In this document: in pieces, positions 1 to 64,000 of the stretch
How positions within the stretch are numbered: position 1 is the first letter of the stretch
Layout of the letters: every line of letters begins with the position of its first letter
DNA from: Macrostomum lignano
Taxonomy: Eukaryota
Assembly: GCA_002269645.1 (NCBI GenBank)
Contig: NIVC01000009.1
Span: 3,124 to 67,123 of the forward strand
Reading direction: 5' to 3'
Length of the DNA stretch: 64,000 nucleotides
Notes under the pieces: generated by a model
What the model was told of the DNA's origin: nothing
The model's database searches: none
The model's input: only the letters and a program-made list of their open reading frames with translations
Made by a program: the position numbers and the translations under genes

Positions 1-95
1 CTGACTAGCTCACCTGTCAATCATCAACTGACTAGCTCACCTGCAAATCAAAGACTAATCCCAACATCAGTCTAAGAAACAGCTCAATAACTCAC

Positions 96-3000
96 TTTTG
101 TGCTCGGAGAACGCCAGACTGTTGATGGCCACCAGGACCGGTTCCGGGTCCAGGCGGATCTCGAACTGCTCGCTGACCCTCGGCCCGGATTCCGTCTGGC
201 GCTGCAGACTCCGCTGCATGCCGGCCGCCCGGTCCTGCATCGCGGCCGACACCTGCGTGAGGATGGGGGGTGGGAGGTTCCGTTCTAAGCTCGAGTGTGG
301 AGCAGACTGTAGTTTGGAGTGGATAAAGACTGCAGATTGGAGTAGATAAAGACTGTAGTTTATGTAGATTGGATTGGATAAAGATTAGTCTGGAGTGGAT
401 AAAGACTACGAGCTAGTTTGGAATGGATAAAGACTAGTTTGGAGTGGATAAAGACTGTAGATAAGAGTGGATAAAGACTGTAGTTTATGCAGATTGGAGT
501 GAATAAAAACTGTAGTTTATGCAGATTGGAGTGGATAAAGACTGTAGATAGGAGTGGATAAAGACTGTAGTTTATGCAGATTGGAGTGGATAAAGACTGT
601 AGTTTATGCAGATTGGAGTGGATAAAGACTGTAGTTTATGCAGATTGGAATGGATAAAGACTGTAGTTTATGCAGATTGGAATGGATAAAGACTGTAGTT
701 TATGCAGATTGGAATGGATAAAGACTGTAGTTTATGCAGATTGGAGTGGATAAAGACTGTAGATTGAAGTTTGGCCTCAACAAGCCTTCAGCTTTCTCAC
801 CGCGATGAAGGCGGCCGGTTCAGTCTCCCTGAGCAGCTCAACGCACAGCTGCAGCAATCCAGTTGCCTTGGCCAGCGAGGAGGCGCACTGGGCCGCCTGG
901 TCTCTGGTGAGCCTGAGCTTGTGCTCCTGCTCAGATGCCAGCTGGCTCAGCATCACCTGCTTCTTTGACTGCAGAGCAGACACCAGCGAGTCAAACTGCT
1001 CTGTGACCGCTGCAGCCATGACCTCCCGGTTGGACTGGGATAAGTTATATAAATTAATAGATTTGACGCAAATTAGGCACAATATTTTCAATACCAGCAA
1101 TAAATTCACTTTCCTTCTCACCTTGATTCGCTCTGAACTGGATTTCAGCCGCTGCAGGAATTCCGAACCGGATTTTGCTTGCTCTGACAGACTCTGCAGG
1201 GCCTGGGACAGCTCAGTCTGGATTGTTGTTTTGAGGAATAAAATTTGTGGGTAAGTACAAATATGAATATGAATGAATACGAATGATTATATCAATAAAT
1301 GTGAATAAAAATAAGCGTTTATTGACCTGTAAAGACAGGACTTGCTTTTTAATGAAGATAGGGCCTGATGACCTCCTATACAGACAGGGCCTGATGACCT
1401 CCTATACAGACAGGGTCTGATGACCTCCTATACAGACAGGGCCTGATGACCTCCTATACAGACAGGGCCTGATGACCTCCTATACAGACAGGGTCTGATG
1501 ACCTCCTATACAGACAGGGCCTGATGACCTCCTATACAGACAGGGCCTGATGACCTCCTATACAGATAGGGCCTGATCATCTCCTATACAGACAGGGCCT
1601 GATGACCTCCTATACAGACAGGGTCTGATGACCTCCTATACAGACAGGGCCTGATGACCTCCTATACAGACAGGGCCTGATGACCTCCTATACAGACAGG
1701 GCCTGATCATCTCCTATACAGACAGGGCCTGATGACCTCCTATACAGACAGGGCCTGATCATCTCCTATACAGACAGGGCCTGATCATCTCCTATACAGA
1801 CAGGGCCTGATCATCTCCTATACAGACAGGGCCTGATGACTTCCTATACAGACAGGGCCTGATCACCTCCTATACAGACAGGGCCTGATGACCTCCTATA
1901 CAGACAGGGCCTGATGACCTCCTATACAGATAGGGCCTGATCATCTCCTATACAGACAGGGCCTGATGACCTCCTATACAGACAGGGCCTGATGACTGAT
2001 ATCTGACTCGGGCAACGGCAAGCAGTAAAAGTACAATCAAAGGTTAAACTAATTTGATCGGATCGAGGAAAACAACTGGCAATCCAACATACTGGTAATA
2101 CTTATCTATACTTATCAAAGCACTTGCCTGCCCCGCATACCTCAAACTACCGGGAGGAGCTGCCCCAGCTGAACTCCCTGGACTGTAATGAACACGCTTT
2201 GCATGCTTTGTCTCTACGGAGAGGGTGAGGCCGGGTAGCCAAGTGATTGTGATTGAGTGGTGCGCCTCTCCTTGGGGAATTCGTAAGCTCGCACAGCCAT
2301 AAGCGCGCGAAAGTCAACTGCAGGTGGCATCGCAGAGTCGGAAAGAACTGCAGTAGGGGGGGGGGGGTAAATGCAGGTGCCTTCCTTCAAGGGATAAGCG
2401 GCCAAATCTGCAAAAGGAGTTTCCAGGATGGGGGTCGCGGGGCCAAGAGGAGGGCCGCTGACATTTTATCAGCTAGCGGCATCGCGAGCGGCAGCGAGAC
2501 TTCTCGGCGCCAACTGGACCGTCTCCCCGTCTCTCCCTCGGGGAGGGGGGGAAGTGAAGACAGACGATGGCCAGAGAGGAAGCTGGGAAGCTACAGGTAG
2601 GGGCAGGGACCATTTTTTCTTCATCCGATCTGCGTTGTGTTACGCGCGCTTTCGCCCTGGCGCAGTGGGACTAAGGGGGAGGGTGGGCACCGCACTTGGC
2701 ACCTACGGCCTGTGCATTGTGTTGCTTTTTCATTTGCTCTCCCTCATGCGTTTCCTCCCGCTTGCTGGCTGCGCTGCATAATTGGGACTGAAAGAATTCC
2801 GAGGCCACTTCGTCGCCTCTGGAACAACTAAAAGAAGAAGCAGAAACTGCAAAAGAAGAGAAACGAAAAAGCAACAGGCGAACGCATGCGGAGGGCAGGG
2901 AGGCGGGGGCGGGAAGGAGCCTAATGAAGACTTTCGCGCTGCTCGCTCCCAGCCTCCCACTTGTCTTCCATCGCCACCAGCTCTCCGCCGTGTTGCCTGA

Positions 3001-6000
3001 TGTTTATGGCTTTACAGTGGGTGGAAAATAAAGTTTCTATTTTTATTGATATATTATTTATTGCCGAACACTGCTAGCTGGTTGCCGCATGCAGAAGACA
3101 CAGCATCAGAATGAGGAAGCCAGAAAATCCCCTGCTCCAAAACGTAACACTTTGAATATATGAGGGAATTAATTCAAACTGATAAAGTTCTCACTGATTT
3201 CTTCTTACAACAGTGCTAACCTCTGCTGCTTAGAGGATAACCCGCAAGCCGTTGAGCTCTCCCGCTCATTCTTGATGAGGTTTTGGGAGTTTAGGGGAGA
3301 TTTCTACCCTCTTTGATCCCAGCCGTGATGAGAGTGACTGACTGAGCAAAATTTGGGGCAGAGGGGGGGGGGTAACTGGCGGCCAGGGATGCTCAGCAGA
3401 ACAAGGACTTCTAAATAAAGTTATCTGGATTGGAAACCGACCAATCGCTAGACCGTCGAACAATATTATTTAATCTACCTAATTGAAGCTAAGAACTTGA
3501 ATTCTACATTAATACTTTCCTTTGTCCAAGGACTCCTACTCGTAGTATGGACAGCTGAAGTACCTGAATAGAAGAAGGACGCTCCAGACAAGCGTTCTAG
3601 TTAGAGCTCCTTGGCTGAGCCGCCAGACAGATGGCCCGCCGTAATTCATATTGGGAAGCATTGGTGTTGGGGACGGTGCCCTGTGATCCCGTTAATTCCC
3701 ACCCGCGGCATTTTTTTGCTGAAGGTTGCAGCGGGATACGGGAACGGGTTGGACAGAGAGAGGAATGCGCTCCCATCAATTTGGGATTGTTGCATTAAAT
3801 ATTAAATTGGCTTGAATTGCCGGTCAGCCTCTGTGCGTATGCTGGGGCCGGTGCAGATACTGCAGTGCATGGGGACTGTCAAAGAATATAGCTGCTGTCT
3901 AACAGGATATAGCTGCTGTCTAACAGAATATGGCTGCTGTCTAACAGAATTTAGCTGCTGTCTAACAGAATATGGCTGCTGTCTAACAGGATATAGCTAC
4001 TGTCTAACAGAATATGGCTGCTGTCTAACAGAATATAGCTACTGTCTAACAGAATATGGCTGCTGTCTAACAGGATATAGCTACTGTCTAACAGAATATA
4101 GCTGCTGTCTAACCGATAATAGCTGCTGTCTAACAGGATATAGCTACTATCTAACAGAATATAGCTACTGTCTAACAGAATATAGCTGCTGTCTAACAGA
4201 TATTAGCTACTGTCTAACAGAATATAGCTACTGTCTAACAGAATATGGCTGCTGTCTAACAGAATATAGCTACTGCCTAACAGATAATAGCTACTGTCTA
4301 ACAGAATATAGCTACTGTCTAACAGAATATAGCTACTGTCTAACAGGATATAGCTACTATCTAACAGAATATAGCTACTGTCTAACCGATAATAGCTGCT
4401 GTCTAACCGGATATAGCTACTGTCTATCAGAATATAGCTACTGTCTAACAGAATATAGCTACTGTCTAACAGAATATAGCTACTGTCTAACAGAATATAG
4501 CTACTGTCTAACAGAATATGGCTGCTGTCTAACAGAATATAGCTACTGTCTAACAGATAATAGCTACTGTCTAACAGAATATAGCTACTGTGTAACAGAA
4601 TATAGCTACTGTCTAACAGGATATAGCTACTATCTAACAGAATATACCTACTGTCTAACCGATAATCGCTACTGTCTAACAGAATATAGCTACTGTCTAA
4701 CAGGATATAGCTACTGTCTAACCGGATATAGCTACTGTCTAACCGATAATAGCTACTGTCTAACAGAATATTACAGTAACTAAAACCAAGTGGAAGCGTG
4801 CAAGTTGCCACTCAGGAGCGGCAGTTCAGCCCGAGCGAATTCGCCCTTTTAGCCAAGCGCAGTCAGGCAGGAAAACCGGACAGAAGAGCCGGGACCATCT
4901 CTTCAAGGCCGAATGAAGATGACAACGGCCATGGGAAATGGACTGGCAGTGCTTCACCTGGGCTGGGGCTTATGCGAACCGGAGAGCTTTTCGGGACACC
5001 TCAGGTGGAATGAAACCCCCCCCCCGTAGTTGTCTAGTGGGATTTCTTTTCTCCCGGAACTTTGTCCTCAACCAAGGAGATCTAGAGTCAGAAGCTGGAG
5101 AGCCAACTCCTTACTGAACTCCACATTTTCAGACTACTGTAGGCTGATTGCGGCCTGACAAAGCCTTGCATTTTCAGACAACTGTAGGCTGATTGCGGCT
5201 CGACAAAGCCTTGCATTTTCAGACTACTGTAGGCTGATTGCGGCTCGACAAAGCCTTGCATTTTCAGACAACTGTAGGCTGATTGCGGTGACATTAGACA
5301 GACTTGTCCTTCCTTTGTAAACTGAAGAACCGCAGTCGGCCTATAGTTGTCTGAAAATGACAAGTGTTTGATGAGGCCACTCCAGGTTGTGACTGTAGGT
5401 GTCCCTGCCTTCGTAACGCGCGATTGCCACTGCTCCAGTGGGGAGGGGGGGCTCTGAGAAGGGATTCTCTGTAATCCGCATCTGCTGGCATCCCGCAAGA
5501 GCTTATCGAAGCCGCATTGAAGCGGGGCCCGTTGCAGTCTTATCTGCGAACTCCCAGGTGCCGAAATCTGCTCCCACCGCTCCCCAAACGCTGGTAGCTC
5601 CTGCTCTCTGTTTGACTCACATTTGAGGTCAAATCAGTCCAGCCGGCAAGTGCAGCTCAACGAGTTTGGGTGATAAGAATCTGCTAGCAAACAAACTTTG
5701 CACATCGAATAGCTCTCGGGCGGTAAACTGTACGATCTTACAAAGGAAATATATTGATGGTGAGTGCAATCAGAGTCGGTGATGGTGACCTCAAAGTGAG
5801 GTGAAGAATATGCAACTAGGGGTCAAACTGGAGCTGAACTAATAGGCTTGAACCATAGACAATGCAATTGAGCTCCATTATTAGAATTCCAAGGACAACT
5901 AAATTAGGACGGCAAACTATCTCGTAAATTTCTTAGAAAATGTTAGAGGCTGGTTTTCGACGAAAAATACACTACGGAGATAGAAGCTTTCACCTTTTTT

Positions 6001-8121
6001 CATACTAAAATTGTTATTGCTTTTGATAGGAGGCAGACCCAATGCTCATCTTTTGATACCAGTATGTTGTGCCTTTCTTATAGCTCTATTGATACTCTAT
6101 TGATATTCAAACTTTACTTTTTTTAACTACCACCATACTAATGCATTCGATCACCCACGTGGTGCTTTAAGCAAGTCTTGGACCTCCCGGATCTCTAAAA
6201 TTTCTAGCCTGTGATGGCAATCTGGGAAAAGAAACCAATGTCTAACCAATGCGGGAATTTTCCCAGGAAATTAATGCTGCCCGCGCCCAGAATTCCAACA
6301 GTAATGGACAATTTGTTTGCCCGGTTGCGTCAGGCAGAACCTCAAGAAGCTGTCGGAAGGCCCTGGCGACTTTTAAATAAAGATGCAGGTAGAATATTTT
6401 AGGAATTTCTTTGCTGTTGGTGACTCAGAGCCTTGTTAGGAAAAGTGTGTAGGATTTTAGATATTACTGTAAGCTGTGGCAGACTACAGTTAGACATCCG
6501 AGTGCCTTCTTTAAATATGACTTCAGAGTGAGTTCTTCGGAGATGTCCTCAGAGTGACTTCTTCATAGATAGATGTCTTCGAGGTGACTACTTCCGAAAT
6601 GTCTTCAGAGTGACTTCTTCGGAGACGTCCTCAGAGTGACTTCTTCAGGGATGTCCTCAGATTGACTACTTCAGGGCTGTCCTCAAGGTGACTACTTCAG
6701 AGGTGTCCTCAGAGTGACTTCTTAAAAAATGTGTTCAGAGTAACAACTTGGGAAATTTCCTCAGAATGAGATCACCTCGGAGATCACCTCAGAGTGACTT
6801 CTTTAGAAATGTCTTCAGAGTGACTTATTTCTAGGTGTTCACAACAAAGAACCCAGTGGTCCTCCCATTAGAATAAAACAGCCTCTCCGGCATCTCAGCA
6901 CAGCCTCAAACAACCAACGCACCTTCTGAGCTTTGCAGGCGGCCGGCAGCGGTACAGGCTGGTGCCGCTCGCCGCCGTCGCCGACTCCGCCGCCGCCTCC
7001 GCCGCCGCAGGGTTCCTCGCCGGCGCACAGGCCGCAGGCGAAGCTGCCCCGGCAGGAGAGGCAGAAGGCGCCCGGCTCGCCCGGGTGTCTCCGGCAGTCG
7101 TTCAACTCGACGACATCTTCGTCGTTGCCGCAGTCCTGGCTGCCGTGGTCTTTGTTAGCCGAAGAGGCGGCGGCAGCGGCGGAGACAAGCCGTTCGAGAG
7201 CGCGATTGGCCGGCAGCTGCTGGCTGTGCGGCGGCGCCACCGGCTTGCGGCAGGCCGGGCAGAGGAAGCCGCCGATTGTGCCAGCAGCGCCGGAACTTCC
7301 TGCGCCGCCGCCGCCGCCGCCGCTGCTGCCGGAGCCGCTGGAAGCTGAAACAAAAATGTTTCTAATGATTGTCTTCAGGCTGAGTTGCTTTTTAACGAAA
7401 ACCTCCGGCTTGTCATAAAAACCACGTAAGTTTCTTAGAAAAAGGGGTTGTAGCCTAGTGATTAGAGTGTCGGATTCACGACTCAAAGGTCGGCGGTTCG
7501 ATTCCAGATTCCACTGGAATAATTTGTGTCCTTGAGCAAGACACTTAACTCTGCATTGCTTCAGTTCAGCTGGGGAAATGGAGGGTGTGTGTGGCGACCC
7601 CCCAGTCCTTGGACTGAACAGCCGTACGCAGCCTTCAGATGCGCCGCGCAATAGCTGCGGCTGAGCTGTCGGTTGCACATCTGGCCCAATTTTGGCAGGT
7701 GTAATCAATCAATTATTATTATTATTAAGTGCCCGAAAAAAACTTTTCTAGTGCCCAGTTTTCCAAGAAACATAATTGCATTTTTAAACGTAGTATTCGC
7801 GTTAAATATTATATCTTGCTAAGATTTCTAAGAAACTTTCTAGGTCGAAGAAAACTGTAAAGCAATTTCCTCGCAGTAGTTTGCAAGAAACCGCTCACCA
7901 GCGGTCACCAAACTGTCCGGCCTGGACGCCGGCAGGGACACGCCCGAGTCGGTCTCGGACAGCACGGACATCTGGTCGTCCGCCGGGGCCTGCTGGATGC
8001 CGGCCCAGCAGTCGCGGCACAGCGAATGTCCGCATGGCAACAGCAGCGGCCGGACGAACCAGGCTCTGCACAGCGGACACTTCAGCTCCTGCTCGAGGCC
8101 TTTGCCGATGCTGCCGGACAT
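96..8121 (-). CDS. TRIM9: TRIM9/TRIM67-like RING-B-box-coiled-coil-COS E3 ligase (5' part; continues beyond left edge)
   Basis: Phase-compatible GT-AG exons: 8121-7899 (ATG; RING start CPLCRAWFVRPLLLPCGHSLCRDC; DDQMSVLSETDSG like TRIM9 DKMSLYSEADSG), 7344-6923 (CPACR...LPANRALERLV; B-box CRRH..FCLSC..CGLC..H), 1217-1122 (TELSQALQSLSEQAKSGSEFLQRLK), 1034-801 (coiled coil ..EQEHKLRLTRDQ..GLLQLCVELLRETEPAAF), 252-96 (COS-like FEIRLDPEPVLVAINSLAF). Family call is from remembered similarity. Confidence 0.85.
305..765. repeat. 32-bp minisatellite (tggagtggataaagactgtagtttatgcagat) in TRIM intron
   Basis: Tandem copies visible directly. Confidence 0.9.
1360..1997. repeat. 26-bp minisatellite (acagggcctgatgacctcctatacag)
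   Basis: About 24 near-identical tandem copies. Confidence 0.95.
3885..4770. repeat. 21-bp minisatellite (ctaacagaatatagctactgt)
   Basis: About 42 copies; explains the CLTEYSY / ILLDSSY pseudo-ORFs. Confidence 0.95.
5124..5288. repeat. 45-bp tandem repeat, about 3.5 copies
   Basis: gcattttcagac(t/a)actgtaggctgattgcggctcgacaaagcctt repeated. Confidence 0.85.
6520..6830. repeat. Degenerate ~21-22-bp repeat (ctcagagtgacttcttcggagatgtc)
   Basis: Recurring cagagtgact/gatgtcctc core. Confidence 0.7.
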
Positions 8122-8254
8122 TGCGAAGAGAGACTGGCAGACAGACTGGGAGATGCAGAGGTAGGGGGTGGGTGCTGTCCTGCGAAATATTAATTTATTG
8201 GTTTGCCGGCATTTTGGTGATTAAAGCGTAGAGTACTTTGTCTCTGGTAGTCAC

Positions 8255-8510
8255 TGTGGTAGTCAGAGTGGATGGTCAGATTGTGGTAGTCAGATTGTGG
8301 TAGTCAGATTGTGGTAGTCAGATTGTGGTAGTCACAGTGTGGTAGTCACAGTGTGGTAGTCACAGTGTGGTAGTCAGAGTTTGGTAGTCACAGTGTGGTA
8401 GTCAGAGTTTGGTAGTCAGAGTGTGGTAGTCACAGTGTGGTAGTCACAGTGTGGTAGTCAGAGTTTGGTAGTCAGAGTGTGGTAGTCAGAGTGTGGTAGT
8501 CACAGTGTAC
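8255..8510. repeat. 13-14-bp minisatellite (gtgtggtagtcaga)
   Basis: Tandem copies upstream of the TRIM start codon, probably in a 5'UTR intron (acceptor-like near 8145, donor-like near 8600). Confidence 0.9.
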
Positions 8511-8914
8511 ATTTAGTAGTCATTCCCCTTATCAATAAATTTAGAGGTTGCATACCACACTTTAGTAGAAAGTGAAAGCCAAATAAAAAATCCGCTCACC
8601 TTGCTAATTATCTGCAACCTGATGCCGAAAAATGTCTTTCCAAATCAGTTCGGCTGAGACGAAGTTCCTAATGGTTGCTAAATCCAGTTCTGCTGCGAAT
8701 TAGATGCGAATTTGTGGAGGCAATATCAGCATATTTACTGTGTTGGCTAATGTATGATATTTTGCTTTACCAGCTGCTGCACCCACTCGCCAGCGAATAG
8801 GGTTGCAGCTTGGCTCTGATTGGTTGGGCAGTGCCAGTGAATAATAATGAGCTAATAGTCGACGGTCCAGGAGACAGTGCCTACGGGCCTACAGGGAGTC
8901 AGAGGGAGACGTGA

Positions 8915-9310
8915 AAAAAGGAGATGAGGAGGTAGAGGAACGTGGAGAGGTAGAGGGAGATGAGGGAGAGAGGTAAGGAGGTAGAGTGAGGTGGAGAGGT
9001 AGAGGGAGATGAGGGAGAGAGGTAAGGAGGTAGAGGAAGGTGGACAGGTAGAGGGAGATGAGGGAGAGAGGTAAGGAGGTAGAGTGAGGTGGACAGGTAG
9101 AGGGAGATGAGGGAGAGAGGTAAGGAGGTAGAGGGAGGTGGACAGGTAGAGGGAGATGAGGGAGAGGGGTAAGGAGGTAGAGGAAGGTGGAGAGGTAGAG
9201 GGAGATGAAGGAGAGAGGTAAGGAGGTAGAGGTAGAGGGAGATGAGGGAGAGAGGTAAGGAGGTAGAGGAAGGTGGAGAGATAAAGGGAGATGGGGAGGT
9301 AGAGGGAGGC
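8915..9310. repeat. Purine-rich ~48-bp tandem repeat
   Basis: gagagaggtaaggaggtagag..gtggagaggtagagggagatgag units. Confidence 0.85.
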
Positions 9311-10267
9311 GAGGCCTGTAGCCAGCCTCTAAAGGCCGGTTCACACTACAGCCGCATTTTAGAAATGCAGTTTAGACAGATTTTAAAATTGGCTGAAGGT
9401 AAAGCGAACTGGCCTCTTAGTGTTGATATTTATTTCTAATCCAGATAAATAACTTAGGAGGCCTTGGCTTTTGACTTTAGCAGGTGAACCTTAATATTCG
9501 CTTAGGATGTATATGTGTATAGCAGCAAGTTACTATATTGTTACAAGTACTGCAGTACTAGAATTACTAGACAGTATTGCAGCTTCATAATCAGTCTGGC
9601 AACAGTGCAGGCACATATAAATCTGCTACTGATACGATAGAATAAATAGCTGCATCAGAATCTAGAGGGAGATGCACAGGGGGGGGGGTGCCGAGAGGAA
9701 GGCGCTCACACGAGAGATGGCTGGCTACTACGGTCGAGACACTAAACCGCATACTGAAGCCCATAGGCCACCACAATGGTGTTGGGTATGGTCGTGTACG
9801 AGCGTATTACCCTGTTTAAGTGCCGATTACAGAGAGAGATGGGGCGTGAGCGCCGTTGGGTACGCCTATAGAATTTATGGGGATAAAATCCCCGCTTAGC
9901 AAAATGGAATAATATTTACGACTTAGCTAGTTGGTTACGCTGGACTCTGCCTGGGCACCCACGCGCCGTTTCCTGATCGCAAGGGCTGTCCGCTTTTAAC
10001 GCCTGATTATTTATGGCGCTAAATGACGATGGCCTCTGGCGCATTGGGCTGGGAGCCGGGAAAAATACTGTAAATTATAAGTCCGCCTGACACTTGAGGT
10101 AGCAAAGTAGAATTGAATAGCGGGAGGTGCTGCAGGATTCACTGATTGCTAATTGCAGAAATGGATGGACTCAGCGAATGGAAACGCAAGCTGGACATGA
10201 GTGTACCGAATCTCTTACCGGAGAATTCGACGTTAAAAAGTACAATATGAGAATATGGTGTACTATA

Positions 10268-11068
10268 GCCGGTATAACATATCTCACATCCGGACACCGG
10301 TATAACAAATCTCACATCCGGACACCGGTATAACAAATCTCACATCCGGACACCGGTATAACAAATCTCACATCCGGACACCGGTATAACAAATCTCACA
10401 TCCGGACACCGGTATAACAAATCTCACATTCGGACACTGGTATAACAAATCTCACATCCGGACACCGGTATAACAAATCTCACATCCGGACACCGGTATA
10501 ACAAATCTCACATCGGGACACCGGTATAACAAATCTCACATCCGGACACCGGTATAACAAATCTCACATCCGGACACCGGTATAACAAATCTCACATTGG
10601 GACACCGGTATAACAAATCTCACATTCGGACACTGGTATAACAAATCTCACATTGGGACACCGGTATAACAAATCTCACATCCGGACACCGGTATAACAA
10701 ATCTCACATCCGGACACCGGTATAACAAATCTCACATTGGGACACCGGTATAACAAATCTCACATCCGGACACCGGTATAACAAATCTCACATCCGGACA
10801 CCGGTATAACAAATCTCACATTCGGACACTGGTATAACAAATCTCACATCCGGACACCGGTGTAACAAATCTCACATTCGGACACCGGTATAACAAAACT
10901 CACATCCGGACACTGGTATAACAAAACTCACATCCGGACACCGGTATAACAAATCTCACATTGGGACACCGGTATAACAAATCTCACATCCGGACACCGG
11001 TATAACAAATCTCACATCCGGACACCGGTATAACAAATCTCACATCCGGACACCGGTATAACAAATCT
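10268..11068. repeat. 28-bp minisatellite (ccggtataacaaatctcacatccggaca)
   Basis: About 28 copies. Confidence 0.95.
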
Positions 11069-11619
11069 TATGGCACACTTAAAAGCCGGATCAAAAACGG
11101 GAAAACGGAAAACGCGATTTTGAAGAAGTCAGGATTTAAAATAGTCGCTTATATAATAAACGCCTCAATAAAAGAAGCAATGCCTGTATGTAGTCGTTAG
11201 ACAAGCTGAGACTCTGATCTTTAATCATCTAAAAAATTCTCCCCAAGGTTTCCGCTTCACCTGGCCCTCAAAAACCTACAGAACAGATAATTAGTCATTA
11301 AAAGAGGCACCAACGAATTGAGTCTTACTTAATTGGAAAGTTCATTGGAGTTCGCAGTGAAGAGCGATCAAGATGCGTGCCAGCAACTAATTAACACCGC
11401 ATCGGTCAGCAGACTTTCATTTTCACCTGCTTAAGTGCCAGTCTGTAAGTCAATTTGAACACCTAAGAAGATCCCCTCATTTCGATTTCTCATTTTATCA
11501 GATAAAAAATCCCGCTTAACAGCTCCAAGGCGCACGCAAGCTCGATGAGCTGTCGAGATAAAATATGAACGAACTTGAGTTCACATGGAAGTCCTCAAGT
11601 TTACATGCATAAACTTCTG

Positions 11620-12132
11620 ATGATATCTGATGGACCCACCTGGTAGTGAATCATCTACCCTTCCTGATGATACCTGACTGACTGGCTCACCTAACAGTGA
11701 ATCATCCCCTTCCTGATGATACCTGAGTGACTCACCTGGCAGTGAATCATCTACCCTTCCTGATGATACCTGAGTGCCTCACCTGGTAGTGAATCATCTA
11801 CCCTTCCTGATGATACCTGACTGCCTCATCTGGCAGTGAATCATCTACCCTTCCTGATGATACCTGACTGCCTCATCTGGCAGTGAATCATCTACCCTTC
11901 CTGATGATACCTGAGTGCCTCACCTGGCAGTGAATCATCTACCTTTCCTGATGATACCTGAGTGCCTCACCTGGCAGTGAATCATCTACCCTTCCTGATG
12001 ATACCTGACTGCCTCATCTGGCAGTGAATCATCTACCCTTCCTGATGATACCTGAGTGCCTCACCTGCCAGTGAATCATCTGCCCTTCCTGATGATACCT
12101 GAGTGCCTCACCTGCCAGTGAATCATCTAACC
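11620..12132. repeat. 47-bp minisatellite (cctgatgatacctgagtgcctcacctggcagtgaatcatctaccctt)
   Basis: About 10-11 copies. Confidence 0.9.
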
Positions 12133-12718
12133 TTCTTGATTACTCTGTTTTTGGCCAACTACTTGTTACCCTTCATACACAATAAAACAATACTCGTACA
12201 ATAAGAAAAATGAAATGAGATGTCTAATGAATTTCTTTAAAAGTTAAAAAGAAATTGAACGCAAGCGAAAAAGTGCAAATGAAAAATGTTGGTTTGCATT
12301 GCATAAATCATGTAATAAAGTGAACAATGGGCTACTAACTTGGACTTTATAAATTTAATTATTCTGATAGACAAGCACAGCAACACGGCAGGGTTACACA
12401 GTGGTGCGAATAACCGAAAGTTCAGTCTACTTCAGACACACCTTGCCGATGCACTTTATAGTAAATAGTTCAATGCGCTGTACGAGAGGTTGGCAAAGCC
12501 GCTGCTGGATTTGCGTAATAAGACGAAAGAGAAAAAACTTATTAGACTTGTTTATGCGAGAAAATAAACACCCCCCCCCAGTTGTTGAGACCCGCATTCA
12601 TAGCCTAAGCATTAGGCAAACACAAGTTAAGACAAAAGAGCAGTTTACATTACAGCTACAACTTGCAGTTCAGTCTACTACCAGCCCAGTAGCAGTATAC
12701 ACACGCTAACGATATTAT

Positions 12719-15700
12719 TTATACCGGCTTGTAATCCAGCTTGGTCTCCAGCTTCTTAGTGTCGGCAATCTTACGCACAGCCTTCATAAAGTCCTCCTCG
12801 ATGACGTAGTCTCGCTCGGCCCTGATAGCGAACATGCCGGCCTCCGTGCACACGTTGCGCAGATCGGCACCATTGAAGCCGTCCGACAGCTTTACGACCG
12901 CCTCCCAGTCAACTTCGCCGTGCTTGGCTATGGGCCCGGAGTGGATCTTGAGAATGTCCAGCCTGCCCAGCTCGTTTGGCAGCTGGATTTCAACTTTGCG
13001 ATCGAGTCGGCCGGGCCGGAGCAGGGCAGGGTCCAGGGTGTCCGGTCGGTTAGTGGCCATGATGATCTTCACCGCGCCCAGGGCATCGAAACCGTCCATC
13101 TGGTTTAGGAGCTGCCAACCGGGTGGATTGAGGGGCAGATTTAAGATTGGAGGGGCGGATCGTGAGGCTGACGGGGCGGATTGTGAGGCTGACGGGGCGG
13201 ATGGTGAGGCTGACAGGGGCGTATTGTGAGACTGAAGGGGCGTATTGTAAAGGTCAAGGGGTGGATAGTCTTCTCTGCAAATAATAAGTAAAACGCACCT
13301 CCATGAGCGTCCGCTGAATCTCTCGATCAGCCGACGTGCCCTCGCTGAACCGGCGACCGCCGATGGCGTCGATCTCGTCCATGAAGATGATGCAGGGCTC
13401 GTGCTCTCGGGCGTAGCCGAACATCTCGCGAATCAGGCGGGCGCTCTCGCCGATGTACTTGTCAACGATTGACGAGGACACCACTTTTAGGAATTTGGCG
13501 TCAATTGACGAAGCGATGGCGCGGGCCAGCAGAGTTTTGCCTGGATGTGCAGAATGGGGGACCCGACTGGCGAAACTAGCTCTCTCTTTAATAAGTTCAA
13601 TACAGCTTTATCTATATTAACAGTCTATCTATTTTACCTATCTATACGAATATATATTATATTTCTTCGTATTTAAATAAAGAAATTGTGAATCTGCTTG
13701 CACTGTGTGTGTGGTTTTTTCGCTTTAACTTCTCCTGGGACCAGTGCAGTAATTTCAAAATTTTCCAGCCGAAGCTTGTACAGTTCATATAACCGCTAAG
13801 CGAAGGATCCTTAACAATCGGAAAGTCGTCTATAATGTCAATACTACCAAGGTGTGTGATCGACAGTGCAGTGTCAGCTTCCACAACATGGCTGACAGCC
13901 GAAGAAATTTGGTGATCGCCAAAGAAATCGCCCAAGAGACCGCGCCGCACAAGACAGGACGGACGGCAACCGTCAACAACGTCGAAATTCAGTGGGGCAC
14001 TGACGACCGCCGCGTCCGGAATCGCCGTCAGGTCAAGTAACCAATTACTGGAAGCCAGGAAGGACGTCGATCCTCCTGATTGGGAAACCGGCTGGCAAGA
14101 AGCCGGTGGCGAAAGACCTTGGCAGACGATACAGCTGCAGCCCTGATCTTCTGCAAACTCGGCTGAAACGCATTGCCATCAAACTAAGGTACCTGAATGT
14201 ACGAGTCGTACGAGTGCTGCTAAGAAAGGTTAGATTAATTTTTTTCTGTTGAAAACGTGACTTTAACAAAACAAACCACCAGCTCACTGGGGGTACCCGT
14301 TTGAAACCTCTTGTCTGATGTGGCGTGTTCGAATGGACTCCACCAAGCCGTCAGCCCTGTGACAACTGCGCAGGGGAGGGAACAACAAATGACTTGCAAG
14401 GTGGAAGGCTTACCAGCCGCGATTTCGGTCGTTCAACCCGGAAACAGCGCCGACAGAGCAGTGGGAGTCTTCTTGGTATTCTTTATTTGGATTTCTATTT
14501 TTTTAGGAAAATTTATTGTAATAGCAACCAACGCTGGCACAAATCACCGGGGAGCCAACGCGGACGACGGAAATGGGGTCTCACGGGGTCTGAATATATA
14601 GGCAGCAAACTGGGGTCGAGGGCGCGGGATGAAAGCGGCAACAGGGGGCTTAGACAACAACATGGGACCAAAATGAGAAGTACCAGCCAATCGCCGAGAG
14701 CGCAACACGGCAGACTGGGACGGCAGTCTGGCAGCCAATCACAAACTATAGGGGCGGCAGCTAGACTTAAAAAATGGGGTGGGGTCGCACGCAAAGAAGG
14801 GGGGTTCAATAAACAGACAATGCCTAGGCAGAGGGGGGGTTGGGGGCTACGCACGCTCAGAAGTGAAGGTGGGTGAGTCAGAAAACATCTGAGGGGGGAG
14901 GACGCCGGACGGCCAGACTGGCCCGGCGTAGGATAGTGTACTCATAATAACACATTCATGACAATAGCAATGGAGACAGTCATGAACAGACGCTACCTCA
15001 ATAGGCACTTTCTCAATCTAGCCAGATTAACGCCCGCAAAAGACATAAGGACTGGAAACTGCCTCCTGTTGAAAAGTCAACAATAACGATCGGCGACGAC
15101 GAAAGTCTCTATATAATCCAGATGTACAATTTGGGTTTGACCCTCCTATAGTAATCGAAGCGATACGTGGGCAGTTGAAAAACTGTAGCTCATCTGTCAA
15201 AGCGGTCATTCTCTTTCCTTGTGGTCATGACCTACCGAGACGATTTGCAGATGTAATCGTGAATCATTGTCGCAAGCCCTTTCTAGAGACAAAATTTACA
15301 CACTTGACTCAGTGGTGGATATCGAGGCAACAGACGGCGTCCGAAGTACTGTGGACAAATTGAACCGCCAGGCAGGGAATCTCAATCTGTCAGACAAGGT
15401 CACACTATCTGGCCAATCCGCCTTGAAAGTCCTAAATATTGTCTATGGCAAAGTGCAAAAAACTAGTAGGTTTCGTGAATGCGGCCAGCAGCCAAGTGTT
15501 GAAATGTATTATGTAAATAATAAACGCCGTTTAATTCACATTCGCCATCCTACGCCAACATATTTGTTTGTCGGGGGGGGGGGGATCCAAAGCTTCAAAA
15601 GCAGCTTTGCTGACTCCTTGATTTTTCAAGCGCTACATTTTTATGGTTTTCGTCGGCACTGAAATCGAACTAAAGGAGATGCACAGGCATCTGAATGGAT

Positions 15701-18700
15701 TCGATAGCAACATCCGACTCACGATGCAATGCAGCGGAGAGAAGATTTAATTACTTCCTGGACTGCTGTGTTAGTCTGACTGACGGAGGCAACAAAAAAG
15801 AGACTCGTGCTCTATCTACTTCAAACCCACCGATTCACGCCAGATCTTGCATCTGGAGTCATTTCACTCAAAGCAAACATTCTGTGAAATCTGTTTCTCC
15901 GATACGCTCGCCGTTGCGCATTTAAAAAAGACTCTGATGAGGCCAGCAGCAGCCTAACAAGCATCCTGAAGAAACAAGGATACTCTGTCCGCTTAATCAG
16001 GGATGCTAAGAAATCTGCTCTCATCCTCCCATCCATATAGGCTTCTACATTGAAGGTTGGTGGGAGTTCCGGCTTCGAGGATTGTGGTAATTAAAGCTGT
16101 CGTCTTTGCAGAGAGCACGTACACTTTGGCTAAGTGTTGTCCAGGATCTAGTGCAACAAAAATGAGATAAAAATATTTGTCAGAAATTCCGCTGACTCTA
16201 GAAATGTGGTGTATGCCATTATGTGCAAGACTTGCTATGACTGCTGTATCTACGTCCGTGAGACTGTAGGCGACTTTAAGCATATCAGAGCGACATCAGA
16301 CTGGCTAAGGACACCCCAATCTCCAGACACTTTCGGTCAACAAGCAATCTTCAGTACTTGCGCTTTATGGGTCTGTGGTTCCCCAGTACTTGAGTGCCTG
16401 ACCACTAAATAGGGAACCTAGCGCAGGCGGAGGAATATGGAGCAGATTGCAGAATCTCATCGCTTTACTACTACAGACTCAGACTCTGGGAGGTTTAAAC
16501 ACATGTTATCACTGAAAAAAGCGTCTGTATCACAATAGTGTTTCGTTTCACGGAGCACTCTGGGCGAGTTGTTCACGAAATTCGCACGGCCATTTTGTAC
16601 TTCTATACTCACGACAAATACTACCAATTTTTTTTAATGTGCCGCCCCTTATTACAGCTTTTTTTCTCAATTATACCCTGGCGAAGACCTAGTTTCCGTC
16701 AAAATAATGGTATATTTATTCGAATTTAAATTTTAAAGAAAGGGTGAATTTTTTCGCACTGTGTGTGTCATTTTTCGTCCTATCTTATCTATCTTATCTT
16801 ATATCTTATCTTATATCTTATCTATGACCGAAAGGATAGATAATAGTTAATGCCAGTCAGACTCACCTGTGCCAGGCGGGCCATACAACAGGCAGCCCTT
16901 AGGCGGGGAGATGCCGACACGCTGGAAAAGCTCGGGATTAAGCAGCGGCAATTCGATAACTTCGCGCAGCTCGCGAATCTGCTCGGACAGGCCGCCAATG
17001 CTAGCGTAGGACACGTCGCCGGGATCCTCGGCGCTCATATTATAAACTAGAGGATCTACTTCGCGCGGCAGGCAGCGCATAATAGTCATGGTGGTCATGT
17101 CGAGAGCTACGCGGGTGCCAGACTTCAGCCGTTTCTTGTCGATACTGCGCCGGCAGCCAACAACATAACGCGGCCCATTGGTGGCCTTTACAATGAATTT
17201 CTCCTCGGTTAGCTGGCGAAGCACTTCGCCAACAATTTGGCCAACACTTTGAAGCGCCTTTAGTGCGTCCTCCGACTTGTCGAATTCTTTTGTTAGGTCG
17301 CGGAGTTTTTCGCGAGCTAAACAGAGTTGGGAATAACAAATTGGAAGTGGATTTTTATTGTTTGCCTTGCAAATCAATATTAAATGTACACATTTATAGC
17401 AGACTGTTGTTATATATTGACTTATTATAAGTAACATCTATTGGGCCATACCCTACCCAACACAAAAACAATACCATTCAAGGACTCTTCCTTGAAGGCC
17501 TTTATTGACTATAGTTTATCATTTAAATGATGTGCAAAGTGCAATATTGTTAACCAGATATGGAAGGAAAGAGAACTGGGGTTGGGATAGTTGTTTAATG
17601 TTTTGCTAATGCTAAAAAACTAACTTTTTAATGTTTTTTGCACCTTTAGATTAAGAAAATGAAGAGATAAATGCAAACCTTTTATGGTAGCCTACAGCCT
17701 TTTCTATAGTGAATATAGGGTTAATACAAAATCTGGTGCTATTTTGTTGAGCAGTTTAGGACTTCAATAGCACTATAATTTTATATAGACATATGGACAA
17801 AGTTTTGGCTTTTATAAATTGTTCTATAGTCTTGATAATCATTTTGTCTTGTGGTGTTCCTTTATATAGGGACTAACTGATTTAATTGGTATGGTATCCA
17901 CACTTTTTGGTTCATATGCTTTTTAGTAGAGGTCAGACGGGATTCCGATCCTGATCCCGAAATCTCGGGATCCCAAAGAAAATTGAATTCCCGCGGGACC
18001 AGAATCCTGACCCTAAAAAACTCAAGATTTGGGAACAGGTTTTTTGATTAAAAATTTATAGAATTAGTGATTACTTGAAGGTATTTTGCTTTAACTTGTA
18101 CTCGTTACATTATTTACTTTGTTGGTTACAAAACTTCATATCAATTTCATTGTTTTACTTCTTGATCTTGACAATCTTTTCTCAATTTTGTTTAACTTTA
18201 CATGGACAATACACTAAAAGACCTGATCCCAATTCTCAAATCCCAATCCCGATCCCAATCCCGAGAAAAAAATTATTCCCAATCCCGATCCCGCCCAAAG
18301 ATTTCAATCCCGTCCAACCTCTACTTTTCAGTATTTGATATTTCAGTAGTTGTCTTTTTGGTGCCTAAATTATAAATTAGATTTAGATGCAAAATAGAAA
18401 GTAGGTCCTAATTTAACAATAGATGCTTTGCAATACTTTTTACTTTAAATAACTAAACTATTATTTATTTTGTTGTGCTGAAATTCTATTTTAATTGTGA
18501 ATTTTTAAGTGATAATAACTTTTTAAAAATCAATATTATATAATTTGCTATATTTATAATTTCAATTGAAACTTATATGTATTATTGATAGATTTCATCT
18601 CTACCTAACAAATCTTCTTAGTGTGTATGCTTTGTATAGCATATAGATAGACATTCTGCATAGACATTCTTTGTAATGAGTTTAGGGTAGGCACAAAATT

Positions 18701-20501
18701 TGGTGTAATTTGGTTGAGTGGTTTGGGAGTCTATAGCAATTAAAATTATACATGGGGCCTTTACAGACAGACAGACAGATATATAGTTTTCATTTTTATA
18801 GATAAAGATATAACATGCACATATATGATAATTCTAACACACACATGCGCAACAGTTGACCGAGTTGGCCAATCTGGCCGACCAATTTGGCAGCCAACGA
18901 TGGAAGTTGCAAAAATGCCCACCCAAAAAAATACCAAAGTGTAGCACTAAGTAGCTGATGAGGCATTTTGACTTAATAAGACAGTCATAGTTACCTCTGC
19001 CGTTTATCCAAAGTTGCATTAATTTTGCATTAGGGTTTTTTACATGTAAGTCGCATTTTTGGCCAAAAACTACATCGCATTTTTGTTAATACTAATTAAT
19101 ACTAAGTCGCATGGCCGACCAAATTTTGGAGGTTGCGCATATATGTTCTAACATGTATATGGCTAAGAAGCAATCATTATAAAATATAATTGTTATTGTT
19201 ATGGTGACCATATAAATAGCAAGATGGTTATTTTTAGAGTTAACACTTGAAACAAATACTATCTAGATGAAGTGATAAACTATAATTTGAGCTAGGCCTA
19301 AGTCTATAAAATTTAATAAAAAAAGAAACATTATTAATAAATATATTGCTATAATATTGACTTCTAATACTTTTTTTTGCCATCTTTAGCTGGTTTATTT
19401 TAGGTAATTGCGAAACTATTACATTGTAATTTAAATGAAATTTTTTTTATGACTATAAAAATAGCCATTTTGCTTACATATACCGATTGTCCATGTGGAC
19501 AATTTTAGTGTATTGTCCATGTAAAGTTAAACAAAATTGAGAAAAGATTCTCAAGATCAAGAAATAAAACACAATGAAATTGATATGAAGTTTTGTAACC
19601 AACAAAGTAAATAATGTAACAAGTACAAGTTAAAGAAAATACCTTTAAGTAATCACTAATTCTATAAATTTTTAATCAAAAGACCTGTTCCCGAATCTTG
19701 AGTTTTTTAAAGTCAGGATTCTGGTCCTGTGAGAATTCAATTTTCCTTGGGATCCCAAGATTTAGGGATTGGGATCCCATCCGACCTCTAATGGTCACCA
19801 TAAAAAAACAACTGCTATTATAAAAACTATACATATGTGTATATGACATTGCAATTTAAAGTGCATAATGCTTTATTGTGCAAGATAGGATAACAAGAAG
19901 AATAGGATGTACAAGAATCTAAGATAGGTTCTTGATTTAGCATTTACTACTATACAATGAATAGATTCTAGATCCTAGTGGTCTTCTTCCATTTTTTCAC
20001 CTTCCAATTTCTCCTAGAAAAGACAATTTGTCATGGCACCCTTCATTGTCTAATGTCCATAATATTTGAGCTTTCTTTGCTTGATGATTTCCTACAGATT
20101 CTGGTTCCTTTCCCAATACCAATACCTCATTAACTTTTCATTTCTCCAAACCCAGTCTACAATACAAAAGATTGGATGGGATAACTTAACTTGAAAAACT
20201 CAATTTTTTATGGCATTCTATCTATCTTTTTACAGCATTCTTTTATTATGGCAAAAGTTTTATGGCATTATATAGTATTCATATTTTAGGTTTATGTGAA
20301 AAGCAAAAAGGTTAATTAAAAACTTATTAGTAAGAGAAAAAATTAGTTGCAACGCAAGTAAATCAATATCTTACCCTCCTTGAGCTTGGCCTCCAATTCA
20401 CGATGCTCCATTAATTTTTTTCTATAATCTGACAGTGTTTTTTCTCGAAGGGAGACGCCCGCTTGAGCTTCCTGCCCCGCAGGTGTAGCTGACTGAATCA
20501 T
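12719..20501 (-). CDS. PSMC6: 26S proteasome AAA-ATPase Rpt4 (regulatory subunit 10B), 403 aa, 4 exons
   Basis: Exons 20501-20375 ([28 protein letters not shown]), 17316-16867 ([20 protein letters not shown]), 13540-13299 ([39 protein letters not shown]), 13111-12719 (..[11 protein letters not shown]). All phases compatible. Walker A/B motifs and the Rpt4-typical C-terminus are present. Confidence 0.97.
13150..13250. repeat. Short ~21-bp repeat (ggggcggattgtgaggctgac) in Rpt4 intron 3
   Basis: 4-5 degenerate copies. Confidence 0.7.
13658..16778 (+). mobile_element. Decayed Penelope-like element (RT + GIY-YIG) in Rpt4 intron 2, antisense to host
   Basis: Frameshifted motifs in order: IYTLD (~15295), FTF..RQ..GSK (~15535-15590), [31 protein letters not shown] (15631), [53 protein letters not shown] (GIY-YIG, ~16203), GGLN (~16490). 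A ~65-bp imperfect direct terminal repeat (..gtgaat..gcactgtgtgtgt..ttttcg) lies at 13658-13720 and 16711-16778. Confidence 0.85.
16673..16713 (+). ncRNA. Degenerate minimal type I hammerhead ribozyme in the Penelope 3' terminal repeat
   Basis: ATACC-CTGGCGA-A-GAC(ctagtttcc)GTC-AAAA-TAAT-GGTAT. Stems I and II pair; the core deviates from CUGANGA/GAAA at two positions. Confidence 0.4.
17927..18323. mobile_element. hAT-type MITE
   Basis: TIRs TAGAGGTCAGACGGGATT / AATCCCGTCCAACCTCTA; flanking 8-bp duplication ctttttag / cttttcag (7/8). Confidence 0.75.
19503..19790. mobile_element. Truncated, inverted second copy of the same MITE
   Basis: Diverged reverse complement of ~17927-18220, ending ..ccgacctcta. 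Confidence 0.8.
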
Positions 20502-20833
20502 ATTGAGGATATTTAATAAATTATGAAAGTAAAGCTTTTAAGGAAAGATTCTACCCAATTTAATTTATATCTTTAAAGACAAAACCTGTATCGTGAGAAT
20601 GGTCTCGTCCGCGTTGCTCAACTCAAGTAAGATATTTTTCAGCACAATTTAAAAAATCTCTTCTCGTTGTAGTTTAATCGCCCAATAAACTACTAAATTT
20701 AAATTAAATACACAAAGAATATTAAGTGTTCTTATTTGCGCAGTTGATTAATAAAAATATTATTTAAAAGTATTTACTTTGTTTAAGTGTGAGCAAGTGC
20801 AAAATATTAAAAAAAGTATCGGACCGTGTCAAC

Positions 20834-21424
20834 GGGTGCAGCCCATTTCGGCGAAGGAATTTTCGGCGAAAGACGCTTCAGCGAAAGTGAATTTTAAGTT
20901 TCAATAGATTTACATTTCGGCGAAAGAAAGTGACCAGTTCGGCGAAAAGATGGGCTACGTATATATTGCAAATATACCACTTTGGTGATTGAAGCTTTTA
21001 ATAAATTGTTCATAGCTGCAAATTATTTGCAGCTAGGAAATTTAAAAACTCATGACTTAGCTCGTAGCTATGTTATGTACATGCGATCTATCGATATGCA
21101 GTCGATAGATTAGGGATGATTACGGTGTGGTTTTTCAGATTAAATCCCAGGCTCCTAAAATCGTACTTTGAAATTCCGCCGTAATGGAAGGGCATCTAAT
21201 AAAAAAACTAAATTAAACTGCGACAAAACAAAAACATGTTTAGATAAAATTAGTCTTTTTAAAGTTCGTCGTTTTTTAAACTTACTTCTAAAACAAAAAG
21301 CTTCTCAGCGAAGCTTGGAATAAATTTTTCGCCGAATGGTCAGCTTTAAACGAAATGGTCATTGCGAAAGTATTTTTCGCCGTTATTGACTTTCGCCGAA
21401 AATTCTTTCGCCGAAGTTGAAACC
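20834..21424. mobile_element. Non-autonomous DNA transposon (MITE) upstream of Rpt4
   Basis: Subterminal inverted repeats ttcggcgaaggaattttcggcgaaag / ctttcgccgaaaattctttcgccgaa; flanking direct repeat gtgtcaac at 20826-20833 and 21425-21432. Confidence 0.7.
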
Positions 21425-21630
21425 GTGTCAACTGGTATTTCGCAGCCCATTATAACACATTATAACATTTTTTGTCAATGCAGTATTTGATTGCAGAGAA
21501 AACTATTTTTGTAAGAGTAATAAAATAAATAACTATAATTTTTATTTGATTTTTTTATTCTTGTTTTCATTATAAAATTAAATTATTATCATTTTTTATA
21601 CGGTCCCGTGCAAATAACGAGTGCCTTAAC

Positions 21631-21924
21631 CAAGGACGACTCAATTCGAAGGACGGGAAACATAGCTCGTCTCTTGGAAAATTTGAGGAGGCTGGTTCCT
21701 AATTTTCTGAACGACAGGCTTTATAAAAAATCAATACAGCTGTCAGAAAGGCACAACGTATCAAAAGATGAGCACTGCTGGGTCTGCCTCCTATCGAAAG
21801 CAGCAATATTTTTTTGTGCTGAAAAAATGAAAACTTCCTATTTCCGTAGTGTATTTTTCTGAAAAACTTGCCTCCTAAAATTTTCTTGGAAACGAGGTTT
21901 CCAGTTCTACTTGAGTCGTCCTTG
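21631..21924. mobile_element. Possible MITE
   Basis: Perfect 14-bp inverted repeat caaggacgactcaa / ttgagtcgtccttg; no TSD seen. Confidence 0.4.
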
Positions 21925-22414
21925 ACATGTATGACGTACATTTAATAACGTAATTATACATGTAGAATTAATTACACACATATGTAAATTTTGTATGTAA
22001 TATGTAAATTTTGTAATGTCCTTGCTGTACTGGTCCTGCTCGTAGTCTACTAATATACGCAGTCTTACTACGTAGTTCTCACAACTGCACTTATCAAGGG
22101 CGCGGCGGAGATTATGTTTCAATGCATACTTTTCAGCAGCTAACTGCTGCTAGTGCATTGCGAGTACAGTCGGAAAGAGAATTCAATCCAGTATTTCTAA
22201 AAATAGAACTTACGACAAGCCCGTCATTTGGTACCTTGTAGTTTTACCGCATACTGCAATGCCTCGGCAAAAAAGGAAATTACGTAGAACCTAATTTTAA
22301 TTTTTTTCAGGACTCGACAGTCGCTTAGACAATGTACATAATAAGCTATAAGAAACTAGCTAGTCAGTTTTTAGAGTTGCAATTGCCTCCATAACAACGC
22401 GCATTCAAAACACA

Positions 22415-22865
22415 ATGCCAGCAAGTGTTCCGCAGCAATCTGCCAGTATTCAACGGGTGTCTCAGTCGACAATCGCATGGCCTACCCGGATTGACTTCGA
22501 TGGCAAGCTTTGTAAGTTTATGGTTTTATGGTTTTATGCCATTATGTATACATATAGATAGCGTAGCGTTATGCCCTGAAAAGTATACGAATTCACTAAT
22601 CCACACCAAAATCACAGCTGGCGATTTCGAGTCTCCAGCAAATCAAAGCAGCATTTCTGAGCAGCAGCATCAAGAAACGGTACGAAAGGAATTTCACCGC
22701 TTCAGTCCCGTCTTGATTGACAAGCTCGGCTTTCCACCTGAACTGGTCTGGCGGGCAGTGGAGGACAGCACAGCGACCGGAGAGATGCTCAGCGTCAGCC
22801 GATTGGCTGTACGAACTCAGCAGCTGTGGGACTCCAGTCTGACCTCCGAAGATAACCAACAATGA
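22415..22865 (+). CDS. Small two-exon orphan protein (114 aa) with IAP-type UBA-like C-terminal motif
   Basis: Exon 22415-22511 (acaATG MPASVPQQ..FDGKL; donor GTAAGT), 106-nt intron with CTAAT branch site, exon 22618-22865 (..VLIDKLGFPPELVWRAVEDSTATGEMLSVSRLAV..*). Phase 1 on both sides; AATAAA near 22984. Confidence 0.55.
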
Positions 22866-24162
22866 AGCATCAGGGAACAAAAAAAAACTGTGAAAATACC
22901 GTTGTAAAGTAACAATTGAAATGCCCTTCATCGATGTTCATCACTGAAAACTGTCGCAGAAGAGCCGCGACTGCTGTAACAGTAATAAAACAAATTTGGC
23001 GTTACCGTTATTACATGCAAGCTACATCTGCTAAAAAGGGCGCTTGTTAAGGATCAAAGCTCATATACGAATCAGTAAATTATTGTGAAGTAAAATCTTG
23101 TTAATAAACAGACTCTATCAGAATAGCAGACAATTCGATTTAAGCTTCTTAAGAAGGGCTGGATACATAAGAAAGCAGTCACGTGATAAAATTTGTACTT
23201 GGTCGGGAGTAGATATACATTGGGAAGCAACTGTGACCTACTTGGAGAAAACTAATTACGAGCTACCATTGTGCCGGCCGGAGCAGCTCAGCGGTAAAGT
23301 GGAGACTGCCTGACAATTAGAAAGTCAGGCCCACTGTACACCCTGTGTGAGCTTGTGTACAGTATTGGCGCACTTGTATGTGCTCAGGACTCAGCGGATT
23401 GGGCAGAACAGCTTCAGTGCTGCTGCTTGTGTTGGACGATGTCGCCAAAGTCCCTCCCTGCACAGGCCTCCTGCAGTTATTATTTATGAAGCAGTGTTCA
23501 AAGCTTCTTCATTTTGGACCGTGTTTCACTTTCAATGTTATATTTATACCCTGCTACACAGGTTGAAAAAAGTTTGATATAAATCAAAATCGGTCTCGGT
23601 GCTCTGGTCTCGAAAGATTTCGTTGTTGTTAAAACGGGAGGCAATAAAATTCCTGCCCTAATCTCTCGGGCCTTTCTTAGCCGAGCGCGTCCCTGTGCAG
23701 CTGATTTCGTGGAAATTCTGCGGGACCAATGAGCTGCGAGCGGCATAGCCAAATCACAATAGACGATCTTATCGCATCACGTGACTGAACCCCCCCCCCT
23801 GCACCTGCCAGCGACTCTATAGATTCTTCTGTGCAGCTGCTGCTACAAGTAGACTGGGGACCGTTTTTTGTGAATTACCACTGCGTGTGCGAATCGACGG
23901 GGATTTTTTTCGGTTGGGAGCTGCACCCGGCTGGCTGGGGGGCAGAGAAATTCTGAGCTATGGGTGAGAAAAATCGATAAAAATCATATCCCAATCGGAC
24001 AAGAAGGCTGATCGCTAGACCCTCCGGATTCCTCTGTTCAGCCAAGGGTGGGTCGGGCTGTTATTAAAGCGGAAACCAAGACGTTGGACGGTTCAGAGCT
24101 CGCTGCTCGTAGTTAAATTTGCATAGCTTATATCTGCCGAACCTGTTTGCCGAACCTGCGCC

Positions 24163-26159
24163 ATGGCCACCGCCAGCAACTTCCTGCAGAAATTTCGCGA
24201 CAAGGACACCCGCGCCTTCAAGAACTTCACGGCCAGCCAGTTCCTGGAGGTGTGGAGCCACTACGATCTGGATGGTAGCGGCTACATCGAGGACCGGGAG
24301 CTGGACAGCTTCCTGCGCGAGTTCGTCAGCTCCATCGTTCCCGGCCGGATTGGCGAAGAGGTCGTGTCGGACAGCGCCCTGCAGGACCTCAAGGAGGAGT
24401 TCATGCGGGCGTACGACGAGAACGAGGACAATAAAATCGAGATTGGCGAGCTGGCGCAGATGCTGCCGACGGAGGAGAATTTCCTGCTGCTGTTCCGGCG
24501 GAGCAATCCGCTGTCCAGCAGCGTGGAGTTCATCCGGGTCTGGCGACAGTTCGACCGTGACAGCTCCGGCCACATCGATGCCGACGAGTTGGGCGACTTC
24601 CTGCGGCACATCCTGGGAGAGAAGCGCGATGTCGGCGAGGAGCGGATGAAGGAGTACCGGGACACCATCCTGCGCCTGTTTGACAGGTGCGAGGGGCCTG
24701 GAATTCTAACGATTTGGAATTTATGATTCTTAGAATCAAGGATTCTAACAAATTGGAATTTGCGATTCTAAGAATCAAGGATTCTAACAAATTGGAATTT
24801 GCGATTCTAAGAATCAAGGATTCTAACAAATCGGAATTTGCGATTCTAAGAATCAAGGATTCTAACAAATTGGAATTTGCGATTCTAAGAATCAAGGATT
24901 CTAACAAATTGGAATTTGCGAATCTAAGAATCGAGGATTCTAACAAATTGGAATTTGCGATTCTAAGAATCGAGGATTCTAACAAATTGGAGTTTGCGAT
25001 TCCAAGAATCAAGGATTCTAACAAATTGGAATTTGCGATTCTAAGAATCAAGGATTCTAACAAATCGGAATTTGCGATTCTAAGAATCAAGGATTCTAAC
25101 AAATTGGAATTTGCGAATCTAAGAATCGAGGATTCTAACAAATTGGAATTTGCGATTCTAAGAATCGAGGATTCTAACAAATTGGAGTTTGCGATTCCAA
25201 GAATCAAGGATTCTAACAAATTGGAATTTGCGATTCTAAGAATCGAGAATTCTAACAAATTGGAGTTTGCGATTCTAAGATCGGATTCTAAGAAATTGGA
25301 ATTTTCGATATTAGGAATAGATTATCCTAACAATTTGGAGCTTGCGATTCTAAGAATTGAGGATTCTAACAATGTGGAATTTAAGATTTTAAGAATTGAG
25401 AATACAAAGCGTCTTATATTTGGAATTCTACGGATTTAAAATTTCGGATTTAAAGAAGTATGCACTTTGTATTTAAAAAATTACAATTTTTGATTCCAAG
25501 AATCAAGAATTTCAATTTCTAAAAGTGTGAAATCGGATTCTGAGAATTAAGTTTTTTTTAAGATCCTCTACCGATTAAAACTTTGTGGATCTTGACGATT
25601 TGAAATTCTCAGAGTTTTCAATAGATTCTGAGTAAGCTAATTCTCTAGTTAGGTTTCAAAGTTTACAGCTTAGCATTTAATTAGTCTCACAAGTATTGAG
25701 CTTCTATATATTCTGAGAGAAGCAACTACTTCAGCTGAAGAAACTGAAACAATTTGAATTCCCGCCATTCCATTATTTCTAAGAAACGGTGACGGCCAGC
25801 TGCAGCTGAGCGAGCTGGCCCGCCTGCTGCCAGTGAAGGACAATTTCTTGGCCAAGCCGCTGCTGAAAAACGCGTCCCGCCTGTCCGGCCCCGAGATCGA
25901 CCGGCTGTTCCGCAAATACGACATGGACAGGAGCGGCCAGATCGAGGGAGACGAGCTGGCCGGACTGTTGAAGGACCTCCTGGAGCTGACCGGCGAGGAC
26001 TACGACGAGTCCAAGATGCTATACTTCCGCGATGTCATCATGGAGCAGTGGGACGCCGACAAGGACGGCCGGATTGCCCGCGACGAGTTGAAGATGATTC
26101 TGCTGCAGCACAAGCGGCTGGCGGAGGAGCAGGAAGCTCTGCAGTCTGGCTGCGACTGA
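24163..26159 (+). CDS. Cbp53E: Calbindin/calretinin/secretagogin family hexa-EF-hand protein (Cbp53E-like), 299 aa
   Basis: Exons 24163-24686 and 25784-26159, phase 2 (D-R|NGDGQLQLSEL; AAG acceptor). EF loops YDLDGSGYIE, YDENEDNKIE, FDRDSSGHID, FDRNGDGQLQ, YDMDRSGQIE, WDADKDGRIA. Confidence 0.9.
24700..25440. repeat. 39-bp minisatellite in calbindin intron
   Basis: ttctaagaatcaaggattctaacaaattggaatttgcga about 15 times, decaying at the 3' end. Confidence 0.95.
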
Positions 26160-26619
26160 CCCGGGGGGGATCGAGTCCATAACCTTCTGACTTTAGACTG
26201 AGTTGGCTAGAAATTGATTATCGTTTATTGTTTCTAAATAAAATATTCTAGCTATATTCTGTAAAGCTACTTATAAATAGTCTCGCTATAAACAAGTAGC
26301 AAAAGCGCATATCTCTACCGTAATTTAATCATTTTAGTGCATAGTCCGACGTCTACATGTAATGCAGAATCGATTCCATAAATGTAGGAAAAGTAATAAA
26401 TTAATTTTTCTTCAATACCTAAATCGTTAGGAAAGCTGGTTTCAAACTATTGTAATTGCTTCACCAACAATATAATTAACAAAAGTTGGTGCTGGTGGGA
26501 TCAACTGTAAAATACAATTGCTGTGCAATATTGGCTCTGAGCTAACCTACTTCGGTTTAAAAAAAAAGTTTTCAATTTTATTTTTTCGACAAAGCTTTGT
26601 GTTTTGTTTTGTCGAAGCA

Positions 26620-26950
26620 TACACCCCTTCCACGGGATCCAATCCCAGTGACCCACACCCCTTCCACGGGATCCAATCCCAGTAACCCACACCCGTTCAC
26701 GGGATCCAATCCCAATGACCCACACCCGTTCACGGGATCCAATCCCAATGACCCACACCCGTTCACGGTATCCAATCCCTGTGACCCACACCCGTTCACG
26801 GTATCCAATCCCAGTGACCCACACCCGTTCACGGTATCCAATCCCAGTGACCCACACCCGTTCACGGTATCCAATCCCAGTGACCCACACCCGTTCACGG
26901 TATCCAATCCCAGTGACCCACACCCGTTCACGAGATCCAGTCCCAGTCAC
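26620..26950. repeat. 33-bp minisatellite (cacgggatccaatcccagtgacccacacccgtt)
   Basis: About 10 copies. Confidence 0.9.
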
Positions 26951-28244
26951 CCCCACAAATTTGGTAGTTTTTCAAAGAAATCCCTGTTAAATTGATTTTT
27001 GCGACACAATACGAATAGCGAAATATCGATAAAGGCGAGTGAACGGTGCCCCAATTGCTAATTATCATTAAATTGGATGTTAAAAAATCTGTTTAATAAG
27101 TCCTTTATTTAAAATATATATAGTCTTAAATATTTTCAATCGTTCACTCAAACTAAGTCGAGAGATATGGACTTAGTTGAGAATACAAATAGTTGTCATG
27201 AAATAATTTAGACAAAAACTAGATGCAGATAGAAAAGTAAATATAGTAAGAAAACATTACACACTACTAATCTTTGTTCAGTGACCGACCAAAATTTGGG
27301 TCTACAAGAAACAAAAATGTGACGTTGCCAGTTTGAGGTGGTCCCGAAAAGGGCCGTTGGACTACTGTTTCTCTATAGTTTCAACCCTTCAGTTTCACCG
27401 TTTCAACTAAACTTTTCCATTTGTTTATTGCGACGTTTGCTTGTAGTCGTGCCCAACGATTTTGTGGCAATTTCCAATTCACTGTATATTTTGCTATCCT
27501 CTCTCGCGACCGTATAAAATTGGCACGATCGATAATTTTAAGTTCTCTCGCCAGCCAATGAAAATCACTCGTGCTTCGCGCTACCCCCCCTCTGCGCTCC
27601 TTTATTAAACCCCCGCCTGGCGGCGGCACTCCTCCCCCCCCGTCCTTATCTGTGCTTCTCTCTTCCTCCCGGCCTGTCCTCGGCCTTGTTTTCCTTCTCT
27701 CTGTCTGGGCCAGCCTGTTTACACTGCCTGCCACTGTCTGCCACGGCTAACGCCAATCTCACCACTACGCATCTGCCACTGTTGTACTCATCGCCGTTAC
27801 TCACCACGTTGCATCGTCTTGCATCACTCGCCTACCACTCGACTACAATCTCTAACTCACCTTCAAGTCAAAACCATTGTTGCAGCCGCCAGTGCCCCAA
27901 AGCGCAATAAGTTCTATATTGATATTAACCGCATCGAATATTGATCTCAACAATAATAACCAACTACGGCCAGTTTCCGGCCTTGTATGCCAAGTGCTCC
28001 GCTACACAAATCCGCTATCAAGACTTGACTCGATTCATTTGGGACTAAAACGGCCCTTTTAAGGGTCACGGACAACATCAAATAACGTGACAAAAAGCTC
28101 AAAAACGATGCAAAATAACAATGAAGGAAGCAACTAACTAACAAATATATTTTTGATTCAGTATAAAGTTGTTTATTTACAATTTCAATGCGTTCTTTGA
28201 GCTTGTTAAACTCAGTATAATCGAGAAGGAATATCTGGTTTCTT

Positions 28245-28846
28245 GAAAATACGACTTATTTTAACGCTGTGCTAATTGATTGAGAAGAAATGTGTGATTT
28301 CTTGGAAATACGACTTATTTTAAGGCTGTGCTAATTGCTTGAGAAGAAATGTGGTTACTTGGAAATACGACTTATTTTAACGCTGTGCTAATTAATTGAG
28401 AAGAAATGTGTGATTTCTTGGAAATACGACTTATTTTAACGCTGTGCTAATTGATTGAGAAGAAATGTGTGATTTCTTGGAAATACGACTTATTTTAACG
28501 CTGTGCTAATTGATTGAGAAGAAATGTGTGGTTACTTGGAAATACGACTTATTTTAACGCTGTGCTAATTAATTGAGAAGAAATGTGTGATTTCTTGGAA
28601 ATACGACTTATTTTAACGCTGTGCTAATTGATTGAGAAGAAATGTGTGATTTCTTGGAAATACGACTTATTTTAACGCTGTGCTAATTGATTGAGAAGAA
28701 ATGTGTGATTTCTTGGAAATACGACTTATTTTAACGCTGTGCTAATTGATTGAGAAGAAATGTGTGATTTCTTGGAAATACGACTTATTTTAACGCTGTG
28801 CTAATTGATTGAGAAGAAATGTGTGATTTCTTGGAAATACGACTTT
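28245..28846. repeat. 59-bp minisatellite
   Basis: ggaaatacgacttattttaacgctgtgctaattgattgagaagaaatgtgtgatttctt about 10 times. Confidence 0.95.
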
Positions 28847-29130
28847 TTCACGCTCTGGTAATCAATTGCTCGAAAAGTTTGTAAATTTGGAAAAATGAGA
28901 GCAGAGTAAAAGACGAGGGATCATTTGTATCTAAGCATGCCCAAATGTCAGTCTTGTAAGGGGAATCTGTGTGTAATATGCCCAAAAAAGGAACTGTTTA
29001 TATAATTTTTTCAATTGTTCTGCTCAAATTCAACAATGGCAGCATGCTAGAGAGCATGGTTTAATGGAATAATAATGCCAATACCAAGCTGAGATCAGAG
29101 ATTCTGAACAAATTCCTAAGAAAACAAACT

Positions 29131-29469
<339 letters not shown>

Positions 29470-32075
29470 TCAGAATATTTATCTCTATTAGTCTAGACGG
29501 TAGCTGGCGTCTCTAAGACTGGCGCAGTCAACTTTCTTTTTCAGCAATAGGGGCCAAAGTTTGGACAGGAAATGAAGAAAAAGCAGCAACTCTCGGCTAC
29601 GCTTGGTTCGGCCAGCCCTCCCAAATAGTTCGCTAAATTGCAGGCCTCTCGACTATTCACTGAGAAGCGAGAGAGAGAGAGGGGGGGATACCCCAGTCTG
29701 GAGCAGCAGTCAGGCTAGTCATCCGCTGTACTGCGATCGGAGCCACAGCCAGATAGAAAGGGAGAGAGAGAATTGGGGGATATTTTCCTCTCAGCCCCTC
29801 CTCCTCATTCGCCTCCCCGATCCTCTGCTGCACGTTCCTCGTCTACTATCCCGGCCAATCGATAATTTTCGGCCTTATAGCTGTACTTTCGGTTGCTTCG
29901 CATTTCCCCAGCTGCAGCGCGCTCGCTTCCCCTGCCTTGCTCCTCCTCTTCTGCTTCTCCCGTCTTTGCCTTCGAAAGGGTTCCGAGTTTTTGCATAAAT
30001 AATTTTGTTTACAGAGCAGCTATTATATCCACTGAAGCTGAGCAGCGCAATCAGAAACACTTGAAGAGTGCACAAGCACCAGGGGCTTTACGAGTAGCAA
30101 TACTGCTGGCAATATACTTTTGATAGCCAATGGGAAGTCTTTAGCGCCCCGGCCCTTTGTCCCTTTTACCGAATGTTGGGTTGATCAAAATGACTCCTAT
30201 TATTTAACCGTAAAAAAAGCAAGTTACATGTAATTGAATATGTGTACTGAAATCCTAATTAAGAGTGATGGACGAAACTTGGAGATGTGAGACAAGTGAG
30301 ACAACTTGGAAATAGAGCTGATAAGGAGACAGACTCGTTTGGTCCCCCTTACAATTTATCCAAAAAAGGCAAGAGGCACTGTATACCCCCACTGGGGTCA
30401 TCCCATAGATCTTATATGATCTTTGGGTCATCCCCTATAAAAATTGCTGCATAGCAACCACGCTAACGCTGAGTATATACATGTATATGATCTTTTGTTG
30501 TTGAAATTTGTGTTGCACGCACTAATAATTAATTGACGGAATCAATTGATTAATTGACATGTGTGGCACAAAAAGAGAATGTGCATTTGTCGTATAATCC
30601 AATAGCACAACATTTTGTTTTTCCCGCCTCAAGGGGGTAGCAATTACTCGATCAAACAATACGTCAATTAGTAAGATTTTTTGTCGCTCATCCCCTCGTT
30701 TTTATTTGCAAGTGGCATATACATGTATAGTCGGGTAGTAGTCTTCGTTTATAAAAAGTATTTTGTGGGGAGCAAAGACAACTGTATATTACAATTATAT
30801 ACAGTGGTCCTTGGTTGGAGCTAATTGGTGGCGACCGCCAAGTAATAGTTAAAACAAATATATAAAAATAGTCACTGTAAATAATGCAAAAAACAATAAA
30901 ACATTATGTAGGAGTGTTAAAAAAGGTTTTCTCATAATGAATTTTGCGAAAATAAAAGATCAAGCAAGTGAAACAAGTATAAATAACTTACGAAGCAATT
31001 CAAACGGAAAACATTGTTGCTTTTTTTATTGAGAGTAGTCAGTCAGCTTATAGTAACGTACTTGTTTATAGCTAAGTGTTACCACTTAAAAATGGTGAAA
31101 ATGCACTAAATTACCTATAATATTATTTATTAGTAGTTGCGTTTAACTCACTATTTATCAGAGATCCATCATTCTAAGAAATAAATTATTTGAGCATAAG
31201 CCATGAATACTGCGTGCTTTTGATCACCGAACTTGACAAGTAGATGAAAATATCTACAGTAAGCACCTGCCTGTAATTCTGTAAAGGCTGTAAACGCTCT
31301 CTTAAATGTTCACAAAATGTATCGACTAGCTGCTTCTTCATTTTTATTTATTTAATTTTCTTAGTTTGAACTTTTATTAATAATAGTACTTTTAATGAGT
31401 TGAAGCAGAATGACAGAAATACAAAGTGTTGTTGAAAATCGGATTTAAATTATTATAAAATAGGTTCTACCTGAAATTCTGATCTTTAACTGTAAACTAT
31501 GATGCTCTAGGCCTATTCTTTTTAATATTCAAATTAATTCATCATATTTTTTAATTAAAACCTATAGCAAGTTAAGGGTATGAGAGGTATCATTGTTGTT
31601 TTTTCACAGAGAAATATAAATAGGTTAAAATTTAATTTTGTATATAATAAATAGCATCTCTTTTAAACGTTGCTATTTATATGATATGTCCTTATTATAA
31701 ACCATTTAGTTATTTAGCTCAGATTACTAATTGTTTTTGTTACAGTATGGCTCCAACAAGTTATCGACGCTCGTAGAAACAATCTTTTAACTTTAATGTA
31801 ACAGCTTTTTATCCTGATTTTGTCTATATTATAATGCAACAATTTCTTTCCATGAATCTTCAAGCTCTATGTATTAAATTACATACCGTATATTGTAAGT
31901 TAAATGGTTTATCTGATCTGAAATCAAATCTGACACTTAATGCTTGAGTACGAAGTAGCACAAATATAGCAAAAAATGATTTCATAAGTTTGTATTTAAA
32001 TTTCAAACAAAGATTATTAACCCAGAAAATCCGAATCTTCTGCCAGAAGTGGTTCGGCGCTGCAAAAGAACAGAA

Positions 32076-37156
<5,081 letters not shown>

Positions 37157-38261
37157 GGCCTTAATTGAGCCTATGAAGCTTTCAGCTCGATTCTCTAGCC
37201 ATCAACGAATCAGAACAGACTTCTACCATAGACATTCTGCTGAACTCTAACACCCAGTCTACATTATTTTCAACAGAGCGTTGAGGCCAAAATAGTCTCA
37301 ATTGTTTGCTTAACCCGGAATTGTCTCGCATTACACGCTTTAGTAATTTTTGTGGGCCATCGAATATCCACATTTTTTTGCTATCTTTTTTTTCAGCACA
37401 AAGTGGCCTATTTAGAGTGTATAATGAGGTCTATGGCTTTAGCGTATCGAGTTCTTGAGCCAGAATCTTAAGACTAAGTAATTGCTCTGCGATTTAGTAA
37501 AATCTTCAGTCTTGTGTAAATAGACTTTGGCCATAGACAAAAAATTCTGAACCAGCCAATACTAATTAGAGTCGTAGATAGCGAGTGAGAGAATTTACCA
37601 TAGACAGCCTAAAATGTCGATGGTCTTTTTACCATAGACATTCTTGGATCTCGGTTTTGACACTACAACTATGTCTATGGCACAAACCTGCTTTGTGTAA
37701 TTCAACTTAGAAGTCTGATGACAAATCTCGTAGATTTAATTGCTTCTGACTATTAACTTAAAAGTCGCTTGGTGCTTAACCGGATTCATGGCATTTTCAG
37801 TAGTCAAGTACAGACGCTGGGCATGCTTCCACTACTAAATTTATGTGTATATTCAAACCGAATCGCTTCCTGTTTATATGAACTTTTTACTATTTTAAAA
37901 CATAGCTTGCTGAGTTCAAGTTCTTCTGATTAAGAGCTAGGGGCATTTTTTAAAAAACCAATTCAAAGTGTACAGAAGCTCAATTTTATTAAGTATAATA
38001 CGGCCGAGGCCTCTGTTTTGCATTCCTCCAAATCCTCTTGTGCTTATCTTCCATTGTGACGGAAAACAGACTATACGACTGACATTATTAATACTGTACA
38101 GTTAATTAAAACAAATAAATTATGTACCAAATATTTGATCAGAGCTGCTTGTCTCAACTGGATATTTAAAGTTTATTTTCTGTATTTTATTCTTTTCTAG
38201 GCCTATTTAGCACCATAAATCTGCTGTTCATAGTTTAGAGTCCACTCTACAACTGCATTAT

Positions 38262-38756
38262 AGTGACGCTAAAATCTAGTCTGCGACGCTAAAATCTAGT
38301 CTGCGACGCTAAAATCTAGTCTGTGGCGCTAACATCTAGTCTGTGGCGCTAACATCTAGTCTGTGGCGCTAAAATCTAGTCTGTAGCGCTAAAATCTAGT
38401 CTGTGACGCTAAAATCTAGTCTGTGGCGCTAACATCTAGTCTGCGACGCTAAAATCTAGTCTGTGACGCTAAAATTTAGTTTGTGACGCTAAGATCTAGT
38501 CTGTGACGATAAAATCAATTCTGTGACGCTAAAATCTAGTCTGTGACATCTAGTCTGCGACGCTAAAATCTAGTCTGTGGCGCTAACATCTAGTCTGTGG
38601 CGCTAACATCTAGTCTGCGACGCTAAAATCTAGTCTGTGACGCTAAAATTTAGTTTGTGACGCTAAGATCTAGTCTGTGACGATAAAATCAAGTCTGTGG
38701 CGCTAACATCTAGTCTGTGACGCTAAAATCAAGTCTGTGGCGCTAACATCTAGTCC
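38262..38756. repeat. 20-bp minisatellite (gacgctaaaatctagtctgt)
   Basis: About 24 copies. Confidence 0.9.
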
Positions 38757-38978
38757 TATTTGAAAATGGATGCTTAAACTTTTAGACGATGCTTATTACT
38801 TTTGGGGCTTATGAAACCACCAACCCAAGCCATAAACCTGTTTAGTATTCCTAGATAAAGACAAAGATTACTAAAGAAAAACTATTTAGAGCGGATTCCA
38901 TTATTAAGCTAATAATAAGGGCCTATTTCAGCCCCTTACTGACCACAACTGCCTGTGCCAGCCTCCAACAACCTGCAG

Positions 38979-41900
38979 ATGACGCAACGTCATCAGACAG
39001 ACAGGCAGAGCGCTGAGCGTCAGCTCCGAGCCGAGTATCCAGAATTTAGCGAGCAGTGCATTCAGCAGACTTTAGAGGCGGTGAGCAAGAGTGTGGCGTG
39101 TGTGCATGGAAATTCCGTGGAAGTTCCGTTAATTAGCTGCTATTTATGTACGAGTATATGACATTGCTGCTGTAATTTCTGTCAATTAATTGCTTTGTGT
39201 TTTTTTGTTATGCTAGAGCCTACGGGCCCGTATTGCCAATATTTTAATGCAGTGTAAAACTAATTCAGAGTGAGCAGTTTTGGCTGTAACTCTATACAGG
39301 CACTAATACAGGCACTAATACAGACACTAATACAGACACTAATACAGGCACTAATACAGACACTAATACAGGCACTAATACAGACACTAATACAGACACT
39401 AATACAGGCACTAATACAGGCACTAATACAGGCACTAATACAGACACTAATACAGGCACTAATACAGGCACTAATACAGGCACTAATACAGGCACTAATA
39501 CAGACACTAATACAGGCACTAATACAGACACTAATACAGGCACTAATACAGGCACTAATACAGACACTAATACAGACACTAACACAGGCACTAATACAGA
39601 CACTAATACAGGCACTAATACAGACACTAATACAGGCACTAATACAGACACTAATACAGGCACTAATACAAGCACTAATACAGACACTAATACAGACACT
39701 AATACAGACACTAATACAGACACTAATACAGACACTAATACAGGCACTAATACAGACACTAATACAGACACTAATACAGGCACTAATACAGACACTAATA
39801 CAGGCACTAATACAAGCACTAATACAGACACTAATACAGACACTAATACAGACACTAATACAGACACTAATACAGGCACTAATACAGACACTAATACAGA
39901 CACTAACACAGGCACTAATACAGACACTAATACAGGCACTAATACAGGCACTAATACAGACACTAATACAGGCACTAATACAGACACTAATACAGACACT
40001 AATACAGGCACTAATACAGGCACTAATACAGGCACTAATACAGGCACTAATACAGACACTAATACAGGCACTAATACAGACACTAATACAGGCACTAATA
40101 CAGGCACTAATACAGACACTAATACAGACACTAACACAGGCACTAATACAGACACTAATACAGGCACTAATACAGACACTAATACAGGCACTAATACAGA
40201 CACTAATACAGGCACTAATACAAGCACTAATACAGACACTAATACAGACACTAATACAGACACTAATACAGACACTAATACAGACACTAATACAGGCACT
40301 AATACAGACACTAATACAGACACTAATACAGACACTAATACAGGCACTAATACAGACACTAATACAGGCACTAATACAAGCACTAATACAGACACTAATA
40401 CAGACACTAATACAGACACTAATACAGACACTAATACAGGCACTAATACAGACACTAATACAGACACTAACACAGGCACTAATACAGACACTAATACAGG
40501 CACTAATACAGGCACTAATACAGACACTAATACAGGCACTAATACAGACACTAATACAGGCACTAATACAGGCACTAATACAGGCACTAATACAGGCACT
40601 AATACAGACACTAATACAGGCACTAATACAGACACCATTTTTGCTCACTGTTGTGATGTTGCATATCCTTTTCAACTCTTTACAATTTGTATACTATTAA
40701 GCTTTATTTACTCGTTTTTGAATAATCTTTTCAGGATCGAATTTTACAGAGGGTTTTTTATATCACAGTTATTGGGCAATACTCTTGTTTCCGTTAGCGC
40801 ATAAAGCTTGAAATTAACAAATTAATTCTCAGGAGTCTAAGAAACTCTAAGGAAATTCCGCCGGCTGAAGCAGAGTTTACAGCAATTATTAATATAGTTA
40901 ATTTTGTCTCGAATTTGGCAGAAATAGAGCCCTAGCAGCCTATACTATGCCTTGTGCCCCGTGTGCAAGGGGCTGCGACAAGATCAGCTTACCTGCCCCC
41001 CCCCGTAACCGAACCTGTTAGTTTGCAGTTAGCTTGTCTGCTATAGGCGACCTTCCTTTACGATGAAGCGAAGAGATTAGCTACCTCCCGCTTGCTGCCA
41101 AAGCCAATGTAGTTAGGCGCATATAGTCCAGCGGTAATAAGTGGTGCTGAAGTTGAAAAAAATTACAATCGTACTCGTATGCACAAAACCTTCGAAGAAA
41201 TTTTTCTCCTTTAGCTACTACTTTTGTTAGCGTCTTTGGTATTTCTTATCTTTTGGCTTCTCGCATGTATTAAGCTAGTACATGTAAGAGTTCTGCAAGC
41301 AAGGTTGATGAGTGCAGGTGCACTTGAGCTTTTTATACTCTTTCGTGGCCCAGTTGCTGGATTCACCTGTGTCAGCTAGGACTCCAGTTGCTGGATTCAC
41401 CTGTGTCAGCTAGGACTCCAGTTGCTGTATTCACCTGTGTCAGCTAGGACTCCAGTTGCTGGATTCACCTGTGTCAGCTAGGACTCCAGTTGCTGTATTC
41501 ACCTGTGTCAGCTAGGACTCCAGTTGCTGTATTCACCTGTGTCAGCTAGGACTCCAGTTGCTGTATTCACCTGTGTCAGCTAGGACTCCAGTTGCTGTAT
41601 TCACCTGTGTCAGCTAGGACTCCAGTTGCTGTATTCACCTGTGTCAGCTAGGACTCCAGTTGCTGTATTCACCTGTGTCAGCTAGGACTCCAGTTGCTGT
41701 ATTCACCTGTGTCAGCTAGGACTCCAGTTGTTGGATTCACCTGTGTCAGCTAGGACTCCAGTTGCTGGATTCACCTGTGTCAGCTAGGACTCCAGTTGCT
41801 GTATTCACCTGTGTCAGCTAGGACTCCAGTTGCTGTATTCACCTGTGTCAGCTAGGACTCCAGTTGCTGTATTCACCTGTGTCAGCTAGGACTCCAGTTG

Positions 41901-43946
41901 CTGTATTCACCTGTGTCAGCTAGGACTCCAGTTGCTGTATTCACCTGTGTCAGCTAGGACTCCAGTTGCTGTATTCACCTGTGTCAGCTAGGACTCCAGT
42001 TGTTGGATTCACCTGTGTCAGCTAGGACTCCAGTTGTTGGATTCACCTGTGTCAGCTAGGACTCCAGTTGCTGGATTCACCTGTCTTAGGCCTATTATTG
42101 TTTGAGCAGCAATTTGTCTGTGCAGTACGTAGATGTCAGAAGTTCATTTTGACTCATTTCAAAGCAATATCTCTAATCTCTATTTCATTCTCCACCGTCG
42201 CGCTTCGATACCGCAGCACGAATTTTCCCTGAGCCGGTGCCGCGAGGCCCTAAACCAGCTGAGAGGGCGGCAGCAGGCCAAACCGAAGCGCCGTTTCAAA
42301 TGGCGCTGGCCCAAGCTGGGCGGTGGCAACCGCGGCGGCAGCAGTCGGCAGTTGTCGCCAACAGCAGCGGCAGCGCCAGCAGCTGCGGAGGCGACTGCAA
42401 CAAACGGATCTGCTGCTGCGGCAGTGCAGCCTGTTGGACAAATGTCTGACGTGGATCACCACGGTGAGATGACGGGTCTTGAAGACATCTTCCCACAAGC
42501 ACTTCATTCACACGCTCACACAGGGCTTGGGGTTGCTATCATGGGTGTTGACTTGCACGACAAGCCCTTTGGCTTTGGTCAATTTTCGCGAACAAAGCTC
42601 TGAATTAATGTGACCGCCGCGAGAGGCAGACGCGTTCACCGCTGAGCTGCTCCGCCCTGAACCAGCTACCCTTAGTTGCTAAAACTGGTTCAGCTTCGGG
42701 ACGGCAAGGCATTTCGCGCCAATTTTGAACCTTCCAGTAGCCGTGCAGCGCCACAGCCTGAATCGCATTGCTAGCGCCCGGTCGACATCGTCCAACAGCC
42801 TGACGCTTGCCTGGCGGGCCGTGACCGCCCGACGGGAGATGCTGGCGCTGCTGCTGCCGATGCACGTCTCGGCTACGCAGAACGGCGTATCGCAAGGCGC
42901 GGCCAGCTCCGTAATCTTCGAGCTGGCTCGCGACACCCTATTAAACGATATTCGTCAACTGAATCGCCAATGGGCGACTCTTAACAGTTCGAGAGGCGAT
43001 TGGCAGCAGCAGCAACAACACACGCTGGCTCCAAGCTCGGCCGTTACGCGACGTCGTCCAAAATTCGGTTGCAACTCTGGCGGCGGTGGGAGCGGCAGCG
43101 CAGATTCTGGACAGGCGCCGCGGCATCAGCGAGTGTCCGTTTCGCTCCTGCCAGCTCCCAGTGGGGCCGCCGGTGAGCTTTGAGTGTTGTATAAAACAGA
43201 ACAGTCAACTATACTCAGCAACATTGAAAAGTCGCCACTCTATGGCCCAGTGAGCAATTTTCAGAGCGAGTATATTAGAAATTGTTATCCTATTTTTTTA
43301 TTAGAGGCAGGGGGGTTGTGTGTCCCTGGCGCATTTTAAGCGACATAGGCACACAACCGGCGAGAGGCATTACTGCCCATTCCGCCGACTCCCCTGAGCA
43401 GGCATACGAGCGCGCGGATACGTACGCAGGCACACACTCACACAGGAGTGTACAGCGGCCCTAATTTTTTTTTATCGTTAGGCATGTACACTTCACTACG
43501 CCTTGGGGGTTGGCCCTCAAGGGTGTTAATTGCACGAGCAGAGCCAAGCCGAGATTCAAATTCAGCCCCAAATTAATGTGACTGCACTGGGAATCGAGCC
43601 TGGGCCGCTGGCACATCAGAGCGCCGCGCTGGACCACTGGGCTACGGCCCGCGTCCCAATGCGACTGCTGACATGACAACAATAAGCTACTGGCATTGCT
43701 AGCATAAATTTCACATGGAAAATCTATTCTTCAGGTGCCCCGCCTCCGATCCTGCTGTTCCGGCCATCGTCGGTGCCGCAGGAGGCTGCCCCGGCGCCGT
43801 CGCTGCCGCCGTGGCACTGTCAGTGCTGCACATTCGCTAACCACCCGGACCTGCTTGAGTGCGAAATGTGCTCAGCGGAGCGGCCGCAGCTGCAGAGACC
43901 GCGAGCCGCTTCGATTTCATTGGATCGGCCAACTGCCAGGAGCTAG
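38979..43946 (+). CDS. TAB2: TAB2/TAB3-like CUE + NZF ubiquitin-binding adaptor, 331 aa
   Basis: Exons 38979-39080 (MTQRHQTDRQSAERQLRAEYPEFSEQCIQQTLEA), 42217-42463 (HEFSLSRCREALNQL; completes a CUE-like domain), 42738-43172, 43735-43946 (WHCQCCTFANHPDLLECEMC, like TAB2 [20 protein letters not shown]). Phases 0/1/1 compatible. Confidence 0.75.
39293..40634. repeat. 12-bp minisatellite cactaatacag(a/g), ~112 units
   Basis: Directly visible; source of the QALI/QTLI, ISAC/ISVC and LVPV pseudo-ORFs. Confidence 0.97.
41350..42084. repeat. 34-bp minisatellite (ccagttgctgtattcacctgtgtcagctaggact)
   Basis: About 21 copies in TAB2 intron 1. Confidence 0.97.
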
Positions 43947-44625
43947 AGGCTGCAGTGCGGCCTTCTGCTGCTGCTTCTAGTGTTATCAACCAATCTCATT
44001 TCTAAGAAATAATAGGTCGCTGCCTTTTACAGCGGTGGAATTCCCACTTTTTCCTTGTATTGCTGAAATTATCCCGTAAATGTCTTTCAACTATTGATTC
44101 GATAATGACTAAAAATTATGGGGTTTTTGTGCCATTTTTCAAACAACATCTTTCTGTTGTGTTTGCTAATTGTTTGCGTTTTATACTACTGAACAGTAGT
44201 AAGGTGTTTAGCATCAATTAATCATGGCCATATTTACTACTCAAAGGATAGTGCTGATGTTTACTGGCTGCTAAACTACATTTTATTAGGTTTTACCAAT
44301 CCTTTTACAATCAGCTGATCCTCACTGACACTAACGAGGAACATATTTTTAGCCAAAAAATCATTTGTTTCATTCTTTTTCCATCCTGACTCATCAGTAT
44401 GATGAGTCTCTGCTAAAGTGACCACTGTTTTTTTAAATAAGCCTTCTATTTTAATTGTTTATTTATCAAGTTTGCTTTCATTGTACATTACTTAGCCACT
44501 TATAGACTCTTACATTAAATTACACGACCGAAACTATTTTGAATTGCAGTACACTGTGAACTAATTTGTTAAACAACAGGTTTTGTTTAATTAAATCTTC
44601 TTTTATTTCAAAGGCAACAATGTAG

Positions 44626-44930
44626 GAGGGTAGCTGTCCACAGCATTGACTAGAAGGTAGGGTAGCTGTCCACAGCATTGACTAGAAGGTAGGGTAGCTG
44701 TCCACCGCATTGACTAGAAGGTAGGGTAGCTTTCCACCGAATCGACTAGAAGGTAGGGTAGCTGTCCACCGAATCGACTAGAAGGTAGGGTAGCTGTCCA
44801 CCGAATCGACTAGAAGGTAGGGTAGCTGTCCACCGAATCGACTAGAAGGTAGGGTAGCTGTCCACCGAATCGACTAGAAGGTAGGGTAGCTGTCCACCGA
44901 ATCGACTAGAAGGTAGGGTAGCTGTCCACT
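44626..44930. repeat. 32-bp minisatellite (gtagggtagctgtccaccgaatcgactagaag)
   Basis: About 9 copies. Confidence 0.9.
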
Positions 44931-44944
44931 GCATTAATACTACA

Positions 44945-45430
44945 GTGCATGACAACCTCATTAAAGTAGTGTACAGCAGCTATAAATTCCGCTGTTCCCA
45001 ACCGCCTCATCCCGTCAACAAGGACAAGACCGAGCTGGTGACTCATCACGGCGGCTGCCACTGCGGTGCCGTGACCTTCACAGTAAGGGCACCGGCAGTG
45101 ATCAATGTCATCAAATGCTCCTGCTCAGTATGCAGCATGAAAGGCAATGATCATTTCATTGTGCCAGCCAGCCACTTCACCCTGCTGACGGGCTCCGACT
45201 GTTTAACAACTTACACCTTCAACACGCACGCAGCCAAGCACACGTTCTGCGCCAGGTGCGGAGTGCAGAGTTTCTACACGCCCAGATCCAATCCGGACGG
45301 CTACGGCATCAATGTGCACTGCCTGCGGCCGGACACCGTCAGCCAGTTAGTCTGGGAGCACTTCGACGGCCAGAACTGGGAACAGTCGATGGAGACAATC
45401 GGAGAGAACCTGTCCAATCGGTCCAAGTAG
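44945..45430 (+). CDS. CENPV: CENP-V / GFA-family zinc-binding protein (true start exon not identified)
   Basis: HHGGCHCGAVTF..CSCSVC..HFIVP..YTFNT..AKHTFCARCGVQSFYTPRSNPDGYGINVHCL..FDGQNWE. No in-frame ATG before the domain; acceptor-like pyrimidine tract ends near 45022. Confidence 0.88.
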   Translation: MHDNLIKVVYSSYKFRCSQPPHPVNKDKTELVTHHGGCHCGAVTFTVRAPAVINVIKCSCSVCSMKGNDHFIVPASHFTLLTGSDCLTTYTFNTHAAKHTFCARCGVQSFYTPRSNPDGYGINVHCLRPDTVSQLVWEHFDGQNWEQSMETIGENLSNRSK

Positions 45431-45987
45431 CTTTAGTCGAAGCTTTACACCTAGCGGGGAAATGGGGATAGGCAAGAAGCTATTTTTCTAAGCCATGCAC
45501 AAGCTTCACTTTTCTTACTCAGAAGCACAACTGCAATGCAAATTACATGCTACCCAGAAGCTACAAGTGTAAAGGCCGCTTCACATCCCGTATAGCAAAC
45601 TGCGGAAGAAATACTCGTACTTCTTTCGTGACTCAATTTTGTGATTCTTTATAAAAAAGACTATTTCACACTGAGTTCGAGACAAATAAAGAAATAAACA
45701 ACTAAATTAATATTTGGTTGAATAATGTAATAGTAAATGATAAAAAATCACTAATGTTAAACGCGTTTATTTAACATTTATTCATACATGTAAAATGTGA
45801 AAAACACGTTTCTGAATGCAGAATACGATTAAACGCAAGTCATGCAAAGATTTTAGAATGGACACGCATTTAGACAATGCAGAAACTTTTACAACTAGCT
45901 CGATCGATGATACATGAAATTGCAAATGTATACTTTGTACAAAGGTTATTCAAGAGACTCAGTCCTTGAAGAATGTGCAGATGATGC

Positions 45988-47904
45988 TCAGTCGACCTCC
46001 TCAACGGTGGGTCCTCCAGCTCGCTGATGTCCAGGCTGAGGCTGACCAGACTGCTGCTGCTGCTGATGAAGCTTGGCCATGATTGGCGAGCAGCGGCTGC
46101 TGAGTTGCTGCTGCTGGTGGGCAATCTCGTCCTTCTCGGCAGTCTGGTTGTTCTCCAGCCAGGAAATCACTTGCTCGCAGGCGGCCACCACCTCGGCGGA
46201 GTCCTTCTCGCCCAGCTTGTCCTTGCAGTCGTTGGCAGCCTGCTTGTACTGGAAGGCGAGCGACTCGAGCTGGTTGCGGGCCGCCAGGCGCTCGCGGTGC
46301 CGCTCGTCCTCCTCGCGGAACTTCTCCGCATCCCGCACCATCCTGTCGATCTCGTCCTTCGAGAGGCGGCCCTTGTCGTTCGTGATCGTGATCTTCTCCT
46401 CCTTGCTGGTGCTCTTGTCTTTCGCCGACACCACCAGGATTCCGTTGGCGTCAACGTCGAAGGTCACCTCGATCTGAGGGACTCCGCGCGGCGCTGGCGG
46501 GATCCCGTCCAGGTTGAACCGGCCCAGCAGGTGGTTGTCTCTGGTGAGCGCTCGCTCGCCCTCGAACACCTGCACCGTGACGCCGCTCTGGTTGTCCGAG
46601 TAGGTGGTGAACGTCTGCGTCGCCTTGGTCGGGATGCGGCTGTTCCGCTCGACAATCTTGGTCATCACCCCGCCGGCGGTCTCGATGCCGAGAGACAGCG
46701 GCGCCACATCCAGCAGCAGCAGGTCGTCGATCTTGTCGTCCTTCACGCCAGTCAGCACCGCAGCCTGCACGGCAGCTCCGTAGGCGACCGCCTCGTCCGG
46801 GTTGATCGACTTGTTCAGCGTCCGACCGCCCATGAATTCTTGCAGCAACTTCTGCACCCTCGGGATCCGGGTTGATCCGCCAACCAGCACGATCTCGTTG
46901 ATGTTGCTCTTGTCCATCTTGGCGTCTCTCAGCGCTCGCTCCACCGGCTCCATCGTCTGGCGAAACAGGTCGGCGCACAGCTCCTCGAATCGAGCCCTGG
47001 TGACGCTCGTGTAAAAATCGATGCCCTCGAACAGCGAGTCAATCTCGATGCTCGCCTGTGCCGAGCTGCTCAGCGTTCGCTTCGCTCGCTCAGCCGCAGT
47101 CCGAAGGCGTCTCACAGCCCGAGCGTTGCCGCTCATGTCCTTGCGGTACTTGCGCTTGAACTCTTGCATCAGGTGCTCAACCAGACGATGATCAAAGTCC
47201 TCGCCGCCGAGGTGGGTGTCGCCGGCGGTTGCGCGCACCTCGAACATGCTGCCCTCCGACACTGTCAGGATGGACACGTCGAACGTGCCGCCTCCCAGGT
47301 CAAAGATGAGAATGTTCTTCTCACCCTGCAGGTTCTTGTCCAGACCGTAGGCCAGTGCCGCAGCAGTCGGCTCGTTCACGATGCGCAGCACGTTCAGTCC
47401 GGCAATCGCCCCGGCATCCTTCGTTGCCTGTCGCTGACTGTCGTTGAAGTAGGCCGGCACTGTGATCACCGCGTCAGACACCTTCTCGCCGAGGTAGGCC
47501 TCCGCCGTCTCCTTCATCTTGGTGAGAACCATGGCGGAGATCTCCTCCGGGTAGAAGCTGCGCCTCTCGCCCATGTACTGCACCTCAATCTTGGGTCGGC
47601 CTCCGTCGTTCGTCACCTTGAATGGCCACAGCTTCATGTCCCTCTGCACCGTCTCGTCTCCGAACTTTCGTCCGATCAGACGCTTCGCGTCAAACACCGT
47701 GTTGTCCGGATTCATCGCCACCTGGTTCTTTGCAGCGTCGCCTACCAGCCTCTCCGTGTCCGTGAAGGCCACGTAGCTGGGAGTGGTTCGGTTGCCCTGG
47801 TCATTGGCAATGATCTCCACTTTGCCTGCCTGGAACACGCCAACGCACGAGTACGTGGTGCCCAGGTCAATGCCGATTGCAGGTCCGTTGTTGCTCTTAC
47901 CCAT
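45988..47904 (-). CDS. HSP70: Cytosolic inducible-type Hsp70, 638 aa, intronless (copy A)
   Basis: [39 protein letters not shown]-terminal GPTVEEVD. Confidence 0.98.
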
Positions 47905-48061
47905 GTTGTCGATCGATTAATTCGCACTTGCTTGATATACGAGTAGTAGCGTAGGCTGATGCGTCTGTTGCCTTGATGGCTTGCTTGGCTTTGCTGTTCG
48001 TTTCGTTCGCCTTGCGATCCGATTTCAATTCTTGCCTCCAATTCTGGGCCGGGTGCTTCTC

Positions 48062-48156
48062 TTTTATAGACTCCGGCCCGTTTCTAGAAGTTTCCCGCAC
48101 CATCCTCCGCGAATGCGCCGCGAGCTATTTTTAGCTCGTTCTGGAAATTTCTCGAA
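48062..48156 (-). promoter_or_regulatory. Hsp70 copy A promoter: TATA box and two heat shock elements
   Basis: Mirror of copy B: TATA 48068-48062, HSEs 48094-48082 and 48156-48139. Confidence 0.9.
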
Positions 48157-48575
48157 AAAAGAATTGCTTGACAAATTTTACCGTTTGCGTCTATTTCGCC
48201 TACTTTAAGTAGAAAGTAACAAACCTGTAGTCTAATATTCTTACAAACATATTTACAATGTTGAATGAATCAAGAAATCCTGTGGAAAATGGGGTTAACG
48301 AATATTAACGATCGTTTTGGTAGCAAAGAATTCATTTTGTTATTCAATATTTATTTGTTAAAACAATCAGGTCTTTCAGATTAACTGATTCTGGAAATCG
48401 GCGATATGTATAGAACAAGCATTGCAAGCACAAAACAAAAGTCAGAAAAGTGCTATGTTTTAAAGCCGACTCAATCTTCTGAAGTGAAACAAAAAGAAAA
48501 TACAAACAGTTAGTCATTTTAATATAATTTTTTAGTTAGTGCTTATTGGAAGTGCACAAAACAAAATGGCAAAAA

Positions 48576-48694
48576 AGACAACAGCATTTGGTATTCCCAG
48601 GCGGTCACCCATCCAAGTACTAACCAAACCCAACGTTGCTTAACTTCGGTGATCAGACGAGAACCGGTGTTTTCAACGTGGTATGGCCGTTGCC
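48576..48694 (-). rRNA. 5S rRNA gene (copy A)
   Basis: Reverse complement GGCAACGGCCATACCACGTTGAAAACACCGGTTCTCGTCTGATCACCGAAGTTAAGC...GGGAATACCAAATGCTGTTGTC, followed by a T6 terminator. Confidence 0.95.
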
Positions 48695-48879
48695 AATTAC
48701 CGAGAGCACTCAACTTCAATTTATACTTTGCTACCGCCGCATTTGTGTCAGTAGGCAATACGTAACGTAAGTAATATGGCCCATTTTGTTTCGACCAAGA
48801 GCCAATAGCCTCCTCGCCTTATCGGGATGATGAATCTACCAATCCTTAATTGATAGTTCTCTCTGCGTTGAATCGACAA

Positions 48880-49965
48880 TCAGATAATGACAGTCAGGTA
48901 ATGGCACTCAGATAATGATCGTCATATAATGACAGTCAGATAATGACAGTCAGATAATGACAGTCAGATAATGACAGTCAGATAATGACAGTCAGATAAT
49001 GACAGTCAGATAATGACAGTCAGATAATGACAGTCAGATAATGACAGTCAGATATGACAGTCCGATAATCACAGTCAGATAATGACAGTCAGGTATGACA
49101 GTCAGATATGACACTCAGATAATGACAGTCAGATAATGAAAGTCAGATAATGAAAGTCAGATATGACAGTCCGATAATGACAGTCAGATAATGACAGTCA
49201 GATATGACAGTCCGATAATCACAGTCAGATAATGACAGTCAGATAATGACAGTCAGGTATGACAGTCAGGTATGACAGTCAGATATGACAGTCAGATAAT
49301 GAAAGTCAGATAAAGACAGTCAGATAATGACAGTCAGATAAAGAAAGTCAGATAATGAAAGTCAGATATGACAGTCCGATAATGACAGTCAGATAATGAC
49401 AGTCAGATATGACAGTCCGATAATCACAGTCAGATAATGACAGTCAGATAATGACAGTCAGGTATGACAGTCAGGTATGACAGTCAGATATGACAGTCAG
49501 ATAATCACAGTCAGATAAAAACAGTCAGATAATGACAGTCATATGACAGTCCGATAATCACAGTCAGATAATGACAGTCAGATATGATAGTCAGATATGA
49601 TAGTCAGATAATGACAGTCAGATAATGACAGTCAGGTATGACAGTCAGATATGATAGTCAGATAGTGACAGTCAGATAATGACAGTCAGATAATGACAGT
49701 CAGATAATGACAGTCAGATAAAGACAGTCAGATAATGACAGTCAGATATGATAGTCAGATATGACAGTCAGATATGACACTCAGATAATGACAGTCAGAT
49801 ATGATAGTCAGATAATGACAGTCAGATAATGACAGTCAGATAATGACAGTCAGATAATGACAGTCAGATAATGACAGTCAGATATGATAGTCAGATAATG
49901 ACAGTCAGATATGACACTCAGATAATGACAGTCAGATAATGAAAGTCAGATAGTGACAGTTCTGA
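48880..49965. repeat. 13-14-bp minisatellite (gataatgacagtca), ~1.08 kb
   Basis: About 78 units with variants (gatatg, gataatcac, ggtatg). Confidence 0.95.
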
Positions 49966-50234
49966 AATCGACATTTAAGATTCCAGGAGTTCACAACGGC
50001 CTTATTCTGCATGGAATCGAAATTTCCATTTCCATTGAGTGCGAAAAGGATGCTTTGCAAAAGTTGAGTTTGGTTCTGGACTCTGACTGCTTTGTTTGAT
50101 TTGCTTGTTTGTTTTTGTTTATTTGGTTGAAATACATGAAATGGAAATAATCCATTATCGGCCCGACTTTTCGGGCCAAAATGAAATCGTCTATGGCAAT
50201 AATCGAATATCAGCCCGCCCGATAGCCACGTAGT

Positions 50235-51670
50235 CATGGTACAATATATATGTTACTCAGGGACAACTAAAACTACCGGGACGCGAAACAAGCCAAGGTG
50301 AAAAAAGTTGGGGGCTCGTTTGAAAGCAGTGTTCTATGGCCGTTCCAACTGCAACTCTTCAGTCTAAAGGGTGGTGAGGGCAAATAAAAAGCCCTCAACT
50401 CGTGTGCGACTGTGAAAAATGTCGAGAAAGTGCAGCGTCTTTAACTGCAGATCAAACTATAACTCAGAAGAAAGCCGAAACGCCCTCAACTCTTGTGCGA
50501 CTGTGAAAAATGTCGAGAAAGTGCAGCGTCTTTAACTGCAGATCAAACTATAACTCAGAAGAAAGCCGAACACGATATTTTCTCTTCCTTGAGATGCACG
50601 AGAACGGGAGCGTTGGAGACAAACCCTACCAAATATTTTTGAGGTAAGAAGGATGTTAATTCTAAGCGATCATACGCTGGTATGCGTGGATGAATTTATT
50701 ACAAACAAATTGTTAAAAATAACCACTGCGATAAAATTTACCATTCTAGAAAGTGACTGAACACATGGACATATGCCAAAAGCACTGGCCAAGTGACACC
50801 CCATGTTGAAGAATGGTCGACATGAAAGACCGAAAGATCCGCCTTCTGTCTTCTCTGGCTTTCCCTCTTCGTGCTTGATACAGACAGACAGACAGACAGT
50901 TTTTATTGCCCTAAACTTCTCCGTTCGCGCATTCGCATACGCCAGTTTTGAACAATAATTGGCAAACTGAATCCAATGGAACCTTAACTATTCAACCGCC
51001 AGGTGCAGACAGTTATATCGGCCAAATGGATGGACGTGATCCGACTGTACAAATCAGAAGAATATCACGTTGTCAAACGAACGGAATTAACCCACGAAGC
51101 TTGCTATCCTTCAGTTCAAGCATACAGAAAAACGAAGGTAACACTCGCTCTCCAAGTCTTCAATGAAAAGGTTGTTGCAGCACTGAAGTGCGACGGCTCC
51201 ATAGACACGACAGTATGAGTCGTCGGCTTACGAATGTTTATTTTAAAGGCCTGGTAAAGCGCTCATCGAAGGTTGCACCTGCGCCGACTACATCGCACGA
51301 CAGAAAGCTACGCAAACTGGAAGGCCAGTGAATTTGCGGTAGAGTTTTTAGTATTCTGTCTTTGGAGTTTCAAATTTTCCAATCCGAAATCTTTCATATC
51401 TAGCTGCTCCTCATCTGGGTTCCTCCTAAAATTCGTTCTGTTTAGTCCTGATTTTCTGTGTTCTATTCTACGAGTACGAGTTGCCGTGTACTTTTGTACA
51501 CACACCATTTCATGCTTTTAAACTTTTTTCTCTTGTGCTTATCTCACATGCTTAAATATATGTAATTTTCGCTCAGTACCCCAGTTTTTCCTATACAGTA
51601 TACAGGTTTCCGTATAAGTTCCTCCTCAAATAAGTTATGTTCAGTTCCGTTCCACGATATATACACCATG
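50235..51670 (+). mobile_element. Decayed P-element-superfamily transposon
   Basis: TIR-like ends CATGGTACAATATATAT / ATATATACACCATG. Fragments: RLK..AVPT (THAP-end-like, ~50325), LVCVDEF (~50680), NNWQTE (~50951), SAKWMDVIRLYKSEE..TELTHEACYP..KVTLALQVFNEKVVAALK (51016-51190). Internal 91-bp tandem duplication at 50391-50570. No clear TSD. Confidence 0.6.
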
Positions 51671-51904
51671 CTAAGTTTAAACCTTTTCTTCGTGAATATC
51701 TCGCGTGTCTAATCGTATGTCATTGTGCTCTGTACGGCCGTTTTTTAGTACCCAAAAAAACAAAAAAACAATATTTAAAACTGAACAAAAACCTTTTAGA
51801 CAAGTTACTGAACCTTTTAAAGCAAAAATAATACTGTGGCCTTAGTCTTTTCAGCAGCTAAGCTAAGCATTTATTGCATGAAAAATCGGGCGCCCATTAC
51901 CTTA

Positions 51905-52162
51905 CCTGACTGTCATTATCTGACTGTCATTATCTGACTGTGATTATCGGACTGTCATATCTGACTGTCATTATCTGACTGTCATTATCTGACTGTCATT
52001 ATCTGACTGTCATTATCTGACTGTCATTATCTGACTGTCATTATCTGACTGTCATTATCTGACTGTCATTATCTGACTGTCATTATCTGACTGTCATTAT
52101 CTGACTGTCATTATATGACGATCATTATCTGAGTGCCATTACCTGACTGTCATTATCTGATT
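51905..52162. repeat. Inverted shorter copy of the 14-bp minisatellite (tgactgtcattatc)
   Basis: Same variant order as 48880-49095 in reverse complement. Confidence 0.95.
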
Positions 52163-52345
52163 GTCGATTCAACGCAGAGAGAACTATCAATTAAGGATTG
52201 GTAGATTCATCATCCCGATAAGGCAAGGAGGCTATTGGCTCTTGGTGGATACAAAATGGGCCATATTACTTACGTTACGTATTGCCTACTGACACAAATG
52301 CGGCGGTAGCGAAGTATAAATTGAAGTTGAGTGCTCTCGGTAATT

Positions 52346-52464
52346 GGCAACGGCCATACCACGTTGAAAACACCGGTTCTCGTCTGATCACCGAAGTTAA
52401 GCAACGTTGGGTTTGGTTAGTACTTGGATGGGTGACCGCCTGGGAATACCAAATGCTGTTGTCT
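52346..52464 (+). rRNA. 5S rRNA gene (copy B)
   Basis: 119-nt 5S sequence with A-box (AGTTAAGC) and C-box (TGGATGGGTGACC); terminal helix GGCAACGGC/GCTGTTGTC; TATAAA at about -31 to -26. Confidence 0.95.
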
Positions 52465-52469
52465 TTTTT
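52464..52469 (+). terminator. Pol III oligo-T terminator of 5S copy B
   Basis: TTTTTT directly after the 5S 3' end; mirror A6 at 48571-48576. Confidence 0.85.
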
Positions 52470-52883
52470 GCCATTTTGTTTTGTGCACTTCCAATAAGCA
52501 CTAACTAAAAAATTATATTAAAATGACTAACTGTTTGTATTTTCTTTTTGTTTCACTTCAGAAGATTGAGTCGGCTTTAAAACATAGCACTTTTCTGACT
52601 TTTGTTTTGTGCTTGCAATGCTTGTTCTATACATATCGCCGATTTCCAGAATCAGTTAATCTGAAAGACCTGATTGTTTTAACAAATAAATATTGAATAA
52701 CAAAATGAATTCTTTGCTACCAAAACGATCGTTAATATTCGTTAACCCCATTTTCCACAGGATTTCTTGATTCATTCAACATTGTAAATATGTTTGTAAG
52801 AATATTAGACTACAGGTTTGTTACTTTCTACTTAAAGTAGGCGAAATAGACGCAAACGGTAAAATTTGTCAAGCAATTCTTTT

Positions 52884-52978
52884 TTCGAGAAATTTCCAGA
52901 ACGAGCTAAAAATAGCTCGCGGCGCATTCGCGGAGGATGGTGCGGGAAACTTCTAGAAACGGGCCGGAGTCTATAAAA
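52884..52978 (+). promoter_or_regulatory. Hsp70 copy B promoter: 4-unit HSE, 3-unit HSE, TATA
   Basis: TTCgaGAAatTTCcaGAA (52884-52901), GAAacTTCtaGAA (52946-52958), TATAAAA (52972-52978). Confidence 0.92.
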
Positions 52979-53135
52979 GAGAAGCACCCGGCCCAGAATT
53001 GGAGGCAAGAATTGAAATCGGATCGCAAGGCGAACGAAACGAACAGCAAAGCCAAGCAAGCCATCAAGGCAACAGACGCATCAGCCTACGCTACTACTCG
53101 TATATCAAGCAAGTGCGAATTAATCGATCGACAAC

Positions 53136-55052
53136 ATGGGTAAGAGCAACAACGGACCTGCAATCGGCATTGACCTGGGCACCACGTACTCGTGCGTTGG
53201 CGTGTTCCAGGCAGGCAAAGTGGAGATCATTGCCAATGACCAGGGCAACCGAACCACTCCCAGCTACGTGGCCTTCACGGACACGGAGAGGCTGGTAGGC
53301 GACGCTGCAAAGAACCAGGTGGCGATGAATCCGGACAACACGGTGTTTGACGCGAAGCGTCTGATCGGACGAAAGTTCGGAGACGAGACGGTGCAGAGGG
53401 ACATGAAGCTGTGGCCATTCAAGGTGACGAACGACGGAGGCCGACCCAAGATTGAGGTGCAGTACATGGGCGAGAGGCGCAGCTTCTACCCGGAGGAGAT
53501 CTCCGCCATGGTTCTCACCAAGATGAAGGAGACGGCGGAGGCCTACCTCGGCGAGAAGGTGTCTGACGCGGTGATCACAGTGCCGGCCTACTTCAACGAC
53601 AGTCAGCGACAGGCAACGAAGGATGCCGGGGCGATTGCCGGACTGAACGTGCTGCGCATCGTGAACGAGCCGACTGCTGCGGCACTGGCCTACGGTCTGG
53701 ACAAGAACCTGCAGGGTGAGAAGAACATTCTCATCTTTGACCTGGGAGGCGGCACGTTCGACGTGTCCATCCTGACAGTGTCGGAGGGCAGCATGTTCGA
53801 GGTGCGCGCAACCGCCGGCGACACCCACCTCGGCGGCGAGGACTTTGATCATCGTCTGGTTGAGCACCTGATGCAAGAGTTCAAGCGCAAGTACCGCAAG
53901 GACATGAGCGGCAACGCTCGGGCTGTGAGACGCCTTCGGACTGCGGCTGAGCGAGCGAAGCGAACGCTGAGCAGCTCGGCACAGGCGAGCATCGAGATTG
54001 ACTCGCTGTTCGAGGGCATCGATTTTTACACGAGCGTCACCAGGGCTCGATTCGAGGAGCTGTGCGCCGACCTGTTTCGCCAGACGATGGAGCCGGTGGA
54101 GCGAGCGCTGAGAGACGCCAAGATGGACAAGAGCAACATCAACGAGATCGTGCTGGTTGGCGGATCAACCCGGATCCCGAGGGTGCAGAAGTTGCTGCAA
54201 GAATTCATGGGCGGTCGGACGCTGAACAAGTCGATCAACCCGGACGAGGCGGTCGCCTACGGAGCTGCCGTGCAGGCTGCGGTGCTGACTGGCGTGAAGG
54301 ACGACACGATCGACGACCTGCTGCTGCTGGATGTGGCGCCGCTGTCTCTCGGCATCGAGACCGCCGGCGGGGTGATGACCAAGATTGTCGAGCGGAACAG
54401 CCGCATCCCGACCAAGGCGACGCAGACGTTCACCACCTACTCGGACAACCAGAGCGGCGTCACGGTGCAGGTGTTCGAGGGCGAGCGAGCGCTCACCAGA
54501 GACAACCACCTGCTGGGCCGGTTCAACCTGGACGGGATCCCGCCAGCGCCGCGCGGAGTCCCTCAGATCGAGGTGACCTTCGACGTTGACGCCAACGGAA
54601 TCCTGGTGGTGTCGGCGAAAGACAAGAGCACCAGCAAGGAGGAGAAGATCACGATCACGAACGACAAGGGCCGCCTCTCGAAGGACGAGATCGACAGGAT
54701 GGTGCGGGATGCGGAGAAGTTCCGCGAGGAGGACGAGCGGCACCGCGAGCGCCTGGCGGCCCGCAACCAGCTCGAGTCGCTCGCCTTCCAGTACAAGCAG
54801 GCTGCCAACGACTGCAAGGACAAGCTGGGCGAGAAGGACTCCGCCGAGGTGGTGGCCGCCTGCGAGCAAGTGATTTCCTGGCTGGAGAACAACCAGACTG
54901 CCGAGAAGGACGAGATTGCCCACCAGCAGCAGCAACTCAGCAGCCGCTGCTCGCCAATCATGGCCAAGCTTCATCAGCAGCAGCAGCAGTCTGGTCAGCC
55001 TCAGCCTGGACATCAGCGAGCTGGAGGACCCACCGTTGAGGAGGTCGACTGA
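53136..55052 (+). CDS. HSP70: Cytosolic inducible-type Hsp70, 638 aa, intronless (copy B)
   Basis: Same as copy A except one residue (KDDTIDD vs KDDKIDD). Confidence 0.98.
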
Positions 55053-56717
55053 GCATCATCTGCACATTCTTCAAGGACTGAGTCTCTTGAATAACCTTTG
55101 TACAAAGTATACATTTGCAATTTCATGTATCATCGATCGAGCTAGTTGTAAAAGTTTCTGCATTGTCTAAATGCGTGTCCATTCTAAAATCTTTGCATGA
55201 CTTGCGTTTAATCGTATTCTGCATTCAGAAACGTGTTTTTCACATTTTACATGTATGAATAAATGTTAAATAAACGCGTTTAACATTAGTGATTTTTTAT
55301 CATTTACTATTACATTATTCAACCAAATATTAATTTAGTTGTTTATTGTCATTTCTCACATGGCATATGCATGGCGATCGTTTAGGGACGGTCTAACGGG
55401 ATTACAATGGATATTAACTCGGACTTGCTGGCCTATCTATACATGTTAGTCCAGTACCCGTTTCTCCCAGTCCCAGCCAATTCAGAGGAGAGTTCATATA
55501 CATTTTACGGTATTCATATTATTTAAATGCTTACTGAAGGAACTGAAGAACTAATCACAATTCGCAATTTTCTCATGCGCCCATTCTTTCTCTAGAGTAA
55601 TTTCTCAGACAAGCTTTAATTCTAACGTCCTTATAATTTCATGGACATGACCTGTCGCTGTAACACTCATTTGAACCTCCTGCGCTGTAAGCAAATTTTT
55701 TTGCGACAACTCTTGCACTGTCGACGTCCCCATGTATACAGGTTGTACATAATGCTTGCAATACATGTATATTAAACACCTGTTTATAATACATAAAGCA
55801 TATTTTAGAAAACAAATTGCAGTCTGAAAAAGTACTGAGTTTCACTAAGGGTATACATATACCATAGATTTTAAGAGCTGGCTTTATGTTCATTTTGATG
55901 TTACAAGTACACTGATACATGCAGCTGTAACTATACCAATACTATATATACATTGTACCATATCCAACCGTTGAGTAATTTTATGGACGATCCAATTGAT
56001 CGGACATACAGTCTGCATGCACTACATAGATTCGGTTCTGAACCGGAATCGAGAATACGAAAAAGGTCATTGGTTTAGATCGACAAAGCCAGAAGAGAAG
56101 AAACAAATATGGGGATCCAACTGGCTCTGGTTCCGAAAGTACTATAGAATCAATAGAATCGATACTTAAAGTATTACCCAACAACTGTAAATAAGCAATT
56201 AATTTCAAAAGTGAATGACTCCGTAAATTAAAAACAGTAAAACATAGTTTATATATTACTTTTACGTATTGACTTTTAATTTACATTGAAGTTTTTGTTA
56301 AAATATGTAATAATTTACAAAATTTTAAACTTTCCAAGAAAAATCTAAGAAAAGCTCAACAACTTAAAATAGTACCTCTTGGTCCTTTTGTAAGCATGAG
56401 GAACAAGATGAATAACTATCTTTATGATCTTAATTTCGAAATATATTAGAAGTAATTTCTGGTGTTCTTAACTGTTAGGAATTATAAACGCGAGTTAAAA
56501 ACAATGAAAATATACAATGTTCTTAGACTTAAAACAACGAAAAGAGTTTTGTCATTGCGTGATTATTGTCTACAGGAACTACACTACTGTATTAAATTGG
56601 TCGTTTGCTCTTGGTACAAAAAGCCTTACTTAATATCTACCTATTTAAATCCAGAATAGGTGCCAATTACAAAGTCGATGCACACGTTTTACTATAATTT
56701 TTTAAATGGTAACTATA

Positions 56718-56972
56718 GGGCTTTTCACATTACCAATTCCAGAACCAGAATCGGTTCGGATTTCCAAAAAAACAGTATAACTATTTAACTTTTTTGAATG
56801 TTTAACTGCCTTAACAGCCTCACTTTTCACAATTTTTCACTTTCTTCTTGGCTATTGCCATACAATAATCACAACTTTAAAGCACTAATATCCCTCTAGT
56901 TTAGGAGACAAAAAGTTATACTTTACAAATTGGATCTGGTTCTAGAACCAGAATAAGCAATATGAAAAGGCC
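56718..56972. mobile_element. Possible MITE
   Basis: Imperfect TIR GGGCTTTTCACATT / AATATGAAAAGGCC (12/14) with subterminal ccagaaccagaa motifs. Confidence 0.35.
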
Positions 56973-57729
56973 TTGTTAAACAATTAGTAATTTTTATTAT
57001 TCTATGATATACAAATACTGTGTGCTCTTTTTGTTAAAATGAAGAATATTTACTAATGAATTAACAGTTCTGTCTTATAGTTTGAATTTATTACTTGTGA
57101 ATAACCAAAGTATACATGAAATAAATGCTTATGTTTATCTTAATAGAAAAACTATATAGGCCTCGCCTTTTCAGTTTAATATAATTTATATTTTTATTTC
57201 ATTTCATTAAATTCATTAATTTGATTCAAACTGATATCACTATTAAATAGAAGGTAGGCCTAAACATTGCCAATTAATATAAAGTATGTTTGTTTTGGAT
57301 AGCCATAAGTAAATAAAAAAGATTTATTAGATTTCTAAAATGTCATTTTTATCATAAATATAAACTTAAATATGCAAAAATTAAAATAAATTGATTTCGT
57401 GTTTTATTGACTAGTAGTAATACATAAATCCACTTATACTAAATACTTTACTATATCTTCTAAGAATGGTATAATTACAATTTAGCTAGAGTATAATTTT
57501 TCTTTGATTATAAGTCTTAGGCTTTAATATTTGATAAGTATCTAAGCTATTATAAATCAAATCAAGTGAATATATGGCAAATTTAACAAGTAGCGATAAC
57601 TATATATTTTTAATAGTTTTTTACTCAGAGTTTTCAAATTATATTTTTTGCTTTTTATATCATCTTTATATACACAAAATTTAAAATAATCATTTATTTA
57701 TTTATAGGATATTACTTAAAGAACAAGTC

Positions 57730-63430
<5,701 letters not shown>

Positions 63431-63499
63431 GTAATGAGGATTGGCTTAGGGCTCCGCTTGGGGCTGCTGATTTGCACTGTGGTTCTTGCGAGCAAGAGT

Positions 63500-64000
63500 G
63501 TTGTGACACATGACACTGTGACACATGACACTGTGATACATGGCACTGTGATACATGACACTGTGATACATGACACTGTGATACATGACACTGTGACACA
63601 TGCACTGTGATAAATGACACTGTGATAACATGACACTGTGATACATGACACTGTGATACATGACACTGTGACACATGACACTGTGATACATGACACTGTG
63701 ACACATGACACTGTGATACATGACACTGTGATACATGACACTGTGATACATGACACTGTGATACATGACACTGTGATACATGACACTGTGATACATGACA
63801 CTGTGATACATGACACTGTGATACATGACACTGTGATACATGCACTGTGATACATGAAACTGTGATACATGACACTGTGATACATGACACTGTGATACAT
63901 GGACACTGTGATACATGACACTGTGATACATGACACTGTGATACATGACACTGTGATACATGACACTGTGATAATGACACTGTGATAAATGACACTGTGA
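63500..64000. repeat. 15-bp minisatellite (catgacactgtgata), runs off the right edge
   Basis: More than 30 copies. Confidence 0.95.

Follow-up and report, generated by a model that had tools for sequence, protein, structure and literature searches.

A head-to-head Hsp70 palindrome with a 5S rRNA gene in each arm in the flatworm Macrostomum lignano

Is a pair of almost identical Hsp70 genes, lying head to head in a flatworm genome, a real duplication, what has kept its two halves alike, and does it repeat independently an architecture known from Drosophila? The pair lies in a 9.65-kb inverted repeat (45693-55347) of a Macrostomum lignano window, the window being the whole 64-kb stretch of DNA that was analysed. 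The source species is assigned to M. lignano (Platyhelminthes) because the UniProt entry A0A1I8I8J9 is identical to the window Hsp70, the identity extending over 75 residues translated from the 5'UTR.

The two arms (45693-49054 and 51986-55347) align without gaps over 3,362 nt each and differ by five substitutions and no indels, a divergence of 0.16%. The mismatches, given as left/right positions, are 46733/54307, 48729/52311, 48790/52250, 48793/52247, and 48815/52225. With gaps allowed, the left arm (45693-49136, minus strand) pairs with the right arm (51902-55347, plus strand) at 99.5% identity, leaving a spacer of 2,765 nt. Homology is lost sharply at the outer arm ends on both sides, and no third arm copy was found within the 64-kb window. 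The outer flanks are mutually unrelated, a GFA-domain gene lying to the left of the repeat and a VPS13-like gene to its right. The unit that was duplicated consists of satellite, 5S rRNA gene, AT-rich spacer, heat-shock promoter, intronless Hsp70, and 3'UTR, and its two copies face each other head to head across an unpaired 2.8-kb centre. The arms reach about 1.2 kb upstream of the Hsp70 ATG, and the two ATGs are 5,231 nt apart. The original prediction had described a head-to-head Hsp70 palindrome of this size with arms of about 3.4 kb, each bearing a nearly identical intronless Hsp70, an HSE/TATA promoter, and a 5S gene, around an asymmetric 2.8-kb spacer, and all of these parts were recovered at the positions given here and below. 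Judging from its sequence, the palindrome is a genuine inverted segmental duplication of the nuclear genome of M. lignano, set amid ordinary host genes.

Both Hsp70 genes are uninterrupted, intronless open reading frames of 638 aa with a C-terminal EEVD (copy A, 45988-47904, minus strand; copy B, 53136-55052, plus strand). The proteins are a single residue apart, copy A having the ancestral K391 and copy B the derived T391, which results from an A to C change on the sense strand at 54307. The nearest relatives of both are labelled 'Hsp68/Hsp70 B2/A1-like', and the two intact frames are of the inducible cytosolic Hsp70 type. The 3'UTR and downstream region of copy A spans 295 nt with 30% GC (45693-45987, minus strand; mirrored by 55053-55347 in the right arm) and carries AATAAA signals on the sense strand near 45766-45786, the arm ending some 60-75 nt past them.

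Each copy has its own complete promoter, with two perfect HSEs, a conserved CTAAAAATAG box, and a TATA box. The promoter of copy B (52884-52979, plus strand) comprises a distal HSE of four alternating GAA/TTC units (52884-52901), the conserved GAGCTAAAAATAG box (52903-52915), a proximal HSE (52946-52958), and the TATA box TATAAAAG (52972-52979), followed by an A-rich 5'UTR of roughly 140 nt up to the ATG at 53136. The promoter of copy A (48061-48156, minus strand) is its exact mirror, with HSEs at 48082-48094 and 48139-48156, the conserved box at 48125-48137, and the mirrored TATA box at 48061-48068. A scan of the 64 kb with the HSE trimer pattern GAAnnTTCnnGAA or its complement gave six matches, against 0.85 expected, all of them in the two Hsp70 promoters, and none of 100 shuffled sequences reached that number. 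The same promoter blocks (both HSEs, the conserved box, and the TATA box) are kept in an environmental relative with 85% protein identity. Heat induction in M. lignano is driven by canonical HSEs according to the literature, and heat-shock factor would drive both copies independently.

Between the promoters and the centre, each arm carries a full-length 5S rRNA gene oriented like its Hsp70, one at 48576-48694 (gene A, minus strand) and an identical one at 52346-52464 (gene B, plus strand), scoring 116.5 bits against a gathering score of 38. The published 5S primers for M. lignano fit gene B perfectly. The gene has a TATAAAT at -31 to -25 (52315-52321) and is directly followed by a T6 run; its 3' end lies 420 nt before the distal HSE, which is downstream of it. 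The inner arm ends run into a 14-bp satellite (GACAGTCAGATAAT) with a quasi-palindromic monomer (TGAC-A-GTCA). The left array (48875-49960, plus strand) measures 1,086 nt, or about 79 copies, and contains a 205-nt higher-order duplication (49110-49314 and 49315-49519, 98%), its pairing with the right arm being limited to the first 260 nt or so. The inverted right array (51902-52165, minus strand) measures only 264 nt, or about 19 copies, a four-fold difference in length. The unique, unpaired centre between them (49961-51901) has 1,941 nt with 41% GC. On its plus strand lies a decayed THAP9/P-element-like transposase remnant (50510-51215), made up of a frameshifted THAP zinc finger (50510 to about 50806) and a fragment with weak resemblance to a TNP-like GTP-binding insertion domain (50988-51215). 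The beginning of the THAP exon is doubled by a 91-bp tandem duplication (50387-50568, plus strand; two copies, 98% identical, with ATGs at 50419 and 50510).

The question of why the arms are so alike has two serious answers. The one that we favour, somewhat better than evenly and from the pattern of differences in the sequence, is gene conversion between the arms, which would keep the outer 3.0 kb identical while the innermost 150 nt or so and the satellite arrays escape. The outer 3.0 kb holds one difference and the innermost 150 nt or so holds four, all four falling within 87 nt at the inner edge (48729-48815, mirrored by 52225-52311), just upstream of 5S gene A and adjoining the satellite. 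Such a cluster is unlikely if differences accumulate uniformly (p about 4e-4), although it could alternatively reflect local hypermutability beside the satellite and not the edge of a conversion tract. The other answer, a real but very young palindrome that has simply had too little time for more than five substitutions, fits the data almost as well and is a distinctly possible explanation. It is in keeping with the low arm divergence, and satellite lengths can change very quickly. Long-running biased conversion might also be expected to leave a GC enrichment, of which the AT-rich non-coding arm segments (30% GC) have none; the high GC3 of the coding sequence (0.83) could be mere codon usage. 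Against a young duplication stands the M. lignano gene model P0123, whose near-identical coding sequence is accompanied by a 5'UTR differing by an indel and a substitution, hinting that other copies are more diverged than arms A and B, whose 5'UTRs are identical. In addition, the UniProt proteome contains three instances of a head-to-head model, which is what a structure older than the whole-genome duplication should leave, but these three could alternatively be haplotigs.

The 5S genes appear to be functional outlying copies that travelled with the segment when it was duplicated. They might instead be working parts of the locus, bound by Pol III/TFIIIC 420 nt upstream of each heat-shock promoter, where they could keep the chromatin accessible or act as insulators between each Hsp70 unit and the centre with its satellite and transposon, by analogy with scs and scs', the boundary elements flanking Drosophila 87A7. 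Their intactness and identity, the upstream TATA-like box and T-run terminator, their position, with the repetitive centre on one side and a promoter on the other, their orientation matching Hsp70, and their location outside the main 5S array (a 1.65-kb unit at the end of chromosome MLI2p) are all compatible with such a role. We nevertheless consider it unlikely: identity is automatic for copies inside the arms, the FISH authors anticipated that a few 5S copies might lie scattered beyond the cluster, and a 5S-Hsp70 linkage is seen at a single locus. No 5S gene was found in the oyster Hsp70 palindrome described below, and the contig of the environmental relative is too short to show the presence or absence of one.

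It is very improbable that the palindrome is an assembly artefact, produced by a fold-back (missed-adapter) long read or by two alleles or homeologues wrongly joined in inverted orientation within the satellite. In favour of an artefact are the repeat-rich, polyploid nature of M. lignano assemblies, the near-perfect identity of the arms, and the satellite at their inner ends, where misjoins classically happen. However, a fold-back read should have a symmetric centre, here replaced by unequal satellite arrays and unique DNA, and after an allelic misjoin the two flanks should be reverse complements, whereas they are not and carry different genes; together these features rule strongly against both routes. 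The arm differences, moreover, are substitutions rather than indels, one of them non-synonymous. The argument from spacer asymmetry and arm SNPs that accompanied the original prediction thus holds. The same head-to-head pair is also covered by a gene model whose assembled locus is not identical to the window: in the M. lignano UniProt model A0A1I8I9J3, one of the three mentioned above, antisense-Hsp70 exons are spliced on a single strand to promoter, 5'UTR, and sense Hsp70, and a few residues depart from those of the window. Since such joining of exons is possible only in a head-to-head pair, it points to a separately assembled locus with the same layout, though the UniProt models and the window may share one PacBio data set. 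Least credible of all is a composite mobile element in which a transposon captured and copied the Hsp70/5S unit. The THAP remnant and the weak TNP-like fragment do follow each other collinearly on the same strand of the centre, but what is left of the transposase is truncated and frameshifted, a search for its terminal inverted repeats found none, spacer and arm ends lack terminal inverted repeats or target-site duplications, and the 64-kb window holds no further copy of the unit.

Heat-shock genes in this arrangement are known from other animals. Drosophila melanogaster 87A7 carries the inverted pair Hsp70Aa/Hsp70Ab, which, according to citations in PMC2793543, Bettencourt and Feder treated in 2001 and 2002, and gene conversion among Drosophila Hsp70 genes is reportedly documented by population and interspecific data. 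As in M. lignano, the genes are intronless, HSE-driven, inducible, divergent, and nearly identical; to our knowledge, however, the 87A7 arms hold no 5S genes, whereas the flatworm arms are delimited to the exact base, include the DNA upstream of the ATG, and place 5S genes between the pair, which also has ATGs 5.2 kb apart and a complete promoter for each gene. In Drosophila, P-type transposons are linked to the regulatory DNA of hsp70 (PMC1592238), and in M. lignano a P-element-like remnant lies between the genes. The expected parallel with Drosophila stands for the architecture, while homogenisation by conversion is one reading beside recent duplication.

In C. elegans, the hsp-70 family genes F44E5.4/F44E5.5 form a divergent palindrome with 2,207-bp arms that are 99.7% identical (Zhao et al. 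2007, PMC1803023), kept in C. briggsae and C. remanei and read as actively maintained. It shares with M. lignano the head-to-head paralogues and a long, near-perfect inverted repeat extending into intergenic DNA. Its spacer is only 126 bp and its intergenic region 446 bp, a compact shared regulatory region, in contrast to the separate promoters, two 5S genes, satellite, and transposon remnant between the flatworm genes; conservation across species is a feature of the Caenorhabditis palindrome, that of M. lignano being known from the sequence of one species. The C. elegans hsp-16 locus is another heat-shock palindrome, a 3.8-kb inverted repeat (Russnak and Candido 1985, described in PMC1803023) with arms 100% identical in coding and intergenic DNA and a unique spacer of a few hundred bp, but it involves pairs of pairs of small HSPs and not Hsp70.

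Among lophotrochozoans, to which M. lignano also belongs, the oyster Magallana (Crassostrea) gigas has a head-to-head pair of 634-aa Hsp70 genes in OY970751.1 (5540-7444, minus strand; 10001-11905, plus strand). Its 2.4-kb arms (5323-7764 and 9682-12131) share a 2,143-nt core at 99% identity around a spacer of about 1.9 kb. They are more diverged than those of M. lignano (22 of 1,905 coding positions, 3 aa), and the palindrome has no perfect HSE trimer under the strict pattern. The pair is one among more than 100 HSP70 genes in the genome (PMC11268181). The flatworm Schistosoma mattheei (OX103947.1) also has several adjacent Hsp70 genes, but all on the same strand in direct tandem, so the inverted layout is not a general flatworm feature.

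The pair would have arisen within the macrostomid lineage, separately from the fly, nematode, and oyster pairs, likely by fold-back or template switching at the quasi-palindromic satellite monomer, beside an older P-element-like transposon remnant. As the original prediction proposed for a different phylum, an origin independent of the Drosophila pair is a plausible and parsimonious reading, because non-coding DNA specific to the lineage, a 5S gene, and satellite are part of the arms, and because the Hsp70 genes of another flatworm stand in direct tandem. Independence is inferred here, since concerted evolution wipes out the phylogenetic signal by which it could be proved. We have good confidence in the overall explanation, which combines inverted duplication, heat-shock promoters, and a macrostomid origin with conversion between the arms, this last step being favoured less strongly. 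The novelty implied at the outset was overstated, the same layout having been published for Caenorhabditis and being found in the oyster. The flatworm pair is a real but ordinary case of a layout known in flies and nematodes, with the oyster case shown here; its odd detail is the one 5S rRNA gene inside each arm, and the pair would double the inducible Hsp70 dose.

The palindrome consists of two gapless arms of 3,362 nt, found by the repeat finder at 45693-49054 (left) and 51986-55347 (right), which in a base-by-base comparison differ by exactly 5 substitutions and 0 indels. BLAST extends the homology, with gaps, to 45693-49136 against 55347-51902 (99.5% identity) and reveals no third arm copy within the window. 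Each arm contains an intronless Hsp70 gene with its 3'UTR, a promoter with heat-shock elements (HSEs) and a TATA box, and a 5S rRNA gene. No difference between the arms falls in the 5'UTR, promoter, 5S gene, or 3'UTR; the arms are longer than the 1,917-nt coding sequence, and the repeat identity reaches past the latter into promoter and UTR DNA. The original prediction had described a 9.65-kb palindrome with nearly identical head-to-head Hsp70 genes, ~3.4-kb arms with the elements just listed, and an asymmetric 2.8-kb spacer. This observation is confirmed in all particulars, with a measured unpaired spacer of 2,765 nt.

The asymmetry of the center stems from a satellite with a 14-bp monomer, GACAGTCAGATAAT, which is the innermost element of each arm and, in the right arm, is separated from the 5S gene by 180 nt of unique DNA. 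The left array (48875-49960) spans 1,086 nt, including a 205-nt higher-order duplication, and the right one (51902-52165) only 264 nt, a four-fold difference in length; the 1,941 nt that separate the two are unique sequence. Apart from the two 5S genes, the satellite, and what is probably a decayed transposase remnant, nothing lies between the divergent Hsp70 genes, and no other protein-coding gene is found there. The distance between the two Hsp70 start codons is 5,231 nt, which indicates head-to-head genes with two separate promoters rather than one shared bidirectional promoter. At the outer boundaries the arm homology ends sharply; the 3'UTR and downstream DNA of the right arm (55053-55347) comprise 295 nt with 30% GC. 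Both outer boundaries start with the motif AATAAAC on the strand antisense to Hsp70 (45684-45699 and 55341-55347). On the left, this motif adjoins an AATAAA that could serve a converging gene for a GFA-domain protein (ORF 44945-45430), and the end of the palindrome may coincide exactly with the end of the neighboring transcript.

The two Hsp70 genes, copy A (45988-47904, minus strand) and copy B (53136-55052, plus strand), are uninterrupted ORFs of 638 aa, intronless from ATG to stop, whose products end in EEVD and differ in one residue, K391 in copy A and T391 in copy B (nucleotide site 46733/54307). Inducible cytosolic Hsp70s are defined here by a nucleotide-binding domain, a substrate-binding domain, and EEVD, an intronless gene, and a promoter with HSEs (at least three alternating nGAAn units) and a TATA box. 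All close matches contain PF00012, the nearest named relatives are Hsp68/Hsp70 B2/A1-like, and the pair is classed by its sequence as inducible-type cytosolic Hsp70 (HSPA1/Hsp68/Hsp70-B2). The closest proteins are those of M. lignano itself. Among them, UniProt A0A1I8I8J9 is identical to the window Hsp70 save for gaps left by mis-predicted introns, an identity that covers 75 residues read through the promoter and 5'UTR, and another Hsp70 lineage in this species shows 92-95% identity. An exact look-up in the contig collection returned no record for either window Hsp70, nor for the protein P0040.

The 64 kb contain six perfect HSE trimers, all of them within the two Hsp70 promoters, against 0.85 expected, and no shuffled sequence reached six. 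Each promoter has two HSEs. In promoter B the distal one is located at 52884-52901 and the proximal one at 52946-52958, followed 14 nt downstream by the TATA box TATAAAAG (52972-52979) and an A-rich 5'UTR of ~140 nt. Between the HSEs lies a further box, GAGCTAAAAATAG, at 52903-52915 in promoter B and 48125-48137 in promoter A. An environmental JGI contig (L007) encodes an Hsp70 with 85% identity, and its promoter keeps both HSEs, the TATA box, and a 5'UTR block, as well as the GAGCTAAAAATAG box base for base (173-185). This small phylogenetic footprint supports a working promoter, and the box itself, which includes an exact MEF2-type CTA(A/T)4TAG motif, may be a conserved second regulatory input. 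Canonical HSEs are known from published work to drive heat induction in M. lignano, for which a heat-shock RNA-seq study comparing 37 °C with 20 °C is also available (bioRxiv 10.1101/2024.12.18.629116). A scan of metagenomes for the promoter block (CTATTTTTAGCTC N0-8 GTTCNNGAA) returned 14 loci, none of which adjoins a close Hsp70, and these are thus chance matches. The contigs with Macrostomum-like Hsp70s from Logan/JGI (L007 and L008) are of a length that falls short of the gene arrangement or a 5S gene.

The differences between the arms are not evenly distributed. Four of the five fall within 87 nt (48729-48815) at the inner margin of the arm's unique DNA, adjoining the satellite, a clustering with p ~4e-4 under uniform placement. 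The other 3.0 kb of the arm holds a single difference, the K-to-T change in copy B, where T391 is the derived state, since K is present in all paralogues and relatives seen. This pattern fits homogenization that covers the outer arm but spares the inner edge, and gene conversion would, on balance, be the process that maintains the likeness of the arms. Alternatively, the duplication could simply be young and carry a mutable region beside the satellite, an explanation that retains a considerable probability, if somewhat below even. The clustered differences also agree with mutable satellite-adjacent DNA, and the non-coding DNA of the arms, with 30% GC, bears no sign of long-term GC-biased conversion. 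The Hsp70 coding sequence has a GC3 of 0.83, but next to such non-coding DNA this value offers no usable support for GC-biased conversion. Against youth speaks another M. lignano Hsp70 gene model, P0123, whose coding sequence is near-identical but whose 5'UTR carries an indel and a substitution, while the 5'UTRs of copies A and B are identical, a hint of greater divergence among other copies than between the two arms.

Regarding how the palindrome arose, the inner ends of the arms fall within the satellite, whose monomer includes TGAC-A-GTCA, a quasi-palindrome. An inverted duplication with a unique center can result from fold-back or template switching, which short inverted repeats of this type can favor, and the satellite quasi-palindrome could have been the source of the M. 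lignano duplication through such an event. The outer boundary is located ~60-75 nt past the likely Hsp70 poly(A) signals. With one end in the satellite and the other near the poly(A) site, the duplicated unit appears as a compact package running from satellite to transcript end.

The one unusual feature of this palindrome is the presence of a 5S rRNA gene, of the Pol III type 1 class, in each arm. Gene A (48576-48694, minus strand) and gene B (52346-52464, plus strand) match Rfam RF00001 with 116.5 bits each, against a gathering score of 38, and both are full-length (covariance-model positions 1-120). They are the only two RNA genes that Rfam detects in the 64 kb, and a permissive search of the palindrome found no RNA gene beyond this pair. 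Each is oriented as its Hsp70, with ~415-420 nt of AT-rich DNA up to the distal HSE, and read from the sequence it has a T6 run directly at its 3' end as a putative Pol III terminator and TATAAAT at -31 to -25 as a putative upstream element. The published M. lignano 5S primers match its coding sequence exactly, and both copies look functional. The main 5S rDNA of M. lignano is a tandem array of ~1.65-kb units at the end of MLI2p, and the authors of the array study allow for a few undetected copies elsewhere (PMC5704211). The head-to-tail spacing of ~1.65 kb is absent here, where the only two 5S genes are inverted relative to each other with 3,651 nt between them, which identifies them as outlying copies and not members of the array.

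The two 5S genes are alike because both lie inside the arms, and, on the simplest reading, a stray 5S copy was duplicated together with the segment. It is conceivable, though unsupported and quite unlikely, that they are not passengers but a conserved functional part of the macrostomid Hsp70 unit, upstream of each promoter. As part of the same proposal, binding of TFIIIC/Pol III would turn the gene into a boundary, a chromatin opener, or a nucleosome-free anchor, by which the promoter would be shielded from the satellite and transposon center and kept poised, and the palindrome would be maintained by selection acting on the combined Pol II/Pol III unit. However, the comparable Hsp70 palindrome of the oyster Magallana gigas (5323-12131 of locus L005, on OY970751.1) contains no 5S gene.

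That the palindrome is an assembly artefact, either a fold-back (missed-adapter) read or a false inverted join of alleles, is highly improbable. A fold-back read would make the center symmetric and is rejected, given that the observed center is strongly asymmetric, with its 1,941 nt of unique DNA. With an inverted allelic join, the two outer flanks would be reverse complements of each other, and this option is likewise rejected: they share no inverted homology and carry different genes, with the GFA-domain ORF and, further out, RhoGAP and proteasome ATPase exons on the left, and VPS13-like exons (60879-63434) on the right. Furthermore, long-read errors are typically indels, and the arms differ by substitutions, including a non-synonymous one. 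The asymmetric spacer and the arm SNPs had been put forward beforehand as arguments against an artefact.

Independent support for the pair comes from UniProt A0A1I8I9J3, a 1,070-aa protein annotated as 'Secreted protein' and represented by three identical M. lignano entries. Its residues 1-459 correspond to antisense-strand Hsp70 exons, followed by read-through of the promoter and 5'UTR and then by a complete sense Hsp70, and it maps collinearly to the plus strand of the window, from 46027 to ~47450 and then at 52916-55049. This exon order is possible only on a head-to-head pair. The protein, with K391 on both sides, departs from the window sequence in a few residues, and thus the gene model spans both Hsp70 copies at a non-identical assembled locus, which also argues against an artefact. 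A0A1I8I9J3 itself is a mis-prediction in which antisense exons from one arm are joined to the sense Hsp70 in the opposite arm. Further M. lignano Hsp70 models (P0017, P0121, P0123, P0008, P0018, and P0124) are likewise affected by spurious introns, read-through into UTRs, or fusions.

The center of the palindrome contains, on the plus strand, a 91-bp tandem duplication (50387-50568), through which the start of a THAP zinc-finger exon is present twice. The unedited sequence matches THAP weakly (14.5 bits, E 0.06), but the score rises to 28.6 bits, against a Pfam cut-off of 23.9, once one frameshift is bridged and one intron removed, as would be expected of a broken THAP domain. About 200 nt beyond it, a 76-aa frame gives a weak match (18 bits, E 0.004, cut-off 24.8) to TNP-like_GBD, the GTP-binding insertion domain of P-element-type transposases (PF21788). 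The transposase-like fragment has no sequence match in the PDB, and no convincing inverted repeats were found at the ends of 49955-51910. With moderate confidence, this part of the center (50510-51215) is a decayed remnant of a THAP9/P-element-like transposase. It is located midway between two hsp70 promoters, and in Drosophila P elements favor hsp70 regulatory DNA (PMC1592238). A composite mobile element can be dismissed, as the palindrome has neither terminal inverted repeats, nor target-site duplications, nor extra copies in the window.

Beyond the palindrome, the whole window shows an unusual density of unrelated minisatellite arrays (periods of 12-47 nt) among ordinary genes, for example at 308-764, 1356-1997, 3875-4771, 10269-11068, 11614-12140, 24703-25400, 28218-28868, 32961-33510, 41350-42084, 44627-44929, and 59335-59656, several of which yield long spurious ORFs. 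Another inverted-satellite arrangement is formed by the 12-mer TAATACAGACAC, with ~1.3 kb and a short inverted block 3 kb away (36147-36291 and 39294-40635). At 27931-28017 (minus strand), ARAGORN predicts a tRNA-Cys of 87 nt whose anticodon, ACA, is unusual. The prediction is absent from the Rfam matches at the gathering threshold and probably represents a pseudogene, a gene with an intron, or a false call.

An inverted Hsp70 pair is also the arrangement at Drosophila 87A7. This locus is an apt analogue for the M. lignano palindrome, yet not the sole precedent. Gene conversion at 87A7 is the subject of papers cited in PMC2793543. In Caenorhabditis elegans, F44E5.4/F44E5.5 form a divergent Hsp70 palindrome with 2,207-bp arms, 99.7% identity, and a 126-bp spacer, which is kept in three Caenorhabditis species and has been read as actively maintained (Zhao et al., PMC1803023). 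For the concerted evolution of these nematode genes, PMC3966223 cites Nikolaidis and Nei. The M. gigas locus, identified in the present analysis, has a head-to-head pair of 634-aa Hsp70 genes in arms of ~2.4 kb (5323-7764 and 9682-12131 of L005), with a 2,143-nt core at 99% identity and a spacer of ~1.9 kb, and the two genes differ at 22 of 1,905 coding positions. The Hsp70 genes of another flatworm, Schistosoma mattheei, are instead arranged in direct tandem. At least three are found on OX103947.1, where the first model (825 aa across 11.4 kb) resembles a fusion and two mir-3492 family matches occur in the locus. In two other molluscs, Sinanodonta and Gigantopelta, the Hsp70 loci have only a single gene within ±10 kb. 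The head-to-head Hsp70 palindrome is thus recurrent in Arthropoda, Nematoda, Mollusca, and now Platyhelminthes. The original prediction of an independent origin in a different phylum stands as far as the phylum is concerned, M. lignano being a free-living platyhelminth, and independence is reasonable, but the implied novelty is too strong: the phenomenon is established, with a published case in Caenorhabditis and a further one identified here in the oyster.

The locus is very probably a real and well-defined head-to-head Hsp70 pair with an already known layout, whose curiosity is the 5S gene in each arm. It also exposes mis-annotated UniProt models that cross the palindrome, such as A0A1I8I9J3. 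To our knowledge, no other flatworm offers stable transgenesis, which makes M. lignano tractable for asking whether such palindromes are maintained by gene conversion and whether a nearby 5S gene influences a heat-shock promoter, and the region 52884-53135 is a compact and well-defined candidate hsp70 promoter for inducible transgenes. Finally, with Platyhelminthes and, incidentally, Mollusca added to the phyla with head-to-head palindromes of inducible Hsp70, there is more reason to regard this layout as a recurrent, and probably favored, outcome for heat-shock genes.

Follow-up and report, generated by a model that had tools for sequence, protein, structure and literature searches.

The window analysed here is a 64,000-nucleotide stretch of the Macrostomum lignano genome (contig NIVC01000009.1), 24% of which consists of tandem repeats. 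Within it lie two intronless Hsp70 genes in divergent orientation, each preceded on its own strand by heat-shock elements (HSEs) and, further upstream, by a 5S rRNA gene. The features of the locus are as follows.

51986-55347, + strand: right arm of an inverted repeat, running from the edge of the minisatellite through the 5S gene, spacer, promoter and Hsp70 and ending 295 nt into the 3' flank (repeat search)
45693-49054, - strand: left arm of the inverted repeat (repeat search)
52346-52464, + strand: 5S rRNA gene of the right arm (Rfam RF00001, 116.5 bits, E=5e-25, model positions 1-120)
48576-48694, - strand: 5S rRNA gene of the left arm, the mirror copy (Rfam RF00001, 116.5 bits)
52316-52324 (mirror 48716-48724), + strand: TATAAATTG, promoter-like element of the 5S gene at -30 (sequence reading)
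52464-52469 (mirror 48571-48576), + strand: T6 Pol III terminator of the 5S gene (T-run listing)
52470-52883, + strand: AT-rich spacer of 414 nt between the 5S gene and the distal HSE (GC 0.35)
52884-52901 (mirror 48139-48156), + strand: distal HSE, four contiguous nGAAn/nTTCn units (regex hits at 52884 and 52889)
52946-52958 (mirror 48082-48094), + strand: proximal HSE, three units (regex)
53136-55052, + strand: right-arm Hsp70 gene, intronless, 638 aa, Thr at codon 391 (ORF, translation)
45988-47904, - strand: left-arm Hsp70 gene, intronless, 638 aa, Lys at codon 391 (ORF, translation)
51902-52165, no strand: (TTATCTGACTGTCA)n minisatellite with a 14-bp unit, flanking the right 5S gene on its inner side (TRF)
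49961-51901, no strand: unique central spacer containing the decayed remnant of a THAP/P-element-like transposon (repeat and Pfam evidence)

The Hsp70 proteins of the window end in EEVD, as in the cytosolic type, and their best matches are Hsp70/Hsp68 proteins with the PF00012 domain; the right-arm protein is 92-96% identical to Hsp70 models of M. lignano, while its identity to the inducible Hsp70/Hsp68 of molluscs and arthropods is about 74%. The lysine at codon 391 of the left-arm gene is also found in UniProt A0A1I8I8J9. In the right arm a TATAAAA at 52972 follows the proximal HSE, and AATAAA motifs lie 3' of the gene at 55258 and 55269. Perfect three-unit HSEs occur in the 64 kb only at 52884, 52889 and 52946 and at their mirror positions, where shuffled sequences would be expected to give 0.67 +/- 0.85. 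Judged by the EEVD terminus, the HSEs, the TATA box and the lack of introns, the genes are of the predicted heat-inducible type; heat-shock RNA-seq exists for M. lignano (bioRxiv 10.1101/2024.12.18.629116).

Both 5S copies align to RF00001 over its full length, their score of 116.5 bits standing against a gathering score of 38, and they are identical to each other (100% over 125 nt, blastn). The primers 5SF and 5SR published for the 5S gene of M. lignano (PMC7013459) match the right-arm gene exactly. No non-standard pairs are flagged in the helices by the Rfam covariance alignment, and the helix that reads TTTGG/CCAAA is changed on both sides with respect to the CCTGG/CCAGG of Xenopus. The internal control region is intact, and the C-box stretch TGGTTAGTACTTGGATGGGTGACCGCCTGGGAATACC shows one difference from the Xenopus somatic 5S gene, a comparison to be taken as indicative. 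The TATAAA of the right-arm gene (52316-52321) occupies positions -30 to -25, and the T6 terminator is followed by back-up T4 runs at 52474 and 52479. An initial, sequence-only reading had described an intact-looking 5S gene with A and C boxes, an upstream TATAAA, a T6 terminator and a compensatory helix; the full-length Rfam match and the location of each of these elements bear that description out. As all known promoter elements are present, the gene is probably transcribable by Pol III. Mature RNA from this copy would be indistinguishable from 5S RNA derived from the array.

In both arms the 3' end of the 5S gene lies 420 nt from the distal HSE and 672 nt from the Hsp70 ATG, on the same strand, in good agreement with the earlier estimates of about 415 and 670 bp. 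The intervening sequence (52471-52880) finds only itself and its 100% identical mirror when compared by blastn within the window. Pol III read-through from the 5S gene into the HSEs was considered and rejected, as eleven runs of at least four T separate the two; with such strong terminators behind the 5S gene, transcription continuing into the Hsp70 promoter is unlikely. The order of elements on both sides is minisatellite/transposon spacer, 5S gene, HSE promoter. The TTATCTGACTGTCA minisatellite has a longer counterpart at 48875-49960 (TRF), and the central spacer contains a 91-bp repeat in two copies, each beginning MSRKCSVFNC, as well as a weak Pfam TNP-like_GBD match at 51003-51218 (E=0.0045, under the curated cut-off).

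One inverted duplication with near-identical arms

Each arm reaches 295 nt beyond the Hsp70 stop codon on one side and roughly 1.15 kb upstream of the ATG on the other, and the two differ at 5 of 3,362 nt (99.85% identity). Since the two 5S-Hsp70 units are the arms of one inverted repeat, they represent a single event and not independent observations: the 5S-Hsp70 linkage has a single-event origin. The original claim that a 5S gene is coupled to each Hsp70 promoter is therefore correct in that both arms have the linkage, but as a count it reduces to one inverted duplication of 3,362 nt. The homology of the arms runs 180 nt past the 5S gene into the minisatellite, so that the 5S gene either predates the duplication or rode along with it, and was not inserted twice.

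The mismatches between the arms are at 52225, 52247, 52250, 52311 and 54307. Four of the five fall within the 180 nt upstream of the 5S gene (52225-52311), a clustering with P of about 4e-5 if mismatches were uniformly distributed, and the mismatch density is 2.2% in this 180-nt inner edge versus 0.03% over the remaining arm. The mismatch-free stretch, 52312-54306, contains the 5S gene and begins 5 nt upstream of its TATA. The 5S gene and Hsp70 are co-homogenised within one 3,362-nt unit, and the proposal that they share concerted evolution fits with a 5S gene placed inside 52312-54306 and four of the five differences placed just outside. The other initial proposals, that the 5S gene opens and insulates the heat-shock promoter or is heat-regulated itself, draw no support from the data. 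The homogenising process was most likely gene conversion. The mismatch pattern is that expected of conversion tracts centred on the gene and fading at the edge of the repeat, and the clustering at the inner edge, seen at a single locus, leans towards conversion and away from a very recent duplication. The edge of identity at 52312 could equally reflect selection on the 5S-Hsp70 unit or the edge of a conversion tract. Concerted evolution of inverted Hsp70 pairs has been reported from Diptera (PMC3071340).

It is extremely unlikely that a mis-join or polishing during assembly created the palindrome or put the 5S gene where it is. Polishing with short reads that map to both arms can over-homogenise near-identical inverted arms, and the genome is very repeat-rich, as the tandem-repeat share of the window illustrates; however, the arms differ at five real positions and enclose a 2.9-kb non-palindromic spacer, and the flanks of the 5S gene are unique sequence continuous with the Hsp70 promoter. 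Moreover, an older and independent annotation model, P0245, fuses an antisense Hsp70, the exact promoter and a sense Hsp70, which implies the same divergent pair. Both P0245 and a second M. lignano gene model, P0017, match translated 52916-53140 at 100% (UniProt), which shows the window to be from M. lignano itself.

A solitary 5S gene beside Hsp70

The main 5S rDNA of M. lignano is a single FISH cluster, a separate tandem array whose unit measures 1,645 bp by PCR; according to the authors a few copies may lie outside the main cluster (PMC7013459; PMC5704211). Given that the main 5S rDNA is located by FISH in a separate array, the 5S gene beside Hsp70 is a solitary copy outside it. Besides the two mirror copies no further 5S gene or fragment was found in the 64-kb window by Rfam or blastn; the sequence-only reading had named 5S copies scattered SINE-like at high density as the finding that would speak against a meaningful association, and no such scatter is seen in this window.

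Relatives of the gene were sought with a spurious 71-aa ORF running through the window 5S gene, used as a protein query, which returned 481 5S-containing ORFs, none of them from M. lignano. In the closest relative (L006) the TATAAATTG 9-mer is present at the identical upstream spacing; the flanks are otherwise unalignable, and no HSE or Hsp70 occurs within 677 nt downstream of that 5S gene. The surroundings of the window 5S gene lack a poly-A tail, a SINE body and any convincing TSD. The shared TATAAATTG spacing and these absences together favour a DNA copy and disfavour a retro-copy, and the 5S gene would have moved here from the array as DNA. A SINE or retropseudogene reading was rejected on the grounds of a complete 5S followed by T6, the lack of poly-A, flanking repeats of 8-9 nt at chance level and no other copy in the window. 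These repeats, a 9-nt inverted pair (52251/52471) and an 8-nt direct pair (52157/52670), were tried as TIRs and TSDs and rejected, such pairs being at chance frequency for 850 nt.

No 5S gene is present near Hsp70 in 80 metagenomic Hsp70 loci. The same holds for two parasitic flatworms, Hymenolepis diminuta and Schistosoma mattheei with its three Hsp70 genes, and for one further animal contig; the sample includes no close relative of M. lignano. The objection anticipated from the start, that other Hsp70 loci and relatives lack the link, thus applies at every other locus compared, while all of these are distant from M. lignano. The nearest Hsp70 relatives are too short to reach -672, one being a 2.8-kb contig with 422 nt upstream (L001) and two being of transcript length (L002 and L003). 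Exact-protein look-ups with both Hsp70 alleles of the window and with M. lignano P0008 and P0018 matched no record, and an Hsp70 N-terminal query for upstream-extended partial proteins gave no close relative (identity at most 85%). Neither translated 5S nor window-upstream sequence is present in the N-terminal extensions of the paralogous P0008, P0018 and P0241, an absence that is uninformative on 5S at that locus. Literature searching turned up nothing relevant on a 5S-Hsp70 linkage or on the number of 5S copies in M. lignano, and the linkage has apparently gone unreported before.

Passenger or functional neighbour

On balance we consider it somewhat better than an even chance that the window holds a solitary, DNA-copied 5S gene which is a passenger in the Hsp70 conversion unit and whose position needs no regulatory explanation. 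The adjacency of 5S and Hsp70 is probably incidental. A 5S rRNA gene, with its own TATA at -30 and its own terminator, would have been copied as DNA to a site upstream of a heat-inducible Hsp70; the 5S gene, the 414-nt spacer, the HSE promoter, Hsp70 and the 3' flank would then have been duplicated in inverted orientation, and the arms would since have been held near-identical, most likely via gene conversion between them. Because the 5S gene lies inside the presumably converted Hsp70 segment, it would be carried as a passenger of that unit, and we infer that it has no regulatory role on Hsp70. In Drosophila, heat-shock promoters have been documented as hotspots of insertion (PMC2793543), and the transposon remnant that shares the intergenic spacer with the 5S genes was counted in favour of a passenger. 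Counted against it were the state of the gene, a lone copy outside the array which carries no disabling change, and its site between the repeat/transposon spacer and each promoter, as a barrier model predicts.

Such a model, in which the 5S gene recruits TFIIIA, TFIIIC, TFIIIB and Pol III as a stable, nucleosome-free complex that blocks the spread of silent chromatin from the minisatellite/transposon spacer and so keeps the promoters poised, is unlikely, although several features agree with it. The 5S pair brackets a 3.65-kb spacer filled with repeats and transposon sequence, each copy standing between spacer and promoter, and the mismatch-free zone starts right at the 5S promoter. The type-1 promoter elements are all intact, which would make recruitment of TFIIIC via TFIIIA possible. 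In fission yeast, inverted-repeat boundaries with TFIIIC sites flank heterochromatin. Barrier activity is well established for Pol III genes and for TFIIIC sites, and neighbouring Pol II genes are influenced by Pol III complexes (PMC12409998, PMC4370569, PMC4228148). On the other hand, this is one locus and one duplication event, the 5S gene is absent at all other Hsp70 loci examined, and its position alone would be expected just as much of a passenger without function. In mouse cells, furthermore, a linked reporter was repressed and not protected by ectopic 5S rDNA (PMC3261910), the one direct experiment on such DNA that the literature search brought up. That the mirror 5S pair is a selected Pol III/TFIIIC boundary module which fences off the spacer, holds both promoters poised and is conserved across Macrostomum paralogues and species is, in our estimation, quite unlikely.

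The mouse-cell result points to an opposite effect, by which the 5S gene would pull the locus to the nucleolar periphery, or bring about Pol III-mediated silencing, and lower basal Hsp70 until heat shock overrides it. In mammalian cells a 119-bp 5S rDNA raised nucleolar association as well as repressing the linked reporter (PMC3261910), and in the window the 5S gene is only 420 nt from the HSE. Yeast tRNA genes silence Pol II promoters that lie up to a few hundred bp away. We nevertheless find repression of this kind very unlikely here: a silencing neighbour agrees poorly with heat-shock promoters, which are normally open and paused, the case is a single locus (n=1), and the sequence carries nothing on nuclear position.

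The benefit could also run in reverse, the solitary 5S gene persisting and being expressed thanks to a constitutively open heat-shock promoter, accessible possibly in stress, with Hsp70 regulation unaffected. The 5S gene is intact and has the lineage-typical upstream element, and in mammals active Pol III genes are commonly found near active Pol II promoters. HSP70 protein, for its part, binds Pol III transcripts and regulates Pol III, according to a preprint (bioRxiv 10.1101/2023.04.10.536203). We hold this reading to be decidedly improbable, as two extra copies add little 5S RNA beside a large tandem array and a recent origin or conversion explains the intactness of the gene equally well.

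If the 5S gene is a passenger only, the locus is a clean example of a Pol III gene swept into the conversion unit of a Pol II gene pair, and also of solitary M. lignano 5S genes that are invisible to FISH. If it is functional, an endogenous animal 5S gene would act as a chromatin boundary or modulator of a heat-shock promoter; were the boundary module true, a 5S rRNA gene would be the dedicated insulator of an animal stress-gene locus. M. lignano is unusually suited to testing this, since stable transgenesis and a heat-shock reporter system exist (PMC6371448; PMC8717057). Cloning the Hsp70 promoter of the window as an inducible driver requires a decision on whether to include the 5S gene.

Comparison with known systems

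The window 5S gene resembles orphon-type dispersed 5S copies in being a single complete gene with its own promoter and terminator outside the FISH cluster, and in-silico surveys do detect dispersed 5S copies where FISH shows only clusters (PMC6562748; PMC5704211). It differs from them in lying inside a duplicated and homogenised protein-coding gene-pair unit, with the mirror pair bracketing the intergenic spacer. 5S-derived SINEs and retropseudogenes likewise place 5S sequence outside the array, whereas the window copy has the full 119 nt, a direct T6 and a retained TATA, has no body, tail or poly-A, and has no other copy in the 64 kb. Where 5S genes are linked to 45S rDNA, histone, spliced-leader or U-snRNA repeats, they sit in one repeat unit with another gene and are homogenised along with it, as here. 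In those families, however, the unit is tandemly iterated and accounts for a large part or all of the 5S genes, and its partner is a high-copy family too; the window has only two copies, inverted, with Hsp70 as partner, and the main array lies elsewhere.

With tDNA insulators and the inverted-repeat boundaries of fission yeast the locus has in common putative Pol III-recruiting elements, in a mirror pair, between repeat- or transposon-rich DNA and an active promoter. Characterised Pol III/TFIIIC barriers are mostly tRNA genes or B-box arrays and not 5S genes. As for the Hsp70 genes, divergent inverted pairs evolve in concert in mosquitoes. Those of Drosophila and Stratiomyidae (PMC3071340; PMC3924832) are also intronless and head-to-head, with near-identical promoters and flanks, canonical HSEs and a TATA box. 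What sets the M. lignano pair apart from these insect pairs is that its probable conversion unit also takes in a Pol III gene, placed 420 nt upstream of the distal HSE.

Structure of the 5S-Hsp70 inverted repeat

One inverted repeat supplies both 5S-Hsp70 units of the window, one per arm, so that they represent one event, not two. The main features, with promoter elements and coding sequence given for the right arm, are as follows.

Features of the 5S-Hsp70 inverted repeat
45693-49054 and 51986-55347, inverted: repeat arms, 3,362 nt each, five differing positions
48875-49960 and 51902-52165: 14-bp minisatellite GACAGTCAGATAAT on the inner side of both 5S genes, 1,086 and 264 nt
48576-48694, minus: 5S rRNA gene, left arm (Rfam 5S rRNA model, 116.5 bits)
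52346-52464, plus: 5S rRNA gene, right arm (Rfam 5S rRNA model, 116.5 bits)
52316-52321, plus: TATAAA of the 5S gene, at -30 to -25
52884-52901, plus: distal heat-shock element (HSE), four units, downstream of the 5S gene on the same strand
52946-52958, plus: proximal HSE, three units, between distal HSE and TATAAAA
52972, plus: Hsp70 TATAAAA, downstream of both HSEs
53136-55052, plus: uninterrupted Hsp70 ORF, 638 aa, translation ending EEVD
55258 and 55269, plus: AATAAA poly(A) signals 3' of the Hsp70 ORF

The Rfam 5S rRNA model has exactly two matches in the 64-kb window, both covering model positions 1-120, far above the gathering score of 38 and with no non-standard base pair flagged in either. 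The 3' end is a T6 run followed by two T4 runs within 20 nt. Relative to the Xenopus somatic 5S sequence, a single position of the C-box stretch is changed and a TTTGG/CCAAA helix replaces CCTGG/CCAGG, both sides being altered. This is a bona fide 5S gene, with the upstream TATAAA, T6 terminator and compensatory helix accurately described in the sequence-only reading. Since all known promoter elements are present the gene is probably transcribable. Pol III read-through is unlikely to reach the Hsp70 promoter, given the eleven T tracts of four or more residues between the 5S gene and the HSEs. The locus is equally a bona fide HSE-driven Hsp70 pair: perfect three-unit HSEs are confined to the Hsp70 promoters within the window (0.67 expected from shuffles). 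The same-strand linkage proposed earlier was confirmed, with 420 nt from the 5S 3' end to the distal HSE and 672 nt to the Hsp70 ATG.

From the outside in, each arm begins roughly 75 nt beyond the poly(A) signals and contains Hsp70, its promoter, a 414-nt spacer and the 5S gene, and homology extends a further 180 nt into the minisatellite. Because it continues past the far side of the 5S gene, that gene was present at the duplication or carried by conversion, and was not acquired twice; the claim that a 5S gene accompanies each Hsp70 promoter thus stands as to position, but not as two independent cases. The very unequal minisatellite lengths show that the inner boundary of the repeat falls within an array whose length has changed since, by expansion or contraction. 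Tandem repeats make up 24% of the 64 kb (71 TRF rows), with dozens of unrelated minisatellite families of 14-60 bp units and (TGAC)n and (TGTC)n tracts at 32961-33510 and 36213-36449. Neighbouring genes are probably represented by exons for a VPS13-like N-terminal region at 60879-63434 (plus; E=4e-15 and 9e-6), and for the OB domain of a proteasomal ATPase at 16847-17437 (minus; E=1e-12).

One of the five arm differences is coding (Lys/Thr at Hsp70 codon 391), and the other four cluster within about 90 nt at 52225-52311 (mirror 48729-48815), shortly before the 5S TATA. The arms agree at every position between 52312 and 54306, so that perfect identity sets in 5 nt short of the 5S promoter element; if mismatches were uniform, the probability of finding four of the five in the 180 nt upstream of 5S would be ~4e-5. 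This distribution is consistent with gene conversion that is strongest at the gene and weakens toward the inner edge of the repeat, or could alternatively reflect constraint on the 5S-Hsp70 unit, two readings that look alike at a single locus. The suggestion that 5S and Hsp70 share concerted evolution is supported, the 5S gene lying within the mismatch-free stretch. Inverted Hsp70 pairs in concerted evolution are well known in Diptera (PMC3071340).

The best named relatives of the window Hsp70 are M. lignano proteins of 92-96% identity. In two UniProt gene models, P0017 and P0245, the N-terminal peptide is the exact translation of window 52916-53140 (promoter and 5'UTR), which identifies the window as M. 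lignano's own DNA. In P0245 one Hsp70 copy translated antisense is joined to the window promoter and sense Hsp70. The divergent pair was therefore already present in an older assembly of independent construction, which speaks against an assembly artefact in the palindrome or the 5S placement, a reading we hold highly improbable. P0245 (A0A1I8I9J3, 'Secreted protein'), P0017, P0244 and P0246 are chimeric or frameshifted versions of this locus, mis-annotated in the database with translated promoter and 5'UTR sequence inside. Three other models (P0008, P0018 and P0241), with about 92% identity and a different 5'UTR, mark a paralogous Hsp70 locus; the recent whole-genome duplication of M. lignano leads one to expect such a locus.

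Origin of the solitary 5S copy

Primers 5SF and 5SR, used in published FISH work on M. lignano, are matched exactly by the window 5S gene; they amplified a 1,645-bp unit and gave a single 5S cluster at the end of chromosome MLI2, and according to the authors a few copies elsewhere would escape detection (PMC7013459; PMC5704211). No further 5S gene lies in the 46 kb to the left or the 9 kb to the right of the Hsp70-linked copy, which, given the FISH cluster elsewhere, is a solitary copy outside the array. SINE-like scatter, which would have made the proximity a matter of chance, was not seen, blastn with the 5S gene as query finding no other copy or fragment in the 64-kb window.

Other 5S loci were sought with a spurious 71-aa ORF through 5S as protein query, which returned 481 like ORFs. 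The closest relative (contig L006 467-622, ENA ERZ27313526) is 97.6% identical and has one mismatch to primer 5SF; it probably represents either a different macrostomid or a variant copy. Outside the gene only TATAAATTG, likewise placed at -30, and the T6 terminator can be matched to the window; the rest of the flanks is unalignable. This retention despite unalignable flanks suggests that TATAAATTG is a real, lineage-typical upstream promoter element kept by the Hsp70-linked copy. Neither a poly-A tail nor a SINE body was found at that copy and short flanking repeats occur at chance frequency only, which together with the retained element argues for a DNA-level copy rather than a retro-copy; a 5S-derived SINE or retropseudogene was rejected. 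A separate metagenome contig (L004 1-5040, ENA) carries a 5S tandem array of 186-nt period, beside which some 20 tRNA genes are packed into 5 kb, so that Pol III genes are densely clustered there.

We favour, with moderate confidence, a history in which a solitary 5S gene copy would have landed upstream of an Hsp70 gene, been duplicated together with it, and now be homogenised along with it; this passenger reading is the most economical. Heat-shock promoters are constitutively open. Those of Drosophila are documented insertion hotspots (PMC2793543). What looks like a decayed P-element/THAP9-type transposon lies between the two heat-shock promoters here (50387-51218), where a 91-bp unit occurs twice, each copy opening an ORF MSRKCSVFNCRSNY (MSRKCSVFNC; THAP-like CX4C start), with a weak Pfam TNP-like_GBD match at 51003-51218 (E=0.0045, below the Pfam cut-off).

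Possible effects on the Hsp70 promoters

Regulatory coupling of 5S and Hsp70 is putative. It had been proposed that the 5S genes act as a Pol III/TFIIIC barrier fencing the Hsp70 promoters off from the spacer, which we regard as unlikely. The two genes do bracket a repeat- and transposon-filled spacer, and Pol III/TFIIIC complexes are established barriers that affect neighbouring Pol II genes (PMC12409998, PMC4370569, PMC4228148), but this support is positional and comes from one locus. Moreover, in the single direct experiment found, ectopic 5S rDNA associated with the nucleolus and repressed a reporter linked to it (PMC3261910), so that the direction of any 5S effect is uncertain. The same observation would favour repressive tethering of the Hsp70 locus at the nucleolar periphery, which we consider very doubtful. 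That the 5S gene gains from open heat-shock chromatin while Hsp70 is unaffected is slightly less doubtful; these two readings and the assembly artefact are all less likely than the barrier.

Distribution and comparison with known systems

With nhmmer, whose positive controls worked, no 5S gene was found near Hsp70 in 80 metagenomic Hsp70 loci, 17 of which, having 700 nt or more of upstream sequence, were Rfam-scanned as well, without a 5S match. None was present across 31 kb of Schistosoma mattheei DNA that hold three Hsp70 genes, within 10 kb upstream of Hymenolepis diminuta Hsp70, or within 10 kb either side of Hsp70 on one animal contig. L001, the closest Hsp70 relative represented by genomic sequence (85% identical in protein), shows HSEs and a TATA box in its 422 nt of upstream sequence, which is too short to reach the 5S position. 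The link is thus not general; the prediction that other Hsp70 loci would share it failed at every distant locus scanned. No description of a 5S-Hsp70 linkage turned up in full-text literature searches, and the linkage therefore appears unreported. The S. mattheei cluster (contig L087 10001-31436), with at least three same-strand tandem Hsp70 genes in 21 kb, two mir-3492 family matches nearby and no 5S, has an architecture unlike the M. lignano inverted pair.

Were the arrangement conserved across Macrostomum paralogues and species, its significance would be sharply higher, and M. lignano transgenesis makes functional testing practical (PMC6371448). Compared with classical linked 5S rDNA, the unit does not qualify, being neither tandemly iterated nor home to the bulk of the 5S genes, and it belongs with neither 5S-derived SINEs nor retropseudogenes. 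Of a putative Pol III barrier it has the position and the sequence prerequisites. What the locus adds is one more example of two familiar features, the dispersed 5S gene and the inverted Hsp70 pair; it does not establish a new class.
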